Shown: positions 1 through 64,000 of the stretch, one piece after another | Numbering within the stretch: position 1 is the first letter of the stretch | How the letters are laid out: every line of letters begins with the position of its first letter | Position numbers and translations under genes: made by a program | Source: Anaerolineae bacterium | GTDB lineage: Bacteria > Chloroflexota > Anaerolineae > DRVO01 | Direction: 5' to 3' | DNA: 64,000 nt | Assembly (NCBI GenBank): GCA_013178015.1 | Contig: JABLXR010000007.1 | Span: 37,682-101,681 of the forward strand | Notes under the pieces: generated by a model | Told to the model about the DNA's origin: nothing | Databases searched by the model: none | Seen by the model: only the letters and a program-made list of their open reading frames with translations

Positions 1-168
1 GTCATTGCCGTCGCCTGCAACAAGGAGCTCCGAGAAGGAGTGGAGGCCCTCGAAGCGGCAGACTGGCCCGATCAGCCTCCTAGCGTGGTGCAAGTGCCGC
101 TCCTGAGAGATGGCTGCGTGGATACCGCTGTTGACATGGACGTCGTGCACTCAGTGCTGTCTACCTAG
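1..168 (+). CDS. 3' end of an upstream CDS that starts before the window; function unknown
   Basis: Frame 1 is open from position 1 to a TAG at 166-168 (…VDTAVDMDVVHSVLST*). It is not in the ORF track because it is short and has no start codon in the window. Confidence 0.25.
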   Translation, partial: VIAVACNKELREGVEALEAADWPDQPPSVVQVPLLRDGCVDTAVDMDVVHSVLST

Positions 169-718
169 ATCTCGCTGTCGCACGCCCCATCACCAGGCTT
201 CCCGCCATACGGCGGCAACGCGAGCGCCGTCTCCTCGCTCAGAATAGCGAAGGCCCGGCTGAACTACCGGGCAAGTTGTCTCGCCACATTCCACCTCATA
301 GGCGGCTTGCCCCTACAGTGCCCAAGGTCTCAGCCCCGGTGCCGCGAGAGGCAGCAGGCTAGCCCCCCAGGCTTCTGGGTCAGCCTAGCGAATCAGGCCG
401 TCCGCTCCTCTGCGGCCTTCATAGTCTTCCTGGTGGTGAGGGACCTAAGGACCTAAGGACCACTCCGGCCAGACCCAGGTGCTCCCTCCAGAGATCGACG
501 AGTCAGCCGCACCAGACATGCACGGCTTCGCCTCCATGATCGCGAGCAAGAAGCGCCTCGAACACCCTGTTCGCCCCCACGGCAGGTCACAGCCCAGCTA
601 GAGGCCCTGACAGCGCCCACCATCATCGCCGTCCAGGGCATAGATGAGGCAGCCGACTGGGCCTCAAGCCGAGGCCGCCCATGTGCCCTGCCTGGGGAAG
701 GCGCCGCGGCACTCCCTT

Positions 719-1477
719 CTATCGGTACTGGCTCAGGAACTCCAGGGTCTGCTTGCCCGTATCCCTGATGGCGGCGCTGTCGGCAGCACAGGTCACGAAG
801 AGAAAGCCCTTCTCCAGCCAGCGCTCGCCTGCCGTGCCGCCCGCGATCCCGGGAATCTTGCCGGTCTTGTGGCAGGCCTCCAGGACCCGCATCACGGCGT
901 CCTCGTGCTTCTGTCTCCCCGAGGGGGTGGAAACGTCCAGACCGAGGGAATTGGCCAGGTCTGCGGGGCCGATCCAGGTGCCGTCCACACCCTCCACGCT
1001 CAGGATGGCTTCTACATTCTCCAGGGCCTCCACCGTCTCGATCTGCACCGCCAGGAACAGCTCCTCGTCAATCCACCGCTCGTAGTTGGCGACCCCGTGG
1101 AAGCCGGTGCCGAAGCCACCCTGGGAGCGGCCGCCCCGAGGCGGGAACCGGGCGGCGAAGGCCGCCTTCTGGGCCAACTCGGCGTTGTTGACCATGGGGA
1201 TGACCAACCCCATGGCGCCTCGGTCCAGGAGGCTGCCGATGGCGTAGAACTCGTTCACGCGCACCCGGGCCATGGGTATGGCCGGCCCCAGGCTGATAGA
1301 CCGGAAGGCGGCAGTGGTAGTGTCCAGGGACCAGTTCCCGTGCTGGCAATCCACCAGGACGAAGTCCCACCCCTGCAGCGAGTAGATCTCCCCCGCCAGC
1401 GGGGTGCCCATAGTGATGGCAGCGCCCAGCGCGGGCTTGCCTCCCTGCATCTTGCGCTTGGCCGTGTTCACCTTCAT
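719..1477 (-). CDS. HpcH/HpaI-family aldolase (2-keto-3-deoxy sugar-acid aldolase-like)
   Basis: 252-aa ORF; its sequence matches the HpcH/HpaI aldolase/citrate-lyase family. ATG at 1475-1477 with a GGGAGAGG SD, and an ATGA overlap with the stop of the upstream LarA-like gene. Confidence 0.8.
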   Translation of the reverse strand: MKVNTAKRKMQGGKPALGAAITMGTPLAGEIYSLQGWDFVLVDCQHGNWSLDTTTAAFRSISLGPAIPMARVRVNEFYAIGSLLDRGAMGLVIPMVNNAELAQKAAFAARFPPRGGRSQGGFGTGFHGVANYERWIDEELFLAVQIETVEALENVEAILSVEGVDGTWIGPADLANSLGLDVSTPSGRQKHEDAVMRVLEACHKTGKIPGIAGGTAGERWLEKGFLFVTCAADSAAIRDTGKQTLEFLSQYR

Positions 1478-2823
1478 GTAGCCTCTCCCGTGTATCTGGA
1501 TTCCCCATAGCCGGTGCTCCCACGCTCGAGCGAGCCGGTCAGCGTCTCGTGGCGAGCCGGGTGGGGCAGTGTCTCCGCTCCCTGGAGGATGATCGTCACC
1601 CGTGTCTGGGGACCGTACTGCCTCAACAGGCGGTCCACCGCCTCTTGAGCGTGTGAGTAGAAGGCGAACCGCATGGCCTCGGCCTCACTCCGTCCCACGC
1701 CCCCAGACACCAGCCCGAAGCGGACTCTCTGGGCCAGGCGCACCAGAGTGGCCGAGCCCGAAGCAGCAATTGGCTCGGCCACCTCGCCCCGGCGTATCCG
1801 CTCCAACAGCGGCTCGACCTCGGGAGCACCTATGTACTCCGGCAGCTCCGCGTGTGGGCCCACACCCTCTGGGCACGGAGTGACTAGCACCACCGTTCCC
1901 CCGTCGGCCGCTACCAGATCGCCCGCCGTCAGTGCCTTGGTCGCCTGCCACAGGTCCAGGTCGGCTGGGTGGCTATCCACTATAACGATCTCGCTGCGCT
2001 CGCGAAACGGCGCCCCCATGACCTCCAGAGCTAGGTTGACCGCCTCTCGGTGTGACTGCACGTAGTGGCCACCGGTGACCCTGTACACCTCGCCCTTGCC
2101 GGTGAGTACCAGGTTCAGGGTGAAATCCAGGCCCACGGTGGCCGCCCACTTCTCGATAGCCACCCTCACCGGGCTGCTGACGTCGCCGAACAGGTTGCGC
2201 GGAGTGGCACCCTGGAGGTAATGCAGCGACCGCACCGTGCGTTCGCCGGCGACTCCGGGGCAGATCATCTTGCCCCCGCCGCCCCAGCCGGCGGCCGGGT
2301 GAGGGAGCACCGTGCCGATGCTCAGCTTCAGGTCCGCTTCCATGACCCGCCGGTCCACGTAGAGGGGCAACCGATCCACTTCGCCCAGGAAGCGCAGCTT
2401 GTCCTCCAGCCAGAACTCAGAGTTGACGACCTCATAGCGGGCCATGACTTCACGGCCGACCTTGCGCTCCATCTCCGCCTGGGTCATGGGCCGGTGGGTG
2501 CCCAGCGCCATCATGATCAGGATGTCCCCGCGGGGGATTCCCGCCCTCTCCAGCCTCTCTAGGACGGGCGGCAGCGCCAGCCACGCTGGCGTGGGGCGCG
2601 TCAGATCGTCGCATATCACTATGGCACTCCGCCGCCCCCGCGCCAACTCGGCCACTGGCGGAGTGCCCATCGGCCGATCGAGCGCCTCCTCGATGTCACG
2701 CACCGGATCCGATGCCGGAGAGACCGGTCGTGGCTCCAGCACCGCCGCCAGGTTCTCCGCCGGCACCACCACATCCATGCCTGCCCCACCGTAGGGCAAT
2801 CGGATCACTCTCCTCTCAGTCAT
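1474..2823 (-). CDS. LarA-family protein (nickel-pincer-cofactor-dependent lactate racemase superfamily; alpha-hydroxy-acid or sugar-acid racemase/epimerase candidate)
   Basis: N-terminus MTERRVIRLPYGGAGMDVVVPAENL… and the overall sequence resemble LarA. The ORF track starts at a TTG at 2841; the ATG at 2821-2823 gives the canonical N-terminus and overlaps the upstream gene's stop by 8 nt. Confidence 0.75.
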   Translation of the reverse strand: MTERRVIRLPYGGAGMDVVVPAENLAAVLEPRPVSPASDPVRDIEEALDRPMGTPPVAELARGRRSAIVICDDLTRPTPAWLALPPVLERLERAGIPRGDILIMMALGTHRPMTQAEMERKVGREVMARYEVVNSEFWLEDKLRFLGEVDRLPLYVDRRVMEADLKLSIGTVLPHPAAGWGGGGKMICPGVAGERTVRSLHYLQGATPRNLFGDVSSPVRVAIEKWAATVGLDFTLNLVLTGKGEVYRVTGGHYVQSHREAVNLALEVMGAPFRERSEIVIVDSHPADLDLWQATKALTAGDLVAADGGTVVLVTPCPEGVGPHAELPEYIGAPEVEPLLERIRRGEVAEPIAASGSATLVRLAQRVRFGLVSGGVGRSEAEAMRFAFYSHAQEAVDRLLRQYGPQTRVTIILQGAETLPHPARHETLTGSLERGSTGYGESRYTGEAT

Positions 2824-3892
2824 GCCCCAACGTCGCTCCAATCCTGATTCTGCTCCCCTCTCGGGCCGCCATGTAGGCCCCCTCGATGATCTCCAGCGTC
2901 TGCATCAGATCGCCGATCTCGAGCAGGGGCGGCTCCTCGCCCCGCATGGCCCGCAGGAAGCTGCGCAGGAAGTACTGGCCGTCCGTGCCCCCATAGCCCG
3001 GTGCGTCCGGGGCGGCATAGCCGATGGTCCGGCCCGGAGAGTGAAACCAGGAGTCCGCTTCGCTCCACACTTCCAGCGTATCCCCGCCACCGGCCCAGCG
3101 CAGCCATCCCCTACTGCCGTACAGCGCGAACAGGAGGTGCTTGGGCTCTCGAGTCATCACGTAGCCGGTATGCAGGCTGCCCAGCATACCGCCCTCGAAG
3201 CCCAGCGCAAGCACAGCAACGTCCTCCACGTCAACCGGCTGGCGGGCCACGTTGGCCGCCACGGCGCTCACCCACTCCGGTCTCCCGCCGGTGACGAACC
3301 GCATCAGGTCCAGGTAATGGACGCCCAGCCACGGCAGAATGCCCCCACCGGTCAACTCCCGCCGGAATAGCTCGTGCTCCGGGCCCCGCTTCTCCACCAG
3401 TGAGGCGAAGAAGCAGGCTTGTACGGTGAGGAGCTCCCCCAGCAACCCCTCGCGCACCACACGGCGCATGTCTCTGGCCACCTGCTTGGCCCGAGTGACG
3501 AACCCGGGGTAGAAAGTCAGGCCCCTGCGGCTCACGGCCTGCGCCACCGGCACCAACTCCGCCGGGCATCGAGCAGCCGGCTTCTCGGCCAGCATGTGCT
3601 TGCCCGCCTCGGCCAGGGCCAGCATAGCGGACGGCGCGGAGCGGGCGTTCAGCAGCACCAGGGCGGCCTCGAACTCCACCGTCTCCAATAGCCGATCCAG
3701 ATCGTCGAAACAAGGGACGTCGCCGTACAGCTGTCCCAGCACCGGCAACGTAGCCTCGGGCCGGTTTCGACAGGCCGCCACCACGGCTACGTCCTCGAAG
3801 GTGCGCATGCTCCGCAGCCAGCCGTCTGCATGCAGGTTCTCCAGGCCTACCACGGCGAATCGCGTCAGCCCCGCATCTGGCGATGACTTCAC
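2816..3892 (-). CDS. Gfo/Idh/MocA-family NAD(P)-dependent oxidoreductase
   Basis: N-terminal Rossmann motif (RFAVVGLENLHADGW…, AEAGKHMLAEKP). GTG start at 3892 preceded by a GGGAGAGG SD. Confidence 0.8.
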   Translation of the reverse strand: MKSSPDAGLTRFAVVGLENLHADGWLRSMRTFEDVAVVAACRNRPEATLPVLGQLYGDVPCFDDLDRLLETVEFEAALVLLNARSAPSAMLALAEAGKHMLAEKPAARCPAELVPVAQAVSRRGLTFYPGFVTRAKQVARDMRRVVREGLLGELLTVQACFFASLVEKRGPEHELFRRELTGGGILPWLGVHYLDLMRFVTGGRPEWVSAVAANVARQPVDVEDVAVLALGFEGGMLGSLHTGYVMTREPKHLLFALYGSRGWLRWAGGGDTLEVWSEADSWFHSPGRTIGYAAPDAPGYGGTDGQYFLRSFLRAMRGEEPPLLEIGDLMQTLEIIEGAYMAAREGSRIRIGATLGHD

Positions 3893-4156
3893 TGATCCAC
3901 CTCTCCCGCGCCTCCAGCCTGCGGCAAACCGAGCTCATGAGCGATCGCGAGCGCGAGGCACCGGCTCGGCCGCATAGAGCTATTCTGCCACCCAGGCAAG
4001 AGAACCATGTCGGAGGGAAAGACGTGACTCGATGCCTGCAGTCATCCCGTCGCCAGGTTCCCTGGGCAGAACCGAGCCCATCTCCTCAGGGTAATGATCC
4101 TTCGCATAGCACCACGTCTTCGCCTCGCGGTGTAGTATGGCGGACGTCTCCACCCG

Positions 4157-5209
4157 CTAGAAGCTGAAGGGCACATGCTCATGAAGACAGGGGTTGCCTC
4201 GGGCCAGCCACAGCACCCCCTCCGCCAGATCGGCCACCAGCGAAGAGGTAGTCCGGATGTCCGAGCCGTGCACGCTGCCCCCATGACGGCAGACCGAGTG
4301 GGGGGCATGAGCATGGTCCTTGAGAGACTCGCAGCAATCCGCCGCAGTCAGATTCCTGCCTTTCGCCTCCAGCAGTTCCTTCAGCCTCTGGCAGCGAGGC
4401 ACCGACTCGATCTCCCGACTTTCGTATACCTCTTCCTCCACAAGGTCGGGGTGAACAATGTGGTTGGCGTGGGTGATGATCTCACGACCCCCTCCCAGCC
4501 GGCGATAGCGGCGGCCTACCACTTCGAAGTCGGCCACTCGTCCCCCGCGCTCTGCCACCATCCAGTTCCCCGGAGCGGAGGTGCCCAGGCGCTTGAGGAT
4601 ATCTTCGCACTGCTCCAGGCTCTCCTGCTCGGCCATCAACCGACGCACCAGGTTCTGAGTGCCCCCGAAGGGGTGCTCCCGCACGTACAGGGAGTTGCCG
4701 AACACGGCGATGCCTCTGCTCCCCATGCCGATGTGCCCCACCTCCCCGGCGTAGGTGAGCAGCATCACCCGGGCCCCGCGAGTGGGGTTGGTGCGCAACA
4801 GGTACATGCGGTCGGCGGAGGCCGGGGCGGTGTCCTTGTTCTGCCCCGCGATGGTGCCGCCACTCGCGGTGACGTCCGCCCCGGCGCCGAAGGAGGTGCA
4901 CTGGGCGATGAGGCTACCCAGATCGTAGCGGGTGTTCAGGTAGAGCACCTCCAGGAAGCTGAGCCCAGCTCCCTCCGCCACTCCCTGCATCTCCTCGATC
5001 AGGTGCGGGGCCAGGTCATGGTACTGCCTTTCGAACTTACCTACCAGCCGCAACGCCGCTTCCCGCGTCAGCCCCCTGGTCCGGGCGAACCGGTCCACGC
5101 CCTCAAGCGCTTCTCTAGCGATGATGTCCCGCCGCTGCTCCCCGTGCTGCCGACCCATCTCCCTGGGCGAGCCCGAAACGTCCACCACCATGTAACGATA
5201 CTCGCTCAC
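4157..5209 (-). CDS. Peptidase C45 / acyl-CoA:6-aminopenicillanic-acid acyltransferase-like Ntn hydrolase
   Basis: Family-typical N-terminus (…DVSGSPREMGRQHG…) and a Cys at about residue 104 (IAQCTSFGAG) where C45 precursors self-cleave. GTG start with an AGGAG SD. Confidence 0.7.
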   Translation of the reverse strand: MSEYRYMVVDVSGSPREMGRQHGEQRRDIIAREALEGVDRFARTRGLTREAALRLVGKFERQYHDLAPHLIEEMQGVAEGAGLSFLEVLYLNTRYDLGSLIAQCTSFGAGADVTASGGTIAGQNKDTAPASADRMYLLRTNPTRGARVMLLTYAGEVGHIGMGSRGIAVFGNSLYVREHPFGGTQNLVRRLMAEQESLEQCEDILKRLGTSAPGNWMVAERGGRVADFEVVGRRYRRLGGGREIITHANHIVHPDLVEEEVYESREIESVPRCQRLKELLEAKGRNLTAADCCESLKDHAHAPHSVCRHGGSVHGSDIRTTSSLVADLAEGVLWLARGNPCLHEHVPFSF

Positions 5210-5231
5210 ACAGGTGCTCCTGGCCCGTCGG

Positions 5232-6614
5232 CTACCGGGCCGCCCGGAACGAGTACAGGCGCGCGTCCCTAAGATAGAAGGCCAACCTCACTCGGCGCCC
5301 CTCCAACTCTCGCAGCGATCGGCCGCTAGTCCACTGGGGCCGGTGGTAGTCCATCCTCCCATCGCGGCTCTCCGTGTCCCCTACGAAGGGCACCGACTCC
5401 TCCAGGCCGTAGCCGTCGAGCGTCCGTCTCGCCTCGTCCAGTACCGCCACCCGCACCGTGCCCCGGTACGTCCTGAAGTAGTCCACCGGCGAGGTGCGGG
5501 TGTCGGCGTTGATCTCCAAGTCGCCGCCCGGCCACAGCAGAGGCCTGGTCAAAAGCCGCCCCTCCTCTGGCCCCGCCTCGATGGACACGAACCCATCGAC
5601 CCGCGAGGTGGCCAGGCCGATACGCGATTCGCGATGGGGTACGGGGGCACCATGTCGGTAGTGCCGCCCGCAGTAGAACCACCACAGCCGTCCCCGGTGC
5701 TCGATGGGCGGGTTGGAGGCTACGTGCACCCAGTTCCCCTCCCATTCCTTCTCCCGCGACAGGAACGTCTGGGCCCGGTCCACTCTCTGCCAGGTTCGCC
5801 CATCGCGGCTAACGGTGAGCTCCTCGTCTAGCACGTCGGGCACGGTGTGCATCCGCTCCAGCACTCCCAGGTACTGGTCCCCGTACACGAACCCGGTCAT
5901 GGAGTAGAACTGCATGTTAGGCCCGTCGGCCAGGTCCGGCTTCATCACCAGTTCAGGCGGGCTCCAATGGACGAAGTCTTCGCTTTCGATGCGGTAGACG
6001 CAGCGGGTGTTGTAGTCAGCCATCATGTTGGGCTTGCGTGTCAGCACCACGAACCTGCCGTTCATGTCGCGAGTGAACATGGCGTTGGTGCGATCCCCAT
6101 GCCCAGGAGCCACCGGCTCCTCGAGGCTGGTCCAGCGCACTCCGTCGGCCGAGAAGGCAGCATAGAGTCCCACGGCCCCAGAGGTGGCAGCGCGATAGAT
6201 CATCTTGTACCGCCGGCCGCCGTCCTCGTCCTCGGGATCATACACCACGCTGGGGCTGTCCAGCGCGCGGCCGGGGCTAACTACGATGTTGTTGGCGCGC
6301 GACCCGTCGAACTCGACCAGGCCTAGGCTGGGCTTCTCCCAGTTGACGCCATCCGAGCTCTCGGCGTAGCAGACGAAGCGATCGCCTCCCGGTTGGCTAA
6401 GCGGCGAGAGGGTCTGATACCACATGCGGAACCTTCCCCCGTCTGAATCGCGCATGGCTGTACCCCAGAGAAACAGCCCCAGCCCTTCCCAGGGACGGTC
6501 GGGCACCATTACGGGCTGGGAATACTTCTCCGGCTGGTGGACGGTGCGTCCCAGCCGGTACGTCTCCTCGATTAGGGTGTCGTCGGCAAAGAGCTGAGTT
6601 CTCGCAAGATCCAT
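5232..6614 (-). CDS. Predicted beta-propeller glycoside hydrolase with Asp-box (BNR-like) motifs
   Basis: Repeated S-x-D-G-x-x-W motifs (SSDGVNWEK, SADGVRWTS, SRDGRTWQR), as seen in GH32/43/130-like and sialidase-like propellers. ATG at 6614 with GGAGG upstream. Confidence 0.6.
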   Translation of the reverse strand: MDLARTQLFADDTLIEETYRLGRTVHQPEKYSQPVMVPDRPWEGLGLFLWGTAMRDSDGGRFRMWYQTLSPLSQPGGDRFVCYAESSDGVNWEKPSLGLVEFDGSRANNIVVSPGRALDSPSVVYDPEDEDGGRRYKMIYRAATSGAVGLYAAFSADGVRWTSLEEPVAPGHGDRTNAMFTRDMNGRFVVLTRKPNMMADYNTRCVYRIESEDFVHWSPPELVMKPDLADGPNMQFYSMTGFVYGDQYLGVLERMHTVPDVLDEELTVSRDGRTWQRVDRAQTFLSREKEWEGNWVHVASNPPIEHRGRLWWFYCGRHYRHGAPVPHRESRIGLATSRVDGFVSIEAGPEEGRLLTRPLLWPGGDLEINADTRTSPVDYFRTYRGTVRVAVLDEARRTLDGYGLEESVPFVGDTESRDGRMDYHRPQWTSGRSLRELEGRRVRLAFYLRDARLYSFRAAR

Positions 6615-6704
6615 GGTCCCTCCGCTGGTGTGGTGGTGAGGTCAGGCGAACGGACCGCCGGCCTCCTCGGCGGCGCTCCGATATCGGGCCGGGCCGTCTC
6701 AGGG

Positions 6705-7595
6705 CTAGGTCCCGGTGCGCCCAGTGAGGGCGATGCCGCGGACGAAGTAGTTCTGCCCCAGGAAGAAGATGACGATCAGGGGCATGGAGGTGAACACGGT
6801 GGCCGCCATGACCAGCCCCTGGATGGGCTCGCCGACGGTGGCGGACACTGCCTGGCGCAAGAACTGAAGCCCGATGGAGATGGGGAACAGCTCCGACCGA
6901 TGCAGGTAGATGAGGGGCTGTAAGTAGCTGTTCCAGTTGCCGATGAAGGTGAAGATGGCGATGGTGGCCAGCACTGGCTTCATGAGAGGCAGAAGCACCC
7001 GCCACAGGATGGCAAACTTGCCGCACCCGTCCAGCTCTGCCGCCTCGTCCAACTCCCGAGGCAGCGTCAGAAAGAACTGACGAATGAGGAAGATGGAGCT
7101 GGCGGAGCCAAAGAAGGCCGGTACCGTGAGGGGAAGCCAGGTATCGATCCAGTGCAGCTGCCGGAAGATGATGTACGTAGGGATGAGGGTGACCCACCAG
7201 GGCAGCATCATGGTGCTGAGCATGAGGGCGAAGGCCTGGCTTCGTCCCCGGAACTGGAGTCGAGCGAACCCGTAGCCTACCAGGGAACAGCTCAGGAGGG
7301 TGCCTACGATGTTGATGACGGTGATGATAATCGTATTCACGTAAAACCGGGAGAAGGGCACCCTCACCCAGGCATCGGGGTAGTTCTGCCAGCGAATCTC
7401 CGAGGGCAGGATCGCGGGGGGAATGCGGTTGAAGTCCGCGTAGGTCTTGAATGAACCAGAGACGGTCCAGAGCAGCGGGTACATGAACCAGGCGAACCCT
7501 ACGATCAGCCCCGCCCAGGCCAAGATCTGGCGAACCCTTTGCTTGCGTCGCCTGGAGGCGAAGTAGCTGCTTCTAGGTGCGGACACCGCCGTCAT
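6705..7595 (-). CDS. Sugar ABC transporter permease (CUT1, MalG-like)
   Basis: EAA loop ELDEAAELDGCGKFAILWRVLLP and 6 TM segments. The 605-aa track ORF is chimeric; the real start is the ATG at 7593-7595 (MTAVSAPRSSYFASRRRKQRVRQ…). Confidence 0.8.
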   Translation of the reverse strand: MTAVSAPRSSYFASRRRKQRVRQILAWAGLIVGFAWFMYPLLWTVSGSFKTYADFNRIPPAILPSEIRWQNYPDAWVRVPFSRFYVNTIIITVINIVGTLLSCSLVGYGFARLQFRGRSQAFALMLSTMMLPWWVTLIPTYIIFRQLHWIDTWLPLTVPAFFGSASSIFLIRQFFLTLPRELDEAAELDGCGKFAILWRVLLPLMKPVLATIAIFTFIGNWNSYLQPLIYLHRSELFPISIGLQFLRQAVSATVGEPIQGLVMAATVFTSMPLIVIFFLGQNYFVRGIALTGRTGT

Positions 7596-7639
7596 AGGCG
7601 AGCCTCCGGGAATCTGACCTGGGCTGCAGGCACTGCCCT

Positions 7640-8584
7640 CTAGCCTCCTTCGTAGAACACCCAGTACTTGGAAGCGAGGAAGTTCACTCCAGTGAGTGCC
7701 AGCACTATGATGAACGCCACCCAGCCCAGAGCGCTGGCGTAGCCCATCTTGAAGTACTCGAACGCATTGCGGTACAGGTGGAGGCCATAGAACAGGGTGG
7801 CGTGCCTTGGGCCACCGTCGGTCATCAGGTAGGCCGCCTGCCAGCTCTGCAGGACCCCGATGAGGCTCATGACCAGGTTGTAAAACAGCGCCGGCGATAT
7901 CTGGGGCAGAGTCACGTGCCGGAACTTGGCCACCTCGCCTCCGCCGTCTATCTCCACCGCCTCGTAGAGATGCTCGGGTACTCCCTGAAGCGCCGCCAGC
8001 ATGATCAGCATGGCGCTCCCCACGCTGAAGAGCCCCATGAGGGCCAGAGCCGGCAGTGCCCACGTGGTGCTGTTCAGGTAGGACGGCCCTTCTACGCCTA
8101 TCAGGGCCAGCGCCCAGTTGATGGCCCCGTTCTTGGCCAGGAGATAGGTCCACACCAGCATCCAGCCCACGCTGCTGATCATGCCTGGCACGTAGAAAGC
8201 GGTGCGGAAAAACGCTATCCCCCGGATCCTCTGGTTCAGAAGCAGAGCGATGGCCACGCTCTGCACCATGCCGAGAGGTATGGTGATGGCGGCGTAGGTC
8301 CAGGTCACCCGCATGGAGGTCCAGTAGACCCGGTCGCGCAGGAACATGAAGCTGAAGTTCTCCAGCCCGACGAACTTTGGTGGGGACGCCAGGTTGTACT
8401 CGGTGAGGCTGAGGTACATGGAAGCGAGAAATGGGAAGGCGGTGAAGACCAGGAAGCCGATCACCCAGGGCGATATGAAAGCCCATCCGGTCAGGTCGCG
8501 TCTGAGACGGCTCGACGACCATCCCGCCCTTCGGTGCGGTACCGTCGCTTCCCTGATTGGAGCTTCAGCTGCGGACACGTCCAC
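7640..8584 (-). CDS. Sugar ABC transporter permease (CUT1, MalF/UgpA-like)
   Basis: EAA loop LYEAVEIDGGGEVAKFRHVTLP and multiple TM segments. GTG start at 8584. Confidence 0.8.
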   Translation of the reverse strand: MDVSAAEAPIREATVPHRRAGWSSSRLRRDLTGWAFISPWVIGFLVFTAFPFLASMYLSLTEYNLASPPKFVGLENFSFMFLRDRVYWTSMRVTWTYAAITIPLGMVQSVAIALLLNQRIRGIAFFRTAFYVPGMISSVGWMLVWTYLLAKNGAINWALALIGVEGPSYLNSTTWALPALALMGLFSVGSAMLIMLAALQGVPEHLYEAVEIDGGGEVAKFRHVTLPQISPALFYNLVMSLIGVLQSWQAAYLMTDGGPRHATLFYGLHLYRNAFEYFKMGYASALGWVAFIIVLALTGVNFLASKYWVFYEGG

Positions 8585-8674
8585 CCCACCTCCGTCCGCC
8601 CGGCGACAGAGGCCGGGCCCAAGGCCTAGAGGGCGGCCTCTGGCAACTGAAGACCGCCCTCACTGGAGGGATGC

Positions 8675-10054
8675 CTAGGTGTTGTACTGGCGCAGAATCT
8701 CCGTGCCCACCTCGTCGGCTTCCTTCAGGACCGCGACCGGGTCTCCCTCACACGTCAGTATCTGTTCCACGATGGGCCGGATCTCGTTACGCCACTCGTG
8801 CCAGCCCTTCAAGATGGGGTAGAAGTCGCCCTTCTGCGTCTGCTCGATGAGAGCTTCCTTGGCGATGGCCGGCTGGTTGGCGAAGTACTCCGGGCTCTCG
8901 ATGACCGAGTGTCGGCAAGGCTGCGAGGTGCCGTTCAGGCCGATGGCCAGCTGGACCTCGTAGCTGGCCAGGTACTTGCCCAACTCCCAGGCCTCCTTTG
9001 GATACGGCGTCTTGGCCGAGATGCAGTTGGGCTGGTGGTTGTGGTTGCTCATGAAGCTCTTGGTGCGCGGGGCCCGGGCGATGCCCACTCGATGCACATT
9101 GAGTCCTGCCGCCGCCGCGGCCCGCTCTTCCATCCGACGCGGGATGCCCACAATGCCAGCGGCCTCGGGGCTGATGCCCAGGGACTCCCTCATGGCGGAG
9201 TAGTCCTCAAAGGGAATGGCCACCTTGAGGTCGCACATGAGTCTGTTGAGCATGAGCATGGCTTCCAGGGTGGCCTCGTTGCTGGCCAGAGTAGTCTCCA
9301 TGGTGTCCGGATTCCAGTAGCTCCCGCCATTCGAATAGACCCACTGGAACCAGTTGGGGCCGTCCACGTCGTTGCCCAGGGTGCAACCGTAGATGTCCTC
9401 GCCAAGGTTATTGATGGCAACGGCCGCCTCTACCCAGTCATCCCAGTTCCACCACTTGTCGCCGGCGTGGTCGTGCTCCCAGGGCATGGGCAGACCCGCC
9501 TGCTCAAACAAGTCTACGTTGATCTCCTCCCCGTAGAAGAGTCCCTGGAAGGGCAGGGCCAGGATTTGCCCGTTCTCGTAGAAGATGGGGTGCTGCTTGA
9601 TGATGTCCGGCTCGTTGATGTCCGGATCTACCTCGAAGAAGGGCTTGAGGTCCAAAAGCCAGTCTCTGAACTCAGGCGTCTCCACAAACGACCAGAGGAA
9701 GATGTCCGGCGCCGTGCCGGCGGCAAACTCCACCCGCAGACGGTCTCCCACCTCAGGCGCGGGCTCGTAAGCCACTGTGGCCACATCGGCGTACTTCTCG
9801 GCGAACTCGCCCAGGAACTGAGAGGTAAGCTCGCCCCGGTCGCCTCCGTACCAGTCTGTGAGATAGCGGATCCGAGGAACGGCGCCGGGTACTGCGGTCG
9901 GGGCGGCCGCCTCTACCACACGCGTTACCTCCTTCTCCACCACCTTTTCCACCACTTGGGGCGTGGCGGCGGCGCAGGCAGTCAGAGCGGCCCCCCCACT
10001 CGCGACAGCGGCTACACGCAAGAAGCTCCGTCTCGACAGACTCTGCCGTGCCAT
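8675..10054 (-). CDS. Extracellular solute-binding lipoprotein of a sugar ABC transporter (twin-arginine signal)
   Basis: MARQSLSRRSFLRVAAVASGGAALTAC… has a twin-arginine motif and a lipobox. Start at the ATG 10052-10054, preceded by GGAGGTG; the track ORF is extended by 27 codons. Confidence 0.8.
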   Translation of the reverse strand: MARQSLSRRSFLRVAAVASGGAALTACAAATPQVVEKVVEKEVTRVVEAAAPTAVPGAVPRIRYLTDWYGGDRGELTSQFLGEFAEKYADVATVAYEPAPEVGDRLRVEFAAGTAPDIFLWSFVETPEFRDWLLDLKPFFEVDPDINEPDIIKQHPIFYENGQILALPFQGLFYGEEINVDLFEQAGLPMPWEHDHAGDKWWNWDDWVEAAVAINNLGEDIYGCTLGNDVDGPNWFQWVYSNGGSYWNPDTMETTLASNEATLEAMLMLNRLMCDLKVAIPFEDYSAMRESLGISPEAAGIVGIPRRMEERAAAAAGLNVHRVGIARAPRTKSFMSNHNHQPNCISAKTPYPKEAWELGKYLASYEVQLAIGLNGTSQPCRHSVIESPEYFANQPAIAKEALIEQTQKGDFYPILKGWHEWRNEIRPIVEQILTCEGDPVAVLKEADEVGTEILRQYNT

Positions 10055-10234
10055 CTCTCGCACCTCCATCAAGTACTCGCTGCTCGGCCCGAAAGATTCC
10101 CCGTACAGCGGTGGACGGAGACCACACGCCACCACCTGTACCTCAGTATAGAGCCCACCGGTAGTGGTTGCTCGCCAATCTGCTGACAGCTTTGTGACAA
10201 GAGCAGGGCTCTTTCCTCTAGTCTGTTCCCGACC

Positions 10235-11389
10235 TCACCCGAGGTTCACGTATGTGCCAAGAACACCGGTGACCCCATCCTGCCCCTGTCCGTAGTAGCA
10301 GACGAACAGCTTGCCAGGAGCGTACTCGATGCTAGCCGGGTACCCCAGATCGCCGTTGGGCAAGTCATCGCGGACCACAAGCTCGTCCTCCACCCGCCAC
10401 GTGCGGCCACCATCCTCGCTCAGGCACGCTCGGATGCCGAAGGGAGGGGAGCGCCGCCCATAGGTGCAGACGATCCGCCCATCACGGAGCTTTAGCAGAT
10501 GCCCAGGGTGCCCGAACAGGCGCGATCTATCCGGCGCACTCCAGGTTCGGCCGCCATCGTCGGAGCGACAGAAGTGCAGGTAGCCGGTGTTGCGGCTATC
10601 GCGCAAGACGCAAAGCAGCCGACCGGGCGCCACCTCGAGCAGATCGGGCTCCCCGTCTATCAGGCCCTTGGTCTCGCAGATGAGCGTGGGCCGGGACCAA
10701 CTGAGCCCGCCGTCGTGGGAGAAGACGATGAAGTTGTGCTCCAGATACGGATGCTCCTCCAGGGCGTAGGCCAGACGCCCGTCGGACAGCTCCACCACTC
10801 CGGTGCGGGTGTAGCCGTCCCGATAGGGACTGGTGTCCACCCGCACCGTACGCTGGAAGGTGCGGCCTCCATCGCAGCTGAAATGCAGGTAGAGACCGTG
10901 GAACCCCCGGGCCCAGGGGTAGCAGGAGCGCTCCCAGTCCGCGTCCGTGAACTTCTCGGTGAACTGGCGCCGCTCCAAGGCGATGGCGATGCGCTCTCCC
11001 GCCTCTCTGCGACGACGCGCCAACCCAAGGGGGTACCAAGCGAAGCGGAACTGGCTCAACACCACCTCTCCGCTCCTCAGCTGCCGTAGGCCCGGGCACT
11101 CCACCCCGTACCAGTCGAAGCTCGGCACGAACTCAGGCATCCCCCACGACCGCCCCCAGTCGGCGGAGCGGCAGATGGCGTTGCGAAAGAAGGGATCCTC
11201 CGGGGGATGTAGGCGCTCCGGGTGCCGGCGAACGTAGTTGAACGCCACCAGCCATTCGCCACTATCCAGGACCTCGATGGCCGGGTGTGAGGCGTAGATA
11301 TGGTCGTCTCGGAATATCGTGACGGTCTCGCCCACGGAGTAGCATTCCACGCTGCTTCCCCCATCTCCCAGGCTACGCCTCTGCCACAC
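10235..11389 (-). CDS. BNR/Asp-box repeat sialidase-like glycoside hydrolase
   Basis: Four Asp-boxes (SCDGGRTF, SHDGGLSW, SDDGGRTW, SEDGGRTW). GTG start with a GGGAG SD. Confidence 0.7.
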   Translation of the reverse strand: MWQRRSLGDGGSSVECYSVGETVTIFRDDHIYASHPAIEVLDSGEWLVAFNYVRRHPERLHPPEDPFFRNAICRSADWGRSWGMPEFVPSFDWYGVECPGLRQLRSGEVVLSQFRFAWYPLGLARRRREAGERIAIALERRQFTEKFTDADWERSCYPWARGFHGLYLHFSCDGGRTFQRTVRVDTSPYRDGYTRTGVVELSDGRLAYALEEHPYLEHNFIVFSHDGGLSWSRPTLICETKGLIDGEPDLLEVAPGRLLCVLRDSRNTGYLHFCRSDDGGRTWSAPDRSRLFGHPGHLLKLRDGRIVCTYGRRSPPFGIRACLSEDGGRTWRVEDELVVRDDLPNGDLGYPASIEYAPGKLFVCYYGQGQDGVTGVLGTYVNLG

Positions 11390-12791
11390 CTAACTCCCGC
11401 AGCCTCTCCCCATCGCCCAGGTAAGCCTGGTAGCGGTGCACCAGGGTGCGCTGCAGCTCCTTTATGTCAATGTCGCGCGGCGTCACCCCGTCGCGGGCCG
11501 CCATGGCCGCCGCCAAGCCCGCCGCCTGCCCCATCATCAGGCACTTCCACCGGTTCCTCATCGAGGGCGGCTGCAGGATGGCTGAGAGCCCAGCGCACAG
11601 CAGCCCCTCCACCTTCTGAGGCAGGAGCTGCCGGTAGGGGAAGTCCGCCCCGCCCTCCACCCTCGGCTGACGCTGATCGGGGTAGTGCACGAAGATCACG
11701 TCGTCGAACCGACGCCCGACCGCCATGTCCTCCATGGTGGTGGCGTGCTCGGCCACGATCCCCCGCCCGCCGCGGGTGTGGAAGTAGGGCGACACCACCA
11801 GCAGGTACGACTGCTCGAACCCGGGAACGTAGCGCCGCAGGAACTGGGCCGTCTCGAAGATGTACAGGCGCGAGCCCGCCTCCAGCCTGCTCATCATCGC
11901 CTGGTCGCCGCTCCGGATGCCCTTGCCCCGCAGGCCCACCTGGGTGCTCACCAGGCCATCCCGAGGGCCGAAGTACTCATTGGGCGAGTGGGGGATGCCG
12001 TGGTCGAGGCTGACGCTGGCGATGCCGTCTATGTCCTTGATGATCCAGTACTCCCCCAGCTCCCAGGCCCTCTTGTAGAAGGGGATGAGCGGGTTCAGCC
12101 GCGGTACGGGAGAGCCGAAGTGCCGGGTGAAGATCTCCTCGGCCCAGGCGAGGTCCTGTGGATCAATGCGATGCTCGCCTCGCAGCCAGCCCATGAACCT
12201 GCCGGTGTCCACCCCGGCCACCGTGAAGTGCATGCCGGGGTGGACGTAGTTCTCGCCCTCGTCTACCGGCGCTCCGGCCCGCATCGCCACGTCAGCGTCG
12301 GCCGTGGCGTCGATCACCACTCCGGCCAGGATGGCCTGGGAGCCCGACTTGTTCTCTACCATCACGCCCACCACCCGGTTCCCTTCCATGATGGGATCGG
12401 CAACGTAGGTGTTGAGCAACAGCCGGACCCGGTTCTCCTCCATCATCCTGAGCCAAACGTACGAGGCCACCTGCGAGTCCCGCAGGTGCTGGTGTCCCAT
12501 CTGTCCGTCAGCATAGCCCTCGCACCGATTGAGGAACTCGCCCGGGATCCCCTTCAGCCCGCCCATCATTGCCTGGGGATAGCCTAGGGCCAGGTGGACC
12601 ACCCCTCCCGACATCATCCCCGGCCCCACGTTGCCTCCCAGGATGCCGAACCGGTCCACCAGCATGGTCCGGGCCCCGTTGCGCGCGGCAGCCACGGCGG
12701 CGCAGCAGCCGGCGATGCCAGCGCCTGCCACCAGGACGTCCACCTCGGCCACCACCGGTACGCGCTTGGTAACCTCCACAGTACCTTCCAC
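11373..12791 (-). CDS. FAD-dependent oxidoreductase (FAD_oxidored / PF12831-like)
   Basis: N-terminal dinucleotide-binding motif VLVAGAGIAGCCAAVAAARNGARTMLVDR…GGN. GTG start with a GGAGG SD. Confidence 0.75.
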   Translation of the reverse strand: MEGTVEVTKRVPVVAEVDVLVAGAGIAGCCAAVAAARNGARTMLVDRFGILGGNVGPGMMSGGVVHLALGYPQAMMGGLKGIPGEFLNRCEGYADGQMGHQHLRDSQVASYVWLRMMEENRVRLLLNTYVADPIMEGNRVVGVMVENKSGSQAILAGVVIDATADADVAMRAGAPVDEGENYVHPGMHFTVAGVDTGRFMGWLRGEHRIDPQDLAWAEEIFTRHFGSPVPRLNPLIPFYKRAWELGEYWIIKDIDGIASVSLDHGIPHSPNEYFGPRDGLVSTQVGLRGKGIRSGDQAMMSRLEAGSRLYIFETAQFLRRYVPGFEQSYLLVVSPYFHTRGGRGIVAEHATTMEDMAVGRRFDDVIFVHYPDQRQPRVEGGADFPYRQLLPQKVEGLLCAGLSAILQPPSMRNRWKCLMMGQAAGLAAAMAARDGVTPRDIDIKELQRTLVHRYQAYLGDGERLRELGVAEA

Positions 12792-12912
12792 AGTCCACCT
12801 CCGGAACTCGTTACGCGGGCGCTCGCGCCCCTTATGCTGGTCGTCACTCCCACCTGCGCCTCAATGGTAGCGCGCTGGGCTCGCCATGGCTTGACAGTTC
12901 ACTGACAGGCTG

Positions 12913-14145
12913 GTGACAATGAGTCTGGATCCGCCGTCGGTTCTGTGGTGCAGGTGCCCGACCATGGGAGCATCGCTGGGGGTCGAAGAGGTTCACGAGG
13001 CACTCCTGTGCCTCTACAGCCCTACGGAGCTCGCCCGGTGCGCTCTGGCGCAGGAGATTGTTGCCGCGCGCGAAGTTGGTGATGTGGTCCTGCGGGCACA
13101 GGCAGTGCGCGATCTCCTTCTGGACGCGCTCGAGACCTTGCGGCCCACCGGTGGTCCGTCACCCTCCGCATCCGCCTCCCGCGCCTACGACTGCCTGACC
13201 TACAGGTACGTCTCGGGCATGTCAGTAGAGGACGTCGCTTACGAACTGCACCTGAGCCCGCGACAGGTCTACCGGGACCTGCGCTGGGGAGAGGAGAGGC
13301 TGGCCGAGCTGCTCAGCTCCCGGCTCTCCGGCCAGGATGCGCCGGACCCGCGCCCCAGCTCGCCCCTCTCGCAGGAGCTGGAGGCGGCCGCCTCCGGGGC
13401 TCAGGCGATGGACCTGGCGGAGGCGGTGGCCTCTTCCGTGGCTGCCCTGGACGCTCTGGCCGAGCGCCTGGATACCACCCTCGAGTACGAGGGCCCCACC
13501 ACGGGGCTACCGATCAGGGGCACGCCGGGCCTTCTGCGCTCCCTCATCGCCCAGGTGCTCAGCGCGTTACTTCAGACCAGTGGCCCGGTGCATGTGTCGC
13601 TCACTTCCGACCACAAGCTCGCTTGCCTCAGCTTCCGGGTACGTCAGAGGCCTGGCATCCTGCGCCGCGAACTGGCGGGGCCTGCCAGCCAGCTGCTTCA
13701 GGTACAGAGGATAGGCTACCGCCTATCGGCCGAAGGCGAGGATGCCATCCTGCAGATGCACTTCCCCCTCAACCCGGAGAGGGTAGTGCTGGTGGTAGAA
13801 GACAGCCCGGGCGCTTGCGCCCTTTACGGCCGCTACCTCGAAGGCACGGGGTGGAAGCCGGTGCTGGCCGAGAGGCCAGGCCTGGTCACCGGTCTGGCGG
13901 TGGCTCACCGGGCCGCAGCCATCATCCTAGACATCATGATGCCCGAGACCGACGGCTGGAGCGTCCTGCAGGCAGTGCGGCTGAACCCTCTTACGGCGGA
14001 GGTTCCGGTCATCGTATGCTCGGTGCTCAGCGACCCAGAGCTGGCCGCCGCCCTGGGCGCTACCGGCTACCTCACCAAGCCTGTGACCCGTCCTCAACTG
14101 CTAGCCGCTCTGGCGCAGGCAGCTCCGGCAAGTAGGCCGGCTTGA
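12913..14145 (+). CDS. Atypical response regulator: N-terminal sigma70-region-4-like HTH, central degenerate histidine-kinase-like (HATPase N-box-like) segment, C-terminal receiver domain
   Basis: The HTH-like segment is YDCLTYRYVSGMSVEDVAYELHLSPRQVYRDLRWGEERLAEL. The middle segment (GLPIRGTPGLLRSLIAQVLSALLQTSGPVHVSLTSD) resembles the N-box of the adjacent kinase (IDRTRIRQVLLNLLANACRFTEKGEITVAV). The C-terminal receiver has VVEDS…ILDIMMP…LTKP with the acidic pocket, phospho-Asp and Lys conserved. Confidence 0.75.
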   Translation: MTMSLDPPSVLWCRCPTMGASLGVEEVHEALLCLYSPTELARCALAQEIVAAREVGDVVLRAQAVRDLLLDALETLRPTGGPSPSASASRAYDCLTYRYVSGMSVEDVAYELHLSPRQVYRDLRWGEERLAELLSSRLSGQDAPDPRPSSPLSQELEAAASGAQAMDLAEAVASSVAALDALAERLDTTLEYEGPTTGLPIRGTPGLLRSLIAQVLSALLQTSGPVHVSLTSDHKLACLSFRVRQRPGILRRELAGPASQLLQVQRIGYRLSAEGEDAILQMHFPLNPERVVLVVEDSPGACALYGRYLEGTGWKPVLAERPGLVTGLAVAHRAAAIILDIMMPETDGWSVLQAVRLNPLTAEVPVIVCSVLSDPELAAALGATGYLTKPVTRPQLLAALAQAAPASRPA

Positions 14146-16255
14146 GTTGCGTCAAGCAGGCACGGATCAGGGTGAGGGTGTCGTCTTCCGACAGGCCCGC
14201 CGCCGAGGTAACGGAGAAGCTGCGCGCTTGACGTCCGGAGCCCTCCATGCCCGGCTGTATCGCCGTCACGGCCACAATGGCCGGGCTCCGCTCGCCCATC
14301 TCCTGCCTGATGATGCGGGCCACCGAGTGGCCGCCCAGGTCGGGCAAGGCAATGTCCAGAAGGACTACGTCAACCGGTTCGCCTCTGACCTTCTCCAGCG
14401 CCTCCTGCCCGCCGTGGGCCCAGATCACCCGGTAGGGCGCTCGCTGCACCTCCAGCAGCCTTCTCACCAGACGGACGAAGGACGGGTCGTCATCCACAAT
14501 GAGTAGCGTGCCTGCCCTGGCCACTCGCTCCAGAGCCCCCGCCAGCCTGTCGTCACCGATGGGCTTCACTAACCAGTCGTCGAACAGCTCGCCCTCCACG
14601 TAGTTGTGGCTCACGGGCAAGGAGCACTGCACTACCGGCACCGGTTCGCTCACGAAGGGCGGAGGTGCGCCGTGGGGCGCGTCCGCCGGCTCCGGTGGCA
14701 CGTTGACGATCACGGCGTCGGGATGCTCTTGCCGGACTAGCTTCCTGGCCTCCAGCAGGTCAGTAGCACCCACGATCCGGTAGCCCTCGAGATGGCGCGA
14801 CAGGAAGGCGCGCCCCTCGGGTTCGTCCACCAGCACGACCGTGGGCACGCGCTCGTCCCTCGGCAGCCCGTCAGCCCCCGCTTCCGGAAGCCGGACCACC
14901 TGCTTCTCCTCCAGCGGCAGAGTAAAGAAGAAAGTGCTCCCCTCCCCCAGCGCGCTCTCCACCCATACGCGCCCGCCGTGCATCTGCACAAACCGCTTGG
15001 CTATGGCCAGGCCCAAGCCCTTGCCCAGGCGGCGGAGCCCGTCCTCATCGCCCGTATCCGCCTGCTCGAACTCCTCGAAGATGCGCTCCGACTCCTCCGG
15101 CGGGATCCCGGGCCCAGTATCGGCGACGGACACCACTACCTCGTCCGCCTGAACCATGACCGCCACCGTTATCTCCCCCTTTTCGGTGAAGCGGCAGGCG
15201 TTCGCCAGGAGGTTGAGTAGCACCTGGCGGATACGCGTCCTGTCAATGAAAAGCTCAGGCAGATCGGACGGGACGTGCCGCACAAGGCGAACCTCTCCCC
15301 TGTCGGCCAGCAATCGGGAGGCCACCTCGATAGCCTCCTCGACGATCACCCGCAGATCCACGTGCTCGCGCCGGACAGGCATCTTGAGAGCCTGCAGCCG
15401 GGCCAGGTCCAGCACGTCGTCAATCAGCTCCGACAGGTAGCGGGCGCTGCGCTGGATCTCGATGACGTCCCTCCTGAGGGCGGGGGTCCATACGGCGCCG
15501 GCATAGACCTCCGGATAGCGCTGCATCACCTCCACGAAGCCCAATATTATGTTGAGTGGAGTGCGCAGCTCGTGACTGACCGTGGTGGCGAACTGCTCCT
15601 TGAGCTGCCGGGCCTCCTGGGCCTCGCGCTGTGCCTGCCCTAGCTCGTTGAGGCTGCGCTTCAGCAGCCCATTGGAGACCCGCAGCGCCTTGTTCAGCCG
15701 GTTGACCTCCTCCTGACGCAGCCGCACCTCCCGCGCCAGAACGTTCAGTTGCTCCGTCTGGCCCCAGGCCTCGAACAGAAGCGACCTGCCGGTAGAGGCC
15801 TGGAGAAGCCCCACCATCCCCACCGAGGCCAGCAACAGCGTTGAGCTCTCCCGACCGACCGGCACCAGGCTCCCGCTCAGAATTAGGGGCAGGAGCGACA
15901 TCCCCACCGCCGCGGGCACAGCGAGCCAGGCCGGCAGCAGGAATAGGCTCAGCAAGAGCGGCAACGCCAGAAAGGGAAGTGCCTCTCCATACCCGAGGGG
16001 TCCCTGGCATACCAGGACCACCGCCAGGAGCAGTCCCACCTGAGCCAGGGCTCCGACGGTGGCCGGTGGGCGCGAGTACAGGGCAATCAACGGCAGAGCT
16101 ATACCGACCGTAAGGAGCAGGCCCACCAGGGCTAGATCCAGCTCCCGGTCACCCAGCTCCACGAACAGCCGCAACCAGCCCAACCCGGCGAGCGACAGCC
16201 CGAGCTTGAGGGCGAGACCCCGACGGCTCTCGTCCCAACGATCCTGCCCCGTCAT
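14072..16255 (-). CDS. Hybrid sensor histidine kinase (multi-TM sensor, HisKA, HATPase_c, pseudo-receiver, receiver)
   Basis: H-box FATTVSHELRTPLNIILGF. ATP-binding N/G boxes (LLNLLANACRFT, DTGPGIP, GKGLGLAI). First receiver-like domain has Asn at the phospho-Asp position (AVIVNVP); second receiver is canonical (LIVDDDP…VVLLDIALP). ATG at 16255 with a GGGGAGGAG SD. Its 3' end overlaps the regulator's 3' end by 74 nt. Confidence 0.85.
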   Translation of the reverse strand: MTGQDRWDESRRGLALKLGLSLAGLGWLRLFVELGDRELDLALVGLLLTVGIALPLIALYSRPPATVGALAQVGLLLAVVLVCQGPLGYGEALPFLALPLLLSLFLLPAWLAVPAAVGMSLLPLILSGSLVPVGRESSTLLLASVGMVGLLQASTGRSLLFEAWGQTEQLNVLAREVRLRQEEVNRLNKALRVSNGLLKRSLNELGQAQREAQEARQLKEQFATTVSHELRTPLNIILGFVEVMQRYPEVYAGAVWTPALRRDVIEIQRSARYLSELIDDVLDLARLQALKMPVRREHVDLRVIVEEAIEVASRLLADRGEVRLVRHVPSDLPELFIDRTRIRQVLLNLLANACRFTEKGEITVAVMVQADEVVVSVADTGPGIPPEESERIFEEFEQADTGDEDGLRRLGKGLGLAIAKRFVQMHGGRVWVESALGEGSTFFFTLPLEEKQVVRLPEAGADGLPRDERVPTVVLVDEPEGRAFLSRHLEGYRIVGATDLLEARKLVRQEHPDAVIVNVPPEPADAPHGAPPPFVSEPVPVVQCSLPVSHNYVEGELFDDWLVKPIGDDRLAGALERVARAGTLLIVDDDPSFVRLVRRLLEVQRAPYRVIWAHGGQEALEKVRGEPVDVVLLDIALPDLGGHSVARIIRQEMGERSPAIVAVTAIQPGMEGSGRQARSFSVTSAAGLSEDDTLTLIRACLTQLKPAYLPELPAPERLAVEDGSQAW

Positions 16256-16304
16256 CGCTCTCCTCCCCTGGCCTCACCCCCGCCACCGGCCCTGCTACCC
16301 TCCG

Positions 16305-17342
16305 TCAGGCGTACGCCATGGGTAGCGGAAGCGAGATGGCGCTGCCGGTGGCGGACGACTGCAGCCCCGCTTCCAGTATCTCCTGCGCGTCCCGACCGAC
16401 CTCGGCGCTGCAGAGGCCGACGATGGGCTCTCCTCGCGCCAGACGACTCAGGAAGTAGGCCGTCGCGCTGGCTTCATCCTCCGGCAGCGGAGGTACTTTC
16501 ACCTCCACTCCCTCGTCGTGCTCTTGGTCCGCCAAAAGGACGCGGCCCTGCTTTCCGGGCTCCACTACCAGAGTGCCCTCGGTGCCGTAGATGACAGTCA
16601 CGTAGGAGGTCAGGTGGCCGATCTGGCTCCAAGAGGCCTCCGCCAGCGCCATGGCCTTCGGCCACTCCATGACGATGACGGCGTTGTCGTCCACCAGTAC
16701 GTAGTCTTTGACCAGCCTGCCCACGATCCCCGTCACCCGGCTGGGCTGTCCCAGGAGGTAGCGAGCCAGGGCGGAGCCGTAGGAGCAGTAGTCCATGAGA
16801 GCTCCTGCCCCGTTCCGGGCGGGATCATACAGCCAGTCGCAGAAATAGGGCGAGCACCCGAGCTCCTTGGGGCCAGCGTGGGCGGCCCGGTAGCGGGTGC
16901 AGAACGGTCGTCCGATTCGCCCGGACTGAGCCAGGCTCAGCGCATGCTGGAGCGCTGGCCACCAGGCGAAGGGCCAGTTCACCATCAGTTGGGTGCCGGC
17001 CCTGCGGCAGGCGGCTATCATGCGGTCGGCACCCAGCAGGTCGGCAGCCATGGGCTTCTCCACCAGCGCGTGGAGCCCTCGATCAGCCGCCATCTCCACC
17101 AGCTCCACCGAGCCGGCATTGTCGGCGTAGACGTAGACGGCGTCCAGCTCGCTCTCCTCGAGCATCGCCTCGTACGAGTCGAAAGTGCCCACGCCATGCT
17201 CGCTGCGGACCCGGTCCAGCAGGGGTTGGTTGGGGTCAGCCACTGCCACCAGTTCCCCCAGGTCCGAGGACTGCAGATCGGCCAGATTGCCCCACACGTG
17301 ATCGTGGGTCAGTCCCAACACGCCTACTCGAAGCTTACCCAT
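16305..17342 (-). CDS. Gfo/Idh/MocA-family oxidoreductase
   Basis: MGKLRVGVLGLTHDHVWGNL…EKP Rossmann motif. ATG with a GGGGAGG SD. Confidence 0.85.
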   Translation of the reverse strand: MGKLRVGVLGLTHDHVWGNLADLQSSDLGELVAVADPNQPLLDRVRSEHGVGTFDSYEAMLEESELDAVYVYADNAGSVELVEMAADRGLHALVEKPMAADLLGADRMIAACRRAGTQLMVNWPFAWWPALQHALSLAQSGRIGRPFCTRYRAAHAGPKELGCSPYFCDWLYDPARNGAGALMDYCSYGSALARYLLGQPSRVTGIVGRLVKDYVLVDDNAVIVMEWPKAMALAEASWSQIGHLTSYVTVIYGTEGTLVVEPGKQGRVLLADQEHDEGVEVKVPPLPEDEASATAYFLSRLARGEPIVGLCSAEVGRDAQEILEAGLQSSATGSAISLPLPMAYA

Positions 17343-17346
17343 CGTG

Positions 17347-18195
17347 CTAGCCTCCCCGTCCCATGGGGTACTGCTCTCCGAAGAAGGGAAAGAGCTCCCC
17401 TAGCGTCTCCTCGGTCACCTGACCGCCGTACTCCCCGAACTCGAACGACTCGGCGTACCGGACTCGAGCGCCCGCCTCGTCTCCATACAGGCGCTTCAGC
17501 AGGTCGCGACAGCGGTCGGCCTCCCGGGCCATCATGCCCAGACGTTGGGCCGCCATCCACTGGCGTCTTGCCTCCCGGCCTTCCGGCATCTGCTCCAGAG
17601 CGCCGTGATTGTAGGGCAGCCATTCGTAGAACTGGGACACGTGGCTGTCCAACATGTCTATCTTGTTCTCCACCACGTCATCAATGCTCACAGCCACGTC
17701 GGGCGTGTGGGGATAGGGTCGGGTGAAGCTGTCGCTCCAGTAAGCGATGACCGGGTTATACCGCAGATGAGGCGTAAGGGCCTGAACGTTAGGGATGGTC
17801 ACCGTGTAAGCAGCATCCTGCACCAGTTGGGAGGTGTAGCGGTGGTCGGGGTGGTAGTCGTTGGGCCGGTTGGTCACCACGAGATCGGGCCGGAACTCCC
17901 GGATCACGTTCACCACTACCCAACGGTTCTCCAGGGACGGGATCAGCTCGGCATCGTGGAGATCGAGCAACTGGTACTCGATGCCCGCGATCTGGGCCAC
18001 CCGCTGGGCCTCCTGATAGCGGCGTCGGGCCAGCGGCCCTCCTCCCTCCCGGTAGTGACCCCCGTCGCCGTTGGTCAGGGAGACGAACTTCACCTGGTGC
18101 CCCAACCGCACATACTTGGTGGCACAACCGCCGAACCGATAGTCGCAGTCGTCGGGATGGGCCCCGATGGCGAGCACCCGCAGGGTGTTCGGCAT
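17347..18195 (-). CDS. PIG-L/LmbE-family N-acetyl-glucosaminyl deacetylase
   Basis: MPNTLRVLAIGAHPDDCDYRFGG…HPDH motifs typical of the LmbE family. Start at the ATG 18193-18195 with a GGAGG SD. The 30-aa track extension is a translation of the heptad repeat and is rejected. Confidence 0.8.
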   Translation of the reverse strand: MPNTLRVLAIGAHPDDCDYRFGGCATKYVRLGHQVKFVSLTNGDGGHYREGGGPLARRRYQEAQRVAQIAGIEYQLLDLHDAELIPSLENRWVVVNVIREFRPDLVVTNRPNDYHPDHRYTSQLVQDAAYTVTIPNVQALTPHLRYNPVIAYWSDSFTRPYPHTPDVAVSIDDVVENKIDMLDSHVSQFYEWLPYNHGALEQMPEGREARRQWMAAQRLGMMAREADRCRDLLKRLYGDEAGARVRYAESFEFGEYGGQVTEETLGELFPFFGEQYPMGRGG

Positions 18196-18213
18196 GATTG
18201 CCTCCATGTTGCT

Positions 18214-19137
<924 letters not shown>

Positions 19138-19449
19138 TGCATCCCTCTCGTGCCTCAGAGTTGGCCCCGTTCGGCCCCTGTGGGTCGAGCTTAGCGCACT
19201 TGGGCCGCGACGCCCAACGCCTCAGGCCGCCCTCTGCGTTCAGTAGCCTGGCCCCGAGCGGTCCGACGCAGAAGCGAAAGCCGGGCGGGAGTCGTGCCGA
19301 CCCCGACCCGGCATGGGGGAAGAGACGCCGCGATGCGTCGTCTGCGATGCGTTGGCTAGGCCTTGCTCCTGTCAATGCAGTGGGACAGTAAAGCTGCCCT
19401 CTTCAGGCTGCGGGCGCCCCAAGTGAACTTCCTGCCCAGGGGCGCAACG

Positions 19450-20550
19450 TCAGGAGAGCTTCATCTCCCTTATCAGCTCCACGTAGCGCATGAAGGAGCG
19501 AAACGAGATGTCGGGCAGGATCATGTCGTCCACCGCTGGAATGTAGCCCCCCTGCTCCATCAGCCAGGGGACCTTCCCCATCACCTCCCGCTCCACCGCC
19601 TCGGGCCCGTCCATCAGCGCCTGGCGCGAGATGTTGCCATACAAGAGCACGTCGCGCCCGTACTCCCGCCGCAGCTTCGCCGCGTCCATCCCCGCCGCTA
19701 CCTCCAAGGGCCCGAACAGGTTGAAGCCCGTCTCCAACAGCACCGGGATCAGGGGCTCGATGTTGCCGCTGGTGTAGAACGAAAACACCTCCACCCCCTT
19801 GCCCCGCAGGTGCTCGATCACCCTCCCCACGTAGGGCTTCCAGAAGCGCCGGTACGTCTCCGGCCCGATCAGGCTGGAGGTCTTGTACGCCAACCCATCC
19901 TCGTTGAGCACCACGTAGTCTACCGGCACCCTCTCTACCACCGGCCCCCACAACGCTATGGTGAACTCGGCCCAAAAGTCGAAGATGTCGTGCACGAAGG
20001 CGGGTTCATCGTGAAGGGCGGCCAGGAACCTCTCCAACCCCAGCATGTAGCCGTTCTTGGGCCCCCGCCCCGGCCCCCACATCATGCTCAGCCCCACCGC
20101 ACTCCCGCCAGTGCGATAGGCCTCGAATAGCTCCGGCCCCCAACTCAGGGGCAGCCGCCTTACGTCGGCGGGGTCGTAGCGACGCTTCATCGCCTCCCAG
20201 TCTTCCCGCGTCTCCACCGACCCTTTGAGATACACATACACCGTGGGGGCCACCGTCTGAGCCTTGAGCCGGCGGACGGTGAAGCCAAACTCGTCCCTGT
20301 ACGTCGTCCACTCCTCGTCCGACGACAAGGTGCGCTGAACGAAGGCGGGGATGGGACCGGTGTGGATGGGAACGAAGGTGTTGCCGTCGAAGCCCACGTA
20401 CTCCCGGATGTCCCGGCCCCAGGGGAACCCCTCCGTGCACCAGCGCCGGACGGCCTGCTCAGTGATGCCCTCCAGGTCCCAAAGGGGAACCCGATCGGGC
20501 ATCTGGAACCGGGTGATGGCGCGGAAGCGCTCTCGTGAGGTCATGCTCAT
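19450..20550 (-). CDS. Uroporphyrinogen decarboxylase (URO-D) family protein, non-haem paralog in a sugar locus
   Basis: MSMTSRERFRAITRFQMPDRVPLWDL… is a URO-D/MtaA-like N-terminus. The start is chosen at the ATG 20548-20550 (GGGAGG upstream); the track ORF begins 9 codons earlier and lacks an SD. Confidence 0.7.
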   Translation of the reverse strand: MSMTSRERFRAITRFQMPDRVPLWDLEGITEQAVRRWCTEGFPWGRDIREYVGFDGNTFVPIHTGPIPAFVQRTLSSDEEWTTYRDEFGFTVRRLKAQTVAPTVYVYLKGSVETREDWEAMKRRYDPADVRRLPLSWGPELFEAYRTGGSAVGLSMMWGPGRGPKNGYMLGLERFLAALHDEPAFVHDIFDFWAEFTIALWGPVVERVPVDYVVLNEDGLAYKTSSLIGPETYRRFWKPYVGRVIEHLRGKGVEVFSFYTSGNIEPLIPVLLETGFNLFGPLEVAAGMDAAKLRREYGRDVLLYGNISRQALMDGPEAVEREVMGKVPWLMEQGGYIPAVDDMILPDISFRSFMRYVELIREMKLS

Positions 20551-20664
20551 TGGCTTGTCAGCCTCCCAAGGCGTCATTCACCGCGGGCGGGTACCGCTGC
20601 CTGGGATCGGTAGGGCAGGGCACCGCACCTGCGTGGTGCAAAGGGCGGACGCAGTGGTCCTCCC

Positions 20665-21795
20665 CTACCCCGCCAGACTGAGGTACCGGGCCAGGAAATC
20701 GAGGCTTTCGACTCCCCGCGCCACGTGGCCCCCGTCGTGCTCGAGATAGGCGATCCTATCCTCGATGCCCAGCCGGCGGTAGTGCTCGCGGGCATCCTCG
20801 TAAGCGGCGCGCGAGGCCTCGTACCACACCGCTCCGTCCTGCCGGCCGGTCTCGGCGGCGAAGGCGCGGGGGCAGATCAGGCTCACCACGTCGGAGTCAT
20901 CGAAGTACTTGAGCCAGCCGGCGAAGAACTTGTCTTCCTCGAAGGTCTTGACGTACGGGGTGCGAGGGTAGTCATAGTCAATCATCTTGCCGATGCGCCG
21001 CTGAAAGAAGGCCGAGGACACGCTCGCCTTGATGCGGGTGTCTACCGCGGGGAAGAAGAGAGCGCTTTGGCCACCCTGGCTCAACCCGTAGAACCCGATC
21101 CGATTGGGATCTACTTCGGGAAGGGTGGACACGTAGTCCAGCAGCCGGGAGGTGCACATGAACTCGGTGCCGATGAGGCGCTCGCCAATGAGGTAGGCCT
21201 TGCGGTAGAGCTGGGTACGGGCCCGGGCCCATTCCTGATCGCCCAGGGCAGGCACGTACCGGGCTCCTCCCTCGTCGGTGCCGAAGCCCCCAACCATATG
21301 CGGCGCCAGCACGACGAAGCCCCGCTCCGCCAGGCGGATGCCCATGCGGTGGTAGCTGTAGTCCGGCCTGATGGCATCCACCACGAAGCCGCAGGCCTCT
21401 TCTGGGGTGCCGCACAAGCCGTGCTGCGCCACCACCAGAGGGCGCGGGCCGGAGCCGTGAGGGATAAGGAACAGCGCATCCTCCCACACCTCCGGCAAGA
21501 CCTGCAGCCAGAGCCGTTTCAGGGAGAAGCGCTCGGTCTGGCCCAGGTCTTCCCACCGGGGTTGGGGGTCGCAATCGGGCTGGCCACCGTAGCCGATCAT
21601 GGCGGCGAAGCGGGCCCGCATGGGCTCCATAGAGCGCTCGTATTCGGGGATGCTGCCGTAGTGCCGGTCCCAGCGTTCCACCCGGGTGTCGAAGGCCTGG
21701 TGGCAGCGCCGGGTGAAGTAGGCGTCGAACCCCTCGTAGAGGGCCCGGCGCCGTTGGTCTATGTCGGCGTAGTCAATGATGGGATCGTCGGTCAT
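20665..21795 (-). CDS. Alpha/beta-hydrolase, acetyl-esterase-like (G-x-S-Q-G nucleophile elbow)
   Basis: GFYGLSQGGQ motif, as in CE7-type acetyl esterases and dienelactone hydrolase-like folds. An alternative start at 21867 is possible; the ATG at 21795 has a GGAG SD. Confidence 0.6.
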   Translation of the reverse strand: MTDDPIIDYADIDQRRRALYEGFDAYFTRRCHQAFDTRVERWDRHYGSIPEYERSMEPMRARFAAMIGYGGQPDCDPQPRWEDLGQTERFSLKRLWLQVLPEVWEDALFLIPHGSGPRPLVVAQHGLCGTPEEACGFVVDAIRPDYSYHRMGIRLAERGFVVLAPHMVGGFGTDEGGARYVPALGDQEWARARTQLYRKAYLIGERLIGTEFMCTSRLLDYVSTLPEVDPNRIGFYGLSQGGQSALFFPAVDTRIKASVSSAFFQRRIGKMIDYDYPRTPYVKTFEEDKFFAGWLKYFDDSDVVSLICPRAFAAETGRQDGAVWYEASRAAYEDAREHYRRLGIEDRIAYLEHDGGHVARGVESLDFLARYLSLAG

Positions 21796-21870
21796 GGGAA
21801 CTCCGTGGCGATCTAGAGCTGCTGCCCACCACCCCGGCTCAACAGGGGCGAAGCTGGCTTCGGGCAAAGG

Positions 21871-22935
21871 CTACTGGTATGAACCGTACTTCCTGACACA
21901 CTCCATCAGCCAGGTGTAGGCGGCGAAGCTTACCCCCGGAGGCACCGAGTGGTCTATGTGGTAGAGGTAGCCTCCCCCCTTCTTAGCATAGCCTACCTTG
22001 CTGCGGACCTCTTCCTCAATCGCGTCTCTGTCCCCTTGCGCCACTACGTCGGCGCTGATGTTCCCGAAGAAGGCGATCTCGTGTCCGTATCGCCTCCTGT
22101 ACTCCCGGACGTCGTTGCCCGCCCGAGCCTCCAGCGGCTGAACACAGTCCACACCAGCCTCGATCAGCAACGGTATCAGCTCCGAGACATCGCCGTCGCA
22201 GTGGTAGATCACCTTGAGGCCCAGCGCGTGGCAGCGATCACAGATCCGACAAAGACGCGGCAACACGTGCCTCCGGTAGACTCGGGGCGAGAAGAGCATC
22301 CCATTGCGGTAGCACAGGTCACTGAAGAACCAAAGCGCATCAACTGCGATTTCCTGCCTGGTGACCTCGTCCAGCATCCCCAGCACGAACTGCGTCACCG
22401 TCTCCAGCACGTCGTCGAGAAAGCCCGGCTGCTCCAGCATGGCTGGCAGAGCGGTCTCCGCGCCCAGGGTGCGGATGAAGAACCAGGCCGGCTCAACCGG
22501 TGAGATCACCACATACTCGCCTCGCGCCTGGGCTGCCGCCGCCGCCTCCCGCGCCCCTGGTGACAACCGGTCCGGTCCTGGTTGCAGGCGGTGCCGGACC
22601 TTCCGCCACTGGTCGAAGGTTGCGATGCGCCACCCGATCTCCGAGGGCGGGGCGTAGGAGTCCTTCCAAGTCTTCATGAGGACGCCGTCGGCGTTCCACT
22701 CCAGCCGGTAGGCCTCGCCTTCTTCCTGAATGGCGGTGGGAAGCTGCAGAGTAGAGTCAATGCCCACCGTGTGGATCCGGTCCAGGCCGAAGTAGTCCCG
22801 CGGGTCGGTTCCCACAGGGAGTCCCTCCTGCTCCCAGCGACGGATGGTGTCCGGCCAGTAAGAGATGTCCACCATGGGCACGCAATCACCCTCTTGATGA
22901 CTCAAGGCTGTGATGATGCGCTCTCGGCCAGTCAT
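21871..22935 (-). CDS. Uroporphyrinogen decarboxylase (URO-D) family protein, second paralog
   Basis: MTGRERIITALSHQEGDCVPMVDISYW… N-terminus typical of the URO-D family. Paralogous to 19450..20550. Confidence 0.75.
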   Translation of the reverse strand: MTGRERIITALSHQEGDCVPMVDISYWPDTIRRWEQEGLPVGTDPRDYFGLDRIHTVGIDSTLQLPTAIQEEGEAYRLEWNADGVLMKTWKDSYAPPSEIGWRIATFDQWRKVRHRLQPGPDRLSPGAREAAAAAQARGEYVVISPVEPAWFFIRTLGAETALPAMLEQPGFLDDVLETVTQFVLGMLDEVTRQEIAVDALWFFSDLCYRNGMLFSPRVYRRHVLPRLCRICDRCHALGLKVIYHCDGDVSELIPLLIEAGVDCVQPLEARAGNDVREYRRRYGHEIAFFGNISADVVAQGDRDAIEEEVRSKVGYAKKGGGYLYHIDHSVPPGVSFAAYTWLMECVRKYGSYQ

Positions 22936-23028
22936 GATCCTGATCCCACAGGTCTTGGAGTGCAGAAACTGGGGGCAGACAGCCTGCTGCCTGCCCCCTG
23001 CGTCAGAGGGTGCCTTAAGACGACGCAG

Positions 23029-24405
23029 CTAGCTGTGCTTGGCGTTCCAGGCGTCTAGCACCTCTTGAGCAAACTGGTTGACCTCATCGAGGAACGCCTG
23101 GATGGGCATCTCCACCTCACCGGACAGGATAGAGGGCCACAGTTCGTTATAGCGCTCCAGCATCGGGTTCACTTCAGGATGGTTCATCGTAGGCACGCCG
23201 AAGTCGAGTGCCTCCAAGTAGCGCTCAATGTGCTTCGGGGGGAGATCACGGCGAAGGAACCTATCGCTCTCCGCAATCTCCCGTACTGCCGGGATCGTGG
23301 CCGCATCCAGGGCTGCCTGCTCTAACTGGGTAGTGCAGAACCAGAGGGTGAAGTCCCAGGCCTCCTGCAGATGCTGGGTTCCACTTATGATGGCCATCTC
23401 CTCAGTGTAGATCGAAGAGTAGCGCCACTTCTTGCCGTTGGCCTCCAGGTACGGCACCGGGGCGATGTCCCACTCGAAGTCGGTGACATCGTTGCGGAAG
23501 GTCGGCACCATCCAGATGTAACCCCAGTGGTTGCCGATTAGGTTGGAGGCGAAGTAGGGCATCATGCCCATCTCGCTGGTGACCTCGGGTGGGGCTGCGA
23601 TCTCGTACTTGCGCACCAGGTCATAGTACATCTGCATGCTTGCGACCCGCTCCGGGCTGTTGAGGTCCATCTCCAACCACTGGTCATTCTTGGATCCCAT
23701 GTTCCCGCCCATGGCCACCAACCAGTGCATCGAGTAGCCCTGGTCCAGCGTAGCAGCGAACTTCTTGTTGGCCGGGTCGGTCATGCTCGGGCCCCAAGTT
23801 ATGAGGTCGCCGAAGGTCCAGTCCCCCGTCTCCGCCGGTGGCTCGACTCCTGCCTCTGCGTAGATGTCGAGGTTGTTCGCCACCACGCAGGAAAGCAGCC
23901 CGAGAGGCATGGCGCTCAGCTTCCCGTCCCAAGTCAGACCAGAGATGGCGACGTCCCAGAAGATGCTCTTGTCCACGTTGTTCTGAACGAACAGTTCGTC
24001 CAGAGGCATGAACACGCCTTCCACCGCCCACTTGGGCCAGCCGTAGCCATGCCAGGCGACATCGGGCGGCGTGCCACCAGCAATGGCCACCGTGAGCTTC
24101 TCATCCGGGTTGGTGTTGTACATGGGCTCGATCTCGATGTGGGGAAACGCCTCCATGTACGAAGCGAAGGCCGTCTCCCCCCACCGAGTCTTGGCCGGCG
24201 TGTACTGCGGCCATTCCACCACTAGCTTGATCTTCTCCCCCTCAGCGGCAGGCTCAGCCTGAGCGGGAGCTTCGGTTGCGGCCGCCGCTGGCTCACCCGC
24301 TTGTGGCGCAGGTGAGGCTCCAGCGCAAGCGGCCAGTAGGACCCCCGCACTCACCAGAGCAGAGCCCTTCAGTAACGAACGGCGGCTAATCCCCTTGCTC
24401 TCCAT
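23029..24405 (-). CDS. Extracellular solute-binding lipoprotein of a sugar ABC transporter
   Basis: MESKGISRRSLLKGSALVSAGVLLAACAG has a lipobox. ATG at 24403-24405 with an AGGAGG SD; the track ORF is extended by 20 codons. Confidence 0.8.
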   Translation of the reverse strand: MESKGISRRSLLKGSALVSAGVLLAACAGASPAPQAGEPAAAATEAPAQAEPAAEGEKIKLVVEWPQYTPAKTRWGETAFASYMEAFPHIEIEPMYNTNPDEKLTVAIAGGTPPDVAWHGYGWPKWAVEGVFMPLDELFVQNNVDKSIFWDVAISGLTWDGKLSAMPLGLLSCVVANNLDIYAEAGVEPPAETGDWTFGDLITWGPSMTDPANKKFAATLDQGYSMHWLVAMGGNMGSKNDQWLEMDLNSPERVASMQMYYDLVRKYEIAAPPEVTSEMGMMPYFASNLIGNHWGYIWMVPTFRNDVTDFEWDIAPVPYLEANGKKWRYSSIYTEEMAIISGTQHLQEAWDFTLWFCTTQLEQAALDAATIPAVREIAESDRFLRRDLPPKHIERYLEALDFGVPTMNHPEVNPMLERYNELWPSILSGEVEMPIQAFLDEVNQFAQEVLDAWNAKHS

Positions 24406-24486
24406 CTCTCTGCCTCCTCTAGTCACGCGACGGTTATCCGCTTTGAGCCCCGCGGCCCGGTGCACAGCCGGTGGCGCAAGGCTTGC

Positions 24487-25389
24487 CTAACCCTTGATGC
24501 CCGTCATCACCAGCCCCTCGATGAAGTAACGCTGGAACAGGAAGAAGATGATGAGCGGTGCCACCGCCACCATCAGGGTGGCAGCCATGAGGTAGTTCCA
24601 CTCGGTGGTATACGGTCCCTTGAACCGGTAGAGACCGAGGGCCAGGGTGAAGTTCTTCTGAGAGTGCAAGTAGATCAAGGGGCCAAAGAAGTCGTTCCAG
24701 TGGCCGATGAACAGGAAGATGGCCACTGCCCCCAGCGCCGGCCGGGCTAGAGGCATCAGGATGTTCCAGTAGATGCGGAAGTTGCTGCAGCCATCTATTC
24801 GAGCCGCATCATCCAAGTCGTAGGGTATGGTCATTAGGTACTGCCGGAGCAGGAAGATGTAGAAGGCGCCTCCGCCCAGGAACGAAGGGACAATCAATGG
24901 CTTCAGGGTGTTGATCCATCCCAGGTGCCTGAAGATTATGTAGACTGGGATCATAGTGACATACCCGGGCAGCATCATGGTCGCCAGCACGATCATGAAC
25001 CAGATATCTCGGCCCTTGAACCTCAGGCGGGCGAAGGCGTAAGCCGCCATTGACGAAGACAGCATCGCACCGATGATGGTAGTCGTTGTGATCAGAAGCG
25101 AGTTCTTCAGCAGGACCGGGAAGTGCATTTGCTCGAACGCGGTAGCGTAGTTGTGCCACTGAGGCTCTGAAGGGAACCACTTGGGCGGATAGGCGAAGAC
25201 CTCTCCTCCGGTCTTTAGCGACGACATCGCCATCCAGAAGAGGGGCAGCAGGTAGAAGAACCCACCTGCGCTCAGAGTAGCCACCACTGCCAGCCGCTGC
25301 AATCGCCGGGCGGTTCTCATGCCTACTCCAGCTGCACTACGGCCCTCGATTCCCGCCGGTCTCGCTGACGCCCGGGATGCTGAGGTCAC
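24487..25389 (-). CDS. Sugar ABC transporter permease (MalG-like)
   Basis: EAA loop DLDDAARIDGCSNFRIYWNILMP. GTG start directly after the upstream stop (translational coupling) with AGGAGGGG upstream; an alternative ATG lies at 25320. Confidence 0.8.
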   Translation of the reverse strand: MTSASRASARPAGIEGRSAAGVGMRTARRLQRLAVVATLSAGGFFYLLPLFWMAMSSLKTGGEVFAYPPKWFPSEPQWHNYATAFEQMHFPVLLKNSLLITTTTIIGAMLSSSMAAYAFARLRFKGRDIWFMIVLATMMLPGYVTMIPVYIIFRHLGWINTLKPLIVPSFLGGGAFYIFLLRQYLMTIPYDLDDAARIDGCSNFRIYWNILMPLARPALGAVAIFLFIGHWNDFFGPLIYLHSQKNFTLALGLYRFKGPYTTEWNYLMAATLMVAVAPLIIFFLFQRYFIEGLVMTGIKG

Positions 25390-26337
25390 CTAGCCCCTCC
25401 TGCCGCCGCGCAGTGACGCCTCATAGTGCACCCACATGGGCGAGCTCTGGAACACCATGAGCGTCAGGACCAGGATGATGACGAAGAGGACCCAAGCCAT
25501 AGCCGACGCGTACCCCATTCTGAAGTACTGAAAAGCGTTCCTGTACAGGAGCAGAACATAGAAGAGAGTGGCGTTGTTGGGCCCTCCGCCGGTCATGATG
25601 AAGGACTGAGTGAAGGTCTGCAGCGCCCCTATGATTCCCATCACCAGGCTGAAGAAGATGGTCGGGGTCAGCTGCGGAATGGTCACAAACCGGAACTCCT
25701 GCAGCGTGTTGGCACCGTCAATCTTAGCTGATTCGTACAGATGAGCAGGGATGTTCTGCAGGCCCGCCAGGAAGATGATAACGCTGCCGCCTACGCCCCA
25801 GAGGCTCATGAGCACCAGCGCCCACAGTGCCCACCTTTGGCTGGTGAGCCAGCGAACCGGCTGTATGCCCACCAGCTCCAGGAGCCAGTTGAACAGGCCA
25901 AAGTTGGCGCTGAAGAGCAGCATCCAGATCAGCGACACGGCCACTCCGCCCAGAATGGTGGGCAGGTAGTACACCGTCCGGAAGGCCAGTATGCCCCGGA
26001 TGCGGACATTCAGCAGGAGAGCAAGAAGTATGGCGAGGCTCATTCCGAGCGGAATGCTCGAGACGCTGTAGACGAAGGTGACTCTGAGCGCTGTGGGAAA
26101 CAGCCGGTCCGAAAGCAGCTCCCGGTAGTTGGCCAGGCCGACCCACGTGGCGCCGCTCAGCAGCGGGTAGTCGGTCAGGCTGTAGTACAGCGACGCGACC
26201 ATAGGCCCCAGAGTCAGCCCAAAGAACCCGATCAGCCACGGTAGGATGAACAGGTAGCCGTCCAGGTTCTCCCGATCGCTGGAGCTCAAGCGGAACCACT
26301 TGCGCTCAGTGGACACCTCCGCTACTGCCAAAGACAC
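25390..26337 (-). CDS. Sugar ABC transporter permease (MalF/UgpA-like)
   Basis: EAA loop LYESAKIDGANTLQEFRFVTIP and 6 TM segments. GTG start. Confidence 0.8.
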   Translation of the reverse strand: MSLAVAEVSTERKWFRLSSSDRENLDGYLFILPWLIGFFGLTLGPMVASLYYSLTDYPLLSGATWVGLANYRELLSDRLFPTALRVTFVYSVSSIPLGMSLAILLALLLNVRIRGILAFRTVYYLPTILGGVAVSLIWMLLFSANFGLFNWLLELVGIQPVRWLTSQRWALWALVLMSLWGVGGSVIIFLAGLQNIPAHLYESAKIDGANTLQEFRFVTIPQLTPTIFFSLVMGIIGALQTFTQSFIMTGGGPNNATLFYVLLLYRNAFQYFRMGYASAMAWVLFVIILVLTLMVFQSSPMWVHYEASLRGGRRG

Positions 26338-26636
26338 ACCCTCCGTGGTGGCGTAGCCCTCGAGCAGCTACACCTCGACACATTCACCGGCCCTCAGAGG
26401 CCGGCCGCCATAGGGACCTGCAAGCTACCGATCCCTATGGATTCCCGCCGCCTATGTCAGCAGCTATAATGATGACGCATGAGGAGCGCAAGAGGAATGT
26501 CATCGCTCTGCCATCTGGCTGCCAACTCTCAGCTTCGGCTATCCGCCGGGGTCGGCCATCCGGCCTGTCTTCCCGCAGAGGCCGAGCAGGCCCGCCCCAC
26601 CCCGGCTTGGCAGACCGCTGGGAGCATCACGGCCGC

Positions 26637-27809
26637 ATGAACGTGGACACGGACACCGCTCGCTGGCTACTGGCCCACCTCAACGACAACCCGGCCCTCA
26701 GTAGTACCGAGTTGCTGCCTGGCCTGCCCGGCCTGCGGGAAGCCCAGCCCCTGAGCCGGGCCGATGCCCTCCGGGCCATAGTGCTGGACTGTATAGAGTT
26801 CCTGCGCCCTCCCCGAGGGGGCACCATCCGCAGCCCTGAGGCCCGGAGCTACGCCGTCCTCTGGCTCCGCTACGTGGAGGGAATGACAGTCGAGGAGGTG
26901 GGTGAGGAGATCAACCTCAGCGAGCGCCAGGTTCACCGAGAGCTCAGGGCAGCCGAAGCCAAGTTCGCCGACGTGCTATCCACCCACCTGGCCACGATCG
27001 CCCAGACCAGCAATGCCGCCGGACCGGGTAGTCGAGAGACTCAAGAGATAAGCGTGGCCGTCCGGCCGGCGCAGTTCGGGCTCGCCCGGGCCATACAGGC
27101 CACCATTGGCACCATTGAGCCCCTGGCCAAGAGCCTGGGGCGCACGGTGTCCCTCGACGTCGACCTGACCGACGATCACCTGTTCGCCGACGAGGGGGTT
27201 CTGCGCCAGTTGCTCATCCAGAGCTTGAGTCTGGTGTTGCAGAGTTCCGCCGAGGGTTGTGTACGGATTGTTGTGTCCGGCGCGAGCGAGAGGATGGCTG
27301 AGGTCAAGATCGGCCCGGTCCCGCTCGCAGGCATTGTCAGCCCCCAGGCAGTTGAGGGCCTCCGGAAGCTGGCAACCGCCCTTAACCTGGAGCTATCAAT
27401 CCGAGAGGACAGGACGTCCCTGGGCATCGCCCTCAAAGTGCCTCTGCACCAACCCAAAACAGTGATGGTGGTGGAGGACAGCACGGTGGCGGTGGAGTTG
27501 TACCGGCGCTACCTGGAGCCGGGCGGATTCTGGCGCGTGGTGGGCGTGTCCGAACCCAGGTTGGCATACGACATGGCCCGAAACCTTCAGCCGTCCGTTA
27601 TAGTCCTGGATCTGCTCATGCCAGGCACCGATGGGTGGACTATCCTTAACGTCCTGCGGGCAAGAGAAGACACGGCGGACATACCGGTGATAGTCTGTTC
27701 CGTATTCGAGGACCCACTGCTGGCAGAGGCTCTGGGAGCTAAGGCGCACTTGCGCAAGCCAGTGTCCCAGGTCCAGCTGCTGTCCGCCGTGAACCGCTGG
27801 GCTCGCTGA
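26637..27809 (+). CDS. Atypical response regulator, paralog of 12913..14145 (sigma70-r4-like HTH, kinase-like middle, C-terminal receiver)
   Basis: HTH-like segment SYAVLWLRYVEGMTVEEVGEEINLSERQVHRELRAAE. Kinase-N-box-like segment VLRQLLIQSLSLVLQSSAEGCVRIVVSG. Receiver VMVVEDS…VLDLLMP…LRKP. The track ORF starts at 26454, but a perfect TATAAT at 26465-26470 and alignment with the paralog favour the ATG at 26637. Confidence 0.7.
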   Translation: MNVDTDTARWLLAHLNDNPALSSTELLPGLPGLREAQPLSRADALRAIVLDCIEFLRPPRGGTIRSPEARSYAVLWLRYVEGMTVEEVGEEINLSERQVHRELRAAEAKFADVLSTHLATIAQTSNAAGPGSRETQEISVAVRPAQFGLARAIQATIGTIEPLAKSLGRTVSLDVDLTDDHLFADEGVLRQLLIQSLSLVLQSSAEGCVRIVVSGASERMAEVKIGPVPLAGIVSPQAVEGLRKLATALNLELSIREDRTSLGIALKVPLHQPKTVMVVEDSTVAVELYRRYLEPGGFWRVVGVSEPRLAYDMARNLQPSVIVLDLLMPGTDGWTILNVLRAREDTADIPVIVCSVFEDPLLAEALGAKAHLRKPVSQVQLLSAVNRWAR

Positions 27810-29940
27810 CCACGTACTCGGCCCTGGCTCCCTCGAGAATCGCTCGCAGCACCGAAAGCGCTTCGGCATCTCGCATGCCGCCGCGCTTGCTCACCTGCAC
27901 CCAGGAGATCCGTGCCTCGTCTCGAAGCCCTGTGGCTCCAGTCACCCCCACGATGGGAATCCCGGCAAAGGCCTCCTCCTGCCTGATAGCTCGAGCCACC
28001 TCCGCGCCGCTCATCGGCTCCATCACCATATCCAGCAGGACCACGTCTGCCGGAGCTGCCCTGAGCTTCTCTAGAGCCTCCGCCCCCTCGTAGGCCCAGC
28101 GAACGTCGAAATGGGTCTCGGATGACAGCAGCATGCGCCGCACGAGTTGCACGAACCCGCGGTCGTCATCCACCACCAGGACCGAGCCCGACTGCACGAA
28201 GCGACGGAGCACCGAAAGGAGCCGCTCCCGGGTCACCGGCTTCCCCAGGAGGGCGTCGAAGCATTCGTCGGCTCCCATGACCGACGGCGCGGGCAGCGTC
28301 GTTGCGATGATCGGGACCCCCGGCGGGAGCGACTCGGCCAGCCGCTCGGCCTCCGTCGCCACCTGAGGCAGAGGGCCTTCCACAAGGAGGGCTCTGGGGT
28401 GATGCCGGTCCAGCAGTTCCGCCACCGATTCCGGACGCGAGGCCGGGATCACGTCGAATCCATCCAGGTGGCGGGCGAGGAAACCATAAGCCTGCTCATG
28501 GCCGCCGAGGCTGACAGCCAGCACCGGGATGGAGTGGCTGCCCGGCACCGACGCGCTCAGGTGGCCCGCCAGCTTGGACACCTGCTTGCCCTGAAGGGGT
28601 ATGGTGAAGTGGAACTGCGAGCCGGAGCCCATGCGGCTCTCAGCCCAGATCCTGCCACCATGCAGCTGCACGAATCGGCGAGCGATCGCCAGCCCCAACC
28701 CTTTCCCGCCCCGCTCGCCCGGCCCCTGTGCCCGGTAGAACTCCCGGAAGATCAGCTCAAGCTCATGAGCCGGTATCCCCACTCCCGAGTCGGACACGGT
28801 CACCAGCACGTCCTCGTCCCGTGCCACGGCCGAGACCCTCACCGTGCCGGCGTCGGTGAAGCGAATGGCATTGGTCAGCAGGTTTAGCAGCACCTGCCGC
28901 ATGCGAGTGCGGTCCAGATACAGCGGCGGCAGGCCCGGACCCAGGTCGAGCTCGAGAGAGATGGCCTTGCCGTCCACCAGCCTCTCAGCTAGCGACACCG
29001 TCTCCTGTATGATCGCGGCAAGGTCGGACAACTCCCGCTTCACCGGCATGCGCAGCGCGTCTACCCGCGCCAACTCCAGGATGTCATCCACCAGCTCGCT
29101 GATGTAGCAGGCACTCCGCCATATCTCGGCCACGTCCCGGCGTAGCATGGGTGGCCACTCGATGGCGCCGTAGGTGGCAGAGGCTCGGTGCATGATCTCT
29201 GCGAACCCTAGGATAATGTTGAGGGGAGTGCGCAACTCGTGGCTGACGTTGGCGGCGAACTCCTCCTTCAGACGCCGCGCCTCCTCCGCCTCCTGGTGGG
29301 CCACTGCCAACTCGCGGTTGCTTCTCTCGAGGAGCTGGTACGCCACGTGCAGGGCAGCCAGGGCCTTATTCAGCTCCCCTTGCCGGTCGCGCAACTGCTC
29401 CGCCAGGTAGGTGGCCTCGGCGCTCCTCAGCCAAGACCAGTCGAGCACGCTGTCGCGAGGAGACAGAACGGCCCAGACCGCCAGGTAGACCAGCAGCACC
29501 TGGGCCCCGAGCAGCAGGCCCGTCCCCGCCAGATCCGCGACAGCGAGCAGCAATACCAGCACCGTCAGCCCCAGCCCGGCTGGAAGCCCGAGAAGCCCAG
29601 CAGCGGCCATTCCCGGCAGGACCAGCAGGGGCGCCACCGCCTCTCGCGGCAAGAGCGTGGGAGACAGCACAGCCGTGGCTAGGCAGCCTGAGAGCACGAG
29701 AGCCGCGGACACCGTGGGCTTACGTTCGGCCCAGTGCCGCGCGACGAAAAAAGTCGGGATGAGCGCCGACGATAGGGCGACGGACTGGAGGTCGGGCCAG
29801 TCCTCGGCCAAGAGCCCCCACCACCAGAACAGGCAGGCGACCATGAGAATCCCCGCCAGTCCACTCGCCGTCCGCGAGCGGATCTCCCTCTGATTCACCT
29901 CGCGGATCTGCCTAACCTGCAGCCGGCTGTAAGCACCCAT
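27739..29940 (-). CDS. Hybrid sensor histidine kinase, paralog of 14072..16255
   Basis: H-box FAANVSHELRTPLNIILGF. ATP-binding N/G boxes (LLNLLTNAIRFT, DSGVGIP, GKGLGLAI). Pseudo-receiver with Glu at the phospho-site (ALLVEGP), followed by a canonical receiver (LVVDDD…VVLLDMVMEP). Start taken at the ATG 29938-29940 with a GGGGGAG SD; the track's TTG at 30000 has no SD. 71-nt convergent overlap with the regulator. Confidence 0.8.
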   Translation of the reverse strand: MGAYSRLQVRQIREVNQREIRSRTASGLAGILMVACLFWWWGLLAEDWPDLQSVALSSALIPTFFVARHWAERKPTVSAALVLSGCLATAVLSPTLLPREAVAPLLVLPGMAAAGLLGLPAGLGLTVLVLLLAVADLAGTGLLLGAQVLLVYLAVWAVLSPRDSVLDWSWLRSAEATYLAEQLRDRQGELNKALAALHVAYQLLERSNRELAVAHQEAEEARRLKEEFAANVSHELRTPLNIILGFAEIMHRASATYGAIEWPPMLRRDVAEIWRSACYISELVDDILELARVDALRMPVKRELSDLAAIIQETVSLAERLVDGKAISLELDLGPGLPPLYLDRTRMRQVLLNLLTNAIRFTDAGTVRVSAVARDEDVLVTVSDSGVGIPAHELELIFREFYRAQGPGERGGKGLGLAIARRFVQLHGGRIWAESRMGSGSQFHFTIPLQGKQVSKLAGHLSASVPGSHSIPVLAVSLGGHEQAYGFLARHLDGFDVIPASRPESVAELLDRHHPRALLVEGPLPQVATEAERLAESLPPGVPIIATTLPAPSVMGADECFDALLGKPVTRERLLSVLRRFVQSGSVLVVDDDRGFVQLVRRMLLSSETHFDVRWAYEGAEALEKLRAAPADVVLLDMVMEPMSGAEVARAIRQEEAFAGIPIVGVTGATGLRDEARISWVQVSKRGGMRDAEALSVLRAILEGARAEYVVSEPSGSRRTAAGPGTLACASAP

Positions 29941-30145
29941 GAGAGTGACTCCCCCACCACGCGACAACAGATACTCGATATAGGTCACCGAAATGGCCAA
30001 GAGACACCGGAGGCAGGCGCCAGGACCGCAGCCCTGAAGCGGGCACGCCCCAAAGCGGGGACAACTACCGGGGCGTTGCCGCTCGCCCGGTCGGTTCCTT
30101 CCTCAGCTCCAGCCTTCCACGCTGCTCGTCGTACCCAGCCGCATG

Positions 30146-31210
30146 CTACCCCTTCACCCCGGTGACCACCACTCCCTGGATGAAGATGCGCTGGGCGAAG
30201 AAGAACAGCAGTATGCAGGGCAGCACTGTCACCAGAGACGCTGCCATCAGCAAGTCGTAGCGAGTGGCCCGGAAGGCGTTGAAGCTCTGCAGGCCCAGCG
30301 CTATGGTGAAGTTGCGCTGGTGGTGCAAATAGATTAGGGGGCTGAAGAAGTCGTTGTAGGCCCACATGAAGTGAAAGATCGCCAGGGTGGCGATGGCCGG
30401 CTTAGCCAGCGGCAGCAGAATACGAAACAGAATGCCCAGGGTGCCACAACCGTCCATCTTGGCGGCGTCGTCCAGTTCCAGGGGTATGGTCATGAAGTAC
30501 TGCCGCAGCAGGAAGACGTCGTAGGCCCCGGCGAAGAACGACGGCACTATCAGTGGCTTGAGCGTGTCCACCCAACCCAGCTTGCTGAACAGAATGTAGG
30601 TGGGGATCAGCGTCACTTGGCTGGGCAGCATCGTGGTGGAGAGCAGCAGGAGGAAGAGCAACCCCAGCCCGGGGGCGCGAAAGCGAGAGAACCCGTACGC
30701 CACCAGCGATGTCGAGATCAACATCCCAGCCATGGAGCCAAACACCACCTTGGCCGTGTTGATGGCGTAGGTGCCGAAAGGCACCACCGTCATGGCCTCT
30801 ACGTAGTTGTCCCAGCGAAGCCGGACCCGCTCCACCGGCTTGGCCCGGTTCACGTCGGCCTCCACCGTGGCGGACAGGTCATCCGGATCGGCGAACGTCC
30901 CCACCCGCTGCGCCTTCGCCACCATCACCAGGCGGCGCGTCTCCCCGTCCAGCTGAACCTCGTACAGCGGGTAGACCTGGCCCCCGACTTCCAGCTTCAC
31001 CTGCTCGGTCGGGATCCACACCGGCGGGAACAGGTCTATCTGGGCCAGAGGCTTGAGGGAGGAGGAGATCATCCACACCAGGGGAAACACCATGGCCACC
31101 GCGCCCAGGCTCAAGGCGACCAACGCCAGTGCCTGCCCCAGCGCCTCCCCCCGGAGCCGGAGTGTCCTCGTCCGCCCGGCCGCTCTGCCTGCGGTTCTCG
31201 CTACGGCCAT
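30146..31210 (-). CDS. Sugar ABC transporter permease (MalG-like, with a long periplasmic loop)
   Basis: EAA loop ELDDAAKMDGCGTLGILFRILLP. Start at the ATG 31208-31210, forming an ATGA overlap with the upstream permease's stop. Confidence 0.8.
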   Translation of the reverse strand: MAVARTAGRAAGRTRTLRLRGEALGQALALVALSLGAVAMVFPLVWMISSSLKPLAQIDLFPPVWIPTEQVKLEVGGQVYPLYEVQLDGETRRLVMVAKAQRVGTFADPDDLSATVEADVNRAKPVERVRLRWDNYVEAMTVVPFGTYAINTAKVVFGSMAGMLISTSLVAYGFSRFRAPGLGLLFLLLLSTTMLPSQVTLIPTYILFSKLGWVDTLKPLIVPSFFAGAYDVFLLRQYFMTIPLELDDAAKMDGCGTLGILFRILLPLAKPAIATLAIFHFMWAYNDFFSPLIYLHHQRNFTIALGLQSFNAFRATRYDLLMAASLVTVLPCILLFFFAQRIFIQGVVVTGVKG

Positions 31211-32136
31211 CAGGCCCTGCCTCCTCTCAATTGGCCCTCGTAGTAGACCCACGCAGTCGAGCTGCGAAATATGAGAAGGGTGAAGAACAGAATGATGACG
31301 AACAGCACCCAGGCCAGCGCCGCAGCGTATCCCATGCGGAAGTAGCGAAAGGCGTTGTTGTACAGGTGCAGGTTGTAGAACAGGGTGGCGTTGTTAGGCC
31401 CCCCTTGGGTCATGACGTAGGCGTTGGTGAAGTACTGGAAAGTGCCGATCGTCCCCATCACCAGGTTGAAGAACACGACCGGCGAGATCATGGGCAGAGT
31501 GACGTAGCGGAGACGCTGGAGGGCCGTGGCTCCATCCACCTTGGCAGCGTCGTACAGCGCTGTAGGCACCGACTGCAGCGCCGCCAGGTACAGCACCATG
31601 CCCCCACCCGCCCCCCACAGGCTCATGATGGCCAGCGAGGGCAGGGCCCAGTTGGGGTCAGCCAGCCAGCCCGGCCCCTTGATCCCCACAAGCCTGAGGG
31701 CCCAGTTGAGCACACCGAAACGTGGGTTGAGCACGTACTGCCACAAGACGGCCACAGCCACGCCGGAGATAACCGAAGGCAGGTAGTAGATGGCCCGCCA
31801 CACCGACAGCCCCGGCACCTTCAGGTTCAGGAGCAGGGCTACCGCCAACCCCACCGCCAGCCCTGCGGGCAGGGACAGCACCGCATAGGTGAAGGTGACC
31901 CGTAGGGACTGCCAGAAAAGAGGGTCGAAGGTGAAGATGGCGCGGTAGTTGCCCACCCCGCGCCATGACACCGGGCTGACCACGTTGTAGTCCGTGAATG
32001 AAAGGACAAACGAAGCCACCATCGGCCCGGCCGTCCACACCAGGAAGCCGATGACCCAGGGGCTGACCAGGACATAGGCCGAAAGAGCTTCCCGCCGGGC
32101 GGGCGAGGTCCTGCGCCCCCACGCAGTGCTCCTCAC
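31210..32136 (-). CDS. Sugar ABC transporter permease (MalF/UgpA-like)
   Basis: EAA loop LYDAAKVDGATALQRLRYVTLP. GTG start. Confidence 0.8.
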   Translation of the reverse strand: MRSTAWGRRTSPARREALSAYVLVSPWVIGFLVWTAGPMVASFVLSFTDYNVVSPVSWRGVGNYRAIFTFDPLFWQSLRVTFTYAVLSLPAGLAVGLAVALLLNLKVPGLSVWRAIYYLPSVISGVAVAVLWQYVLNPRFGVLNWALRLVGIKGPGWLADPNWALPSLAIMSLWGAGGGMVLYLAALQSVPTALYDAAKVDGATALQRLRYVTLPMISPVVFFNLVMGTIGTFQYFTNAYVMTQGGPNNATLFYNLHLYNNAFRYFRMGYAAALAWVLFVIILFFTLLIFRSSTAWVYYEGQLRGGRA

Positions 32137-32200
32137 TTATGCAACCTCGCCTGTTAGGATAGGCCCCGGAGGCACACCTGCTCCCCCGGGGCCGTCGCGC

Positions 32201-33631
32201 TTAGCCTTGCTCCGCCCAGTAGTCGTCCAGATAGCCCTGGACGGTCGCCTGGACCTCGTCCAGCACGATCTGAGCGTCCTTCTGCTCCCCGGTCAGGATC
32301 CGGTCATAGCCGGCCCAGAACGCGTCCCATACCTCGCCGTACCGGGGTATGTACGACTCATGGTTGGGAACGTCAATATAGTTCAGCGAGTCAAAGAACA
32401 CCTGCAGTTGCAGGTTCGGGAACCTGGCGGCCATCTCTTCCTTGTACCTCTCCTGGAGAGAAGCCCGAGGCGGGAGCGCCCCCCAGGTGAGATCCAGGCG
32501 GAGCATCTGATCCGGCTCCAGCATCCACTTCGCCACCTCCCAGGCCGCGTCGAGGTGGGCGAACTGGTTGCAGATGAGGAAACCGTCTACGTCGCACTGG
32601 GCCAGAGTGATCCCTAGGGGGCTGGCTGGGATCGCTCCCACGTTCCAGTGGAACGGCAGTTCCTCCATCTCCCCCATCCGCCAGGAGTGGCAGTGATCGA
32701 TCCCCAGTTTGCCCGTGTTGAACCCTGGCGCCGATGCCTGAGACTGCTGCGCCGAAGGCATGATGTACCACTTCCAGATGGCGTCACTGGCCCACTGCAG
32801 CCGATCCACCCAGGCAGGAGCATTGAAGTACAGAGTACGGAAGTCTTCGCTCCAGCCCATGTTCTCCGCACCCCAGGCTACGGCCAGTGCGTTGAAACCC
32901 AGGCCGCAGTCGACTTCGTCATAGCCCCATTGGACCTGATCTGCCGGGTCGAAGCCGTCCTCAGTGGCTCGTCTGCCGCTGCCATCCTGGCTGAGCTGTC
33001 TCGCCATTTCCACCAGGGCGTCGTACGTCCAGCCCTCAGCCTCCCACTCCTGGGTAGGATAGTCCACCTCCGCTGCATCGAACAGGTCCTCATTGTAGTA
33101 GAGGACGCTGGGATACACGCCCATAACTATCCCATACATCACGCCCTGGTATTTGCCTATCTCGGGAATGAGATCACCGAAGTCACTGAGGTCGTACTGA
33201 TCGCGCTCCACGTACGGCCCGATGTCCAGGTTAGTGTCGCGGAAGCGGCCTACCTGCTCCACACCCGAAGGCATGTTGATGGCCGGTGGAGTACCCGCGG
33301 CTAGCATGGCGGCCCACTTGGTGCGGCTCTCGTCGTGAGGCACGTACATATGCTCGATCTTGATGTCGGTATGCGACGCGTTCCACTCCGCTGCCAGGCG
33401 GTTCTGCGCCTCCTGCTGCTCGGGTGCCGTTCCCGTGCCCATGCCCACGAATATGGTTACCGTGACCGCCTCACCTGCGGCGGCCGGGGCCTCTGCCGCG
33501 GCCGGGGCAGCCGTCTCCTCCCGGGGGACCGGTGTCCCGGTGGCCCCGGCACAGGCGGCGGCGGCAGTCGCGGCGGCAACCGCGGCAGAGAGCTGCAGAA
33601 CTCGACGGCGAGTCATTCTGGTCCGGTGCAT
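32201..33631 (-). CDS. Extracellular solute-binding lipoprotein of a sugar ABC transporter (twin-arginine signal)
   Basis: MHRTRMTRRRVLQLSAAVAAATAAAAC… with a lipobox. ATG with an AGAGGAGGG SD. Divergent from DegT#1 across a 298-bp region. Confidence 0.8.
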   Translation of the reverse strand: MHRTRMTRRRVLQLSAAVAAATAAAACAGATGTPVPREETAAPAAAEAPAAAGEAVTVTIFVGMGTGTAPEQQEAQNRLAAEWNASHTDIKIEHMYVPHDESRTKWAAMLAAGTPPAINMPSGVEQVGRFRDTNLDIGPYVERDQYDLSDFGDLIPEIGKYQGVMYGIVMGVYPSVLYYNEDLFDAAEVDYPTQEWEAEGWTYDALVEMARQLSQDGSGRRATEDGFDPADQVQWGYDEVDCGLGFNALAVAWGAENMGWSEDFRTLYFNAPAWVDRLQWASDAIWKWYIMPSAQQSQASAPGFNTGKLGIDHCHSWRMGEMEELPFHWNVGAIPASPLGITLAQCDVDGFLICNQFAHLDAAWEVAKWMLEPDQMLRLDLTWGALPPRASLQERYKEEMAARFPNLQLQVFFDSLNYIDVPNHESYIPRYGEVWDAFWAGYDRILTGEQKDAQIVLDEVQATVQGYLDDYWAEQG

Positions 33632-33929
33632 TGCGTCCCTCCTCTTTCCGATCCAAGACCAGGAACCAGCTACGCCCGACCTACGTCAAATCAGCATGCG
33701 GACGGGTACGACCGTCTTCGGCCTCATCACCTCCCTTCGACCAGAGCCCCAGGCACGAACCTCAATACGAGTATGGCGACCCATCAGACGCCTGTCAACG
33801 TCCTTTTCACGCCGCCAGAGGTCAGCTAGTATGGTTGTATCGCGTCGCCAGAGGCCCTTCGTCGCTAGGGCGACATCTGCCTCCCGCCCGGCGCACATGC
33901 ATGACCGCAGCGTGCAGAGGAGTGGTGCC

Positions 33930-35180
33930 ATGAGGAGACTGGCTCTCAACGGCGGAACCCCGGTACGGTCCGCTCCCTTTCCCGAGCGGCCCATCTTCGA
34001 CCAACTGGAGCTGACGGCGTTGGAGGAGGTGCTGACCAGCCGCCGCTGGACCAGCGCCCCCTACATCTTCAAGGGAGACATGTCCCTCTCGCGAACGTAC
34101 CGGCTGGAGCGGGACTACGCCGCCTACCACGATTGCCGTTTCGGCATCGCCACCGGCAGCGGCACCGACGCTCTCCAGATCGCCTACGCCGCCGCTGGCC
34201 TGGGCCCCGGCGATGAGGCCATCATGCCGCCCAACACTTTCATCGCCACGGCCACCCCTGCCCTCCACCTGGGGGCTGTGCCCATCTTTGCCGATGTGGA
34301 TCCCGAGACCCTCTGTCTTGATCCCGATGCCGTGGAAGCCGCCATCACCGACCGTACCCGCCTCATCGTGCCCCTCCACCTCGGGGGCTACCCTGCTGAC
34401 ATGGACCGCATCATGGAGATAGCCCGCCGGCACGACCTGACCGTCGTTGCCGACGCTTGCCACGCCGCGGGCACCGAGTGGCGGGGCCGGAAAGTAGCCG
34501 CCTTCTCGGACCTGAGCGCCTTCAGCTTCCAGCAGGACAAGCAGATCACCGCGGGCGAAGGCGGCATGGTGACCACCAACGACGAGAAGCTTTATGAGCA
34601 GTGCTACGTGCTTCACAACGACGGTCGGGGCCTGGGCGAGCACGGCGGGCACTTCGTGGCTCAGGGCTGGAACTTCCGCATGAGCGAGTTCCAGGCGGCC
34701 CTGCTTCTGGCCCAGCTGTCCCGCCTGGACGACCTGCTGAAGAGGAAGAACCGCAACGCGCGCAGGCTCGGGGCGGGGCTGGCCCAGGTGGGCGGGCTGA
34801 GCTGGCCGCGGGAAGACGAGCGCATCACTGCCCAGAGCTACGTCTACCCTCGCCTGCGCTACCACGCCGAGGCGTTCGATGGCCTGTCCGCCGCCACTTT
34901 CGCCGAGGCCCTTCGCGCGGAGGGCATCCCCTGCGGCGCCGGCTCTGGCTGGACCCTCTACCGGCATCCGCTCTTCACCGAGTCCAGCTTTCGCTTCGAT
35001 ACCTCCCGGCGGGTGGACTACCGCCAGGTGCACTGCCCCAACGCCGAGGACGCTGCCGGCCGCTGGATAGGCTTCCCCCAGGAGGTCATGCTCGCCGATG
35101 AGAGGGCCATAGATGACTTCGTGGAGGCAGTGGCCAAGATCAAGGCCAACCTAGGAGAGCTCGCGGCAGCGCCGGCCTAG
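33930..35180 (+). CDS. DegT/DnrJ/EryC1/StrS-family PLP-dependent (amino-sugar/aminocyclitol) aminotransferase #1
   Basis: MRRLALNGGTPVR…, GSGTDAL, and SFQQDKQITAGEGG with the PLP-lysine. ATG at 33930 with a GAGGAG SD. The upstream 190 codons of the 606-aa track ORF are rejected as read-through. Confidence 0.85.
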   Translation: MRRLALNGGTPVRSAPFPERPIFDQLELTALEEVLTSRRWTSAPYIFKGDMSLSRTYRLERDYAAYHDCRFGIATGSGTDALQIAYAAAGLGPGDEAIMPPNTFIATATPALHLGAVPIFADVDPETLCLDPDAVEAAITDRTRLIVPLHLGGYPADMDRIMEIARRHDLTVVADACHAAGTEWRGRKVAAFSDLSAFSFQQDKQITAGEGGMVTTNDEKLYEQCYVLHNDGRGLGEHGGHFVAQGWNFRMSEFQAALLLAQLSRLDDLLKRKNRNARRLGAGLAQVGGLSWPREDERITAQSYVYPRLRYHAEAFDGLSAATFAEALRAEGIPCGAGSGWTLYRHPLFTESSFRFDTSRRVDYRQVHCPNAEDAAGRWIGFPQEVMLADERAIDDFVEAVAKIKANLGELAAAPA

Positions 35181-35326
35181 CCCTCGACTCGGCGCGATGC
35201 CCACGGCTGAGGCCACCGATGCCCAGGTCCGGCAGCGATCGTCGGGCCCCACATCGCGCTCCGCCCCAGTGGCCGCGGGTGCGCCACAGCAGGCTCGATG
35301 GAGATGAGCACGGGAGGCCAAGCCCC

Positions 35327-36007
35327 ATGAAGGGGGACAAGTTGGCACTCTGGCGACGCTGGGTAGCCGCCAACGCCCTGGGGGAGCTGGTGGGCCTCGG
35401 TGCCACCGGGGCGATCGCTGCCCTAGTCTTCGCTAACCTCGGCGAGCAGAACGACACCTTTGCGATACTGACAGCCTTCGTTCTAGCTGTGGCAAGCGGG
35501 TCGGTTGAGGCCACCGTGCTCGGGCTGGCTCAATGGTGGGCCATGCGTCCCTGGTTCCCGACTCTCGGCCGGCGGTCCTGGTGGCTGGCTACGCTTGCCG
35601 GCGCCCTGATCGCCTACCTCCTCGGCTACTTGCCCAGTACCCTTGGGAGCCTGGGGGAGGAGTCGGCAGAAAGCCCGCTGGCTGAGGCGCCCCAGTGGGT
35701 GGTGCTGGCGCTGGCTGCCGGCCTCGGGATAGTGACGGGAGCCACCCTGTCCCTGGCTCAGTGGCTGGCACTTCGCAGGCACGTCCGGGGCGCAGTCCTG
35801 TGGGTCCCTGCCAATGCCCTCGCCTGGATGATCGGGATGCCCCTCATCTTCTGGGGAATGGACCTGGCCCAGAGAGCTCAGGCCCTTTGGCAGGTCGCTC
35901 TGCTTCTCGCTGCCGTCCTTCTGGCAGCTGGAGCTGTGGTCGGAGCCATCCACGGCGCCTTCCTGGTGCGTCTGGCGGAGGACGGCTGGAGGGCCGGAGG
36001 GAGCTAG
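35327..36007 (+). CDS. Hypothetical polytopic membrane protein
   Basis: About 6 predicted hydrophobic helices. ATG at 35327 with a GGGAGG SD. No recognisable family. Confidence 0.5.
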   Translation: MKGDKLALWRRWVAANALGELVGLGATGAIAALVFANLGEQNDTFAILTAFVLAVASGSVEATVLGLAQWWAMRPWFPTLGRRSWWLATLAGALIAYLLGYLPSTLGSLGEESAESPLAEAPQWVVLALAAGLGIVTGATLSLAQWLALRRHVRGAVLWVPANALAWMIGMPLIFWGMDLAQRAQALWQVALLLAAVLLAAGAVVGAIHGAFLVRLAEDGWRAGGS

Positions 36008-36155
36008 GACACCCGGCCCACCCATTCCGTCCCATGCTCGTCCTCCCCCTCCGGTCCCGGCCGCCTGTGAGCCGCGCCGCATCTTACCCTCGGAAGCGTT
36101 ACATAGCTGGGGCTCGATGCACCTGATGCGTGCGCCCGTCCGTCTGCAATACCCC

Positions 36156-36184
36156 TTGACGTGGGGTCTGAAAGCGAGTATACT
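36156..36184 (+). promoter_or_regulatory. Sigma70-type promoter: TTGACG, 17-nt spacer, TATACT
   Basis: Near-consensus -35 (36156-36161) and -10 (36179-36184) hexamers with a 17-nt spacer, 38-65 nt upstream of the candidate ROK start codons. This is a conspicuous AT-rich signal in a GC-rich background. Confidence 0.5.
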
Positions 36185-36248
36185 CACGCTACCGTTGCTA
36201 ACACAGGAGTTGGGAAGTCCCGTGGCGTCGCGTCACCAGATCCCAGCT

Positions 36249-37403
36249 ATGCACCGGGCGGCGATACTGGCCGCCATCAGGTCAGAAGGCCCGATCTCGC
36301 GAGCCGAGCTAGCCCGGCGGCTGCATCTGAGGCCGTCCTCGGTCACGGAGCAAGTGCGAGAGCTCATGTCAGAGGGTCTGATCTGCGAAGTGGGACAGGG
36401 GGGCTCCGATGGGGGCCGGCCTCCGGTCTTGCTCGACATCGCCCGGGCGGGCAACTACGCCATCGGGATAACCCTGGAGCCCAGGGGCATCGCCGCTGCC
36501 CTAGTGCAGTGGGACGGGACCATTCTCGCCCGCGCTCCGTTGCAGTCCGTGGATGCCGGCAGCTCACCTGAGACTCTGGAGGATGCCGCCATTGCGGTCA
36601 CGGAGGAGGTCCTGGCAGACGCCGCGGTACCCCTCTCCTCCGTGCACACCATAGGGGTGGGCGTCTCCGCCCTGGTGGACACCACCGCGAACGAAGCCAT
36701 CTTCAGCAGCACCTTCTCCGAGCTGGGGCGCTTTCGCTTCGATCGTCTGGCGGAGCACTTCGGCAAGCCCGTCTACTTGGAGGACATCGCCTACCTGATG
36801 GCGCTGGGGGAGCGCTGGTTTGTCTATCCCAAGGACCCGCGCCCGCTGGTCTTCCTCCTCATTAGCAGCGGAACCTGCGGGGCTGTTCTGTCCCCGGCGG
36901 GCACGCCGGAGCTACCCCGATTCGCCGCCGAGTTCGGGCATATGGTCCTGGACGCCGACGGCCCTATCTGCGGTTGTGGCAGGCGCGGGTGCCTAGAAGC
37001 CTTCGTCTCCGAGACCGCCCTCGTGGCCACGGCCAATCGCCTCCTGGGGGCGCCCGGGCACCCGCCTTTGGGGCTGGAGGAGGTAGCGCGCCTGGTTCAC
37101 GAAGGCAATCCGGTGGCCCAGAGTATCCTGTCCACCGCCGCCGAGCACCTCGGCCTGGCGGTAGCCAGCATATCCAGCATCTTCGCTCCGGCCCTCCTCG
37201 TGCTTGGCGGGTCGGTAGTGGAGGCCTGGCGCGACCAGTTGGTGCCCCAGGTGCGCGCACACGCCCGTTCACATTTGCTCGAGTTCCTCCAGGATCGCGT
37301 AGAGATCGTCCCTTCGCAGCTGGGGTCCGACGCCGCCCTGCTGGGGAGCGCGGCCCGGGCTCTGGACGCTGCCTTCGTTGCTCCTCGTCTACTGCCCGTG
37401 TGA
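36249..37403 (+). CDS. ROK-family transcriptional regulator (NagC/Mlc-like: N-terminal HTH plus sugar-kinase-like domain)
   Basis: HTH segment ISRAELARRLHLRPSSVTEQVRELMSEGLI. ROK signature with a zinc motif (…HMVLDADGPICGCGRRGCLEAF…). The start is ambiguous (ATG 36249, or GTG 36222 with AGGAG upstream). Confidence 0.8.
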   Translation: MHRAAILAAIRSEGPISRAELARRLHLRPSSVTEQVRELMSEGLICEVGQGGSDGGRPPVLLDIARAGNYAIGITLEPRGIAAALVQWDGTILARAPLQSVDAGSSPETLEDAAIAVTEEVLADAAVPLSSVHTIGVGVSALVDTTANEAIFSSTFSELGRFRFDRLAEHFGKPVYLEDIAYLMALGERWFVYPKDPRPLVFLLISSGTCGAVLSPAGTPELPRFAAEFGHMVLDADGPICGCGRRGCLEAFVSETALVATANRLLGAPGHPPLGLEEVARLVHEGNPVAQSILSTAAEHLGLAVASISSIFAPALLVLGGSVVEAWRDQLVPQVRAHARSHLLEFLQDRVEIVPSQLGSDAALLGSAARALDAAFVAPRLLPV

Positions 37404-37584
37404 GTCCGGCACCCGACGAGGGTGAGTACCGTGCCGACGATGTGAGCCGGGGTCGCCCAGCACCCCGGGACCTGACGGCCATCGGGCGTCCACGGCACTG
37501 CGCGCGGCCTGCGTCCGCGCTGCTGCGTGGATTCTGTCGCTGATTCGGGAGCCTACGGAAGGCGTCTCCAAGGGAGGTCAGGCA

Positions 37585-38844
37585 ATGGCTCGCTATCTCG
37601 AAGACAACGTCGGTGGAATCACAGGTGGCTACGCTTTCGCGGATGGAGTCCAGCTCAAAGTCCCCTACTCCTTCATGGGTTCGATCTACGACGAGGAGGA
37701 GGAACAGGCCCTGCTGCACGTGATGCGGCAGGACTCCCTCACCGCCGGGCCCCAAGTGGCTTCCTTCCAGAAGGAGTTCGCCCAGTGGTGCGGAGTGAAG
37801 CACGCCTTCGCTACCACCAGCTGCACCACCGCCATGCACGTGGCCACTCAGGCCCTGGGCATCGGCGAGGGCGACGAGGTGATCATCACCCCCAACACCT
37901 TCATCGCCACCACCCTGGCCGTCCTCAAAGAGGGCGGCATCCCAGTCTATGCCGACATAGATCCCCGCACCTACAACATAGACCCGGCGGAGGTGGCCAA
38001 GAAAGTCACCGACAAGACCAAGGCCATCTTCGTGGTCCACTATGCCGGGCAGATGTGCGACATGGACCCCATCATGGAGGTCGCCCGGGCCCACGGCCTG
38101 GCGGTGCTGGAGGACTGCGCCCACGCCCACGGCTCCGAATACAAGGGCCAGAAGGCGGGCGCGGTGGGTGACGTGGGCTGCTTCAGCTTCCACTCCCTCA
38201 AGAACATGACTATGGGCGAAGGTGGGATGATTACCACCAACCGGGATGACCTGGTTCCCCGCATCGAGCTGTTGCGCAACATGAACATAAAGAGCTGGGA
38301 GAACCAGAAGTACTACTGGCTCCCCTCCCACTTCGACGTGGTGGATGTGGACGGCAAGTGGGGGGTCAACTACCGCATGAACGAGTTCCAGGCCGCCCTG
38401 GGCCGGTGCCAGTTGCGCAAGCTCCCCATGATGGTCGAGAAGCGCCGCGAGTTGGGCCGCCGCATCAACGCTGGGCTGCAGGGCATTCCGGGCATCACCC
38501 CGGTGTACGAGGACCCCAACTGCCACCACTCCTACCACCTCTACACCCTTTGCGTGGAGCCTGAGGAGCTGGGCGCCAGCCGGGATGAGTTCCTGCGGGC
38601 GCTGTACTACGAGGAGGGAGTGCAGGGCATCCTCCACTACCAGCCCAACTACGACTTCACCGGAGTGAAGAAGTACCTGGAGGAGCGAGGATACGGGGGC
38701 CAGTTCTGCCCCATCGCCGACAAGTTCTTCTACCGCCGGCAGATGAACCTGCCCATCCACCCGCGGCTCACCATGGAGGACGCCGACAACATCATCACCG
38801 GCGTCCGCAACGCCGCCGAGAAGGTGAGGGGCAGCGGCAAGTAA
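37585..38844 (+). CDS. DegT/DnrJ/EryC1/StrS-family PLP-dependent aminotransferase #2
   Basis: SFHSLKNMTMGEGG with the PLP-lysine, and the DegT fold throughout. ATG with a GGGAGG SD. Confidence 0.85.
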   Translation: MARYLEDNVGGITGGYAFADGVQLKVPYSFMGSIYDEEEEQALLHVMRQDSLTAGPQVASFQKEFAQWCGVKHAFATTSCTTAMHVATQALGIGEGDEVIITPNTFIATTLAVLKEGGIPVYADIDPRTYNIDPAEVAKKVTDKTKAIFVVHYAGQMCDMDPIMEVARAHGLAVLEDCAHAHGSEYKGQKAGAVGDVGCFSFHSLKNMTMGEGGMITTNRDDLVPRIELLRNMNIKSWENQKYYWLPSHFDVVDVDGKWGVNYRMNEFQAALGRCQLRKLPMMVEKRRELGRRINAGLQGIPGITPVYEDPNCHHSYHLYTLCVEPEELGASRDEFLRALYYEEGVQGILHYQPNYDFTGVKKYLEERGYGGQFCPIADKFFYRRQMNLPIHPRLTMEDADNIITGVRNAAEKVRGSGK

Positions 38845-38905
38845 GGAGTGGTGAGTACCACCGGGCACTCACCGCTCGTCACCCCCCAGCAAGGAGGAGC
38901 CTACC

Positions 38906-39967
38906 GTGGCAGTGAGATGGGGTGTCATCGGAGCCGGCGGGATCGCCGATCGCAGGACCATCCCGGAGATGCTGCAGGTTGCCGACAACGCGCAGCTGGT
39001 GGCTCTCATGGACGTGAGCGCGGAGGCCGTAGCCCGCGTCGCCGCCAAGTACGGCGTTTCTGCCATCTACACCGACGAGGAAGCTCTGCTAAGCGATCCT
39101 CAGGTGGAGGCAGTGTACATCGCCACGCCGCAAAACGTTCATCACCGCCAGGTGTTGGCGGCGGCCCGTCACGGCAAGCACGTGCTGTGTGAGAAGCCAA
39201 TGGCGACCAGTATGGCGGACGCCGAGGAGATGATCGAGGCCTGCGCTAGAGCGGGGGTCAAGCTCGGCCTCGACTACATGATGCGCTTCAACATCCATAA
39301 CCAGAAGATACGCGAGCTGGTGGCTAGCGGCGCCCTGGGCCAGTTGGTGATGGGCCGAGCAGAGCTCACCTGCTGGTATCCCCCCATGCCCACTGCCTGG
39401 CGCCAGAAGCGAGAAACCGCTTACGGCGGCTCCCTCATAGACATGGGCAGCCACTGCCTCGACATCCTGGAGTGGATCTTCGACAGCCGCATCACCGAGG
39501 TCTTCGCCTTCCACGATACCATCACCCACTCGTACGACGTCGAGGACACCTCTACCACCATCTTGCGCTTCGAGAACGGCGCCCATGGCATTGTAGACAA
39601 CTACTTCAACGTCCCCGACGAGGCCGCCAAGAACCTCCTCGAGGTCTACGGCACCCAGGGCAGCATCCTAGCCTCCGGCACCATCGGGCAGGACCCCACC
39701 GGCACCTTCACTTCCTACCTGGCCCCCCCGGGGCAGACCTACTCGCCCAACCAGGTGAGAGACTCGACCTCGCGCGTGCAGGCCAAGACTTACCAGTTCG
39801 AGGGCGTCCCCATGTACGGGACCATGGTCAAGCTGTTCAGCCAGGCTATCGAGGAGGGGGGCGAGCCCCCCGTGCCCGGCGAGGTGGGCCTGCACAACCT
39901 GCGGGTCATCATGGCCATCTACGAGGCGGCTCGCAGCGGCAGGCCGGTCAAGATCAGCTACGCGTAG
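38906..39967 (+). CDS. Gfo/Idh/MocA-family oxidoreductase
   Basis: VRWGVIGAGGIADRRTIPEM…CEKPMA. GTG start with an AGGAGG SD (8-nt spacing). Confidence 0.85.
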   Translation: MAVRWGVIGAGGIADRRTIPEMLQVADNAQLVALMDVSAEAVARVAAKYGVSAIYTDEEALLSDPQVEAVYIATPQNVHHRQVLAAARHGKHVLCEKPMATSMADAEEMIEACARAGVKLGLDYMMRFNIHNQKIRELVASGALGQLVMGRAELTCWYPPMPTAWRQKRETAYGGSLIDMGSHCLDILEWIFDSRITEVFAFHDTITHSYDVEDTSTTILRFENGAHGIVDNYFNVPDEAAKNLLEVYGTQGSILASGTIGQDPTGTFTSYLAPPGQTYSPNQVRDSTSRVQAKTYQFEGVPMYGTMVKLFSQAIEEGGEPPVPGEVGLHNLRVIMAIYEAARSGRPVKISYA

Positions 39968-39971
39968 GGCT

Positions 39972-40083
39972 CGCCACAGAGACACGGAGGCACAGAGCGA
40001 TGGCCAATAGGGACCAGGCTGGGAGCGGCATGGCGACACCGGCTCTCGCTCGGTTCCGCTCTGTGTCTCTGCGACTCCGTGGC
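39972..40083. repeat. REP-like purine-rich imperfect palindrome (family core CACAGAGACACGGAG)
   Basis: Left arm ccacagagacacggaggcacagagcg (39973-39999) and right arm cgctctgtgtctctgcgactccgtgg (40057-40083), nearly reverse-complementary, immediately after the Gfo stop codon. Confidence 0.55.
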
Positions 40084-40095
40084 TGACCGGGAGGG

Positions 40096-41394
40096 ATGAC
40101 TTTGGCTGAGTTGGCGATTAACGGCGGAGCTCCGGTCAGGACGAGGGAGTGGCCGGCTTGGCCGGTCCACGATGAGCGCGAGGTGGAAGCCATCACCGAG
40201 GTCACCCGGAGCGGCAAGTGGTGGCGCTTCGCTTACGCTTCCGGAGTGGAACTTAACGAGGATTTGAGCGCCCGGGAGCTCTCCAAGGTGGTGCAGTTCG
40301 GCCTTGCCTTCGCTCGCCACCACGGGGCTCGCTACGGCATCGCCATGGCCAACGGCACCGGCACCCTGGAAGTGGCCCTGAGGGCCCTGGGCGTCGGCCC
40401 CGGCGACGAGGTCATCGTACCCGCCTACACCTACGTGGCCAGCGCCACCAGCGTGCTGCAGGTGAACGCCGTCCCCATCTTCGTGGACGTCGAGCCCGAT
40501 ACCTACAACCTCGATCCGTCCCTCCTGGAGGGCGCCATCAGCGAGCGCACCCGGGCCATCATGCCGGTGCACTTCGGAGGCCAGTCCTGCGACATGGACG
40601 CCATCCTCGAGATCGCCCGCCGGCACGGCCTGGCGGTGGTAGAGGATGCTGCCCACGGCCACGGGTCCGAGTGGAAGGGCCGCAAGGTCGGGGCCCTGGG
40701 TGACGTGGGCTCGTTCAGCTTCCAGTCCTCCAAGAACATGACAGCGGGCGAGGGAGGCATCGTCCTCACCAACGATCGAGCCCTGGCGGAGAAGTGCGAC
40801 TCTTTGCTCTGGGCCGGCCGCCAGAAGGGCCGGCCCTGGTATGAGTTCCACCAGCTAGGGTGGAACCACCGTATGACCGAGTTCCAGGCTGCCATCCTGC
40901 TGGTTCAGCTGCAGCGGCTGGAGGAGCAGAACGCCCGCCGGATGCAGAACGTCCGCTACCTTAATGATAGGCTGGCGGGGATGGAGGGCCTTCAGCCATT
41001 GCGCTGGGACGAAAGGGCCACCAAGCACAGCTTCTACCTCTACATCCTGCGCTACGACCCGGCCGCGTTCGGCGGCCTGCCCCGGGCCCGGTTCGTGGAG
41101 GCCCTGGCGGCGGAGGGCGTGCCCGCCTTCACCGGTTACACCTTTCCGGTGTATGCCAATCCCATGTTTCTGGACCAAAACTTCCACGGGAAGGGGTGCC
41201 CGGTCAACTGCCATCACTACGGCGGCACCGTAGACTACGCCAGTTTCGCCCGAACCTGCCCTGTCACTGAGAGAGCCTGCTACGAGGAGTCCATCTGGCT
41301 GGAGCACCGGCTCTTCCTGGGCGATCAGGGCGACATGGACGACATAGCTGAGGCGCTGGCCAAGGTCGGCACCAACGTCAGGGAGTTGGCCTGA
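40096..41394 (+). CDS. DegT/DnrJ/EryC1/StrS-family PLP-dependent aminotransferase #3
   Basis: MTLAELAINGGAPVR… and SFQSSKNMTAGEGG. The GGGAGGG SD abuts the ATG at 40096, so the true start may be the TTG at 40102. Confidence 0.85.
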   Translation: MTLAELAINGGAPVRTREWPAWPVHDEREVEAITEVTRSGKWWRFAYASGVELNEDLSARELSKVVQFGLAFARHHGARYGIAMANGTGTLEVALRALGVGPGDEVIVPAYTYVASATSVLQVNAVPIFVDVEPDTYNLDPSLLEGAISERTRAIMPVHFGGQSCDMDAILEIARRHGLAVVEDAAHGHGSEWKGRKVGALGDVGSFSFQSSKNMTAGEGGIVLTNDRALAEKCDSLLWAGRQKGRPWYEFHQLGWNHRMTEFQAAILLVQLQRLEEQNARRMQNVRYLNDRLAGMEGLQPLRWDERATKHSFYLYILRYDPAAFGGLPRARFVEALAAEGVPAFTGYTFPVYANPMFLDQNFHGKGCPVNCHHYGGTVDYASFARTCPVTERACYEESIWLEHRLFLGDQGDMDDIAEALAKVGTNVRELA

Positions 41395-41558
41395 CCACGC
41401 CGCGAGGATGAACGAGGTGCAAGGAAAGGAGGTGGTGTCGAGCTCGAGGGGCGCCGCGCCCGGCGCGAGGCGCCCAAGGTGGAGCGTCCGCTTCGCAGGG
41501 GAGTAAGTACAGCGTAGCTCCCGCCGTAAGCCAGCGACCTGGCGAGGAGGTAAGGCAG

Positions 41559-42938
41559 ATGTCTGCTCAGAGTCGAGGAATCTCTCGTCGTAGGCTCATG
41601 AAGGCCGGGGCAGCAGCCATGGGAGCGGCCGCTCTGGCGGCGTGCCAGGCGGCCACTCCCCAGGTGGTGGAGAAGGTCGTCGAAGTCGAGAAGGAAGTCA
41701 CCAAGATTGTCGAGCAGACGGTAGAAGTGCCGGCAGCCGCCAAACCGGTGGAGATCCGAGTGGCCTTCTACGTCATGGGCGACTCCTGGATGGCCAACGC
41801 GGAGGAGGCCATCGCGGACTTCGAGAGCAAGAACCCCAACGTCAAGGTCAACATCGAGTGGCGGCCCGGCGCGGAGTACTGGACCAAGCTCCAGACGGAG
41901 TTCGCCGGCGGCGTCGCTCCCGACGTCAGCGTGAACCAGATGGACTGGGTGATCCCGGGCGCTGCCCGAGGCATGTGGTTGGACCTAAAGCCGTTCATTG
42001 AGCGTGATGGCTTCGACATGAGCCAGTATTTCTACCCCATGGACCTGGAGTGGGAGTGGCAGGGCGGGCTCTACGGCGGGCTCCTCTACGCCGGCGGCCA
42101 GACGCTCATGATCAACAAAGACATCCTGGGCGAGGCTGGGCTGGAGATGCCCACCGCCGACTGGACCTGGGATGACTTGCTGGCCTACGCCAAGGCCATG
42201 ACCGACCCAGAGAAAGGCCAGTACGGGCTCTTCGGAGCTACGAGCGCTCCGCCTTACTGGTCCTGCTCCTTCATCCACGGCAACGGGGGCACCGTCCTCA
42301 ACGACGCCTATAACAAGTGCACCCTCACGGAGGACCCGGCGGTCGAGGCAGTGAACTGGCTCTACGAGCGCATGTTTACCGACCAGGTTATGCCTACTCC
42401 GGCGAGCCTCACGGGGCAGGAGAGCCCGTGGCTGACCGGCAAGATCGGCATGGCTTTCCAGGGGACTTGGGCAGAGAGCCAGACGCGCGACGCCAACTTG
42501 TTCGACTGGGACTTCGCTCCCATGCCCAAGCATCCGGTGACGGGTAAGAAGAGCGTCCAGCTCGGCTCCAACACCTGGTCCATCCTGGCCAACACCCGCA
42601 ACCGTGAGGAAGCGTGGCAGTTCGTCAAGTTCATGATGGGGGTCGAGGGCCAGACCTGGATGATGAGATTCGGCATTCCCGGCATCACCAGTGTGGTGGA
42701 GAGCCAGGCCTTCAAGGACCTGCACGCGCCTCAGAACATCCAGGTCGTCGTGGATGACTTCGCCTGCTGCGGTCACGACTACTACCCGACGGCGGACTGC
42801 GGGGAATGGTGGACCGCGTGCGGCCAGGAGTGGAGCGCGATCTGGTCCGGCGAGCTCACCGTGGAAGAAGCGTTGACGAACGCCTGTGTCGCCATGGACG
42901 AGGTGTTCGCGCGACGTCCTCCCATCTACGAGAAGTAG
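41559..42938 (+). CDS. Extracellular solute-binding lipoprotein of a sugar ABC transporter (twin-arginine signal)
   Basis: MSAQSRGISRRRLMKAGAAAMGAAALAAC… with a lipobox. AGGAGG SD. Confidence 0.85.
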   Translation: MSAQSRGISRRRLMKAGAAAMGAAALAACQAATPQVVEKVVEVEKEVTKIVEQTVEVPAAAKPVEIRVAFYVMGDSWMANAEEAIADFESKNPNVKVNIEWRPGAEYWTKLQTEFAGGVAPDVSVNQMDWVIPGAARGMWLDLKPFIERDGFDMSQYFYPMDLEWEWQGGLYGGLLYAGGQTLMINKDILGEAGLEMPTADWTWDDLLAYAKAMTDPEKGQYGLFGATSAPPYWSCSFIHGNGGTVLNDAYNKCTLTEDPAVEAVNWLYERMFTDQVMPTPASLTGQESPWLTGKIGMAFQGTWAESQTRDANLFDWDFAPMPKHPVTGKKSVQLGSNTWSILANTRNREEAWQFVKFMMGVEGQTWMMRFGIPGITSVVESQAFKDLHAPQNIQVVVDDFACCGHDYYPTADCGEWWTACGQEWSAIWSGELTVEEALTNACVAMDEVFARRPPIYEK

Positions 42939-42979
42939 CGACGGGAGCAGCCCTCACCCGCCCTCTGCTCTCGGCCGCG

Positions 42980-43079
42980 AGGGGAGAGGGGGAGACGCGG
43001 CGACGGAGAGAGGGGGAGATACGGAGACAGGGGGAACGGGGCAGGACGGTTCTGCGCCTCTCCCTGTCTCTCCCTCTCC
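42980..43079. repeat. REP-like purine-rich imperfect palindrome between the binding-protein and permease genes
   Basis: gaggggagagggggagacgcggcgacggagagagggggagatacggagacaggg … ccctgtctctccctctcc. The stem-loop sits where differential expression of binding protein versus permease is usually set. Confidence 0.5.
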
Positions 43080-43123
43080 ATGACGGGTGAGGCCCACCGG
43101 AGGAGCAACCTAAGGAGGCTGAC

Positions 43124-44059
43124 ATGCAAGCGAGGGCCGTGGTAAGGGCCGGCAGGCGCAGGATGTCCCCTTCCGAGCGACGCGAGGCCATAGAGGGGTA
43201 CGTCTCCATCTCGCCCTGGCTCTTCGGGCTGGTCATCTTCACCCTCGGCCCCATTGTCGCTTCGCTCTACTTCAGCTTCACCGAATACGAAGTGGTCAAG
43301 ACGCCGGTCTTCATCGGGCTAGACAACTACCAGCGCCTGGTGGGAGACCGTCTCTTCTGGCAGTCGCTCAAGGTGACCGGCACCTATGTCGGAGTCTCGG
43401 TGCCGGTGGGCATCCTGCTGTCGTTCGCCGTGGCTTTGCTGATGAACCAGAAAGTGCGCCTTATCGGGTTCTTCCGCACGGCCTACTACATGCCCAATCT
43501 GGTGCCAGCGGTGGGTTCGGCCATCCTCTGGATCTGGATCTTCAACCCTGAGTTCGGTCTGCTCAACACCTTCCTCGCCAGCATCGGCATCCAGGGGCCC
43601 CTGTGGCTGGCTCACAGCAAGTGGGCCCTCCCGGCCCTGATCATCATGAGCCTCTGGGGCGTAGGAGGGGGGATGCTCATCTACCTGGCCGGCCTGCAGG
43701 GTATTCCCACGGACCTATATGAGGCAGCAGAGGTGGATGGCGCGGGGCAGTGGCGCCGGTTCCTTCACGTGACCGTGCCTCAGATGACGCCCGTGCTGTT
43801 CTTCAACTTGGTGATGGGCATCATCGGCAGCTTCCAGGTATTCACCGCCGGCTACATCATGACCGGCGGAGGGCCCCGATACGCCACCTACTTCTACGTG
43901 CTCTACCTGTATAACAACGCCTTCCAGTACTTCCGCATGGGATACGCCTCTGCCCTGGCCTGGATCCTGGCCATCATCATTCTCTTCTTCACTCTCCTGG
44001 TCTTCCGGTCGTCCAGTGCCTGGGTGTACTACGAGGGGCAACTGCGGGGGAGGGGCTAG
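43124..44059 (+). CDS. Sugar ABC transporter permease (MalF/UgpA-like)
   Basis: EAA loop LYEAAEVDGAGQWRRFLHVTVP and 6 TM segments. Confidence 0.85.
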   Translation: MQARAVVRAGRRRMSPSERREAIEGYVSISPWLFGLVIFTLGPIVASLYFSFTEYEVVKTPVFIGLDNYQRLVGDRLFWQSLKVTGTYVGVSVPVGILLSFAVALLMNQKVRLIGFFRTAYYMPNLVPAVGSAILWIWIFNPEFGLLNTFLASIGIQGPLWLAHSKWALPALIIMSLWGVGGGMLIYLAGLQGIPTDLYEAAEVDGAGQWRRFLHVTVPQMTPVLFFNLVMGIIGSFQVFTAGYIMTGGGPRYATYFYVLYLYNNAFQYFRMGYASALAWILAIIILFFTLLVFRSSSAWVYYEGQLRGRG

Positions 44060-44063
44060 ACAG

Positions 44064-44966
44064 ATGGCGAACACCGCGGCAGTCGCCAAGACCAGCACCC
44101 GGCCCACCGGCGCCAGAGCCTTCCTCGCCAGGCGCTCGGTTCAGAGGTACATCGGCAGGACGCTCATTTACCTACTCCTAGTAGCCGGGGCCGTCGTCCT
44201 CATGATGCCTCTGGCCTGGCTGCTCTCCAGCTCTCTCAAGCCTTCGGGGCTGATATTCGTGGTACCGCCCCAGTGGATTCCTGACCCCATCGCCTGGCAG
44301 AACTACGCCCAGGTCTGGGAGATGATCCCGTTCGGTCTCTACTTGCGGAACACCCTTGTGATAACCGTGTTCTGCATCATCGGAGCTTCGGCGTCAGCGG
44401 CGATTGTGGCCTTCGGCTTCGCTCGGCTTCGATTCCCCGGCCGGGACGTTCTCTTTCTAGTGCTGTTGAGCACCATCATGATCCCGGAACAGGTGACCCT
44501 CATCCCGACCTACGTGCTTTTCCGCATACTGGGCTGGCTGGATAGCTACTATCCCCTGATCGTGCCCGCCTTCTTCGGCGGCGGTGCCTTCAACATCTTC
44601 CTCCTGCGCCAGTACTACATGAGGTTGCCCCTCGAGCTGGACGACGCCGCCCGGATAGATGGCTGCAGCTCCTTCGGCATCTTCCGACGGATCCTGCTCC
44701 CGCAGTGTCGCCCGGCCCTGGGCGTGATCGCTATCCTGCTGTTCATGGGCAATTGGAATGGCTTCTTCCTGCCCCTCATCTACCTCAACTCGCCTGACAA
44801 GTACACCCTGGCTCTGGGCCTCAACCTGTTCCGCGGCACCCAGTACACCGCCTGGAACCTGCTCATGGCCGCTTCCACCATGGTGTCGCTGCCATGCATC
44901 GTGCTCTACTTCGTGGCCCAGAGATACTTCATCCAGGGCATCGTCTTCACCGGAATCAAGGGCTAG
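44064..44966 (+). CDS. Sugar ABC transporter permease (MalG-like)
   Basis: EAA loop ELDDAARIDGCSSFGIFRRILLP. Start at the ATG 44064 (MANTAAV…) with a GGGGAGGGG SD; the track ORF is extended by 16 codons. Confidence 0.8.
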   Translation: MANTAAVAKTSTRPTGARAFLARRSVQRYIGRTLIYLLLVAGAVVLMMPLAWLLSSSLKPSGLIFVVPPQWIPDPIAWQNYAQVWEMIPFGLYLRNTLVITVFCIIGASASAAIVAFGFARLRFPGRDVLFLVLLSTIMIPEQVTLIPTYVLFRILGWLDSYYPLIVPAFFGGGAFNIFLLRQYYMRLPLELDDAARIDGCSSFGIFRRILLPQCRPALGVIAILLFMGNWNGFFLPLIYLNSPDKYTLALGLNLFRGTQYTAWNLLMAASTMVSLPCIVLYFVAQRYFIQGIVFTGIKG

Positions 44967-44967
44967 C

Positions 44968-45120
44968 CACAGAGACACGGAGACACCGAGAGGGGGAGAG
45001 GGAGCGACACGGAGAAGCGCAAAGCACAGACAGTGAGAGAGGAAGAGACACCGACTTCACTCCCTCTCCGTGTCTCATTGTCTCCCCTTCTCTCCCTTAC
45101 TGTGCTTCCGTGTTTCGGTG
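44968..45120. repeat. REP-like purine-rich imperfect palindrome (largest family member, arms about 70 nt)
   Basis: ccacagagacacggagacaccgagagggggagagggagcgacacggag … ctccgtgtctcattgtctccccttctctccc, centred near 45055. Confidence 0.55.
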
Positions 45121-45141
45121 GCTGCCCCGAGGAGGCATCGG

Positions 45142-46308
45142 TTGGATGAGATACGCATAGCCGTTGTGGGACTCGGCTGGCGCGGCATCGGCACCTGGTT
45201 CGGCATCCTGCAGTCCATGCCAGGCTACCGTATCACTGCCATATGTGACCCGCTTGAGCAGCTGCACGAGAGGGCGGTGTCGCGGCTGAAGCGCCCGGAC
45301 GAGGTCAAGGTCTACACCCACTACGAGGACGTCCTGTCCGACGACAACGTTGACGCCGTGGCCCTCACCGTGCGCTGCCAGGAGCAGGGAGCCCTGGCCG
45401 CCATGGCCCTGGAGGCGGGCAAGCACGTCAACAGCGAGGTGCCGGCTTCTCACAGCATCGAGGACTGCTGGCGGATCGTTCTGGCCCAAGAGCGCTCGGG
45501 CAAGGTGTACCAACTGGCGGAACAGACACGTTACTGGGGCTTCGTGGAGGCCTGGCGCGAGATGGTGGCCCAGGGTCAGCTAGGCCACGTCACCCTGTGC
45601 GAGGGTCAGTACTTCCACTACTACGTGGGTCAGCACTTCCGCGATCGGGCCTCGGGGCGATTCCTGCATCCCAGCGAAGTGAGCCGCTACCCGGGAGCGG
45701 AGGGCACCTGGCTCAACCGCATGCCACCTATCCACTACCTCCCCCACGAGCTCAGCCCTATGCTTAAGGTCCTGGATGATCGGGTGACGCAGGTGGTGGC
45801 CATGAGCACCCGGGACCGGAGCTACGCTCATCCCCAGATCGAGACGGCCGACATGCAGATGGCTCTCATGAAGACCGAGAAGGATGCCATCCTCCGGATG
45901 GGAGTCTCCTTCTCTCAGCCTCACCCCGAGGCCAACTATCACTGGTATCACGTCATGGGGACGCTCGGCGCAGTGGAGTGGAAGCGGGCCAATCGAGACC
46001 GGCCCCGCATGTGGTTGGCCAACGCCCAGATGCACGACATGGCCGAGGTGGACTGGCGCTACGAGCGCACCGACGCCCCGGCGGAAGCGCGTGGCAGCGG
46101 TCACGGCGACGCCGACTACTACGTCCACGCCGCCTTTCGTGATGCCGTCCTGCAGGGCAAGCCCCTGGAGTTCGACGTCTACCAGGCCATGGACACGGCC
46201 GCACCCGCCATCCTGGCCGCCCAGTCCATCGCCGAGGGCAGCGTCCCACTGGAAGTGCCCGACTTTCGGCCTGGCAACGGCCGGGCCAGGGGCTCCGGGC
46301 CCAAGTGA
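45142..46308 (+). CDS. Gfo/Idh/MocA-like oxidoreductase with an extended C-terminal domain
   Basis: IRIAVVGLGWRGIG Rossmann motif. TTG start at 45142 with a GAGGAGG SD (6-nt spacing), giving MDEIRIAVVGLG…; the track extension is rejected. Confidence 0.7.
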   Translation: MDEIRIAVVGLGWRGIGTWFGILQSMPGYRITAICDPLEQLHERAVSRLKRPDEVKVYTHYEDVLSDDNVDAVALTVRCQEQGALAAMALEAGKHVNSEVPASHSIEDCWRIVLAQERSGKVYQLAEQTRYWGFVEAWREMVAQGQLGHVTLCEGQYFHYYVGQHFRDRASGRFLHPSEVSRYPGAEGTWLNRMPPIHYLPHELSPMLKVLDDRVTQVVAMSTRDRSYAHPQIETADMQMALMKTEKDAILRMGVSFSQPHPEANYHWYHVMGTLGAVEWKRANRDRPRMWLANAQMHDMAEVDWRYERTDAPAEARGSGHGDADYYVHAAFRDAVLQGKPLEFDVYQAMDTAAPAILAAQSIAEGSVPLEVPDFRPGNGRARGSGPK

Positions 46309-46331
46309 GCAGAGCGAGCGAGGAGAGTGCC

Positions 46332-47354
46332 ATGGCCGAGTACGGCATAGGCATCTGGGGAGCCGGATGGGTGGCAGGAGAGCACGCCCGCGCCTACACC
46401 AACAACCCCAAAGCTCGAGTGGTGGCGGTGGGCAGCCGCACGCTGGAAGGGGCCAGGCGGCGCATCGAGGAGTGGGGCATCGTCGGTTGCCGGGCCTACG
46501 ATGACCTGGAGGAGCTTCTGGCCCACCCGGAGCTGGACGTCGTTTCGGTGTGTACCCCCAACTACCGCCACGCCGCCGACGTGGTCGCCATCGCGTCGGC
46601 GGGCAAGCACATCCTCATCGAGAAACCACCCGCCACCGACCTGGAAGGCCTGCGGGCCATGCGGGACGCCGTCCGGCAGGCGGGCGTCAAGACGCTCGTG
46701 GGCTTCGTGTTACACTGGCACCCGCTGTTCCAGGCAGTGAAGCGGGTGGTCGCCGGCGGGCTATTGGGCCGGGTGATCATGGCCCAGCTGGATTACTGGC
46801 ACCGCCTGACCGCCGAGGACCAACTCCCCCTCTACGCCTGGCTGGTGAGTAGGGAGAAAGCGGGGAGCATCTTCCTGGCCGGCGGGTCCCACCCCATGGA
46901 CGCGGTGCGCTGGTTTCTGGGCGGCGAGATCGAGGAGGTTTGCGGCTACTCCACCGAGCCCTCGGGGGACTACGACTACCCCACCACCACCGTGGGACTG
47001 CTGCGCTTTCGGGATGGCGCCATCGCCAAGATCAGCGCCTGCGTAGAGGCCTACCTACCCTACACCTTCAACATCGACCTGCTGGGGGAAGAGGGTACCC
47101 TGCGAGACGAGCGCGTCTGCAGCCGCAAGCTGGGAGACGGTAAGGAATGGGTGGACCTGGGCGTGGCCGCTCCCCATAGCGGCGAGGTCAGCGCCCATCC
47201 CTTCCAAGCCGAGATCAACTACTTCCTGGACTGCCTAGACCGCGGCGTGGACTCGGAGATCAACCTGGAGGACGGGGTCAAGACCACCGAGGCCTGCCTG
47301 GCGGTGGACATGGCGGCGGTCTCGGGCAGGCCAGTGAAGCTGCCGCTGCTGTAG
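46332..47354 (+). CDS. Gfo/Idh/MocA-family oxidoreductase
   Basis: MAEYGIGIWGAGWVAGEHARAY…IEKPPA. ATG at 46332 with an AGGAG SD. Confidence 0.8.
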   Translation: MAEYGIGIWGAGWVAGEHARAYTNNPKARVVAVGSRTLEGARRRIEEWGIVGCRAYDDLEELLAHPELDVVSVCTPNYRHAADVVAIASAGKHILIEKPPATDLEGLRAMRDAVRQAGVKTLVGFVLHWHPLFQAVKRVVAGGLLGRVIMAQLDYWHRLTAEDQLPLYAWLVSREKAGSIFLAGGSHPMDAVRWFLGGEIEEVCGYSTEPSGDYDYPTTTVGLLRFRDGAIAKISACVEAYLPYTFNIDLLGEEGTLRDERVCSRKLGDGKEWVDLGVAAPHSGEVSAHPFQAEINYFLDCLDRGVDSEINLEDGVKTTEACLAVDMAAVSGRPVKLPLL

Positions 47355-47369
47355 CCCTGCCGCGAACCG

Positions 47370-47436
47370 GCCACAGGGACACAGAGGCACGGAGCACCAG
47401 AGAAGGAACCTCCGTCACTCCGTGCCTTGGTGGGAG
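47370..47436. repeat. REP-like imperfect palindrome (ccacagggacacagaggcacggag … ctccgtcactccgtgcc)
   Basis: Same core as the other family members, immediately after the Gfo stop codon. Confidence 0.5.
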
Positions 47437-47467
47437 TCACGACTAAGCACGAAGTGGAGCAGCCGGA

Positions 47468-48634
47468 ATGGGCAAGAAGGTCTACGATGATCGCGACATC
47501 GCTTACATCAAGCGCGTCCTCGACGAGCCGCAGGACATCACCGGCGCTAAGGTGGTGGCGGAGTTCGAGGAAAGATTCGCCGAGAAGGTCGGCTCTCGCT
47601 ACGCCGTGGCGGTGGCCAATGGCATGTGCGGCCTCCACACCCTGCTGGCGGCTGCCGGGGTGGGCCCGGCCGTCGAGGTCATCGTGGACCCCATCGTCCA
47701 GTTCGGCGCCCTCTCCGTGCTCTACAACAACGGCGTGCCCATTTTCGCCGACGTAGACCCCGCCACCCACAACATGGACCCCCGCTCCTTCGAGGAGCGC
47801 CTCACCCCCGACACCAAGGCGGCGGTGGTGACGCACCTGTGGGGGCTGCCGGCGGAGGTGGAGCAGATGCGGGCTGTCGCCGACAGGCAGGGGATAGTCC
47901 TGGTGGAGGACTGCGCCCACGCCCTGCTGGCCCAGCACAAAGGTCGGCGTGTGGGCACCTGGGGCCACGCAGCGATGTTCAGCTTCCAGGCCTCCAAGCA
48001 CCTTAGCACCGGGGACGGGGGGATGCTGACCACCAGCGACGAGGGCCTCCTCCAGGAGATCCGCTCCCTCATGAACTGGGGGGCGGCGCCGGACCGCATG
48101 GCCTACAATTTCCGCATGCCGGGGGTGGTGGCCGCCGTGGGGCTGGCCCAACTGGAGCGAGCGGACGACTACGTGCGGCAGGACATGCAAAGTGCCGAGC
48201 TGTACCATCAGGCCCTCGAGGGCTGTGAGTGGCTGGTGCCCCAGGTCGTTGCCCCCTACAACACCCACTCTCAGCACATCTTCGCCGTAGCCTTCCGGGG
48301 CGAGGAGCACGGCATTGACTACGAGGAGTTCAAGCGGGTGAGCCGGGAGGAGAAGGCCGGGCTAGGCTTCGGCTACACCCAGCGCACCTGGCGGGAAGCG
48401 CAGATCGTGGCCGCCTACCAGTTCCCCGTGTTCAAGGAGCCGGTGGCCTACGGCAAGGGCTGCCCCACCCACTGCCCTCACTACCGCAAGGACCTGCCCT
48501 ATCGTAACGGCTACTGCCCCAACGCCGAGGACCTGGTGCCGCGCCTGTGCCTCAGGGGCCTCAGCAGCGCTCTACCCGACGACATCGCCAGAGGGGCCGA
48601 GGGCCTGCGCCGGGCCATCGAGCGCGTGAGCTAG
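47468..48634 (+). CDS. DegT/DnrJ/EryC1/StrS-family PLP-dependent aminotransferase #4
   Basis: …AVANGMCGLH…, SFQASKHLSTGDGG with the PLP-lysine. Confidence 0.85.
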   Translation: MGKKVYDDRDIAYIKRVLDEPQDITGAKVVAEFEERFAEKVGSRYAVAVANGMCGLHTLLAAAGVGPAVEVIVDPIVQFGALSVLYNNGVPIFADVDPATHNMDPRSFEERLTPDTKAAVVTHLWGLPAEVEQMRAVADRQGIVLVEDCAHALLAQHKGRRVGTWGHAAMFSFQASKHLSTGDGGMLTTSDEGLLQEIRSLMNWGAAPDRMAYNFRMPGVVAAVGLAQLERADDYVRQDMQSAELYHQALEGCEWLVPQVVAPYNTHSQHIFAVAFRGEEHGIDYEEFKRVSREEKAGLGFGYTQRTWREAQIVAAYQFPVFKEPVAYGKGCPTHCPHYRKDLPYRNGYCPNAEDLVPRLCLRGLSSALPDDIARGAEGLRRAIERVS

Positions 48635-48779
48635 CAGACAAGGGAGGGAGCACCTTGAGGCTGGGAATGGCTGGCCTCGCCTCGGTATACTACTCCGCGG
48701 CCTTCGCCGGCGCCGCCAGACGCATCGAAGAGGTCAAGGGCCCTGACGGCCACCATGGGCCAGGGCGGGGAGACTGCCG

Positions 48780-49640
48780 GTGACTTTGGACAAAGCGTAC
48801 ATCCGCGACGGGCTACGGGCTGGGGGCCTCTCGCCGGGGGACAGCCTGATCATGCACTGCTCCTTGAGCAGCCTCGGCCACGTCGAGGGAGGCGCCGATA
48901 CCCTCATAGACGCTGTCCTGGAGGCGGTGTCGCCTGGTGGCACCGTCATGATGCCCGCCCTTCCCGACATCTACCGGCCCTTCGACGTGCGCACTTCCCC
49001 CTCCACCGCAGGCCTGGTAAGCGAAGTCTTCTGGCGCCGGCCCGATGCCTTCCGCAGCCGGCACCCCAGCCATTCGGTGGCCGCCATCGGGCCGCAGGCC
49101 CGCTGGCTCACCGAGGGGCACGAGCACACCGACCCCACCGGCATCGGCAGCCCCTACCACAAGCTGTACCAACAGGAAGGATCGTGGGTGCTCCTGATCG
49201 GGGTGGACCACGACCGCAATACCATGCTGCACCTGGCGGAGGCACTGGTACGGGTGCCCTACCTGCGCACAAGTCAGCTGAGGGTAGTCAACCCGGACGG
49301 TTCCGCAAGCCACTACCGGGCCCGAGAGATGGCATACGGTCACCGGGAGTTCATCCGCATAGACTGGCCCCTTCGTGAGGCCAACCTCCAACGGCAGGGT
49401 ATCATCGGCAACGCGATAGTGCGGCTTATCCGGGTGCGCGATCTGGTGGACTTCGCCGTCCGGCTGCTGCGGTCCGACCCTGCGGCGCTCCTCTGCGACA
49501 AGCCCAGGTGCATCTTCTGCCTGTGGGCCCGGGCGCAGATCCGCTCCGCTCAGACGGGACAGCCGGACGAGACTGACTGGCCGGACTTGACGCGCCGCTG
49601 GGGCTGCGGCGACCCGCATTGCGAGTGCTGCGTCGTCTAG
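48780..49640 (+). CDS. AAC(3)-family (Antibiotic_NAT, PF02522-like) aminoglycoside N3-acetyltransferase homolog with a cysteine-rich C-terminal extension
   Basis: GDSLIMHCSLSSLGHVEGGADTLIDAVLEAVSPGGTVMMP, RSRHPSHSVAAIGP and TMLHLAEALVRVPY align with AAC(3)-II/IV signature blocks. GTG start with a GGGGAG SD. The C-terminal roughly 40 aa carry 7 Cys (CDKPRCIFC…CGDPHCECC). Confidence 0.8.
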   Translation: MTLDKAYIRDGLRAGGLSPGDSLIMHCSLSSLGHVEGGADTLIDAVLEAVSPGGTVMMPALPDIYRPFDVRTSPSTAGLVSEVFWRRPDAFRSRHPSHSVAAIGPQARWLTEGHEHTDPTGIGSPYHKLYQQEGSWVLLIGVDHDRNTMLHLAEALVRVPYLRTSQLRVVNPDGSASHYRAREMAYGHREFIRIDWPLREANLQRQGIIGNAIVRLIRVRDLVDFAVRLLRSDPAALLCDKPRCIFCLWARAQIRSAQTGQPDETDWPDLTRRWGCGDPHCECCVV

Positions 49641-49646
49641 CAGTTA

Positions 49647-49761
49647 CCGCGGAGACACAGCAAGAAGAAGAGGGGGAGAGGGGGAGACTGTGTGACGCGG
49701 AGATGCTCAAGGGCTGCTTGTCTCCGCGTCCCCGCGTCTCCCCATCACCCCCTCTCCCCCC
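49647..49761. repeat. REP-like purine-rich imperfect palindrome
   Basis: ccgcggagacacagcaagaagaagagggggagagggggagactgtgtgacgcggagatgc … gcttgtctccgcgtccccgcgtctcccc. Confidence 0.5.
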
Positions 49762-49815
49762 AATCCGGAGGGTGAGGCGTTGGCTGAGTTGCTGATGCCG
49801 GTAGGTGAGGTCGCC

Positions 49816-50556
49816 ATGAGGCGGCTGTGTGCGCCCCTGCCCATGATGCGAGGCTGGCGCGCCGCTGTGAAGCGGATCGCGGCCCTGGGTATCGGCACGG
49901 TGGAGCTGGGGCCAGAGTGGCTTCTCGAATCCAACCAGATCAGGGCGGCGGATCTCTCGGACGCTCTGGAAGACGCCGGGATCGAGGCGCGCATCGCCCG
50001 GCTGCCGGCGCCCCCGCTCCATCCCGGTGATCCAGGGCGTCTGCCCCTCTGGGATCTGGTCAGCCGTGCCGATCACTTCTTGCTGCCGAGCGGACAGCTC
50101 GGCCAGATGGCGCCCTCGATAAGCCTGATGGCGGAGATGGCGGAGGTATATCACACCGCCGGGGCGACGCTGCTGTTGGAGAACGACCCGGAAGCCTGGC
50201 CGCCCGATGGCCAGACTCTGGGCCGCTTCGTGGCCGAGGTCGGTCATCCGGGCCTGCTCTCCTGCTATGATCCTGCTCGTTCGGCGGCTCTCAAGAGGCA
50301 CCCCTTCCTGACCGACTTCCTGTCCGGCCCCCTCAAGCAGGGGATGCGCTGTCTGCGGCTGCGGGACGCCCTGTTCGAAAACGGCCGAGAGGTACGGCCG
50401 GGCGAGGGCAACGCCGAGCTGAAGGAACTGGTGTCGGCGCTGGAGTCTCGTCGCTACCAGGGGTGGTACATCCTCTCACCCTTCGGGCGAGGGCCTTATC
50501 CGGACCGGTTGCAGGCGGCCTACGACGCCGTGCGCGGGATCCTAGCCTCGCTGTGA
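49816..50556 (+). CDS. Xylose-isomerase-like TIM-barrel protein (sugar phosphate isomerase/epimerase family; IolE/IolI/MocC-like candidate)
   Basis: …AALGIGTVELG…LLLENDPE… The track starts at the TTG 49780; the ATG at 49816 with an AGGTGAGG SD (5-nt spacing) is preferred. Confidence 0.55.
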   Translation: MRRLCAPLPMMRGWRAAVKRIAALGIGTVELGPEWLLESNQIRAADLSDALEDAGIEARIARLPAPPLHPGDPGRLPLWDLVSRADHFLLPSGQLGQMAPSISLMAEMAEVYHTAGATLLLENDPEAWPPDGQTLGRFVAEVGHPGLLSCYDPARSAALKRHPFLTDFLSGPLKQGMRCLRLRDALFENGREVRPGEGNAELKELVSALESRRYQGWYILSPFGRGPYPDRLQAAYDAVRGILASL

Positions 50557-50689
50557 TGGGGAGGGTGTGCAGGTCTAGGGGCAGGACCCGTGCCTCCCCC
50601 ACAACCACAGTAGGACGGTGACAGTCTGGTCCAGGGCCCGCGCCCCCGCGTCGGCCCCCGACACCAGCGATGTCGTGGAGGTAGAACCG

Positions 50690-52411
50690 ATGGAGATTGT
50701 GGTCCTCACTCGTGCCCAGCAGCGCGTCAATACCTACGGGCGCTTCACCGCCGAAATACTTAAGACCGAGGGCCTTCACGGCTTTCGCCTCCAGCAATGG
50801 GAGGTGGGCTCGGATCCGCAGATCGGCGATGCCTCAGCGGTCATCCTCACTCCCGTCATCCTGCAGTATCCTGAGATAGACTGGCTGCGCGCCTACGTGG
50901 AAAGCGGCGGCAGGCTCATCGCCTTTCAGCCGATGGCTCACCTACTCGCCGCCTTCGGTGCCAAGTCCGAGAACAAGGCTCTGGTGGACGCCTACGTCAA
51001 GCCGGTGGGCATGTACCGCATCGGGCGCGCCATCGGCGGGGAGAGCGTGCAGTTCCACGGCTCCGCCACCAAGGTGTCCTTGCCGGAGGGCTGGGAAGTA
51101 CAAGCCTGGCTCTACTCCTCCCCGGAGGAGCGCACCCCCTACCCTGCAGTGGCCACCGGGAACGTAGGCCAGGGGACCTTCACCTTCTTCGCCTACGACC
51201 TCCCCGCTGTGGTGGCGGCCATCCGCCAGGGCGACCCCCGACTGGCCTATCAGTCTACCGCCGGCTTCGCCTCCGACCACCTGCAGCGCCCCAACGATCT
51301 CTTCACCGGGCACCTGGACCTCAGCCGGGGCCACATCCCCCAGGCCGACGTGCACTGCAACCTCCTCACCCACGTGCTCAACAGCGTGACCCGGGAGCCG
51401 CTGCCGCGCCTCTGGTACTTCCAGCGTCCCGAGCTGAGAAGCGTCGTGGTGATGACCAGCGACGACGACTGGTCCACCCTGGAGCAGTTCAGCGCCCTCA
51501 TCGAGGCGGTGGAGGAGGTGGGAGGACACATCCACGTCTTCATGGTGGAAGGGTCGCGCCAGTCCCCCGAGCAGGTACGGGAGTGGATCCGCCGCGGGCA
51601 TTCCTTCTCCGTGCACACCAATCCCCGCATCCGGGAGATAGACCCGTACTGGCACATGACTGAGTCAGTGCGACGGCACAAGGCCCAGGTCGAGGCCGAG
51701 TACGGTATGCCCTCGCGCATCTATCGCTCGCACTGCGTGCACTGGCAGGGCTACGTGGAGTCGGCCCGCATACTAGCCGACCTGGGGTTCCAGATGGACA
51801 GCAGCGTCATCAGCCTGCTGGACAACTGGGGCCTGTACGTCAACGGCTCGGGTAGGCCCATGCGCTTCGTGGACGAGCAGGGCGATATCATTGACCTGTT
51901 CGAGCAATCGGTCAACTTCTACGACGACGCTTCGGTGCAGAAGGTGCTGACGGGCGAGCCCGATACCGAGATCGCCCGGGCCACGCTGGCCCTGCGTGAG
52001 GCCGCCGATCGGTACCACACGCCCTTCGGCTTCCTTTCCCATCCAGTGAGCTTCTTCACCTACAGCAGCCCCTTCGTCAAGGGCGTGCTCCGGGCGGCCC
52101 ACGACATGGGCCTGCCCGTGCTCAGCGCCGACGAGTGGCTGGAGTTCACCCTGGCCCGTGACGCCGCCGGCATCCGCGATACCGCCTGGGACGGCCAGAC
52201 CCTCTCCTTCAGTGTCACCCGCGGGCGCGACGGCAGCGGGCTGACAGCCATGGCGCCGGTGCCCGAAGGCAGGAGCGCGGCGGAAGCCAGCCTGAACGGC
52301 CAGGAGGTCGAGCCCACCGTGCGCTCCGTGCACGGGCACGACTACGCCTTCGTACCGCTGCCAGCCGGCAGCACTGGCACCCAGAGCCAGGTGCGGGTAG
52401 TGTTCAGGTAG
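50690..52411 (+). CDS. Hypothetical two-domain protein (N-terminal ThuA/GATase1-like fold candidate; C-terminal carbohydrate-deacetylase/hydrolase-like)
   Basis: 574-aa ORF. ATG at 50690 with a GGAGG SD. No confident family assignment from sequence alone. Confidence 0.55.
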   Translation: MEIVVLTRAQQRVNTYGRFTAEILKTEGLHGFRLQQWEVGSDPQIGDASAVILTPVILQYPEIDWLRAYVESGGRLIAFQPMAHLLAAFGAKSENKALVDAYVKPVGMYRIGRAIGGESVQFHGSATKVSLPEGWEVQAWLYSSPEERTPYPAVATGNVGQGTFTFFAYDLPAVVAAIRQGDPRLAYQSTAGFASDHLQRPNDLFTGHLDLSRGHIPQADVHCNLLTHVLNSVTREPLPRLWYFQRPELRSVVVMTSDDDWSTLEQFSALIEAVEEVGGHIHVFMVEGSRQSPEQVREWIRRGHSFSVHTNPRIREIDPYWHMTESVRRHKAQVEAEYGMPSRIYRSHCVHWQGYVESARILADLGFQMDSSVISLLDNWGLYVNGSGRPMRFVDEQGDIIDLFEQSVNFYDDASVQKVLTGEPDTEIARATLALREAADRYHTPFGFLSHPVSFFTYSSPFVKGVLRAAHDMGLPVLSADEWLEFTLARDAAGIRDTAWDGQTLSFSVTRGRDGSGLTAMAPVPEGRSAAEASLNGQEVEPTVRSVHGHDYAFVPLPAGSTGTQSQVRVVFR

Positions 52412-52519
52412 CGCGGGGAGTGACGAGTGAACAGCCACGCTGGAACCGGAGAGGACATCGTCATAGGCGACGTGATCTACTGGGCCCTGGCGCTCGATCC
52501 ACGACGTGGAGGAGCACCT

Positions 52520-53101
52520 ATGGAGGCACCTGGGATGCAGGCCGCGGTGGTGCGGCTGTTCGCGCTGCTGGAGGAAAGGCAGATTCCCTACCTGCTGGTG
52601 GGAGGAATAGCCATGCTCCAGTACGTAGAGGGTCGGAACACCCAGGACATAGACCTGATCCTCGCTCTCGCTTCAACGCGCGAACTGCCCGAACTCCAGA
52701 TCGCCAATGAGGAGCTGTACTTTGCCACGGGCAGCTTTGGCGGCCTACCGGTGCACATACTGCTCACCCGCAACCCGCTGTTCGCTAAGGTCCAGCGTGA
52801 CTACGCCACTGAGAAGCGATTCGCTGGACAGCGCATCCGTTGCGTCACCGTGGAAGGCCTGATCCTGCTGAAGTTGTACGCGCTGCCGTCTCTCTACCGC
52901 CAGGGCGACTTCGTCCGCGTCGGCCTGTACGAGAACGACATTGCCTCCCTGATCGAGGAATACGACCCGCCCCTTGACCCGCTGCTAGAGGAACTACGTC
53001 CGTATCTGAGCGAGACCGACCTGAGCGCAGTGGAAGAGGTGCTAGAGGATATCCAGGGACGGGTGGACAGGTTCCGCCGGGGAATCGGGCCCGGGCAATG
53101 A
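52520..53101 (+). CDS. Nucleotidyltransferase-fold protein (MNT/AbiEii-like)
   Basis: LLVGGIAMLQYVEGRNTQDIDLIL matches the GG-x(n)-D-x-D nucleotidyltransferase signature. Two candidate ATGs (52520, 52535), both with GGAGG SDs. Confidence 0.5.
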   Translation: MEAPGMQAAVVRLFALLEERQIPYLLVGGIAMLQYVEGRNTQDIDLILALASTRELPELQIANEELYFATGSFGGLPVHILLTRNPLFAKVQRDYATEKRFAGQRIRCVTVEGLILLKLYALPSLYRQGDFVRVGLYENDIASLIEEYDPPLDPLLEELRPYLSETDLSAVEEVLEDIQGRVDRFRRGIGPGQ

Positions 53102-53111
53102 AGGAGGTCCT

Positions 53112-53912
53112 ATGGACACACCAAACCAAGGTTACATCATGGAGTTCATGACCGTGCGGGAGATGCGGGAGGCGCTGAGCAAGACGCGCACTGTCATCCT
53201 GCCCATGGGCGTGATCGAGCAGCATGGCTATCACCTGCCTCTCAACACCGACGTCTACAACTGCTACGAGATCGCCAAGCGGGTGGCGCCGGTGGCTGGC
53301 TGCGTGGTAGCCCCGCCCATCATGTACAGCTTCTCCGGCGGCGAGCTGCCGGGCACCACTGACATCAGCCCTCAGACCCTCTCTCTCCTCACCATGGACA
53401 TCATCAAGTCCCTGGCGAATCAGGGCTTCCGCAACATCATCATCCTGCTGGGTCACGGGGGAAGCGAGAACCAGCAGGCAGCCCTCGATGCCGCCGACAT
53501 GTTCTATCGCCGCAACGTCCGCTATCGCGACGTCCGCCTGGCCACCGTCACCTTCACCGACTTGACCCCCTCGGTGAAGGAGTGCTTCGCCGCCAAGGAC
53601 TTCCATGCCGGCTACCTGGAGACCTCTCTCATGCTCTACTGGCACCCGGAGCTGGTTCGCCCCAAGGAGCTGTGGGTGACGGACACGCCCGAGCTGATGG
53701 ACCTCTTCCGCCGCGACCAGGACGCGTATCAGACCAGGACGAAGCTGGTGAACCACCCGCTGGTAGTGCCGATAGTGACCCAGAACCCCGACACGAAGGT
53801 CGGCGTCATGGGCGACCCCAGCAACGCCAACGCCGAGTTCGGCCGCAAGGTCTGCCAGGAGGCGGTAGCCGGCCTGGTGGAGCTGATCCGCACTATGGAA
53901 GGCGCAGATTGA
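53112..53912 (+). CDS. Creatininase-family amidohydrolase
   Basis: …TVILPMGVIEQHGYHLPLNTD…LLGHGG… are typical creatininase motifs. AAGGAGG SD. Confidence 0.8.
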   Translation: MDTPNQGYIMEFMTVREMREALSKTRTVILPMGVIEQHGYHLPLNTDVYNCYEIAKRVAPVAGCVVAPPIMYSFSGGELPGTTDISPQTLSLLTMDIIKSLANQGFRNIIILLGHGGSENQQAALDAADMFYRRNVRYRDVRLATVTFTDLTPSVKECFAAKDFHAGYLETSLMLYWHPELVRPKELWVTDTPELMDLFRRDQDAYQTRTKLVNHPLVVPIVTQNPDTKVGVMGDPSNANAEFGRKVCQEAVAGLVELIRTMEGAD

Positions 53913-54007
53913 CGCGGGCATCCCCGGGACCCCGGTCACGGACGGCGAGCGCCGTTTCCCCGGGCCGCGGACCACTCGGGCCAGGGTTCGATGCCGTCGC
54001 CCTGGCG

Positions 54008-54646
54008 GTGGGAAGAGCGCTTCTGGCTCTTCTGGGCCTGGCACTGCTCTGGAGCATAGGGGCTCGGGTGGCCCGGCGCTTTCTGCGCTTCCCCACGCCC
54101 GCCTTTGTGGGCGCCCTGCTGGACAGCCCCTTTCGCCGGGCTCTGCAGCCGCCCGAAGAGGTGCTGGCGCCCCTCGGCATAGCCCCCGGCATGACGGTGC
54201 TGGAGCTCGGACCCGGCCCCGGGACCTATACCATCGAGGCAGCTCGCCAGGCCTCGCCTGGCGGTCGCGTCATCGCTGCCGATGCCCAGGCGGGCATGCT
54301 CGCCCGGCTGAGCCACAAGGTCCGAAGGCTGGGGATCACGAACGTGGAGCTTCGTCTGGCCGACGCCTACCACCTTCCGCTGCCGGACCAGAGCGTGGAC
54401 GTGGCCTTCATGGTGACAGTGCTGGCCGAGGTGCCCGACCGGGAGCGAGCCCTGGCAGAGGTCCGCCGGGTACTGCGCCCGGGCGGGCTCCTGGGAGTCA
54501 GCGAGTTCCTGCCCGATCCGGACTACCCGCGGCGGGCCACCGTGCGCCGCTGGGCCACGGCTGTAGGCTTCCAGCCCGAACGAGAGGCCGGAGGCTGTCT
54601 GTGGTACGTGCTCACCTTCCGTAAGCCCGGCCCCGAGGGCGAGTGA
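54008..54646 (+). CDS. Class I SAM-dependent methyltransferase with an N-terminal membrane anchor
   Basis: Motif I VLELGPGPGTY and a post-I acidic residue. Start uncertain (GTG at 54008). The longer track ORF overlaps the creatininase gene and is rejected. Confidence 0.55.
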   Translation: MGRALLALLGLALLWSIGARVARRFLRFPTPAFVGALLDSPFRRALQPPEEVLAPLGIAPGMTVLELGPGPGTYTIEAARQASPGGRVIAADAQAGMLARLSHKVRRLGITNVELRLADAYHLPLPDQSVDVAFMVTVLAEVPDRERALAEVRRVLRPGGLLGVSEFLPDPDYPRRATVRRWATAVGFQPEREAGGCLWYVLTFRKPGPEGE

Positions 54647-54666
54647 GAGGTAGGTAGGGAGGAGAC

Positions 54667-55374
54667 ATGCACGACCGATGGGCAAAGATTGGCGACACCT
54701 GGCACGTGGGCCGGGTGATTGACCTGACGGGGGACGTCTACAACGGCATGTGGCGCCTGCCCCCGCCCTACCCAGCGGTGGAGGTCAAGGAAATCCCCCT
54801 GGCCGGCAACTTCAACATCGTGGACTACGACATCTACGCCCAGGAAGTCCGCCTGCCGGTGCAGGCATCCACCTACCTGGAGACTGCCGCCCACATGTAC
54901 CCCGGCCGAGAGACGATAGACCAGCTGCCGCTCGAGCGGCTGCTGCCTTCCGCCGTGGTGCTGCGGATCCCGCGCGACCCCGAGGAGGTGATCACCGCCG
55001 AGGACATCGAGGAGGCCCTGGCCGCCACCGGAGAGACGGTCCGCCCAGGCGACGCCCTACTGCTCGCCACCGGCTGGGACAGTCACTGGGACGAGCCCGA
55101 CTTCATGAGCCGGTCGCCCCACTTCCGCTACTCCGCCGTGGACTGGGTGGTCCGGCACCGCTGCGGCATCCTCGGCTCCGACGCCGCCAACTGGAGCGAC
55201 CTCAGCGAGAAGCCCTCGTTCTTCCCCATGTTCTTCCGCTCGCCGACTCTGCTTCTGGCGCCTTTGGTCAACCTCGCCCAGGTGCCCGTGACCCGGGTGC
55301 AGTTGGTGGTCACCCCCCTGCGCATCCGAGGGGCCTGCGCCTCGCCCTGCCGCGTCCTGGCTCTGGTGCCATGA
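54667..55374 (+). CDS. Cyclase-family protein (kynurenine-formamidase-like fold) with a degenerate His motif
   Basis: AVVLRIP…GDALLLATGWDSHW and ILGSDAANWSD match the cyclase family. The HxGTHxDxPxH metal motif is not intact. Confidence 0.65.
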   Translation: MHDRWAKIGDTWHVGRVIDLTGDVYNGMWRLPPPYPAVEVKEIPLAGNFNIVDYDIYAQEVRLPVQASTYLETAAHMYPGRETIDQLPLERLLPSAVVLRIPRDPEEVITAEDIEEALAATGETVRPGDALLLATGWDSHWDEPDFMSRSPHFRYSAVDWVVRHRCGILGSDAANWSDLSEKPSFFPMFFRSPTLLLAPLVNLAQVPVTRVQLVVTPLRIRGACASPCRVLALVP

Positions 55375-55438
55375 CCACTCACGGCAGCGACCTGGCGGCG
55401 AGCGCCGCCGCCACGGCTGTACTACCAACGGCCCAGCC

Positions 55439-56950
55439 CTACAGCCAGGCTCGCCCGCGGCGCCCCATCGGCGACTGTCGGCGGTAGTGGGGATCAGTCA
55501 CGTTCACGCACTCGGTACCCCAGCAGCGTGCCAGATCCTCCACCAGGTGCGCCACGTGCCCCAACCCGAGGGCAAAATGGTGGGTGGGGCCTTCCAAGCT
55601 CCAGTTCTCGATGAACCGGCCCACGTCCGGCGGGAAGCGGCAGCGGGTGTTGGTGTTCCCGGTGGCAGGGATCGGTCCCGGTAGGGATTCCCCCTCGGCC
55701 AGGACTAGCTTGAACCGGCCGTCATAGGTCTGGGTCAGGCCCACGCAAGTCACCGGACCATGCTTGAGCTGGAACTCCACGCTGACGCCCGATCCCCGCT
55801 TCCCGTGGTACAGGCCCAGCCCCCGAAGCACCGGCCGCCCCTGAGCCAGAGCTATGTGGTGGGGACCATCGTGCCCCACCAGTACGATGTCGCTGTCGAA
55901 GTCGCAGGGGTGAAGTTCGGCGAAGCTGCCCCCCGCCCCTAGCCGATCCAGCAGCAGCATGGCCACGCACGTCTTGATGTCCAGCTCCCCCGCGATGGGC
56001 ACGCCCTGACCAATCAGGAGCGAGCTACCCACGATCAGCGCCGACGCCAACCTCTCGTTGGGGTTGCCGGCCAGCCCGCGGTAGTAGTAGGCGAGGCCGG
56101 TGAGGCGGAAGTCATCCACCAGGTGGTCCAGCCCGCAGGCCACCCGCGCCGCCCAGGCCAGGTCCTCCGGCGCCGCCAGCCCCGCGATCGGGTCCGAGCC
56201 CGGGGGCGGGAAGATGAAAGTCTCGCGGATCTGCTCCAGCTTGCGCTCCACCTCGGCTTGGCTCACCGCCTCCACCCGGGCGTGCAGGTCGTCCAGCTCC
56301 AGGTGTTCGCAGTGCATCCCGAACTGGGCATCGAACATGGTGGGGTCCGAGTTCATGTCCAGCATGCCCTCGTAGACATGGCCCATCACCCCTATGCGAG
56401 CGTTCCTCACCGCTGCGTAGGCCCTGGCCACCCGGCACCAACCCAGCACCCGGTCCCAGGCAGCCGGATCGTGCAGTGCGCCCACTACTATGCCAGGTAT
56501 CTCTATGCCGGCCCGCATCAGGGCGTTGCACACCTCCGGCAGGCTGGTCTGGTTGTCGTGCTCCAGCTGCATGAAAGTGGTGGCGCGCTGGTAGTCCATG
56601 GCCCGGCTGGGCTGCAGCGACACAAGCACCACTGGGACCGCCGCCCGCTGCACCACGGGGAGCACGGTGCTGCTGAGGGCATAGGTGCTCATGTAGCAGA
56701 GCAGGAACCCGACGCCTTCGCTCCGGAAGCGGTTCCCCACCCGGACCGCTTCCTCCGCCGTGTCCACCAGGCCGCCCGACACCACCGTCACCCCGGCCTG
56801 GCGCAGCCTCTCCTCGAAGAAGGCCTGGTGGGCCAATAGCCGCTCCTTGAGGCCCGGGAACTGGTCCCAGTAGAACCAACAGCCGCAGCCGAAGACCCCA
56901 AGTCGCAGTTCGCCTCCTCGCCCGACTTCGCTTGCCACTGCCGTCACCAA
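55439..56950 (-). CDS. L-fucose/L-arabinose isomerase-family protein
   Basis: 503-aa protein resembling FucI/AraA-like isomerases (N-terminal Rossmann-like module plus C-terminal isomerase domain). TTG or GTG start with an AGGAGGGG SD. Confidence 0.6.
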   Translation of the reverse strand: MVTAVASEVGRGGELRLGVFGCGCWFYWDQFPGLKERLLAHQAFFEERLRQAGVTVVSGGLVDTAEEAVRVGNRFRSEGVGFLLCYMSTYALSSTVLPVVQRAAVPVVLVSLQPSRAMDYQRATTFMQLEHDNQTSLPEVCNALMRAGIEIPGIVVGALHDPAAWDRVLGWCRVARAYAAVRNARIGVMGHVYEGMLDMNSDPTMFDAQFGMHCEHLELDDLHARVEAVSQAEVERKLEQIRETFIFPPPGSDPIAGLAAPEDLAWAARVACGLDHLVDDFRLTGLAYYYRGLAGNPNERLASALIVGSSLLIGQGVPIAGELDIKTCVAMLLLDRLGAGGSFAELHPCDFDSDIVLVGHDGPHHIALAQGRPVLRGLGLYHGKRGSGVSVEFQLKHGPVTCVGLTQTYDGRFKLVLAEGESLPGPIPATGNTNTRCRFPPDVGRFIENWSLEGPTHHFALGLGHVAHLVEDLARCWGTECVNVTDPHYRRQSPMGRRGRAWL

Positions 56951-57028
56951 TACCCCCTCCTGGCCCCGGTCGGGTCGCCCGCAGGGGCTCCGACCTCAGG
57001 ATCGGCGAGAGATCTCCGGCCCCCTTGT

Positions 57029-58186
57029 TCAGCCCTGGCCCCTCACCTCGCCCACCGAAACCCACGCGCCGTTGTTGGTCGCTGACCTCTGTAGGGCCTC
57101 CACCACCCTCTGCGCCTCCTGCCCCTCATTGAAGCCAGGGGAGTACCAGGACATCTCCTCGCGGGCCACATTGTTCAGGAAGTCGTAGGCGGAGGCTACG
57201 TGGAAGCGCATCCAGCCTTGAGTGCACTTGGCTCCGGGCAGGGCCCCCTTCTCCGGGTACCGCCCCAGCACCGCGACTTGCTGCCAGCCTCGCTCCCCGC
57301 CCAGGGGCTGATCGGGTGGTCGGCCGTCATAGGCATAGAGCCAGTCTGGCTCCATGAGGTTGAACCGTAGGGCGCCCCGGTCGCCGTAGAGCTCGATCCG
57401 CAACTCATCCTCGCTCCCTGTGGCGAGACGAGAGAACTCCAGCGTGCCCACGGCTCCGTTCGCCAGCTCCGCCTGGGCCAGGCTGACATCGTCAACATCC
57501 ACGTGGCTCAGGCCTGCACCATCGGGACGCGGCCGCCACGGGATGAAGGTGCGTTGGAGGCACGCCACCGAGCGGAACTCGCCCCAGAGGGCCCGCACCA
57601 GGTCCACCGCGTGCACCCCCAGGTCCATCACCGCCCCGCCCCCGCTACGCTTCCGATCCAGGCGCCATGAGTGGGGACGCTGCGGGTCCACGTACCCGGA
57701 GTGGAGATAGGCGGCCCGGAACTGCAGCGGACGCCCCAGGAAACCCTCGGCGATCATCTGACGCGCTCGGCGAATGGCAGGCACGAACCTGTACTGGAAG
57801 GTCATCTGGCACACCGACGTGGTGCCGGCGGCCGCTCCAGCCACCTCCTCCGCCTGAGCCAGATTCAGCGCCAGCGGCTTATCGCAATACACGTGTTTGC
57901 CCGCCGCCAAGGCAGCCAAGACGATCTCCCGATGAGCATCGTTGGGAGCGCAACAGCTCACCACCTGCACGTCGTCGCGCTCCAGGAGTTCCTGGTAGTC
58001 TGTAGTCACCAGCTCGAAGCCACCCTCCCTCCGCACCCGGTCCGCACTCTCCTCGGTGGCCGTGCTGACGCCCACCAGCCGCACCCGAGGAGCTCCCGGG
58101 TAGGTCCAGGGAACAGAAAGATAGGCGAGCGCGTGTATCCTGCCGATGAACCCGTATCCCACTATCCCAACACCGATCTCAGCCAT
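57029..58186 (-). CDS. Gfo/Idh/MocA-family oxidoreductase
   Basis: MAEIGVGIVGYGFIGRIHALAY…CDKP. Start at the ATG 58184-58186; the 113-codon upstream extension in the track is rejected. Confidence 0.8.
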   Translation of the reverse strand: MAEIGVGIVGYGFIGRIHALAYLSVPWTYPGAPRVRLVGVSTATEESADRVRREGGFELVTTDYQELLERDDVQVVSCCAPNDAHREIVLAALAAGKHVYCDKPLALNLAQAEEVAGAAAGTTSVCQMTFQYRFVPAIRRARQMIAEGFLGRPLQFRAAYLHSGYVDPQRPHSWRLDRKRSGGGAVMDLGVHAVDLVRALWGEFRSVACLQRTFIPWRPRPDGAGLSHVDVDDVSLAQAELANGAVGTLEFSRLATGSEDELRIELYGDRGALRFNLMEPDWLYAYDGRPPDQPLGGERGWQQVAVLGRYPEKGALPGAKCTQGWMRFHVASAYDFLNNVAREEMSWYSPGFNEGQEAQRVVEALQRSATNNGAWVSVGEVRGQG

Positions 58187-58829
58187 AGCGTGAGCCTGCA
58201 CCTCCGCCTTGCGCCCAGCGCGATTCCCAGCTACCGGTAACCTATCCTTCCGCATCCCGTCTGTCCAGCCGCAACAACGTGGCGAAAGCACGCTTCTCGC
58301 AGCGCCATCCGTCTCGCCCATCTGCCCATTGGAGGCACAATGGCGCCCAGTTTCCCGCCTGTTGGCATTGATGGCGGGTGCCATCTTGACTATCATGTAG
58401 ACTGTGCCTTCGTGCCGGGAGCGCTGTGCCCGATGGCTGCCACCGCTTGGAGGGTAGGCGATGGTGACCGTCGCTGGCACAGCACCTGTCGGCGCTCGGC
58501 ACACTCTGCCTCGTGACCCGCCCATGGGTGCCTCTGACAGGCACTCGCCTTGGGTCTACGCGTCTGCTCTTTGGCTTCGGCCACGGCAGGCGCGCCCCGG
58601 ACTGCCGCCTGTTCTAGCCGGCGGGCCTGTTGCTCCCACCGTGGGGCACGGCATCCGCCACGTGACCCGCTGAGTACGGACGTCGTCGCTGCCCGCCCGG
58701 GGCGCCGCCGGTGGCGTCTGCGACGCATCGCCAAGGCGCCATGGTTGTCGCTCCTCTGGCTGGGCTACCGCCCGCGGCATCGAATCCTCGACTGCCGCCC
58801 AGTCCACTGTTCTCGCGTGGGAGGTGCTC

Positions 58830-59777
58830 ATGGATCGTGACATCTGCTCCGCATGCGGCAAGCCTCTGATGGGAACACCCCCCGAGGCAGGTGGGCCCCG
58901 ATACTGCGCTGATTGTCAGGCGCGGGTGGATCGCGACCGCGGAGGGCTGTGGTGGGCCAGCCTGGTCGGCGTAGTGGCCACCGCGGTCTTCGTGGCGGTG
59001 GTGGCCCTCCTGGCCCGCTCGGCACAGCCAAGCCTGCAGGGATCGGCGCTGCTCGTCGTCAGCGTGCTGCTCGCGCTGGTTCCGGCGCTGATCTGGATGG
59101 CCGTCTTCTACCTGCAGGACGTCCGCGAGCCCGAGCCCAAACGTATGGTGCTAGGCGTGTTCGTCCTGGCAGCGCTACTGGCACGGGCTGTGGGCATTCC
59201 TCTGGTTGAGGGCGTGTTCCAGGTCCGCAGTTGGCTGACAGCCGGAGTCCTCTACCACATCCTCGGTGCCATCCTGATCATCGGCTTCACCGAGCAGTTC
59301 CTCATCTATGCCGCGGTCCGCTATAGCGTCTACCCCACGTCGGAGTTCGATGAGCGGGTGGATGGCATCATCTACGGGACCGCTGCCGGCCTGGGCTATG
59401 CCAGCCTGGTGAACGTCCAGTTCGTGGTCCAGAGCGGCGGACTGGACCTGACGTCCGGAGCCATTCGCGTGGCCGTGACGGCCCTTGCCCTGGCCAGCTT
59501 CGGCGGCCTCAGCGGCTACTTCCTCGGGCGCTGCAAGTTCGACGATGAGCCGATCTGGTGGATGCCGGCCGGCCTTGCCCTGGCAGCCACCCTCAACGGC
59601 CTCTTCGTCTACTTCCTCGGCGAGGTTAGCACCACGGGCATCACCCTGCAGGGAGGCACCCACAATCCCTGGCCCGGGCTCATCCTGGGCACGGTGGTGG
59701 CGGCTCTCACCTTCGCCGTCCTCTTCTACCTCATCCGGCGCCTCGCTCGCCGGGCCCCGCAAGCCGTAGGGGCATAG
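58830..59777 (+). CDS. Polytopic membrane protein with an N-terminal zinc-ribbon (possible PrsW/CPBP-like intramembrane protease)
   Basis: CSACGKPL…CADCQ zinc ribbon followed by about 8 TM helices. ATG at 58830 with a GGGAGG SD. The protease assignment is tentative. Confidence 0.5.
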   Translation: MDRDICSACGKPLMGTPPEAGGPRYCADCQARVDRDRGGLWWASLVGVVATAVFVAVVALLARSAQPSLQGSALLVVSVLLALVPALIWMAVFYLQDVREPEPKRMVLGVFVLAALLARAVGIPLVEGVFQVRSWLTAGVLYHILGAILIIGFTEQFLIYAAVRYSVYPTSEFDERVDGIIYGTAAGLGYASLVNVQFVVQSGGLDLTSGAIRVAVTALALASFGGLSGYFLGRCKFDDEPIWWMPAGLALAATLNGLFVYFLGEVSTTGITLQGGTHNPWPGLILGTVVAALTFAVLFYLIRRLARRAPQAVGA

Positions 59778-59788
59778 GAGGCACACAT

Positions 59789-60376
59789 ATGGACACCGAA
59801 GCGACTGCCCTCGCCGTCAGGCGCGATCGTTGGGCCTCCTGGGCCGTGGTTGGCCTTGTCATCGTGGCTCTGCTGCTGGGCTGGGCTGTGAAGGCCGTGG
59901 CCGAGGGCCGCACGTGGGTACACGAGGTTGACGGGCTGCGCATACCCTATCCGGCCGGCTGGATAAGAGCGACTGCCGATCCGCCGGTGCTCCTGCAAGT
60001 GGAGAAGCTTGACAGCCCCGCTCGCACTACCCTGACTCTGCAGCGCCGCCCTGTCACTGCCGACGCGGCCAGCCCCCTGAACGCCGTTCACCAGGCCCTG
60101 ACGCTGGAGCGAGGCCGAACCTGGACCGCGTACCGCGTCCTCGAGGTCGAGCCTTCCGCTGCAGTCGCCGGGCGGGAGGCGCTGCGCGTGACCTTCGCTT
60201 ACGTGGAGACCAACGCCAACCCGTTCCTGAAGGCGGCTCCGGTGGTAATGCTGGGGGAGGAGTACCTCTTCGTTGTCGGCCAGAACGTCCAGGTGGTGAC
60301 ACTGACCGCGGCCGAGGCCAACTTCGACCGGGCCCTCAAGGATCTCCACGCGTTCCTGCGCTCGTCGCCGAAGTGA
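59789..60376 (+). CDS. Hypothetical membrane-anchored protein
   Basis: Single N-terminal TM segment. AGGAGG SD 8 nt upstream of the ATG. Confidence 0.55.
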   Translation: MDTEATALAVRRDRWASWAVVGLVIVALLLGWAVKAVAEGRTWVHEVDGLRIPYPAGWIRATADPPVLLQVEKLDSPARTTLTLQRRPVTADAASPLNAVHQALTLERGRTWTAYRVLEVEPSAAVAGREALRVTFAYVETNANPFLKAAPVVMLGEEYLFVVGQNVQVVTLTAAEANFDRALKDLHAFLRSSPK

Positions 60377-60450
60377 GCATTTGCTGACAGCGCTCTGCCC
60401 GTGGGAGCACCGGTGCAGCCAAGCGCTTCCCGACACGAAGGGAGGAAGCC

Positions 60451-62745
60451 ATGAGCATGAGAGCGAAGCATCTTCCGCTGGTAGCACTGGCCCTGATGGT
60501 GCTATTGGCTTGGTTCGGCTCCGATATGGCCGCGGCGCAGGGTCCCCGCCAACACGATGCCAACTTGCCGACTGTAGTTCAGCTTACCGCGGTAGACGAG
60601 GGCCGCGGCGGCCGGCTCACCGCCAAGTGGACGGGAACCGGTACCCTGATCTCCGCGGACGGCCTGATACTCACCAACTGCCAGGTCGCCATCCCACGCG
60701 TCATCTGGGACGATCGTCTGTTCGACTACGACCTGCTGGTCGTCTCCCTGGTGGTGCAGCCGGGTCAACCCCCGCAGCCGACCTACGTGGCCGAGGTGGT
60801 GCAGTACGACGCTGCCCTCGACTTGGCGGTGGCGCGCATCACTCAGAGGCTCGATGGCAGCCCGGTGACACCACGGTCGCTCGGCCTACCCTTTGCCTCC
60901 GTAGGCGACTCCGATGCCCTGCAGGCTGGCGATTCGCTCCAGGTCCTGGGCTACCCAGGCTTAGGCGCTGATATGGCTTCCCTTGAGGCCCAGGTGACCC
61001 GGTTTGCCAGTGGACGCGGCGTTGCCGGCCGCGCCTGGATCGGTACAGATGCCGATCTGGGAGGTGGCATCAGCGGCGCCCCCGCCTTCGATGCACAGGG
61101 ATCAGTCGTGGGGGTGGTGGCCGTCGGCGCTGCCGGATCTGCAGACGACGTGCTCCACTGCCGCTACATGGACGACACCAACGGCGACGGCCTGGTGGAC
61201 CAGAACGACCAGTGCACCAACACCGGTGGCTCCACTAACGCCATCCGGCCTATCAACCTGGCCGCGACCATCATTCAGGCGGCCAGCCTTGGCGTGGAGC
61301 CCCAGCCAACCTCGCTACCCTTTCCCACGGCCATTCCGCAGCCTACCGTCACCCCAGAACCGGAGGCCACCGTCACGCCCGGACCTAGGCCCACACCACG
61401 GCCCGTTGGTCCCCGAATCACCCGCGCCATCTTCGCCCCGGCGATCAACGAGTACGACCAACCCGTCACCGTGGTGCAGTCCTTCCCCAGCGGCACCGAG
61501 GACATCTTCCTTGTCTTCGATTTCGCTGGGTTCGTGGATGGCCCCGTCTTCCAGCCCATGCTGGATTACGAGGGTACGCTCTATGACAACATATGGTCCC
61601 CATACAGCTGGGGCTGGGGCCCAACGGGCACATCCTGGCTTAGCATCCATGCCGAACCCCTTGCTGATGGCCTCTACCAGTTCATCCTGTACTTCGACAA
61701 CCAGGAGGTGGGGACCGCTTCTGTCAGAGTGGGGGGTCCGGCCGATACCGGACCGTCGCTGGCCAACATAACTTTCACCGCCGGAGGCGCGAAGGGTTAC
61801 CTGCTCCCCGCCGGCGCCGACCGGGTTGATGTCACCTTCGACTACCGTAACATGACGCCGAGCGACAGCTGGTCCTACGTGTGGTATCTCGACGGTGAAG
61901 AGATCGACAGCGGCCAGGGCGGGACCCTGCCCGGCACTTCGGGTACTGCCGACTTCGCCCTGACGGCGCGAGGAGGCCTGGAGGAAGGTGTCTTCAGGCT
62001 GGACCTCTATGTCGGAGACCGCCTATCGGCCACCTCTGACTTCCTGGCCACCAGCCAGGCAGAGCAGGACTTCTTCGGTCCCATCACCTTCGCCGAAGGT
62101 GTGGACCGCAACGACCAGCCAGTGAACCCGGGAACCGTGTTCCGGTACGGCCTCAAGGAATTGTATGCCTTCTTCGACTACCGAGGCATGCAAGATGGTT
62201 GGGAGTGGTCCCGTCAGTGGTACATAGATGGCCGGTCCGTGACCTCGATGGCCGACACCTGGGCCTTCGGCGAAAGCGGCGAGGACTTCTGGGTTGCCAT
62301 CAACAGCAGCAGGGACCCGCTGCCTCAAGGGGAGTACCTGCTGGAGCTCTATGTGCGAGGCGAGTTGGTGCAGCAGGCAACCTGCACCATCGGCGGCGGC
62401 CCAGCGCCTACGCCCACTCCCTTGCCGCCCAGAGCCGGCGTAGAGATGTACGGCACGATCTACGACGCCGCTACCGGGCGCGGCATCAAGGGAGCCTTTT
62501 TCCTGGTCCTTCAGCCTGGCATCACCACCGCCACGTTCACCTGGGACGAGAATCAGGTCTACACCTGGGCCGAGACGGACCAATGGGGCTACTACGAACT
62601 GGCCTTGCCCCTTGTGCGCGGCGAGACCTACAGCATGATCGTGGGGGCCGAAGGTTATGTCCTCATCGCCGAGGATGGCATCTACATCGGCCAGGACGCC
62701 GAGCCGTCGTACCAGATTGACATCGCCTTGACTCGCATAAGGTAG
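60451..62745 (+). CDS. Secreted trypsin-like (S1) serine protease homolog with Gln at the catalytic His position, followed by three repeated C-terminal domains
   Basis: Signal peptide present. The expected catalytic triad positions read LTNCQV (His replaced by Gln, CAG at 60682-60684), DLAV (Asp) and GISGAP (Ser). An internal roughly 100-aa repeat occurs three times. Confidence 0.8.
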   Translation: MSMRAKHLPLVALALMVLLAWFGSDMAAAQGPRQHDANLPTVVQLTAVDEGRGGRLTAKWTGTGTLISADGLILTNCQVAIPRVIWDDRLFDYDLLVVSLVVQPGQPPQPTYVAEVVQYDAALDLAVARITQRLDGSPVTPRSLGLPFASVGDSDALQAGDSLQVLGYPGLGADMASLEAQVTRFASGRGVAGRAWIGTDADLGGGISGAPAFDAQGSVVGVVAVGAAGSADDVLHCRYMDDTNGDGLVDQNDQCTNTGGSTNAIRPINLAATIIQAASLGVEPQPTSLPFPTAIPQPTVTPEPEATVTPGPRPTPRPVGPRITRAIFAPAINEYDQPVTVVQSFPSGTEDIFLVFDFAGFVDGPVFQPMLDYEGTLYDNIWSPYSWGWGPTGTSWLSIHAEPLADGLYQFILYFDNQEVGTASVRVGGPADTGPSLANITFTAGGAKGYLLPAGADRVDVTFDYRNMTPSDSWSYVWYLDGEEIDSGQGGTLPGTSGTADFALTARGGLEEGVFRLDLYVGDRLSATSDFLATSQAEQDFFGPITFAEGVDRNDQPVNPGTVFRYGLKELYAFFDYRGMQDGWEWSRQWYIDGRSVTSMADTWAFGESGEDFWVAINSSRDPLPQGEYLLELYVRGELVQQATCTIGGGPAPTPTPLPPRAGVEMYGTIYDAATGRGIKGAFFLVLQPGITTATFTWDENQVYTWAETDQWGYYELALPLVRGETYSMIVGAEGYVLIAEDGIYIGQDAEPSYQIDIALTRIR

Positions 62746-62819
62746 ACGCTGGTGGGCAGGGGCGCCAGGGCGTGGCCAGCGCCCCTGCCCACCGCGATGG
62801 GTATGGACGCGGAGGGAGA

Positions 62820-64000
62820 ATGGGACTGAGGCGCAGTCTACCGATCGTGGCCCTCGCCGTTGTCATGGTCTCGCTGCTGATCTCGCCGGCCGCCAAGGCC
62901 CTGGACCGCCCCACTACCCAGAGGGTGATGAGCGCCGTGGTGCAGTTCATCGCCGTGGACGAGGGCAGGCGAGGCGTCCTGATCCCCAAGTGGACGGGCT
63001 CGGGCACCATCGTTTCCCCCGACGGATTGGTGCTCACCAACTGCCACGTGGCCAATCCCGTATCCATGTACGGCGGGGCTGAGTTCGAGTACGACCTGCT
63101 CATCGTGGCCATCACCATACGCTCAGACGAGCCACCGCGGCCCACGTACATAGCCGAGGTGGTGCAATACAGCCCTGACTTGGACCTGGCCGTGGTGAGG
63201 CTCGCGAGAAGCATCGACGGATCGGCCATAGATCCCGGCAGCCTCAACCTGCCCTACGTGCCCCTTGGGGACTCGGATCAACTCGAGATAGGCGACACCG
63301 TGTCCATCTTCGGGTATCCCGGGATAGGCGGCGAGACCATCACTTTCACCAGCGGCAACGTCAGCGGCTTCTCTAGCGCCCGGGGCATCCAGGGGCGCGC
63401 CTGGATCAAGACCGACGCCACCGTAGCCGGGGGAAACAGCGGCGGCACTGCGGTGGACGACCAGGGCTTCCTGGTCGGTGTGCCCACCAAGTTCGGCTCC
63501 GGCGATGACCTACGGCTGGACTGCCGTCCCTACGCCGACACCAACAACGACGGCAGGATAGACGAGAACGATGCCTGCATACCCATGGGTGGTTTCATCA
63601 ATGCCCTGCGTCCAATCAACCTGGCCCTTCCGCTCATTGACGCCGCCCAACGAGGACTGCACATGCAGCCCTCCCCTACCTCCGAGCCCTCCAGGCAACC
63701 CGCCAGCGGCAAGGCCTCAGTCAGTCGTCTCATCTTTGCCCCGGCAGTCAACCAGTACGACCAGCCGATTACGGTATCGCGGTCCTTCCCCAGCGGCGTG
63801 GAAGACATATACATGCTGTTCGACTACAGCGGCTTCGATGACGGTGCCGCCTGGCAACCGGTGCTGGTGTACGAGGGCGAGACCTACGACGACGTCTGGG
63901 CCCCCGCCTCTTGGGCCGGCGGCGCAAGCGGCACCTCATGGATCAGCATCCACAATGAGCCCCTGGCGGATGGCACCTATGAGTTCCTGATCAACTACGA
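62820..64000 (+). CDS. Secreted trypsin-like (S1) serine protease, paralog with an intact catalytic His; the CDS is cut off by the window end
   Basis: Not in the ORF track because there is no stop codon before the window end. Signal peptide present. Triad residues LTNCHV (His), DLAV (Asp), GNSGGT (Ser). Same downstream repeat domain (FAPAVNQYDQPITVSRSFPSG…). Confidence 0.75.
   Translation, partial: MGLRRSLPIVALAVVMVSLLISPAAKALDRPTTQRVMSAVVQFIAVDEGRRGVLIPKWTGSGTIVSPDGLVLTNCHVANPVSMYGGAEFEYDLLIVAITIRSDEPPRPTYIAEVVQYSPDLDLAVVRLARSIDGSAIDPGSLNLPYVPLGDSDQLEIGDTVSIFGYPGIGGETITFTSGNVSGFSSARGIQGRAWIKTDATVAGGNSGGTAVDDQGFLVGVPTKFGSGDDLRLDCRPYADTNNDGRIDENDACIPMGGFINALRPINLALPLIDAAQRGLHMQPSPTSEPSRQPASGKASVSRLIFAPAVNQYDQPITVSRSFPSGVEDIYMLFDYSGFDDGAAWQPVLVYEGETYDDVWAPASWAGGASGTSWISIHNEPLADGTYEFLINY

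What the first reader, a model, noticed from the sequence alone, without database searches (positions are those of the whole stretch)
48780..49640. AAC(3)-family N-acetyltransferase carrying a cysteine-rich C-terminal tail
The protein aligns well with aminoglycoside 3-N-acetyltransferase signature blocks. Its last roughly 45 residues (CDKPRCIFCLWARAQIRSAQTGQPDETDWPDLTRRWGCGDPHCECCVV) add seven cysteines in CxxxCxxC…CxxxxCxCC spacing, a zinc-finger-like or disulfide-rich appendage that I do not recall in characterised AAC(3) enzymes. Its position as the last gene of the aminotransferase-rich island suggests it acts on an amino-cyclitol or amino-sugar metabolite rather than serving as a resistance gene.
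Basis: partly seen in the sequence, partly recalled or inferred. Interest (0 to 1): 0.6.

Follow-up and report, generated by a model that had tools for sequence, protein, structure and literature searches.

The report
AAC(3)-like acetyltransferase with second cysteine knuckle
This is a real, conserved AAC(3)-IV-like acetyltransferase gene: half of its "odd" cysteine tail is the known zinc site of that enzyme group, and the other half is a rare extra cysteine knuckle seen only in a small group of Anaerolineae enzymes that sit inside an amino-sugar/aminocyclitol-processing operon.

Summary
The ORF (48780-49640, +, 286 aa) and its 48-residue cysteine-rich end are real, in frame and under purifying selection. 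It is an Antibiotic_NAT/AAC(3) enzyme with an intact catalytic motif. Its closest characterised relative is AAC(3)-IVa (Group 1).

The tail has two parts:
[quoted passage not shown] The three Cys are invariant in 25 aligned homologs, ordinary 250-260 aa ones included.
- **New part.** Residues ~256-286 form a loop and a helix, then C276-x4-C281-x2-C284. No solved structure or other protein family matches this segment. In 1.84 billion representatives it occurs in three AAC(3) clusters; all named sources are Anaerolineae MAGs. It co-occurs with a clade-specific Cys27, a candidate fourth ligand, so a second structural metal site is likely but unproven.

In all six tail-bearing loci with usable flanks (window included) the gene lies in one conserved operon; 0 of 5 tail-less relatives do. 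The operon encodes a ROK regulator (seen in the window), an ABC importer, DegT aminotransferases, IolG-like oxidoreductases, a TIM-barrel protein, an Agd3-like deacetylase and amidohydrolases. The gene is not the last in the island.

This favours a metabolic role over resistance, on circumstantial evidence. Verdict: new variant of a known kind, moderate interest.

The parts
48780..49640 (+). Gene for a 286-aa Antibiotic_NAT (AAC(3)-IV-like, Group 1-like) N-acetyltransferase; GTG start, TAG stop
   Evidence: ORF. Pfam PF02522 E=7.9e-59. NCBIfam AAC_3_IV 163 bits, below the 420 cutoff. PDB AAC(3)-IVa E=7e-38. AF2 pLDDT 96.6. GC3 0.84-0.90.
48858..48860 (+). Cys27, next to the family-conserved His26; clade-specific and a candidate fourth ligand of the second Cys cluster
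   Evidence: Cys in 12/13 tail-bearing sequences against 1/90 tail-less homologs, which mostly have Ser. Its role as a ligand is inferred, not shown.
49221..49241 (+). Catalytic motif TxΦHΦAE (T148-M-L-H151-L-A-E154)
   Evidence: Located. H151 and E154 are nearly invariant in 103 homologs. The motif is defined in PMC8956665.
49341..49343 (+). His188, the presumed fourth ligand of Zn site 1; it replaces the Cys187 used by most Group 1 homologs
   Evidence: The tail clade has G187-H188 where 45/90 other homologs have C187-S188. It aligns to the H-C-C stretch of AAC(3)-IVa.
49494..49520 (+). Cys239-x4-Cys244-x2-Cys247: the known Group 1 C-terminal Zn2+ site (site 1)
   Evidence: Aligns to His241/Cys247/Cys250 of AAC(3)-IVa (the residue numbering is my inference from the chain offset). 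The C3H1 Zn site is described in PMC8956665. Invariant in 25 homologs.
49545..49637 (+). Clade-specific extension (residues ~256-286) beyond the AAC(3)-IVa C-terminus: loop, helix 267-274, terminal coil
   Evidence: Absent from tail-less homologs. Predicted with 10-residue-block mean pLDDT 91-98 to residue 280 and 83 for the last 6 residues. No PDB relative at E<1. Only AAC(3) proteins matched in 1.84e9 representatives.
49605..49631 (+). Cys276-x4-Cys281-(Glu282)-x-Cys284: second Cys triad (site 2), with the same C-x2-P-x-C-x2-C pattern as site 1; Cys283 is variable
   Evidence: C276, C281, E282, C284 and V286 are invariant in 13 sequences; position 283 is C, V or I. Metal binding is inferred.
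49669..49755 (.). Intergenic G/A-rich imperfect palindrome downstream of the stop codon (35-nt arms, 83% complementary)
   Evidence: RNA fold -67.4 kcal/mol, z=-3.2. Related copies at 42978-43028 and 44990-45098. No intrinsic-terminator pattern and no Rfam hit.
36117..48634 (+). Upstream part of the operon: ROK regulator (36117), DegT aminotransferases (37585, 40096, 47468), GFO/IolG-like oxidoreductases (38906, 45070, 46305), CUT1 ABC solute-binding protein and two permeases (41559-44966). A further DegT gene lies at 33360-35180.
   Evidence: Pfam. NCBIfam. PDB best hits. Synteny.
49780..55374 (+). Downstream part of the operon: xylose-isomerase-like TIM barrel (49780-50556), 573-aa Agd3/CE4-like deacetylase (50690-52411), creatininase-family (53112-53912) and cyclase-family (54667-55374) amidohydrolases
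   Evidence: Pfam. NCBIfam. AF2 plus Foldseek. The same order is found in L001, L002, L005 and L007.

Best explanation
The gene encodes an acetyl-CoA-dependent N-acetyltransferase of the Antibiotic_NAT family, closest to the AAC(3)-IV / 'Group 1' branch, with intact catalytic residues.

Its cysteine-rich end is two things joined together:
1. **The Group 1 C-terminal extension.** Its structural Zn2+ site is built here from His188 + Cys239/244/247. The His and Cys roles are swapped relative to AAC(3)-IVa.
2. **A further ~31-residue extension.** It is found only in a small Anaerolineae clade and ends in a second Cys-x4-Cys-x2-Cys knuckle (C276/C281/C284). This knuckle most likely binds a second structural metal ion, probably Zn, with clade-specific Cys27 (or Cys117/120 in one sub-branch) as the fourth ligand. 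That would staple the new helix-loop onto the catalytic domain next to a remodelled substrate pocket.

The enzyme is a dedicated component of a conserved import-and-processing operon for an amine-bearing glycoside or cyclitol. It acetylates an amino group of that substrate or of a pathway intermediate. It is not a stand-alone antibiotic-resistance determinant.

**Shown:** family membership, fold, motif conservation, rarity, synteny.
**Inferred:** metal binding by the second cluster, the fourth ligand, the substrate class, and whether the pathway is catabolic.
For: **Family and fold:**. The catalytic TxΦHΦAE motif is intact.

**Site 1 is known:** PMC8956665 describes the AAC(3)-IVa C-terminal extension (residues 236-257) as a helix plus a C3H1 Zn site conserved in Group 1, and reports that C247S/C250S abolishes resistance. 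The query aligns through that segment. C239/C244/C247 are invariant in 25 homologs.

**Site 2 is clade-specific and selected:**
- Its residues are invariant in 13 sequences.
- Synonymous substitutions and in-frame GC3 support translation.
- The tail is folded with high confidence, with 10-residue-block means of 91-98 up to residue 280.
- Cys27 is present in 12/13 tail-bearing against 1/90 tail-less sequences.
- It shares the C-x2-P-x-C-x2-C pattern with the Zn-binding site 1 (direct reading of the sequence).

**Not a mobile module:** a tail-only profile finds only AAC(3) proteins in 1.84e9 representatives and nothing in the PDB.

**Operon link:**
- 6/6 tail-bearing loci share the core DegT-AAC(3)-TIM block; the loci with enough flank also show SBP and GFO upstream and the deacetylase, creatininase and cyclase genes downstream. 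Gene overlaps suggest translational coupling.
- 0/5 tail-less relatives share this context.
- Three loci add an Eis-like acetyltransferase directly upstream.

**Substrate class:**
- The DegT neighbours are most similar to scyllo-inositol transaminase (231 bits) and 2-deoxy-scyllo-inosose aminotransferase (275 bits, full length).
- The GFO enzymes' best NCBIfam hit is IolG.
- The 573-aa neighbour resembles the carbohydrate de-N-acetylase Agd3.
- The solute-binding protein is a CUT1 oligosaccharide type.

**Pocket change:** the AAC(3)-IVa aminoglycoside contacts D67/E185/D187/C190/E249 correspond to Y65, a variable position 183, A185, H188 and F246. Most clade-specific residues cluster at these positions.
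Against: - No coordinates were available, so the Cys-Cys geometry of the model could not be measured. Metal binding by C276/C281/C284 and the identity of the fourth ligand are therefore untested.
- Cys27 is Ser in the P0015/P0122 sub-branch. The Cys117/Cys120 pair that this branch carries also occurs in a tail-less protein, P0052. The ligand assignment is not clean.
- None of the neighbouring enzymes reaches an equivalog cutoff, so the substrate is unknown.
- An operon with both acetyltransferases and a deacetylase has no obvious simple logic.
- All Group 1 enzymes tested so far confer broad aminoglycoside resistance (PMC8956665), so this enzyme may well acetylate aminoglycosides too.
- The pocket-residue mapping rests on a 37%-identity alignment.
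Confidence: 0.6

Rival explanations
1. It is an ordinary environmental aminoglycoside-resistance enzyme (a Group 1 AAC(3)). The tail is a neutral or merely stabilising decoration, and the operon context is either incidental or reflects self-protection while an aminoglycoside-like compound is imported.
For: The best characterised relative is AAC(3)-IVa. Every Group 1 member tested confers broad resistance, including to apramycin (PMC8956665). An Eis-like acetyltransferase, another aminoglycoside-modifying family, is adjacent in 3 loci. Pipelines annotate it as AAC(3).
Against: - The NCBIfam AAC_3_IV score is 163 against a cutoff of 420.
- Four of the five AAC(3)-IVa aminoglycoside-contact positions have no conserved equivalent residue.
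- Synteny is strict in 6/6 loci, with overlapping genes.
- No mobile-element context was seen.
- The hosts are Anaerolineae MAGs, at least one from an anaerobic membrane bioreactor (record title). Anaerobes take up aminoglycosides poorly (established knowledge), which weakens selection for resistance.
Confidence: 0.2
2. The eight Cys/His residues (C27, H188, C239, C244, C247, C276, C281, C284) bind an iron-sulfur cluster or act as a redox-sensitive switch, rather than forming two inert structural Zn sites. Acetyltransferase activity would then respond to redox state.
For: The Cys count and spacing would allow it. The hosts are probably anaerobes, where Fe-S proteins are common (inference). The clade-specific Cys27 sits next to the family-conserved His26.
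Against: The homologous first triad binds Zn2+ in the AAC(3)-IVa crystal structure (PMC8956665). No Fe-S family signature appears in Pfam or NCBIfam. Nothing in the operon suggests redox chemistry on this protein.
Confidence: 0.1
3. The operon is biosynthetic: it makes an N-acetylated aminocyclitol or amino-sugar metabolite. The AAC(3)-like enzyme would then be a tailoring or self-resistance enzyme of a producer.
For: GFO-dehydrogenase and DegT-aminotransferase pairs are the standard route from inositol to inosamines in streptomycin-type biosynthesis (established knowledge). The DegT best hits are biosynthetic 2-DOI and scyllo-inositol aminotransferases.
Against: - A solute-binding-protein-dependent ABC importer and a ROK-type regulator head the cluster.
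- No 2-deoxy-scyllo-inosose synthase, glycosyltransferase or exporter was found among the genes scanned between 33 and 58 kb.
- Hydrolase/amidohydrolase genes and an IolN-like protein fit breakdown better.
Confidence: 0.1

Closest known systems
AAC(3)-IVa and Antibiotic_NAT 'Group 1' enzymes (PDB 6MN3/6MN4/6MN5; Stogios et al. 2022, PMC8956665)
   Same: Same fold (TM 0.81/0.89, 36-38% identity). Same catalytic TxΦHΦAE motif. Same C-terminal extension, with a helix and a four-ligand Cys/His Zn site built on a CxxC pair.
   Different: - It scores far below the AAC(3)-IV equivalog cutoff (163 against 420 bits).
- The Zn ligands are permuted: His188 and Cys239 here, where AAC(3)-IVa appears to use a Cys in its H-C-C stretch and His241.
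- The aminoglycoside-contact residues D67/D187/E249 are replaced by Y/A/F.
- It carries ~31 extra C-terminal residues with a second Cys-x4-Cys-x2-Cys triad and a matching Cys27.
- It is operon-embedded rather than stand-alone or mobile.
Non-resistance Antibiotic_NAT members: FrbF (FR-900098 phosphonate biosynthesis, PDB 3SMA), and YokD / BA2930
   Same: Same fold and family. These are precedents for family members that serve a metabolic pathway, or whose physiological role is not clinical resistance.
   Different: They belong to other branches of the family (E about 1e-24). They have no Group 1 C-terminal Zn extension and no Cys-rich tail.
Cyclitol/aminocyclitol pathways built from GFO/IolG dehydrogenases, TIM-barrel enzymes and DegT aminotransferases: iol (including Thermotoga-type IolG/IolM/IolN/IolO), moc rhizopine catabolism, and the StsC/BtrR steps of aminoglycoside biosynthesis
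   Same: The enzyme families in the neighbourhood are the same: IolG-like GFO oxidoreductases, a xylose-isomerase-like TIM barrel, a creatininase-family protein with a weak IolN match, and DegT enzymes closest to inosose aminotransferases.
   Different: No neighbour reaches an equivalog threshold. The transporter is a CUT1 oligosaccharide type. The operon adds acetyltransferases and an Agd3-like deacetylase. No described pathway with this gene set was found in the literature searches.

Membership tests
Antibiotic_NAT / AAC(3) family (PF02522) | Pfam domain above the gathering threshold | tested here: met
   199.5 bits against a cutoff of 25; residues 24-230 cover profile positions 1-231 of 232.
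Antibiotic_NAT / AAC(3) family (PF02522) | Catalytic TxΦHΦAE motif (general-base His plus Glu) | tested here: met
   T148-M-L-H151-L-A-E154. H151 and E154 are at least 90% conserved in 103 homologs.
Antibiotic_NAT / AAC(3) family (PF02522) | Antibiotic_NAT fold (major and minor subdomains) | tested here: met
   AF2 pLDDT 96.6. The top 50 Foldseek hits are all Antibiotic_NAT-family structures (AAC(3) enzymes, BA2930, YokD, FrbF), with E down to 6e-26.
Antibiotic_NAT / AAC(3) family (PF02522) | Acetyl-CoA-dependent acetylation of the 3-amino group of aminoglycosides | not testable with these tools
   Needs an enzyme assay or MIC testing.
AAC(3)-IV (NCBIfam NF033081 equivalog) | Score at or above the curated equivalog cutoff | tested here: not met
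   163.3 bits against a cutoff of 420.
AAC(3)-IV (NCBIfam NF033081 equivalog) | Conservation of the AAC(3)-IVa aminoglycoside-contact residues (Asp67, Glu185, Asp187, Cys190, Glu249) | tested here: not met
   By the phmmer alignment they correspond to Y65, E183 (variable within the clade), A185, H188 and F246.
Antibiotic_NAT Group 1 (Stogios et al. 2022) | C-terminal extension with a helix following the core domain | tested here: met
   The alignment to AAC(3)-IVa runs to residue 251. A helix is predicted at 245-259.
Antibiotic_NAT Group 1 (Stogios et al. 2022) | Four Zn2+ ligands (C3H1) in or next to the extension | tested here: met
   H188, C239, C244 and C247 are available, and the three Cys are invariant in 25 homologs. 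The His and Cys positions are swapped relative to AAC(3)-IVa. The geometry could not be measured.
Antibiotic_NAT Group 1 (Stogios et al. 2022) | Broad-spectrum aminoglycoside resistance, including apramycin | not testable with these tools
   This is a phenotype and needs expression in a susceptible host.
Inositol/aminocyclitol catabolic operons (iol / moc type), as the context of the gene | Equivalog-level IolG, IolN or related enzymes among the neighbours | tested here: not met
   IolG 158 and 143 bits against a cutoff of 355; IolN 81 against 245; creatininase 128 against 235. Family-level resemblance only.
2-Deoxystreptamine aminoglycoside biosynthetic clusters, as the context of the gene | 2-Deoxy-scyllo-inosose synthase and glycosyltransferases alongside the aminotransferase | tested here: not met
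   None was found among the genes scanned between 33 and 58 kb. Only the aminotransferase resembles BtrR-type enzymes.

The most novel reading that the evidence does not exclude
The tail-bearing clade is the dedicated N-acetyltransferase of a so-far undescribed pathway in Anaerolineae. That pathway would import and dismantle, or salvage nitrogen from, an aminoglycoside-like pseudo-oligosaccharide or aminocyclitol. This would be a native metabolic role for an AAC(3)-type 'resistance' enzyme. The second Zn knuckle would have evolved together with a remodelled, less acidic substrate pocket to fit that substrate.
Probability: 0.3. Interest if true: 0.65.

Novelty: new variant of a known kind. Interest (0 to 1): 0.4.

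Why it matters
The physiological roles and evolutionary origins of aminoglycoside-modifying enzymes in environmental bacteria are largely unknown. This clade is a Group 1 AAC(3) relative, the branch that includes the apramycin-resistance enzyme AAC(3)-IVa. It is locked into a conserved metabolic operon and carries its own structural add-on.

If the operon's substrate can be identified, it would give a concrete, testable example of what such enzymes do outside resistance. It would also show how the Group 1 C-terminal Zn extension can be elaborated to retune the substrate pocket.

On its own, the tail is a modest structural variation and not a new principle.

Tried and rejected
- **Frameshift or mis-assembly of the 3' end:** rejected. 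The tail is conserved, with a matching C-terminal ending and stop position, in independent assemblies. Synonymous changes and in-frame GC3 fit translation. The palindrome lies after the stop codon.
- **Tail as a mobile zinc-finger module shared with other proteins:** rejected. The tail-only profile found only AAC(3) proteins plus two low-complexity repeat false positives, P0123 and P0124. It found nothing in the PDB.
- **Disulfide-rich appendage:** judged unlikely. There is no signal peptide, so the protein should be cytoplasmic (direct reading of the N-terminus).
- **Measuring Cys-Cys distances in the AF2 model to define the second site:** not possible. Coordinates are not exposed and /data holds only FASTA files.
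- **AFDB50 fold search:** the library was unavailable.
- **Literature search for a described aminoglycoside or aminocyclitol catabolic operon of this type, or a two-Zn AAC(3):** nothing found.
- **Eis-like gene in the window, as in L001, L005 and L007:** absent.
- **Rfam or terminator explanation for the downstream palindrome:** none.
- **Cys117/Cys120 as the alternative fourth ligand in the Ser27 sub-branch:** unresolved, because the tail-less P0052 also has this pair.
Full report

Yes. The window has an ORF at 48780-49640 (+), with a GTG start and 286 codons. The protein has eight cysteines, at positions 27, 239, 244, 247, 276, 281, 283 and 284, so seven fall in the last 48 residues. The second is C-x4-C-x-C-C.

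The frame is clearly coding. GC3 is 0.84 in the body and 0.90 in the tail, against 0.66 and 0.63 for the tail in the other two frames. That matches the other genes of the window.

The identical protein exists in NCBI as 'MAG: AAC(3) family N-acetyltransferase [Anaerolineae bacterium]'.

**2. Family assignment**

- Pfam PF02522 (Antibiotic_NAT) matches at E=7.9e-59 over residues 24-230.
- The best NCBIfam model is AAC_3_IV, at 163 bits against an equivalog cutoff of 420.
- The best solved relative by sequence is AAC(3)-IVa (6MN3, E=7e-38). The next is AAC(3)-Xa at 3e-27.
- An AlphaFold2 model built on 103 homologs has mean pLDDT 96.6. It superposes best on AAC(3)-IVa, with TM 0.81 normalised to the query and 0.89 to the target, rmsd 2.2 Å and 36-38% identity.
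- The catalytic TxΦHΦAE motif is intact as T148...H151...E154 (the motif is defined in PMC8956665).

So it is a genuine member of the family. It is closest to the AAC(3)-IV / 'Group 1' branch but is not an AAC(3)-IV equivalog.

**3. The tail is two different things**

*First triad: already known.* The phmmer alignment to AAC(3)-IVa runs through the first Cys triad. The query's C244-I-F-C247 aligns with the enzyme's C-E-E-C (Cys247/Cys250), and the query's C239 aligns with a His.

Stogios et al. 2022 (PMC8956665) describe this segment of AAC(3)-IVa (residues 236-257) as a C-terminal extension forming an α-helix and a C3H1 Zn2+ site. [quoted passage not shown] They also note that a C247S/C250S mutant made by another group abolishes resistance.

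In my alignment of 25 homologs, including ordinary 250-260-aa proteins at 38-46% identity, C239, C244 and C247 are invariant. Among 90 tail-less homologs the commonest ligand pattern is C187 + C239/C244/C247, in 45 sequences. AAC(3)-IVa-type patterns (Cys...His...Cys...Cys) also occur.

The clade studied here has G187-H188 in place of C187-S188 and Cys in place of the AAC(3)-IVa His. It therefore still offers three Cys and one His, with the positions exchanged. The first half of the 'novel' tail is a known feature.

*Second triad: new.* Residues ~256-286 extend beyond the C-terminus of AAC(3)-IVa and of typical homologs. They are present in P0002-P0012 and P0015, in P0121 and P0122, and in the fragments P0013, P0014 and P0016.

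In 13 aligned tails, W249, D263, W267, G275, C276, C281, E282, C284 and the C-terminal V286 are invariant. C283 varies (C, V or I). Every sequence read to its C-terminus ends ...C-x-V, except P0121, which carries two extra residues.

Against five homologous loci the 39 tail codons show 10-16 synonymous and 8-17 non-synonymous differences, with the stop at the same place. This is translated sequence under purifying selection.

The model predicts helix 245-259, a loop, helix 267-274 and a terminal coil. The 10-residue-block mean pLDDT is 91-98 up to residue 280, and 83 for the last six residues.

Both Cys triads read C-x2-P-x-C-x2-C (CDKPRCIFC and CGDPHCECC). This is a pattern-level resemblance that could reflect a duplicated knuckle. 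I did not test that.

**4. How unusual is the second part?**

A profile of the 39-residue tail was searched, without a word index, against 1.84 billion 50%-identity representatives. It found five proteins at E≤1e-3. Three are AAC(3) proteins or fragments (P0016, P0121, P0122). Two are cysteine- or repeat-rich false positives.

The same profile finds nothing in the PDB at E<1. At 90% clustering, the 17 closest clusters (P0001-P0017), which make up the tail-bearing clade, hold about 58 member sequences.

A scan of one genome per species found only three loci, all in Anaerolineae MAGs.

So the extension is rare, is restricted to one lineage as far as named sources show, and is not a module shared with other protein families.

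**5. What might complete the second site?**

I compared the 13 tail-bearing sequences with 90 tail-less ones. Cys27 is the clearest co-occurring residue: Cys in 12/13 against 1/90, where Ser is the norm. It sits next to His26, which is conserved in at least 90% of 103 homologs. Cys27 is therefore my candidate fourth ligand.

The assignment is not clean. The P0015/P0122 sub-branch has Ser27 and instead carries a CxxC at positions 117/120. The tail-less P0052 also has that pair.

The other clade-specific residues are P62, D63, D145, R146, M184-A185-Y186-G187-H188, K241, F246 and W249. They cluster at the positions that, by alignment, correspond to the aminoglycoside contacts of AAC(3)-IVa:
- D67 corresponds to Y65.
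- E185 corresponds to a variable position.
- D187 corresponds to A185.
- C190 corresponds to H188.
- E249 corresponds to F246.

This suggests the substrate pocket was remodelled, becoming less acidic, along with acquisition of the tail. That is an inference from a 37%-identity alignment.

**6. Genomic context**

The island is real:
- DegT-family aminotransferases at 33360, 37585, 40096 and 47468.
- GFO/IDH/MocA oxidoreductases at 38906, 45070 and 46305.
- A ROK regulator at 36117.
- A CUT1 ABC solute-binding protein and two permeases at 41559-44966.

The gene is not the last one. The cluster continues with:
- a xylose-isomerase-like TIM barrel (49780);
- a 573-aa protein (50690-52411);
- a creatininase-family protein (53112);
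- a cyclase-family protein (54667).

The core order DegT - [GFO] - [Eis-like Acetyltransf_9] - AAC(3) - TIM recurs in all five tail-bearing homolog loci I could inspect: L001, L002, L005, L006 and L007. The downstream ~575-aa, creatininase and cyclase genes follow in the four loci that extend that far. Several gene boundaries overlap or abut. The short contig of P0122 also shows an overlapping downstream gene whose N-terminus resembles the TIM barrel.

Five tail-less relatives (P0018, P0038, P0040, P0025, P0022) sit in unrelated neighbourhoods. Tail and operon therefore go together: 6/6 (window included) against 0/5.

**7. What the operon may handle**

- Among solved structures, the DegT at 37585 is closest to a glutamine-scyllo-inositol transaminase (7B0D, 231 bits).
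- The DegT at 40096 is closest to L-glutamine:2-deoxy-scyllo-inosose aminotransferases (5W71/2C7T, about 275 bits, full length).
- The DegT at 47468 is closest to perosamine synthase.
- Two GFO enzymes have IolG as their best NCBIfam hit (158 and 143 bits). The creatininase-family protein has a weak match to IolN, the 3-dehydro-scyllo-inosose hydrolase (81 bits). All are below their cutoffs.
- The 573-aa protein is modelled at pLDDT 93.9. It resembles the carbohydrate de-N-acetylase Agd3 (E=4e-16), then the NDST1 N-deacetylase domain and CE4 deacetylases.
- The solute-binding protein resembles oligosaccharide binders such as Lmo0181 and GacH.
- No 2-deoxy-scyllo-inosose synthase, glycosyltransferase or exporter was seen.

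An importer plus a repressor-type regulator favours uptake and processing of an amine-bearing glycoside or cyclitol over biosynthesis. The substrate is unknown, and the coexistence of acetyltransferases and a deacetylase is unexplained. I found no paper describing such an operon or a two-cluster AAC(3).

**8. Most likely mechanism**

The enzyme transfers acetyl from acetyl-CoA to an amino group, using the His151/Glu154 dyad. This is shown only by homology.

Zn site 1 (H188/C239/C244/C247) holds the Group 1 C-terminal helix against the hairpin that lines the substrate cleft, as in AAC(3)-IVa. This is inferred from the alignment and from PMC8956665.

The added segment folds back as a second helix. 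It is pinned by a second metal knuckle (C276/C281/C284 plus C27 or an alternative). That would rigidify or cap a pocket adapted to the operon's substrate. This step is inferred.

I put about 0.6 on this overall picture:
- about 0.65 that the second cluster binds a structural metal;
- about 0.6-0.7 that the physiological substrate is an operon metabolite rather than an antibiotic.

Rivals are a plain resistance enzyme (0.2), an Fe-S or redox-switch reading (0.1) and a biosynthetic tailoring role (0.1). These address different aspects and are not fully exclusive.

**9. Novelty and verdict**

Half of the feature is already described in the literature. The other half is a rare, lineage-restricted elaboration of a known structural element on a known enzyme family, so this is a new variant of a known kind.

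The more interesting aspect is the strict coupling of this clade to an uncharacterised amino-glycoside/cyclitol operon. That could give a testable native function for a Group 1 AAC(3) relative. Interest is 0.4.

Noticed in passing
window 49669-49755; also 42978-43028 and 44990-45098: A family of G/A-rich imperfect palindromes (GAGGGGGAGAGGGGGAGAC-like) sits in three intergenic gaps of the operon. There are 8 motif matches against 0.08 expected. The copy after the AAC(3) stop folds at -67.4 kcal/mol (z=-3.2). It is not a canonical terminator and has no Rfam match. It may be a REP-like element or an mRNA-processing or stability element.
   Followed up: partly
L001 8620-10008; L005 4154-5458; L007 1216-2508: In three of the five syntenic loci, an Eis-like acetyltransferase gene (PF13527, Acetyltransf_9; 430-462 aa) lies immediately upstream of the tail-bearing AAC(3), overlapping or abutting it in two of them. 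The window has no such gene (tblastn negative). Two aminoglycoside-modifying-enzyme families are thus found side by side in a metabolic operon.
   Followed up: partly
window 50690-52411 (+): A 573-aa protein with no signal peptide, conserved across Chloroflexota and some Actinobacteria. AF2 pLDDT is 93.9. The best structural match is Agd3, the CE18 galactosaminogalactan de-N-acetylase, followed by NDST1 and CE4 enzymes. It has an N-terminal DUF4350/GH42-like domain. It has no PDB sequence hit and no NCBIfam model.
   Followed up: partly
window 37585-38844 and 40096-41394 (+): Among solved structures, two DegT aminotransferases are closest to scyllo-inositol transaminase (7B0D) and to 2-deoxy-scyllo-inosose aminotransferases (BtrR type, full-length, ~275 bits). 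No DOI synthase is present in the cluster. The direction of the reaction (amination or deamination) is unknown.
   Followed up: partly
window 52427-53101 (+) and ~53950-54646 (+): A 224-aa ORF with a weak NTP_transf_5 hit, and a class I SAM methyltransferase domain (Pfam hit in the 53582-54646 ORF), lie between conserved operon genes. Both are absent from the syntenic loci L001 and L002, so they look like window-specific insertions.
   Followed up: no
alignments A1/A2, query positions 187/188/239: Group 1-like homologs vary in how they build the first Zn site: C187+C239 (all-Cys) in about half, an AAC(3)-IVa-type Cys/His arrangement in a few, and G187-H188+C239 in the tail clade. The His and Cys ligands seem to have swapped positions during evolution.
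   Followed up: partly
P0015, P0122, P0121 (tail-bearing sub-branch); P0052 (tail-less): A sub-branch has Ser27 instead of Cys27 and carries a CxxC at positions 117/120, in the loop after the conserved His114. The tail-less P0052 has the same CxxC plus G187-H188. This hints at yet another Cys/His arrangement in this family that I could not explain.
   Followed up: partly
L013 300-4956 (context of tail-less homolog P0022); L011 (P0040): Some tail-less relatives also sit next to amino-sugar genes. P0022 follows an NAD-dependent epimerase/dehydratase, a CE4 deacetylase, a GT2 and an ArnA-like formyltransferase, which is an Ara4N-like set. P0040 lies between NanE and LPS heptosyltransferases. Non-resistance roles may be common in this branch.
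   Followed up: no
window 23029-26337 (-), 27739-30000 (-), 30146-32136 (-): Upstream of the island there are a second CUT1 ABC transporter set, a URO-D-like gene, a hybrid histidine kinase/response regulator, and two further permease genes. The region is rich in sugar-uptake systems.
   Followed up: no
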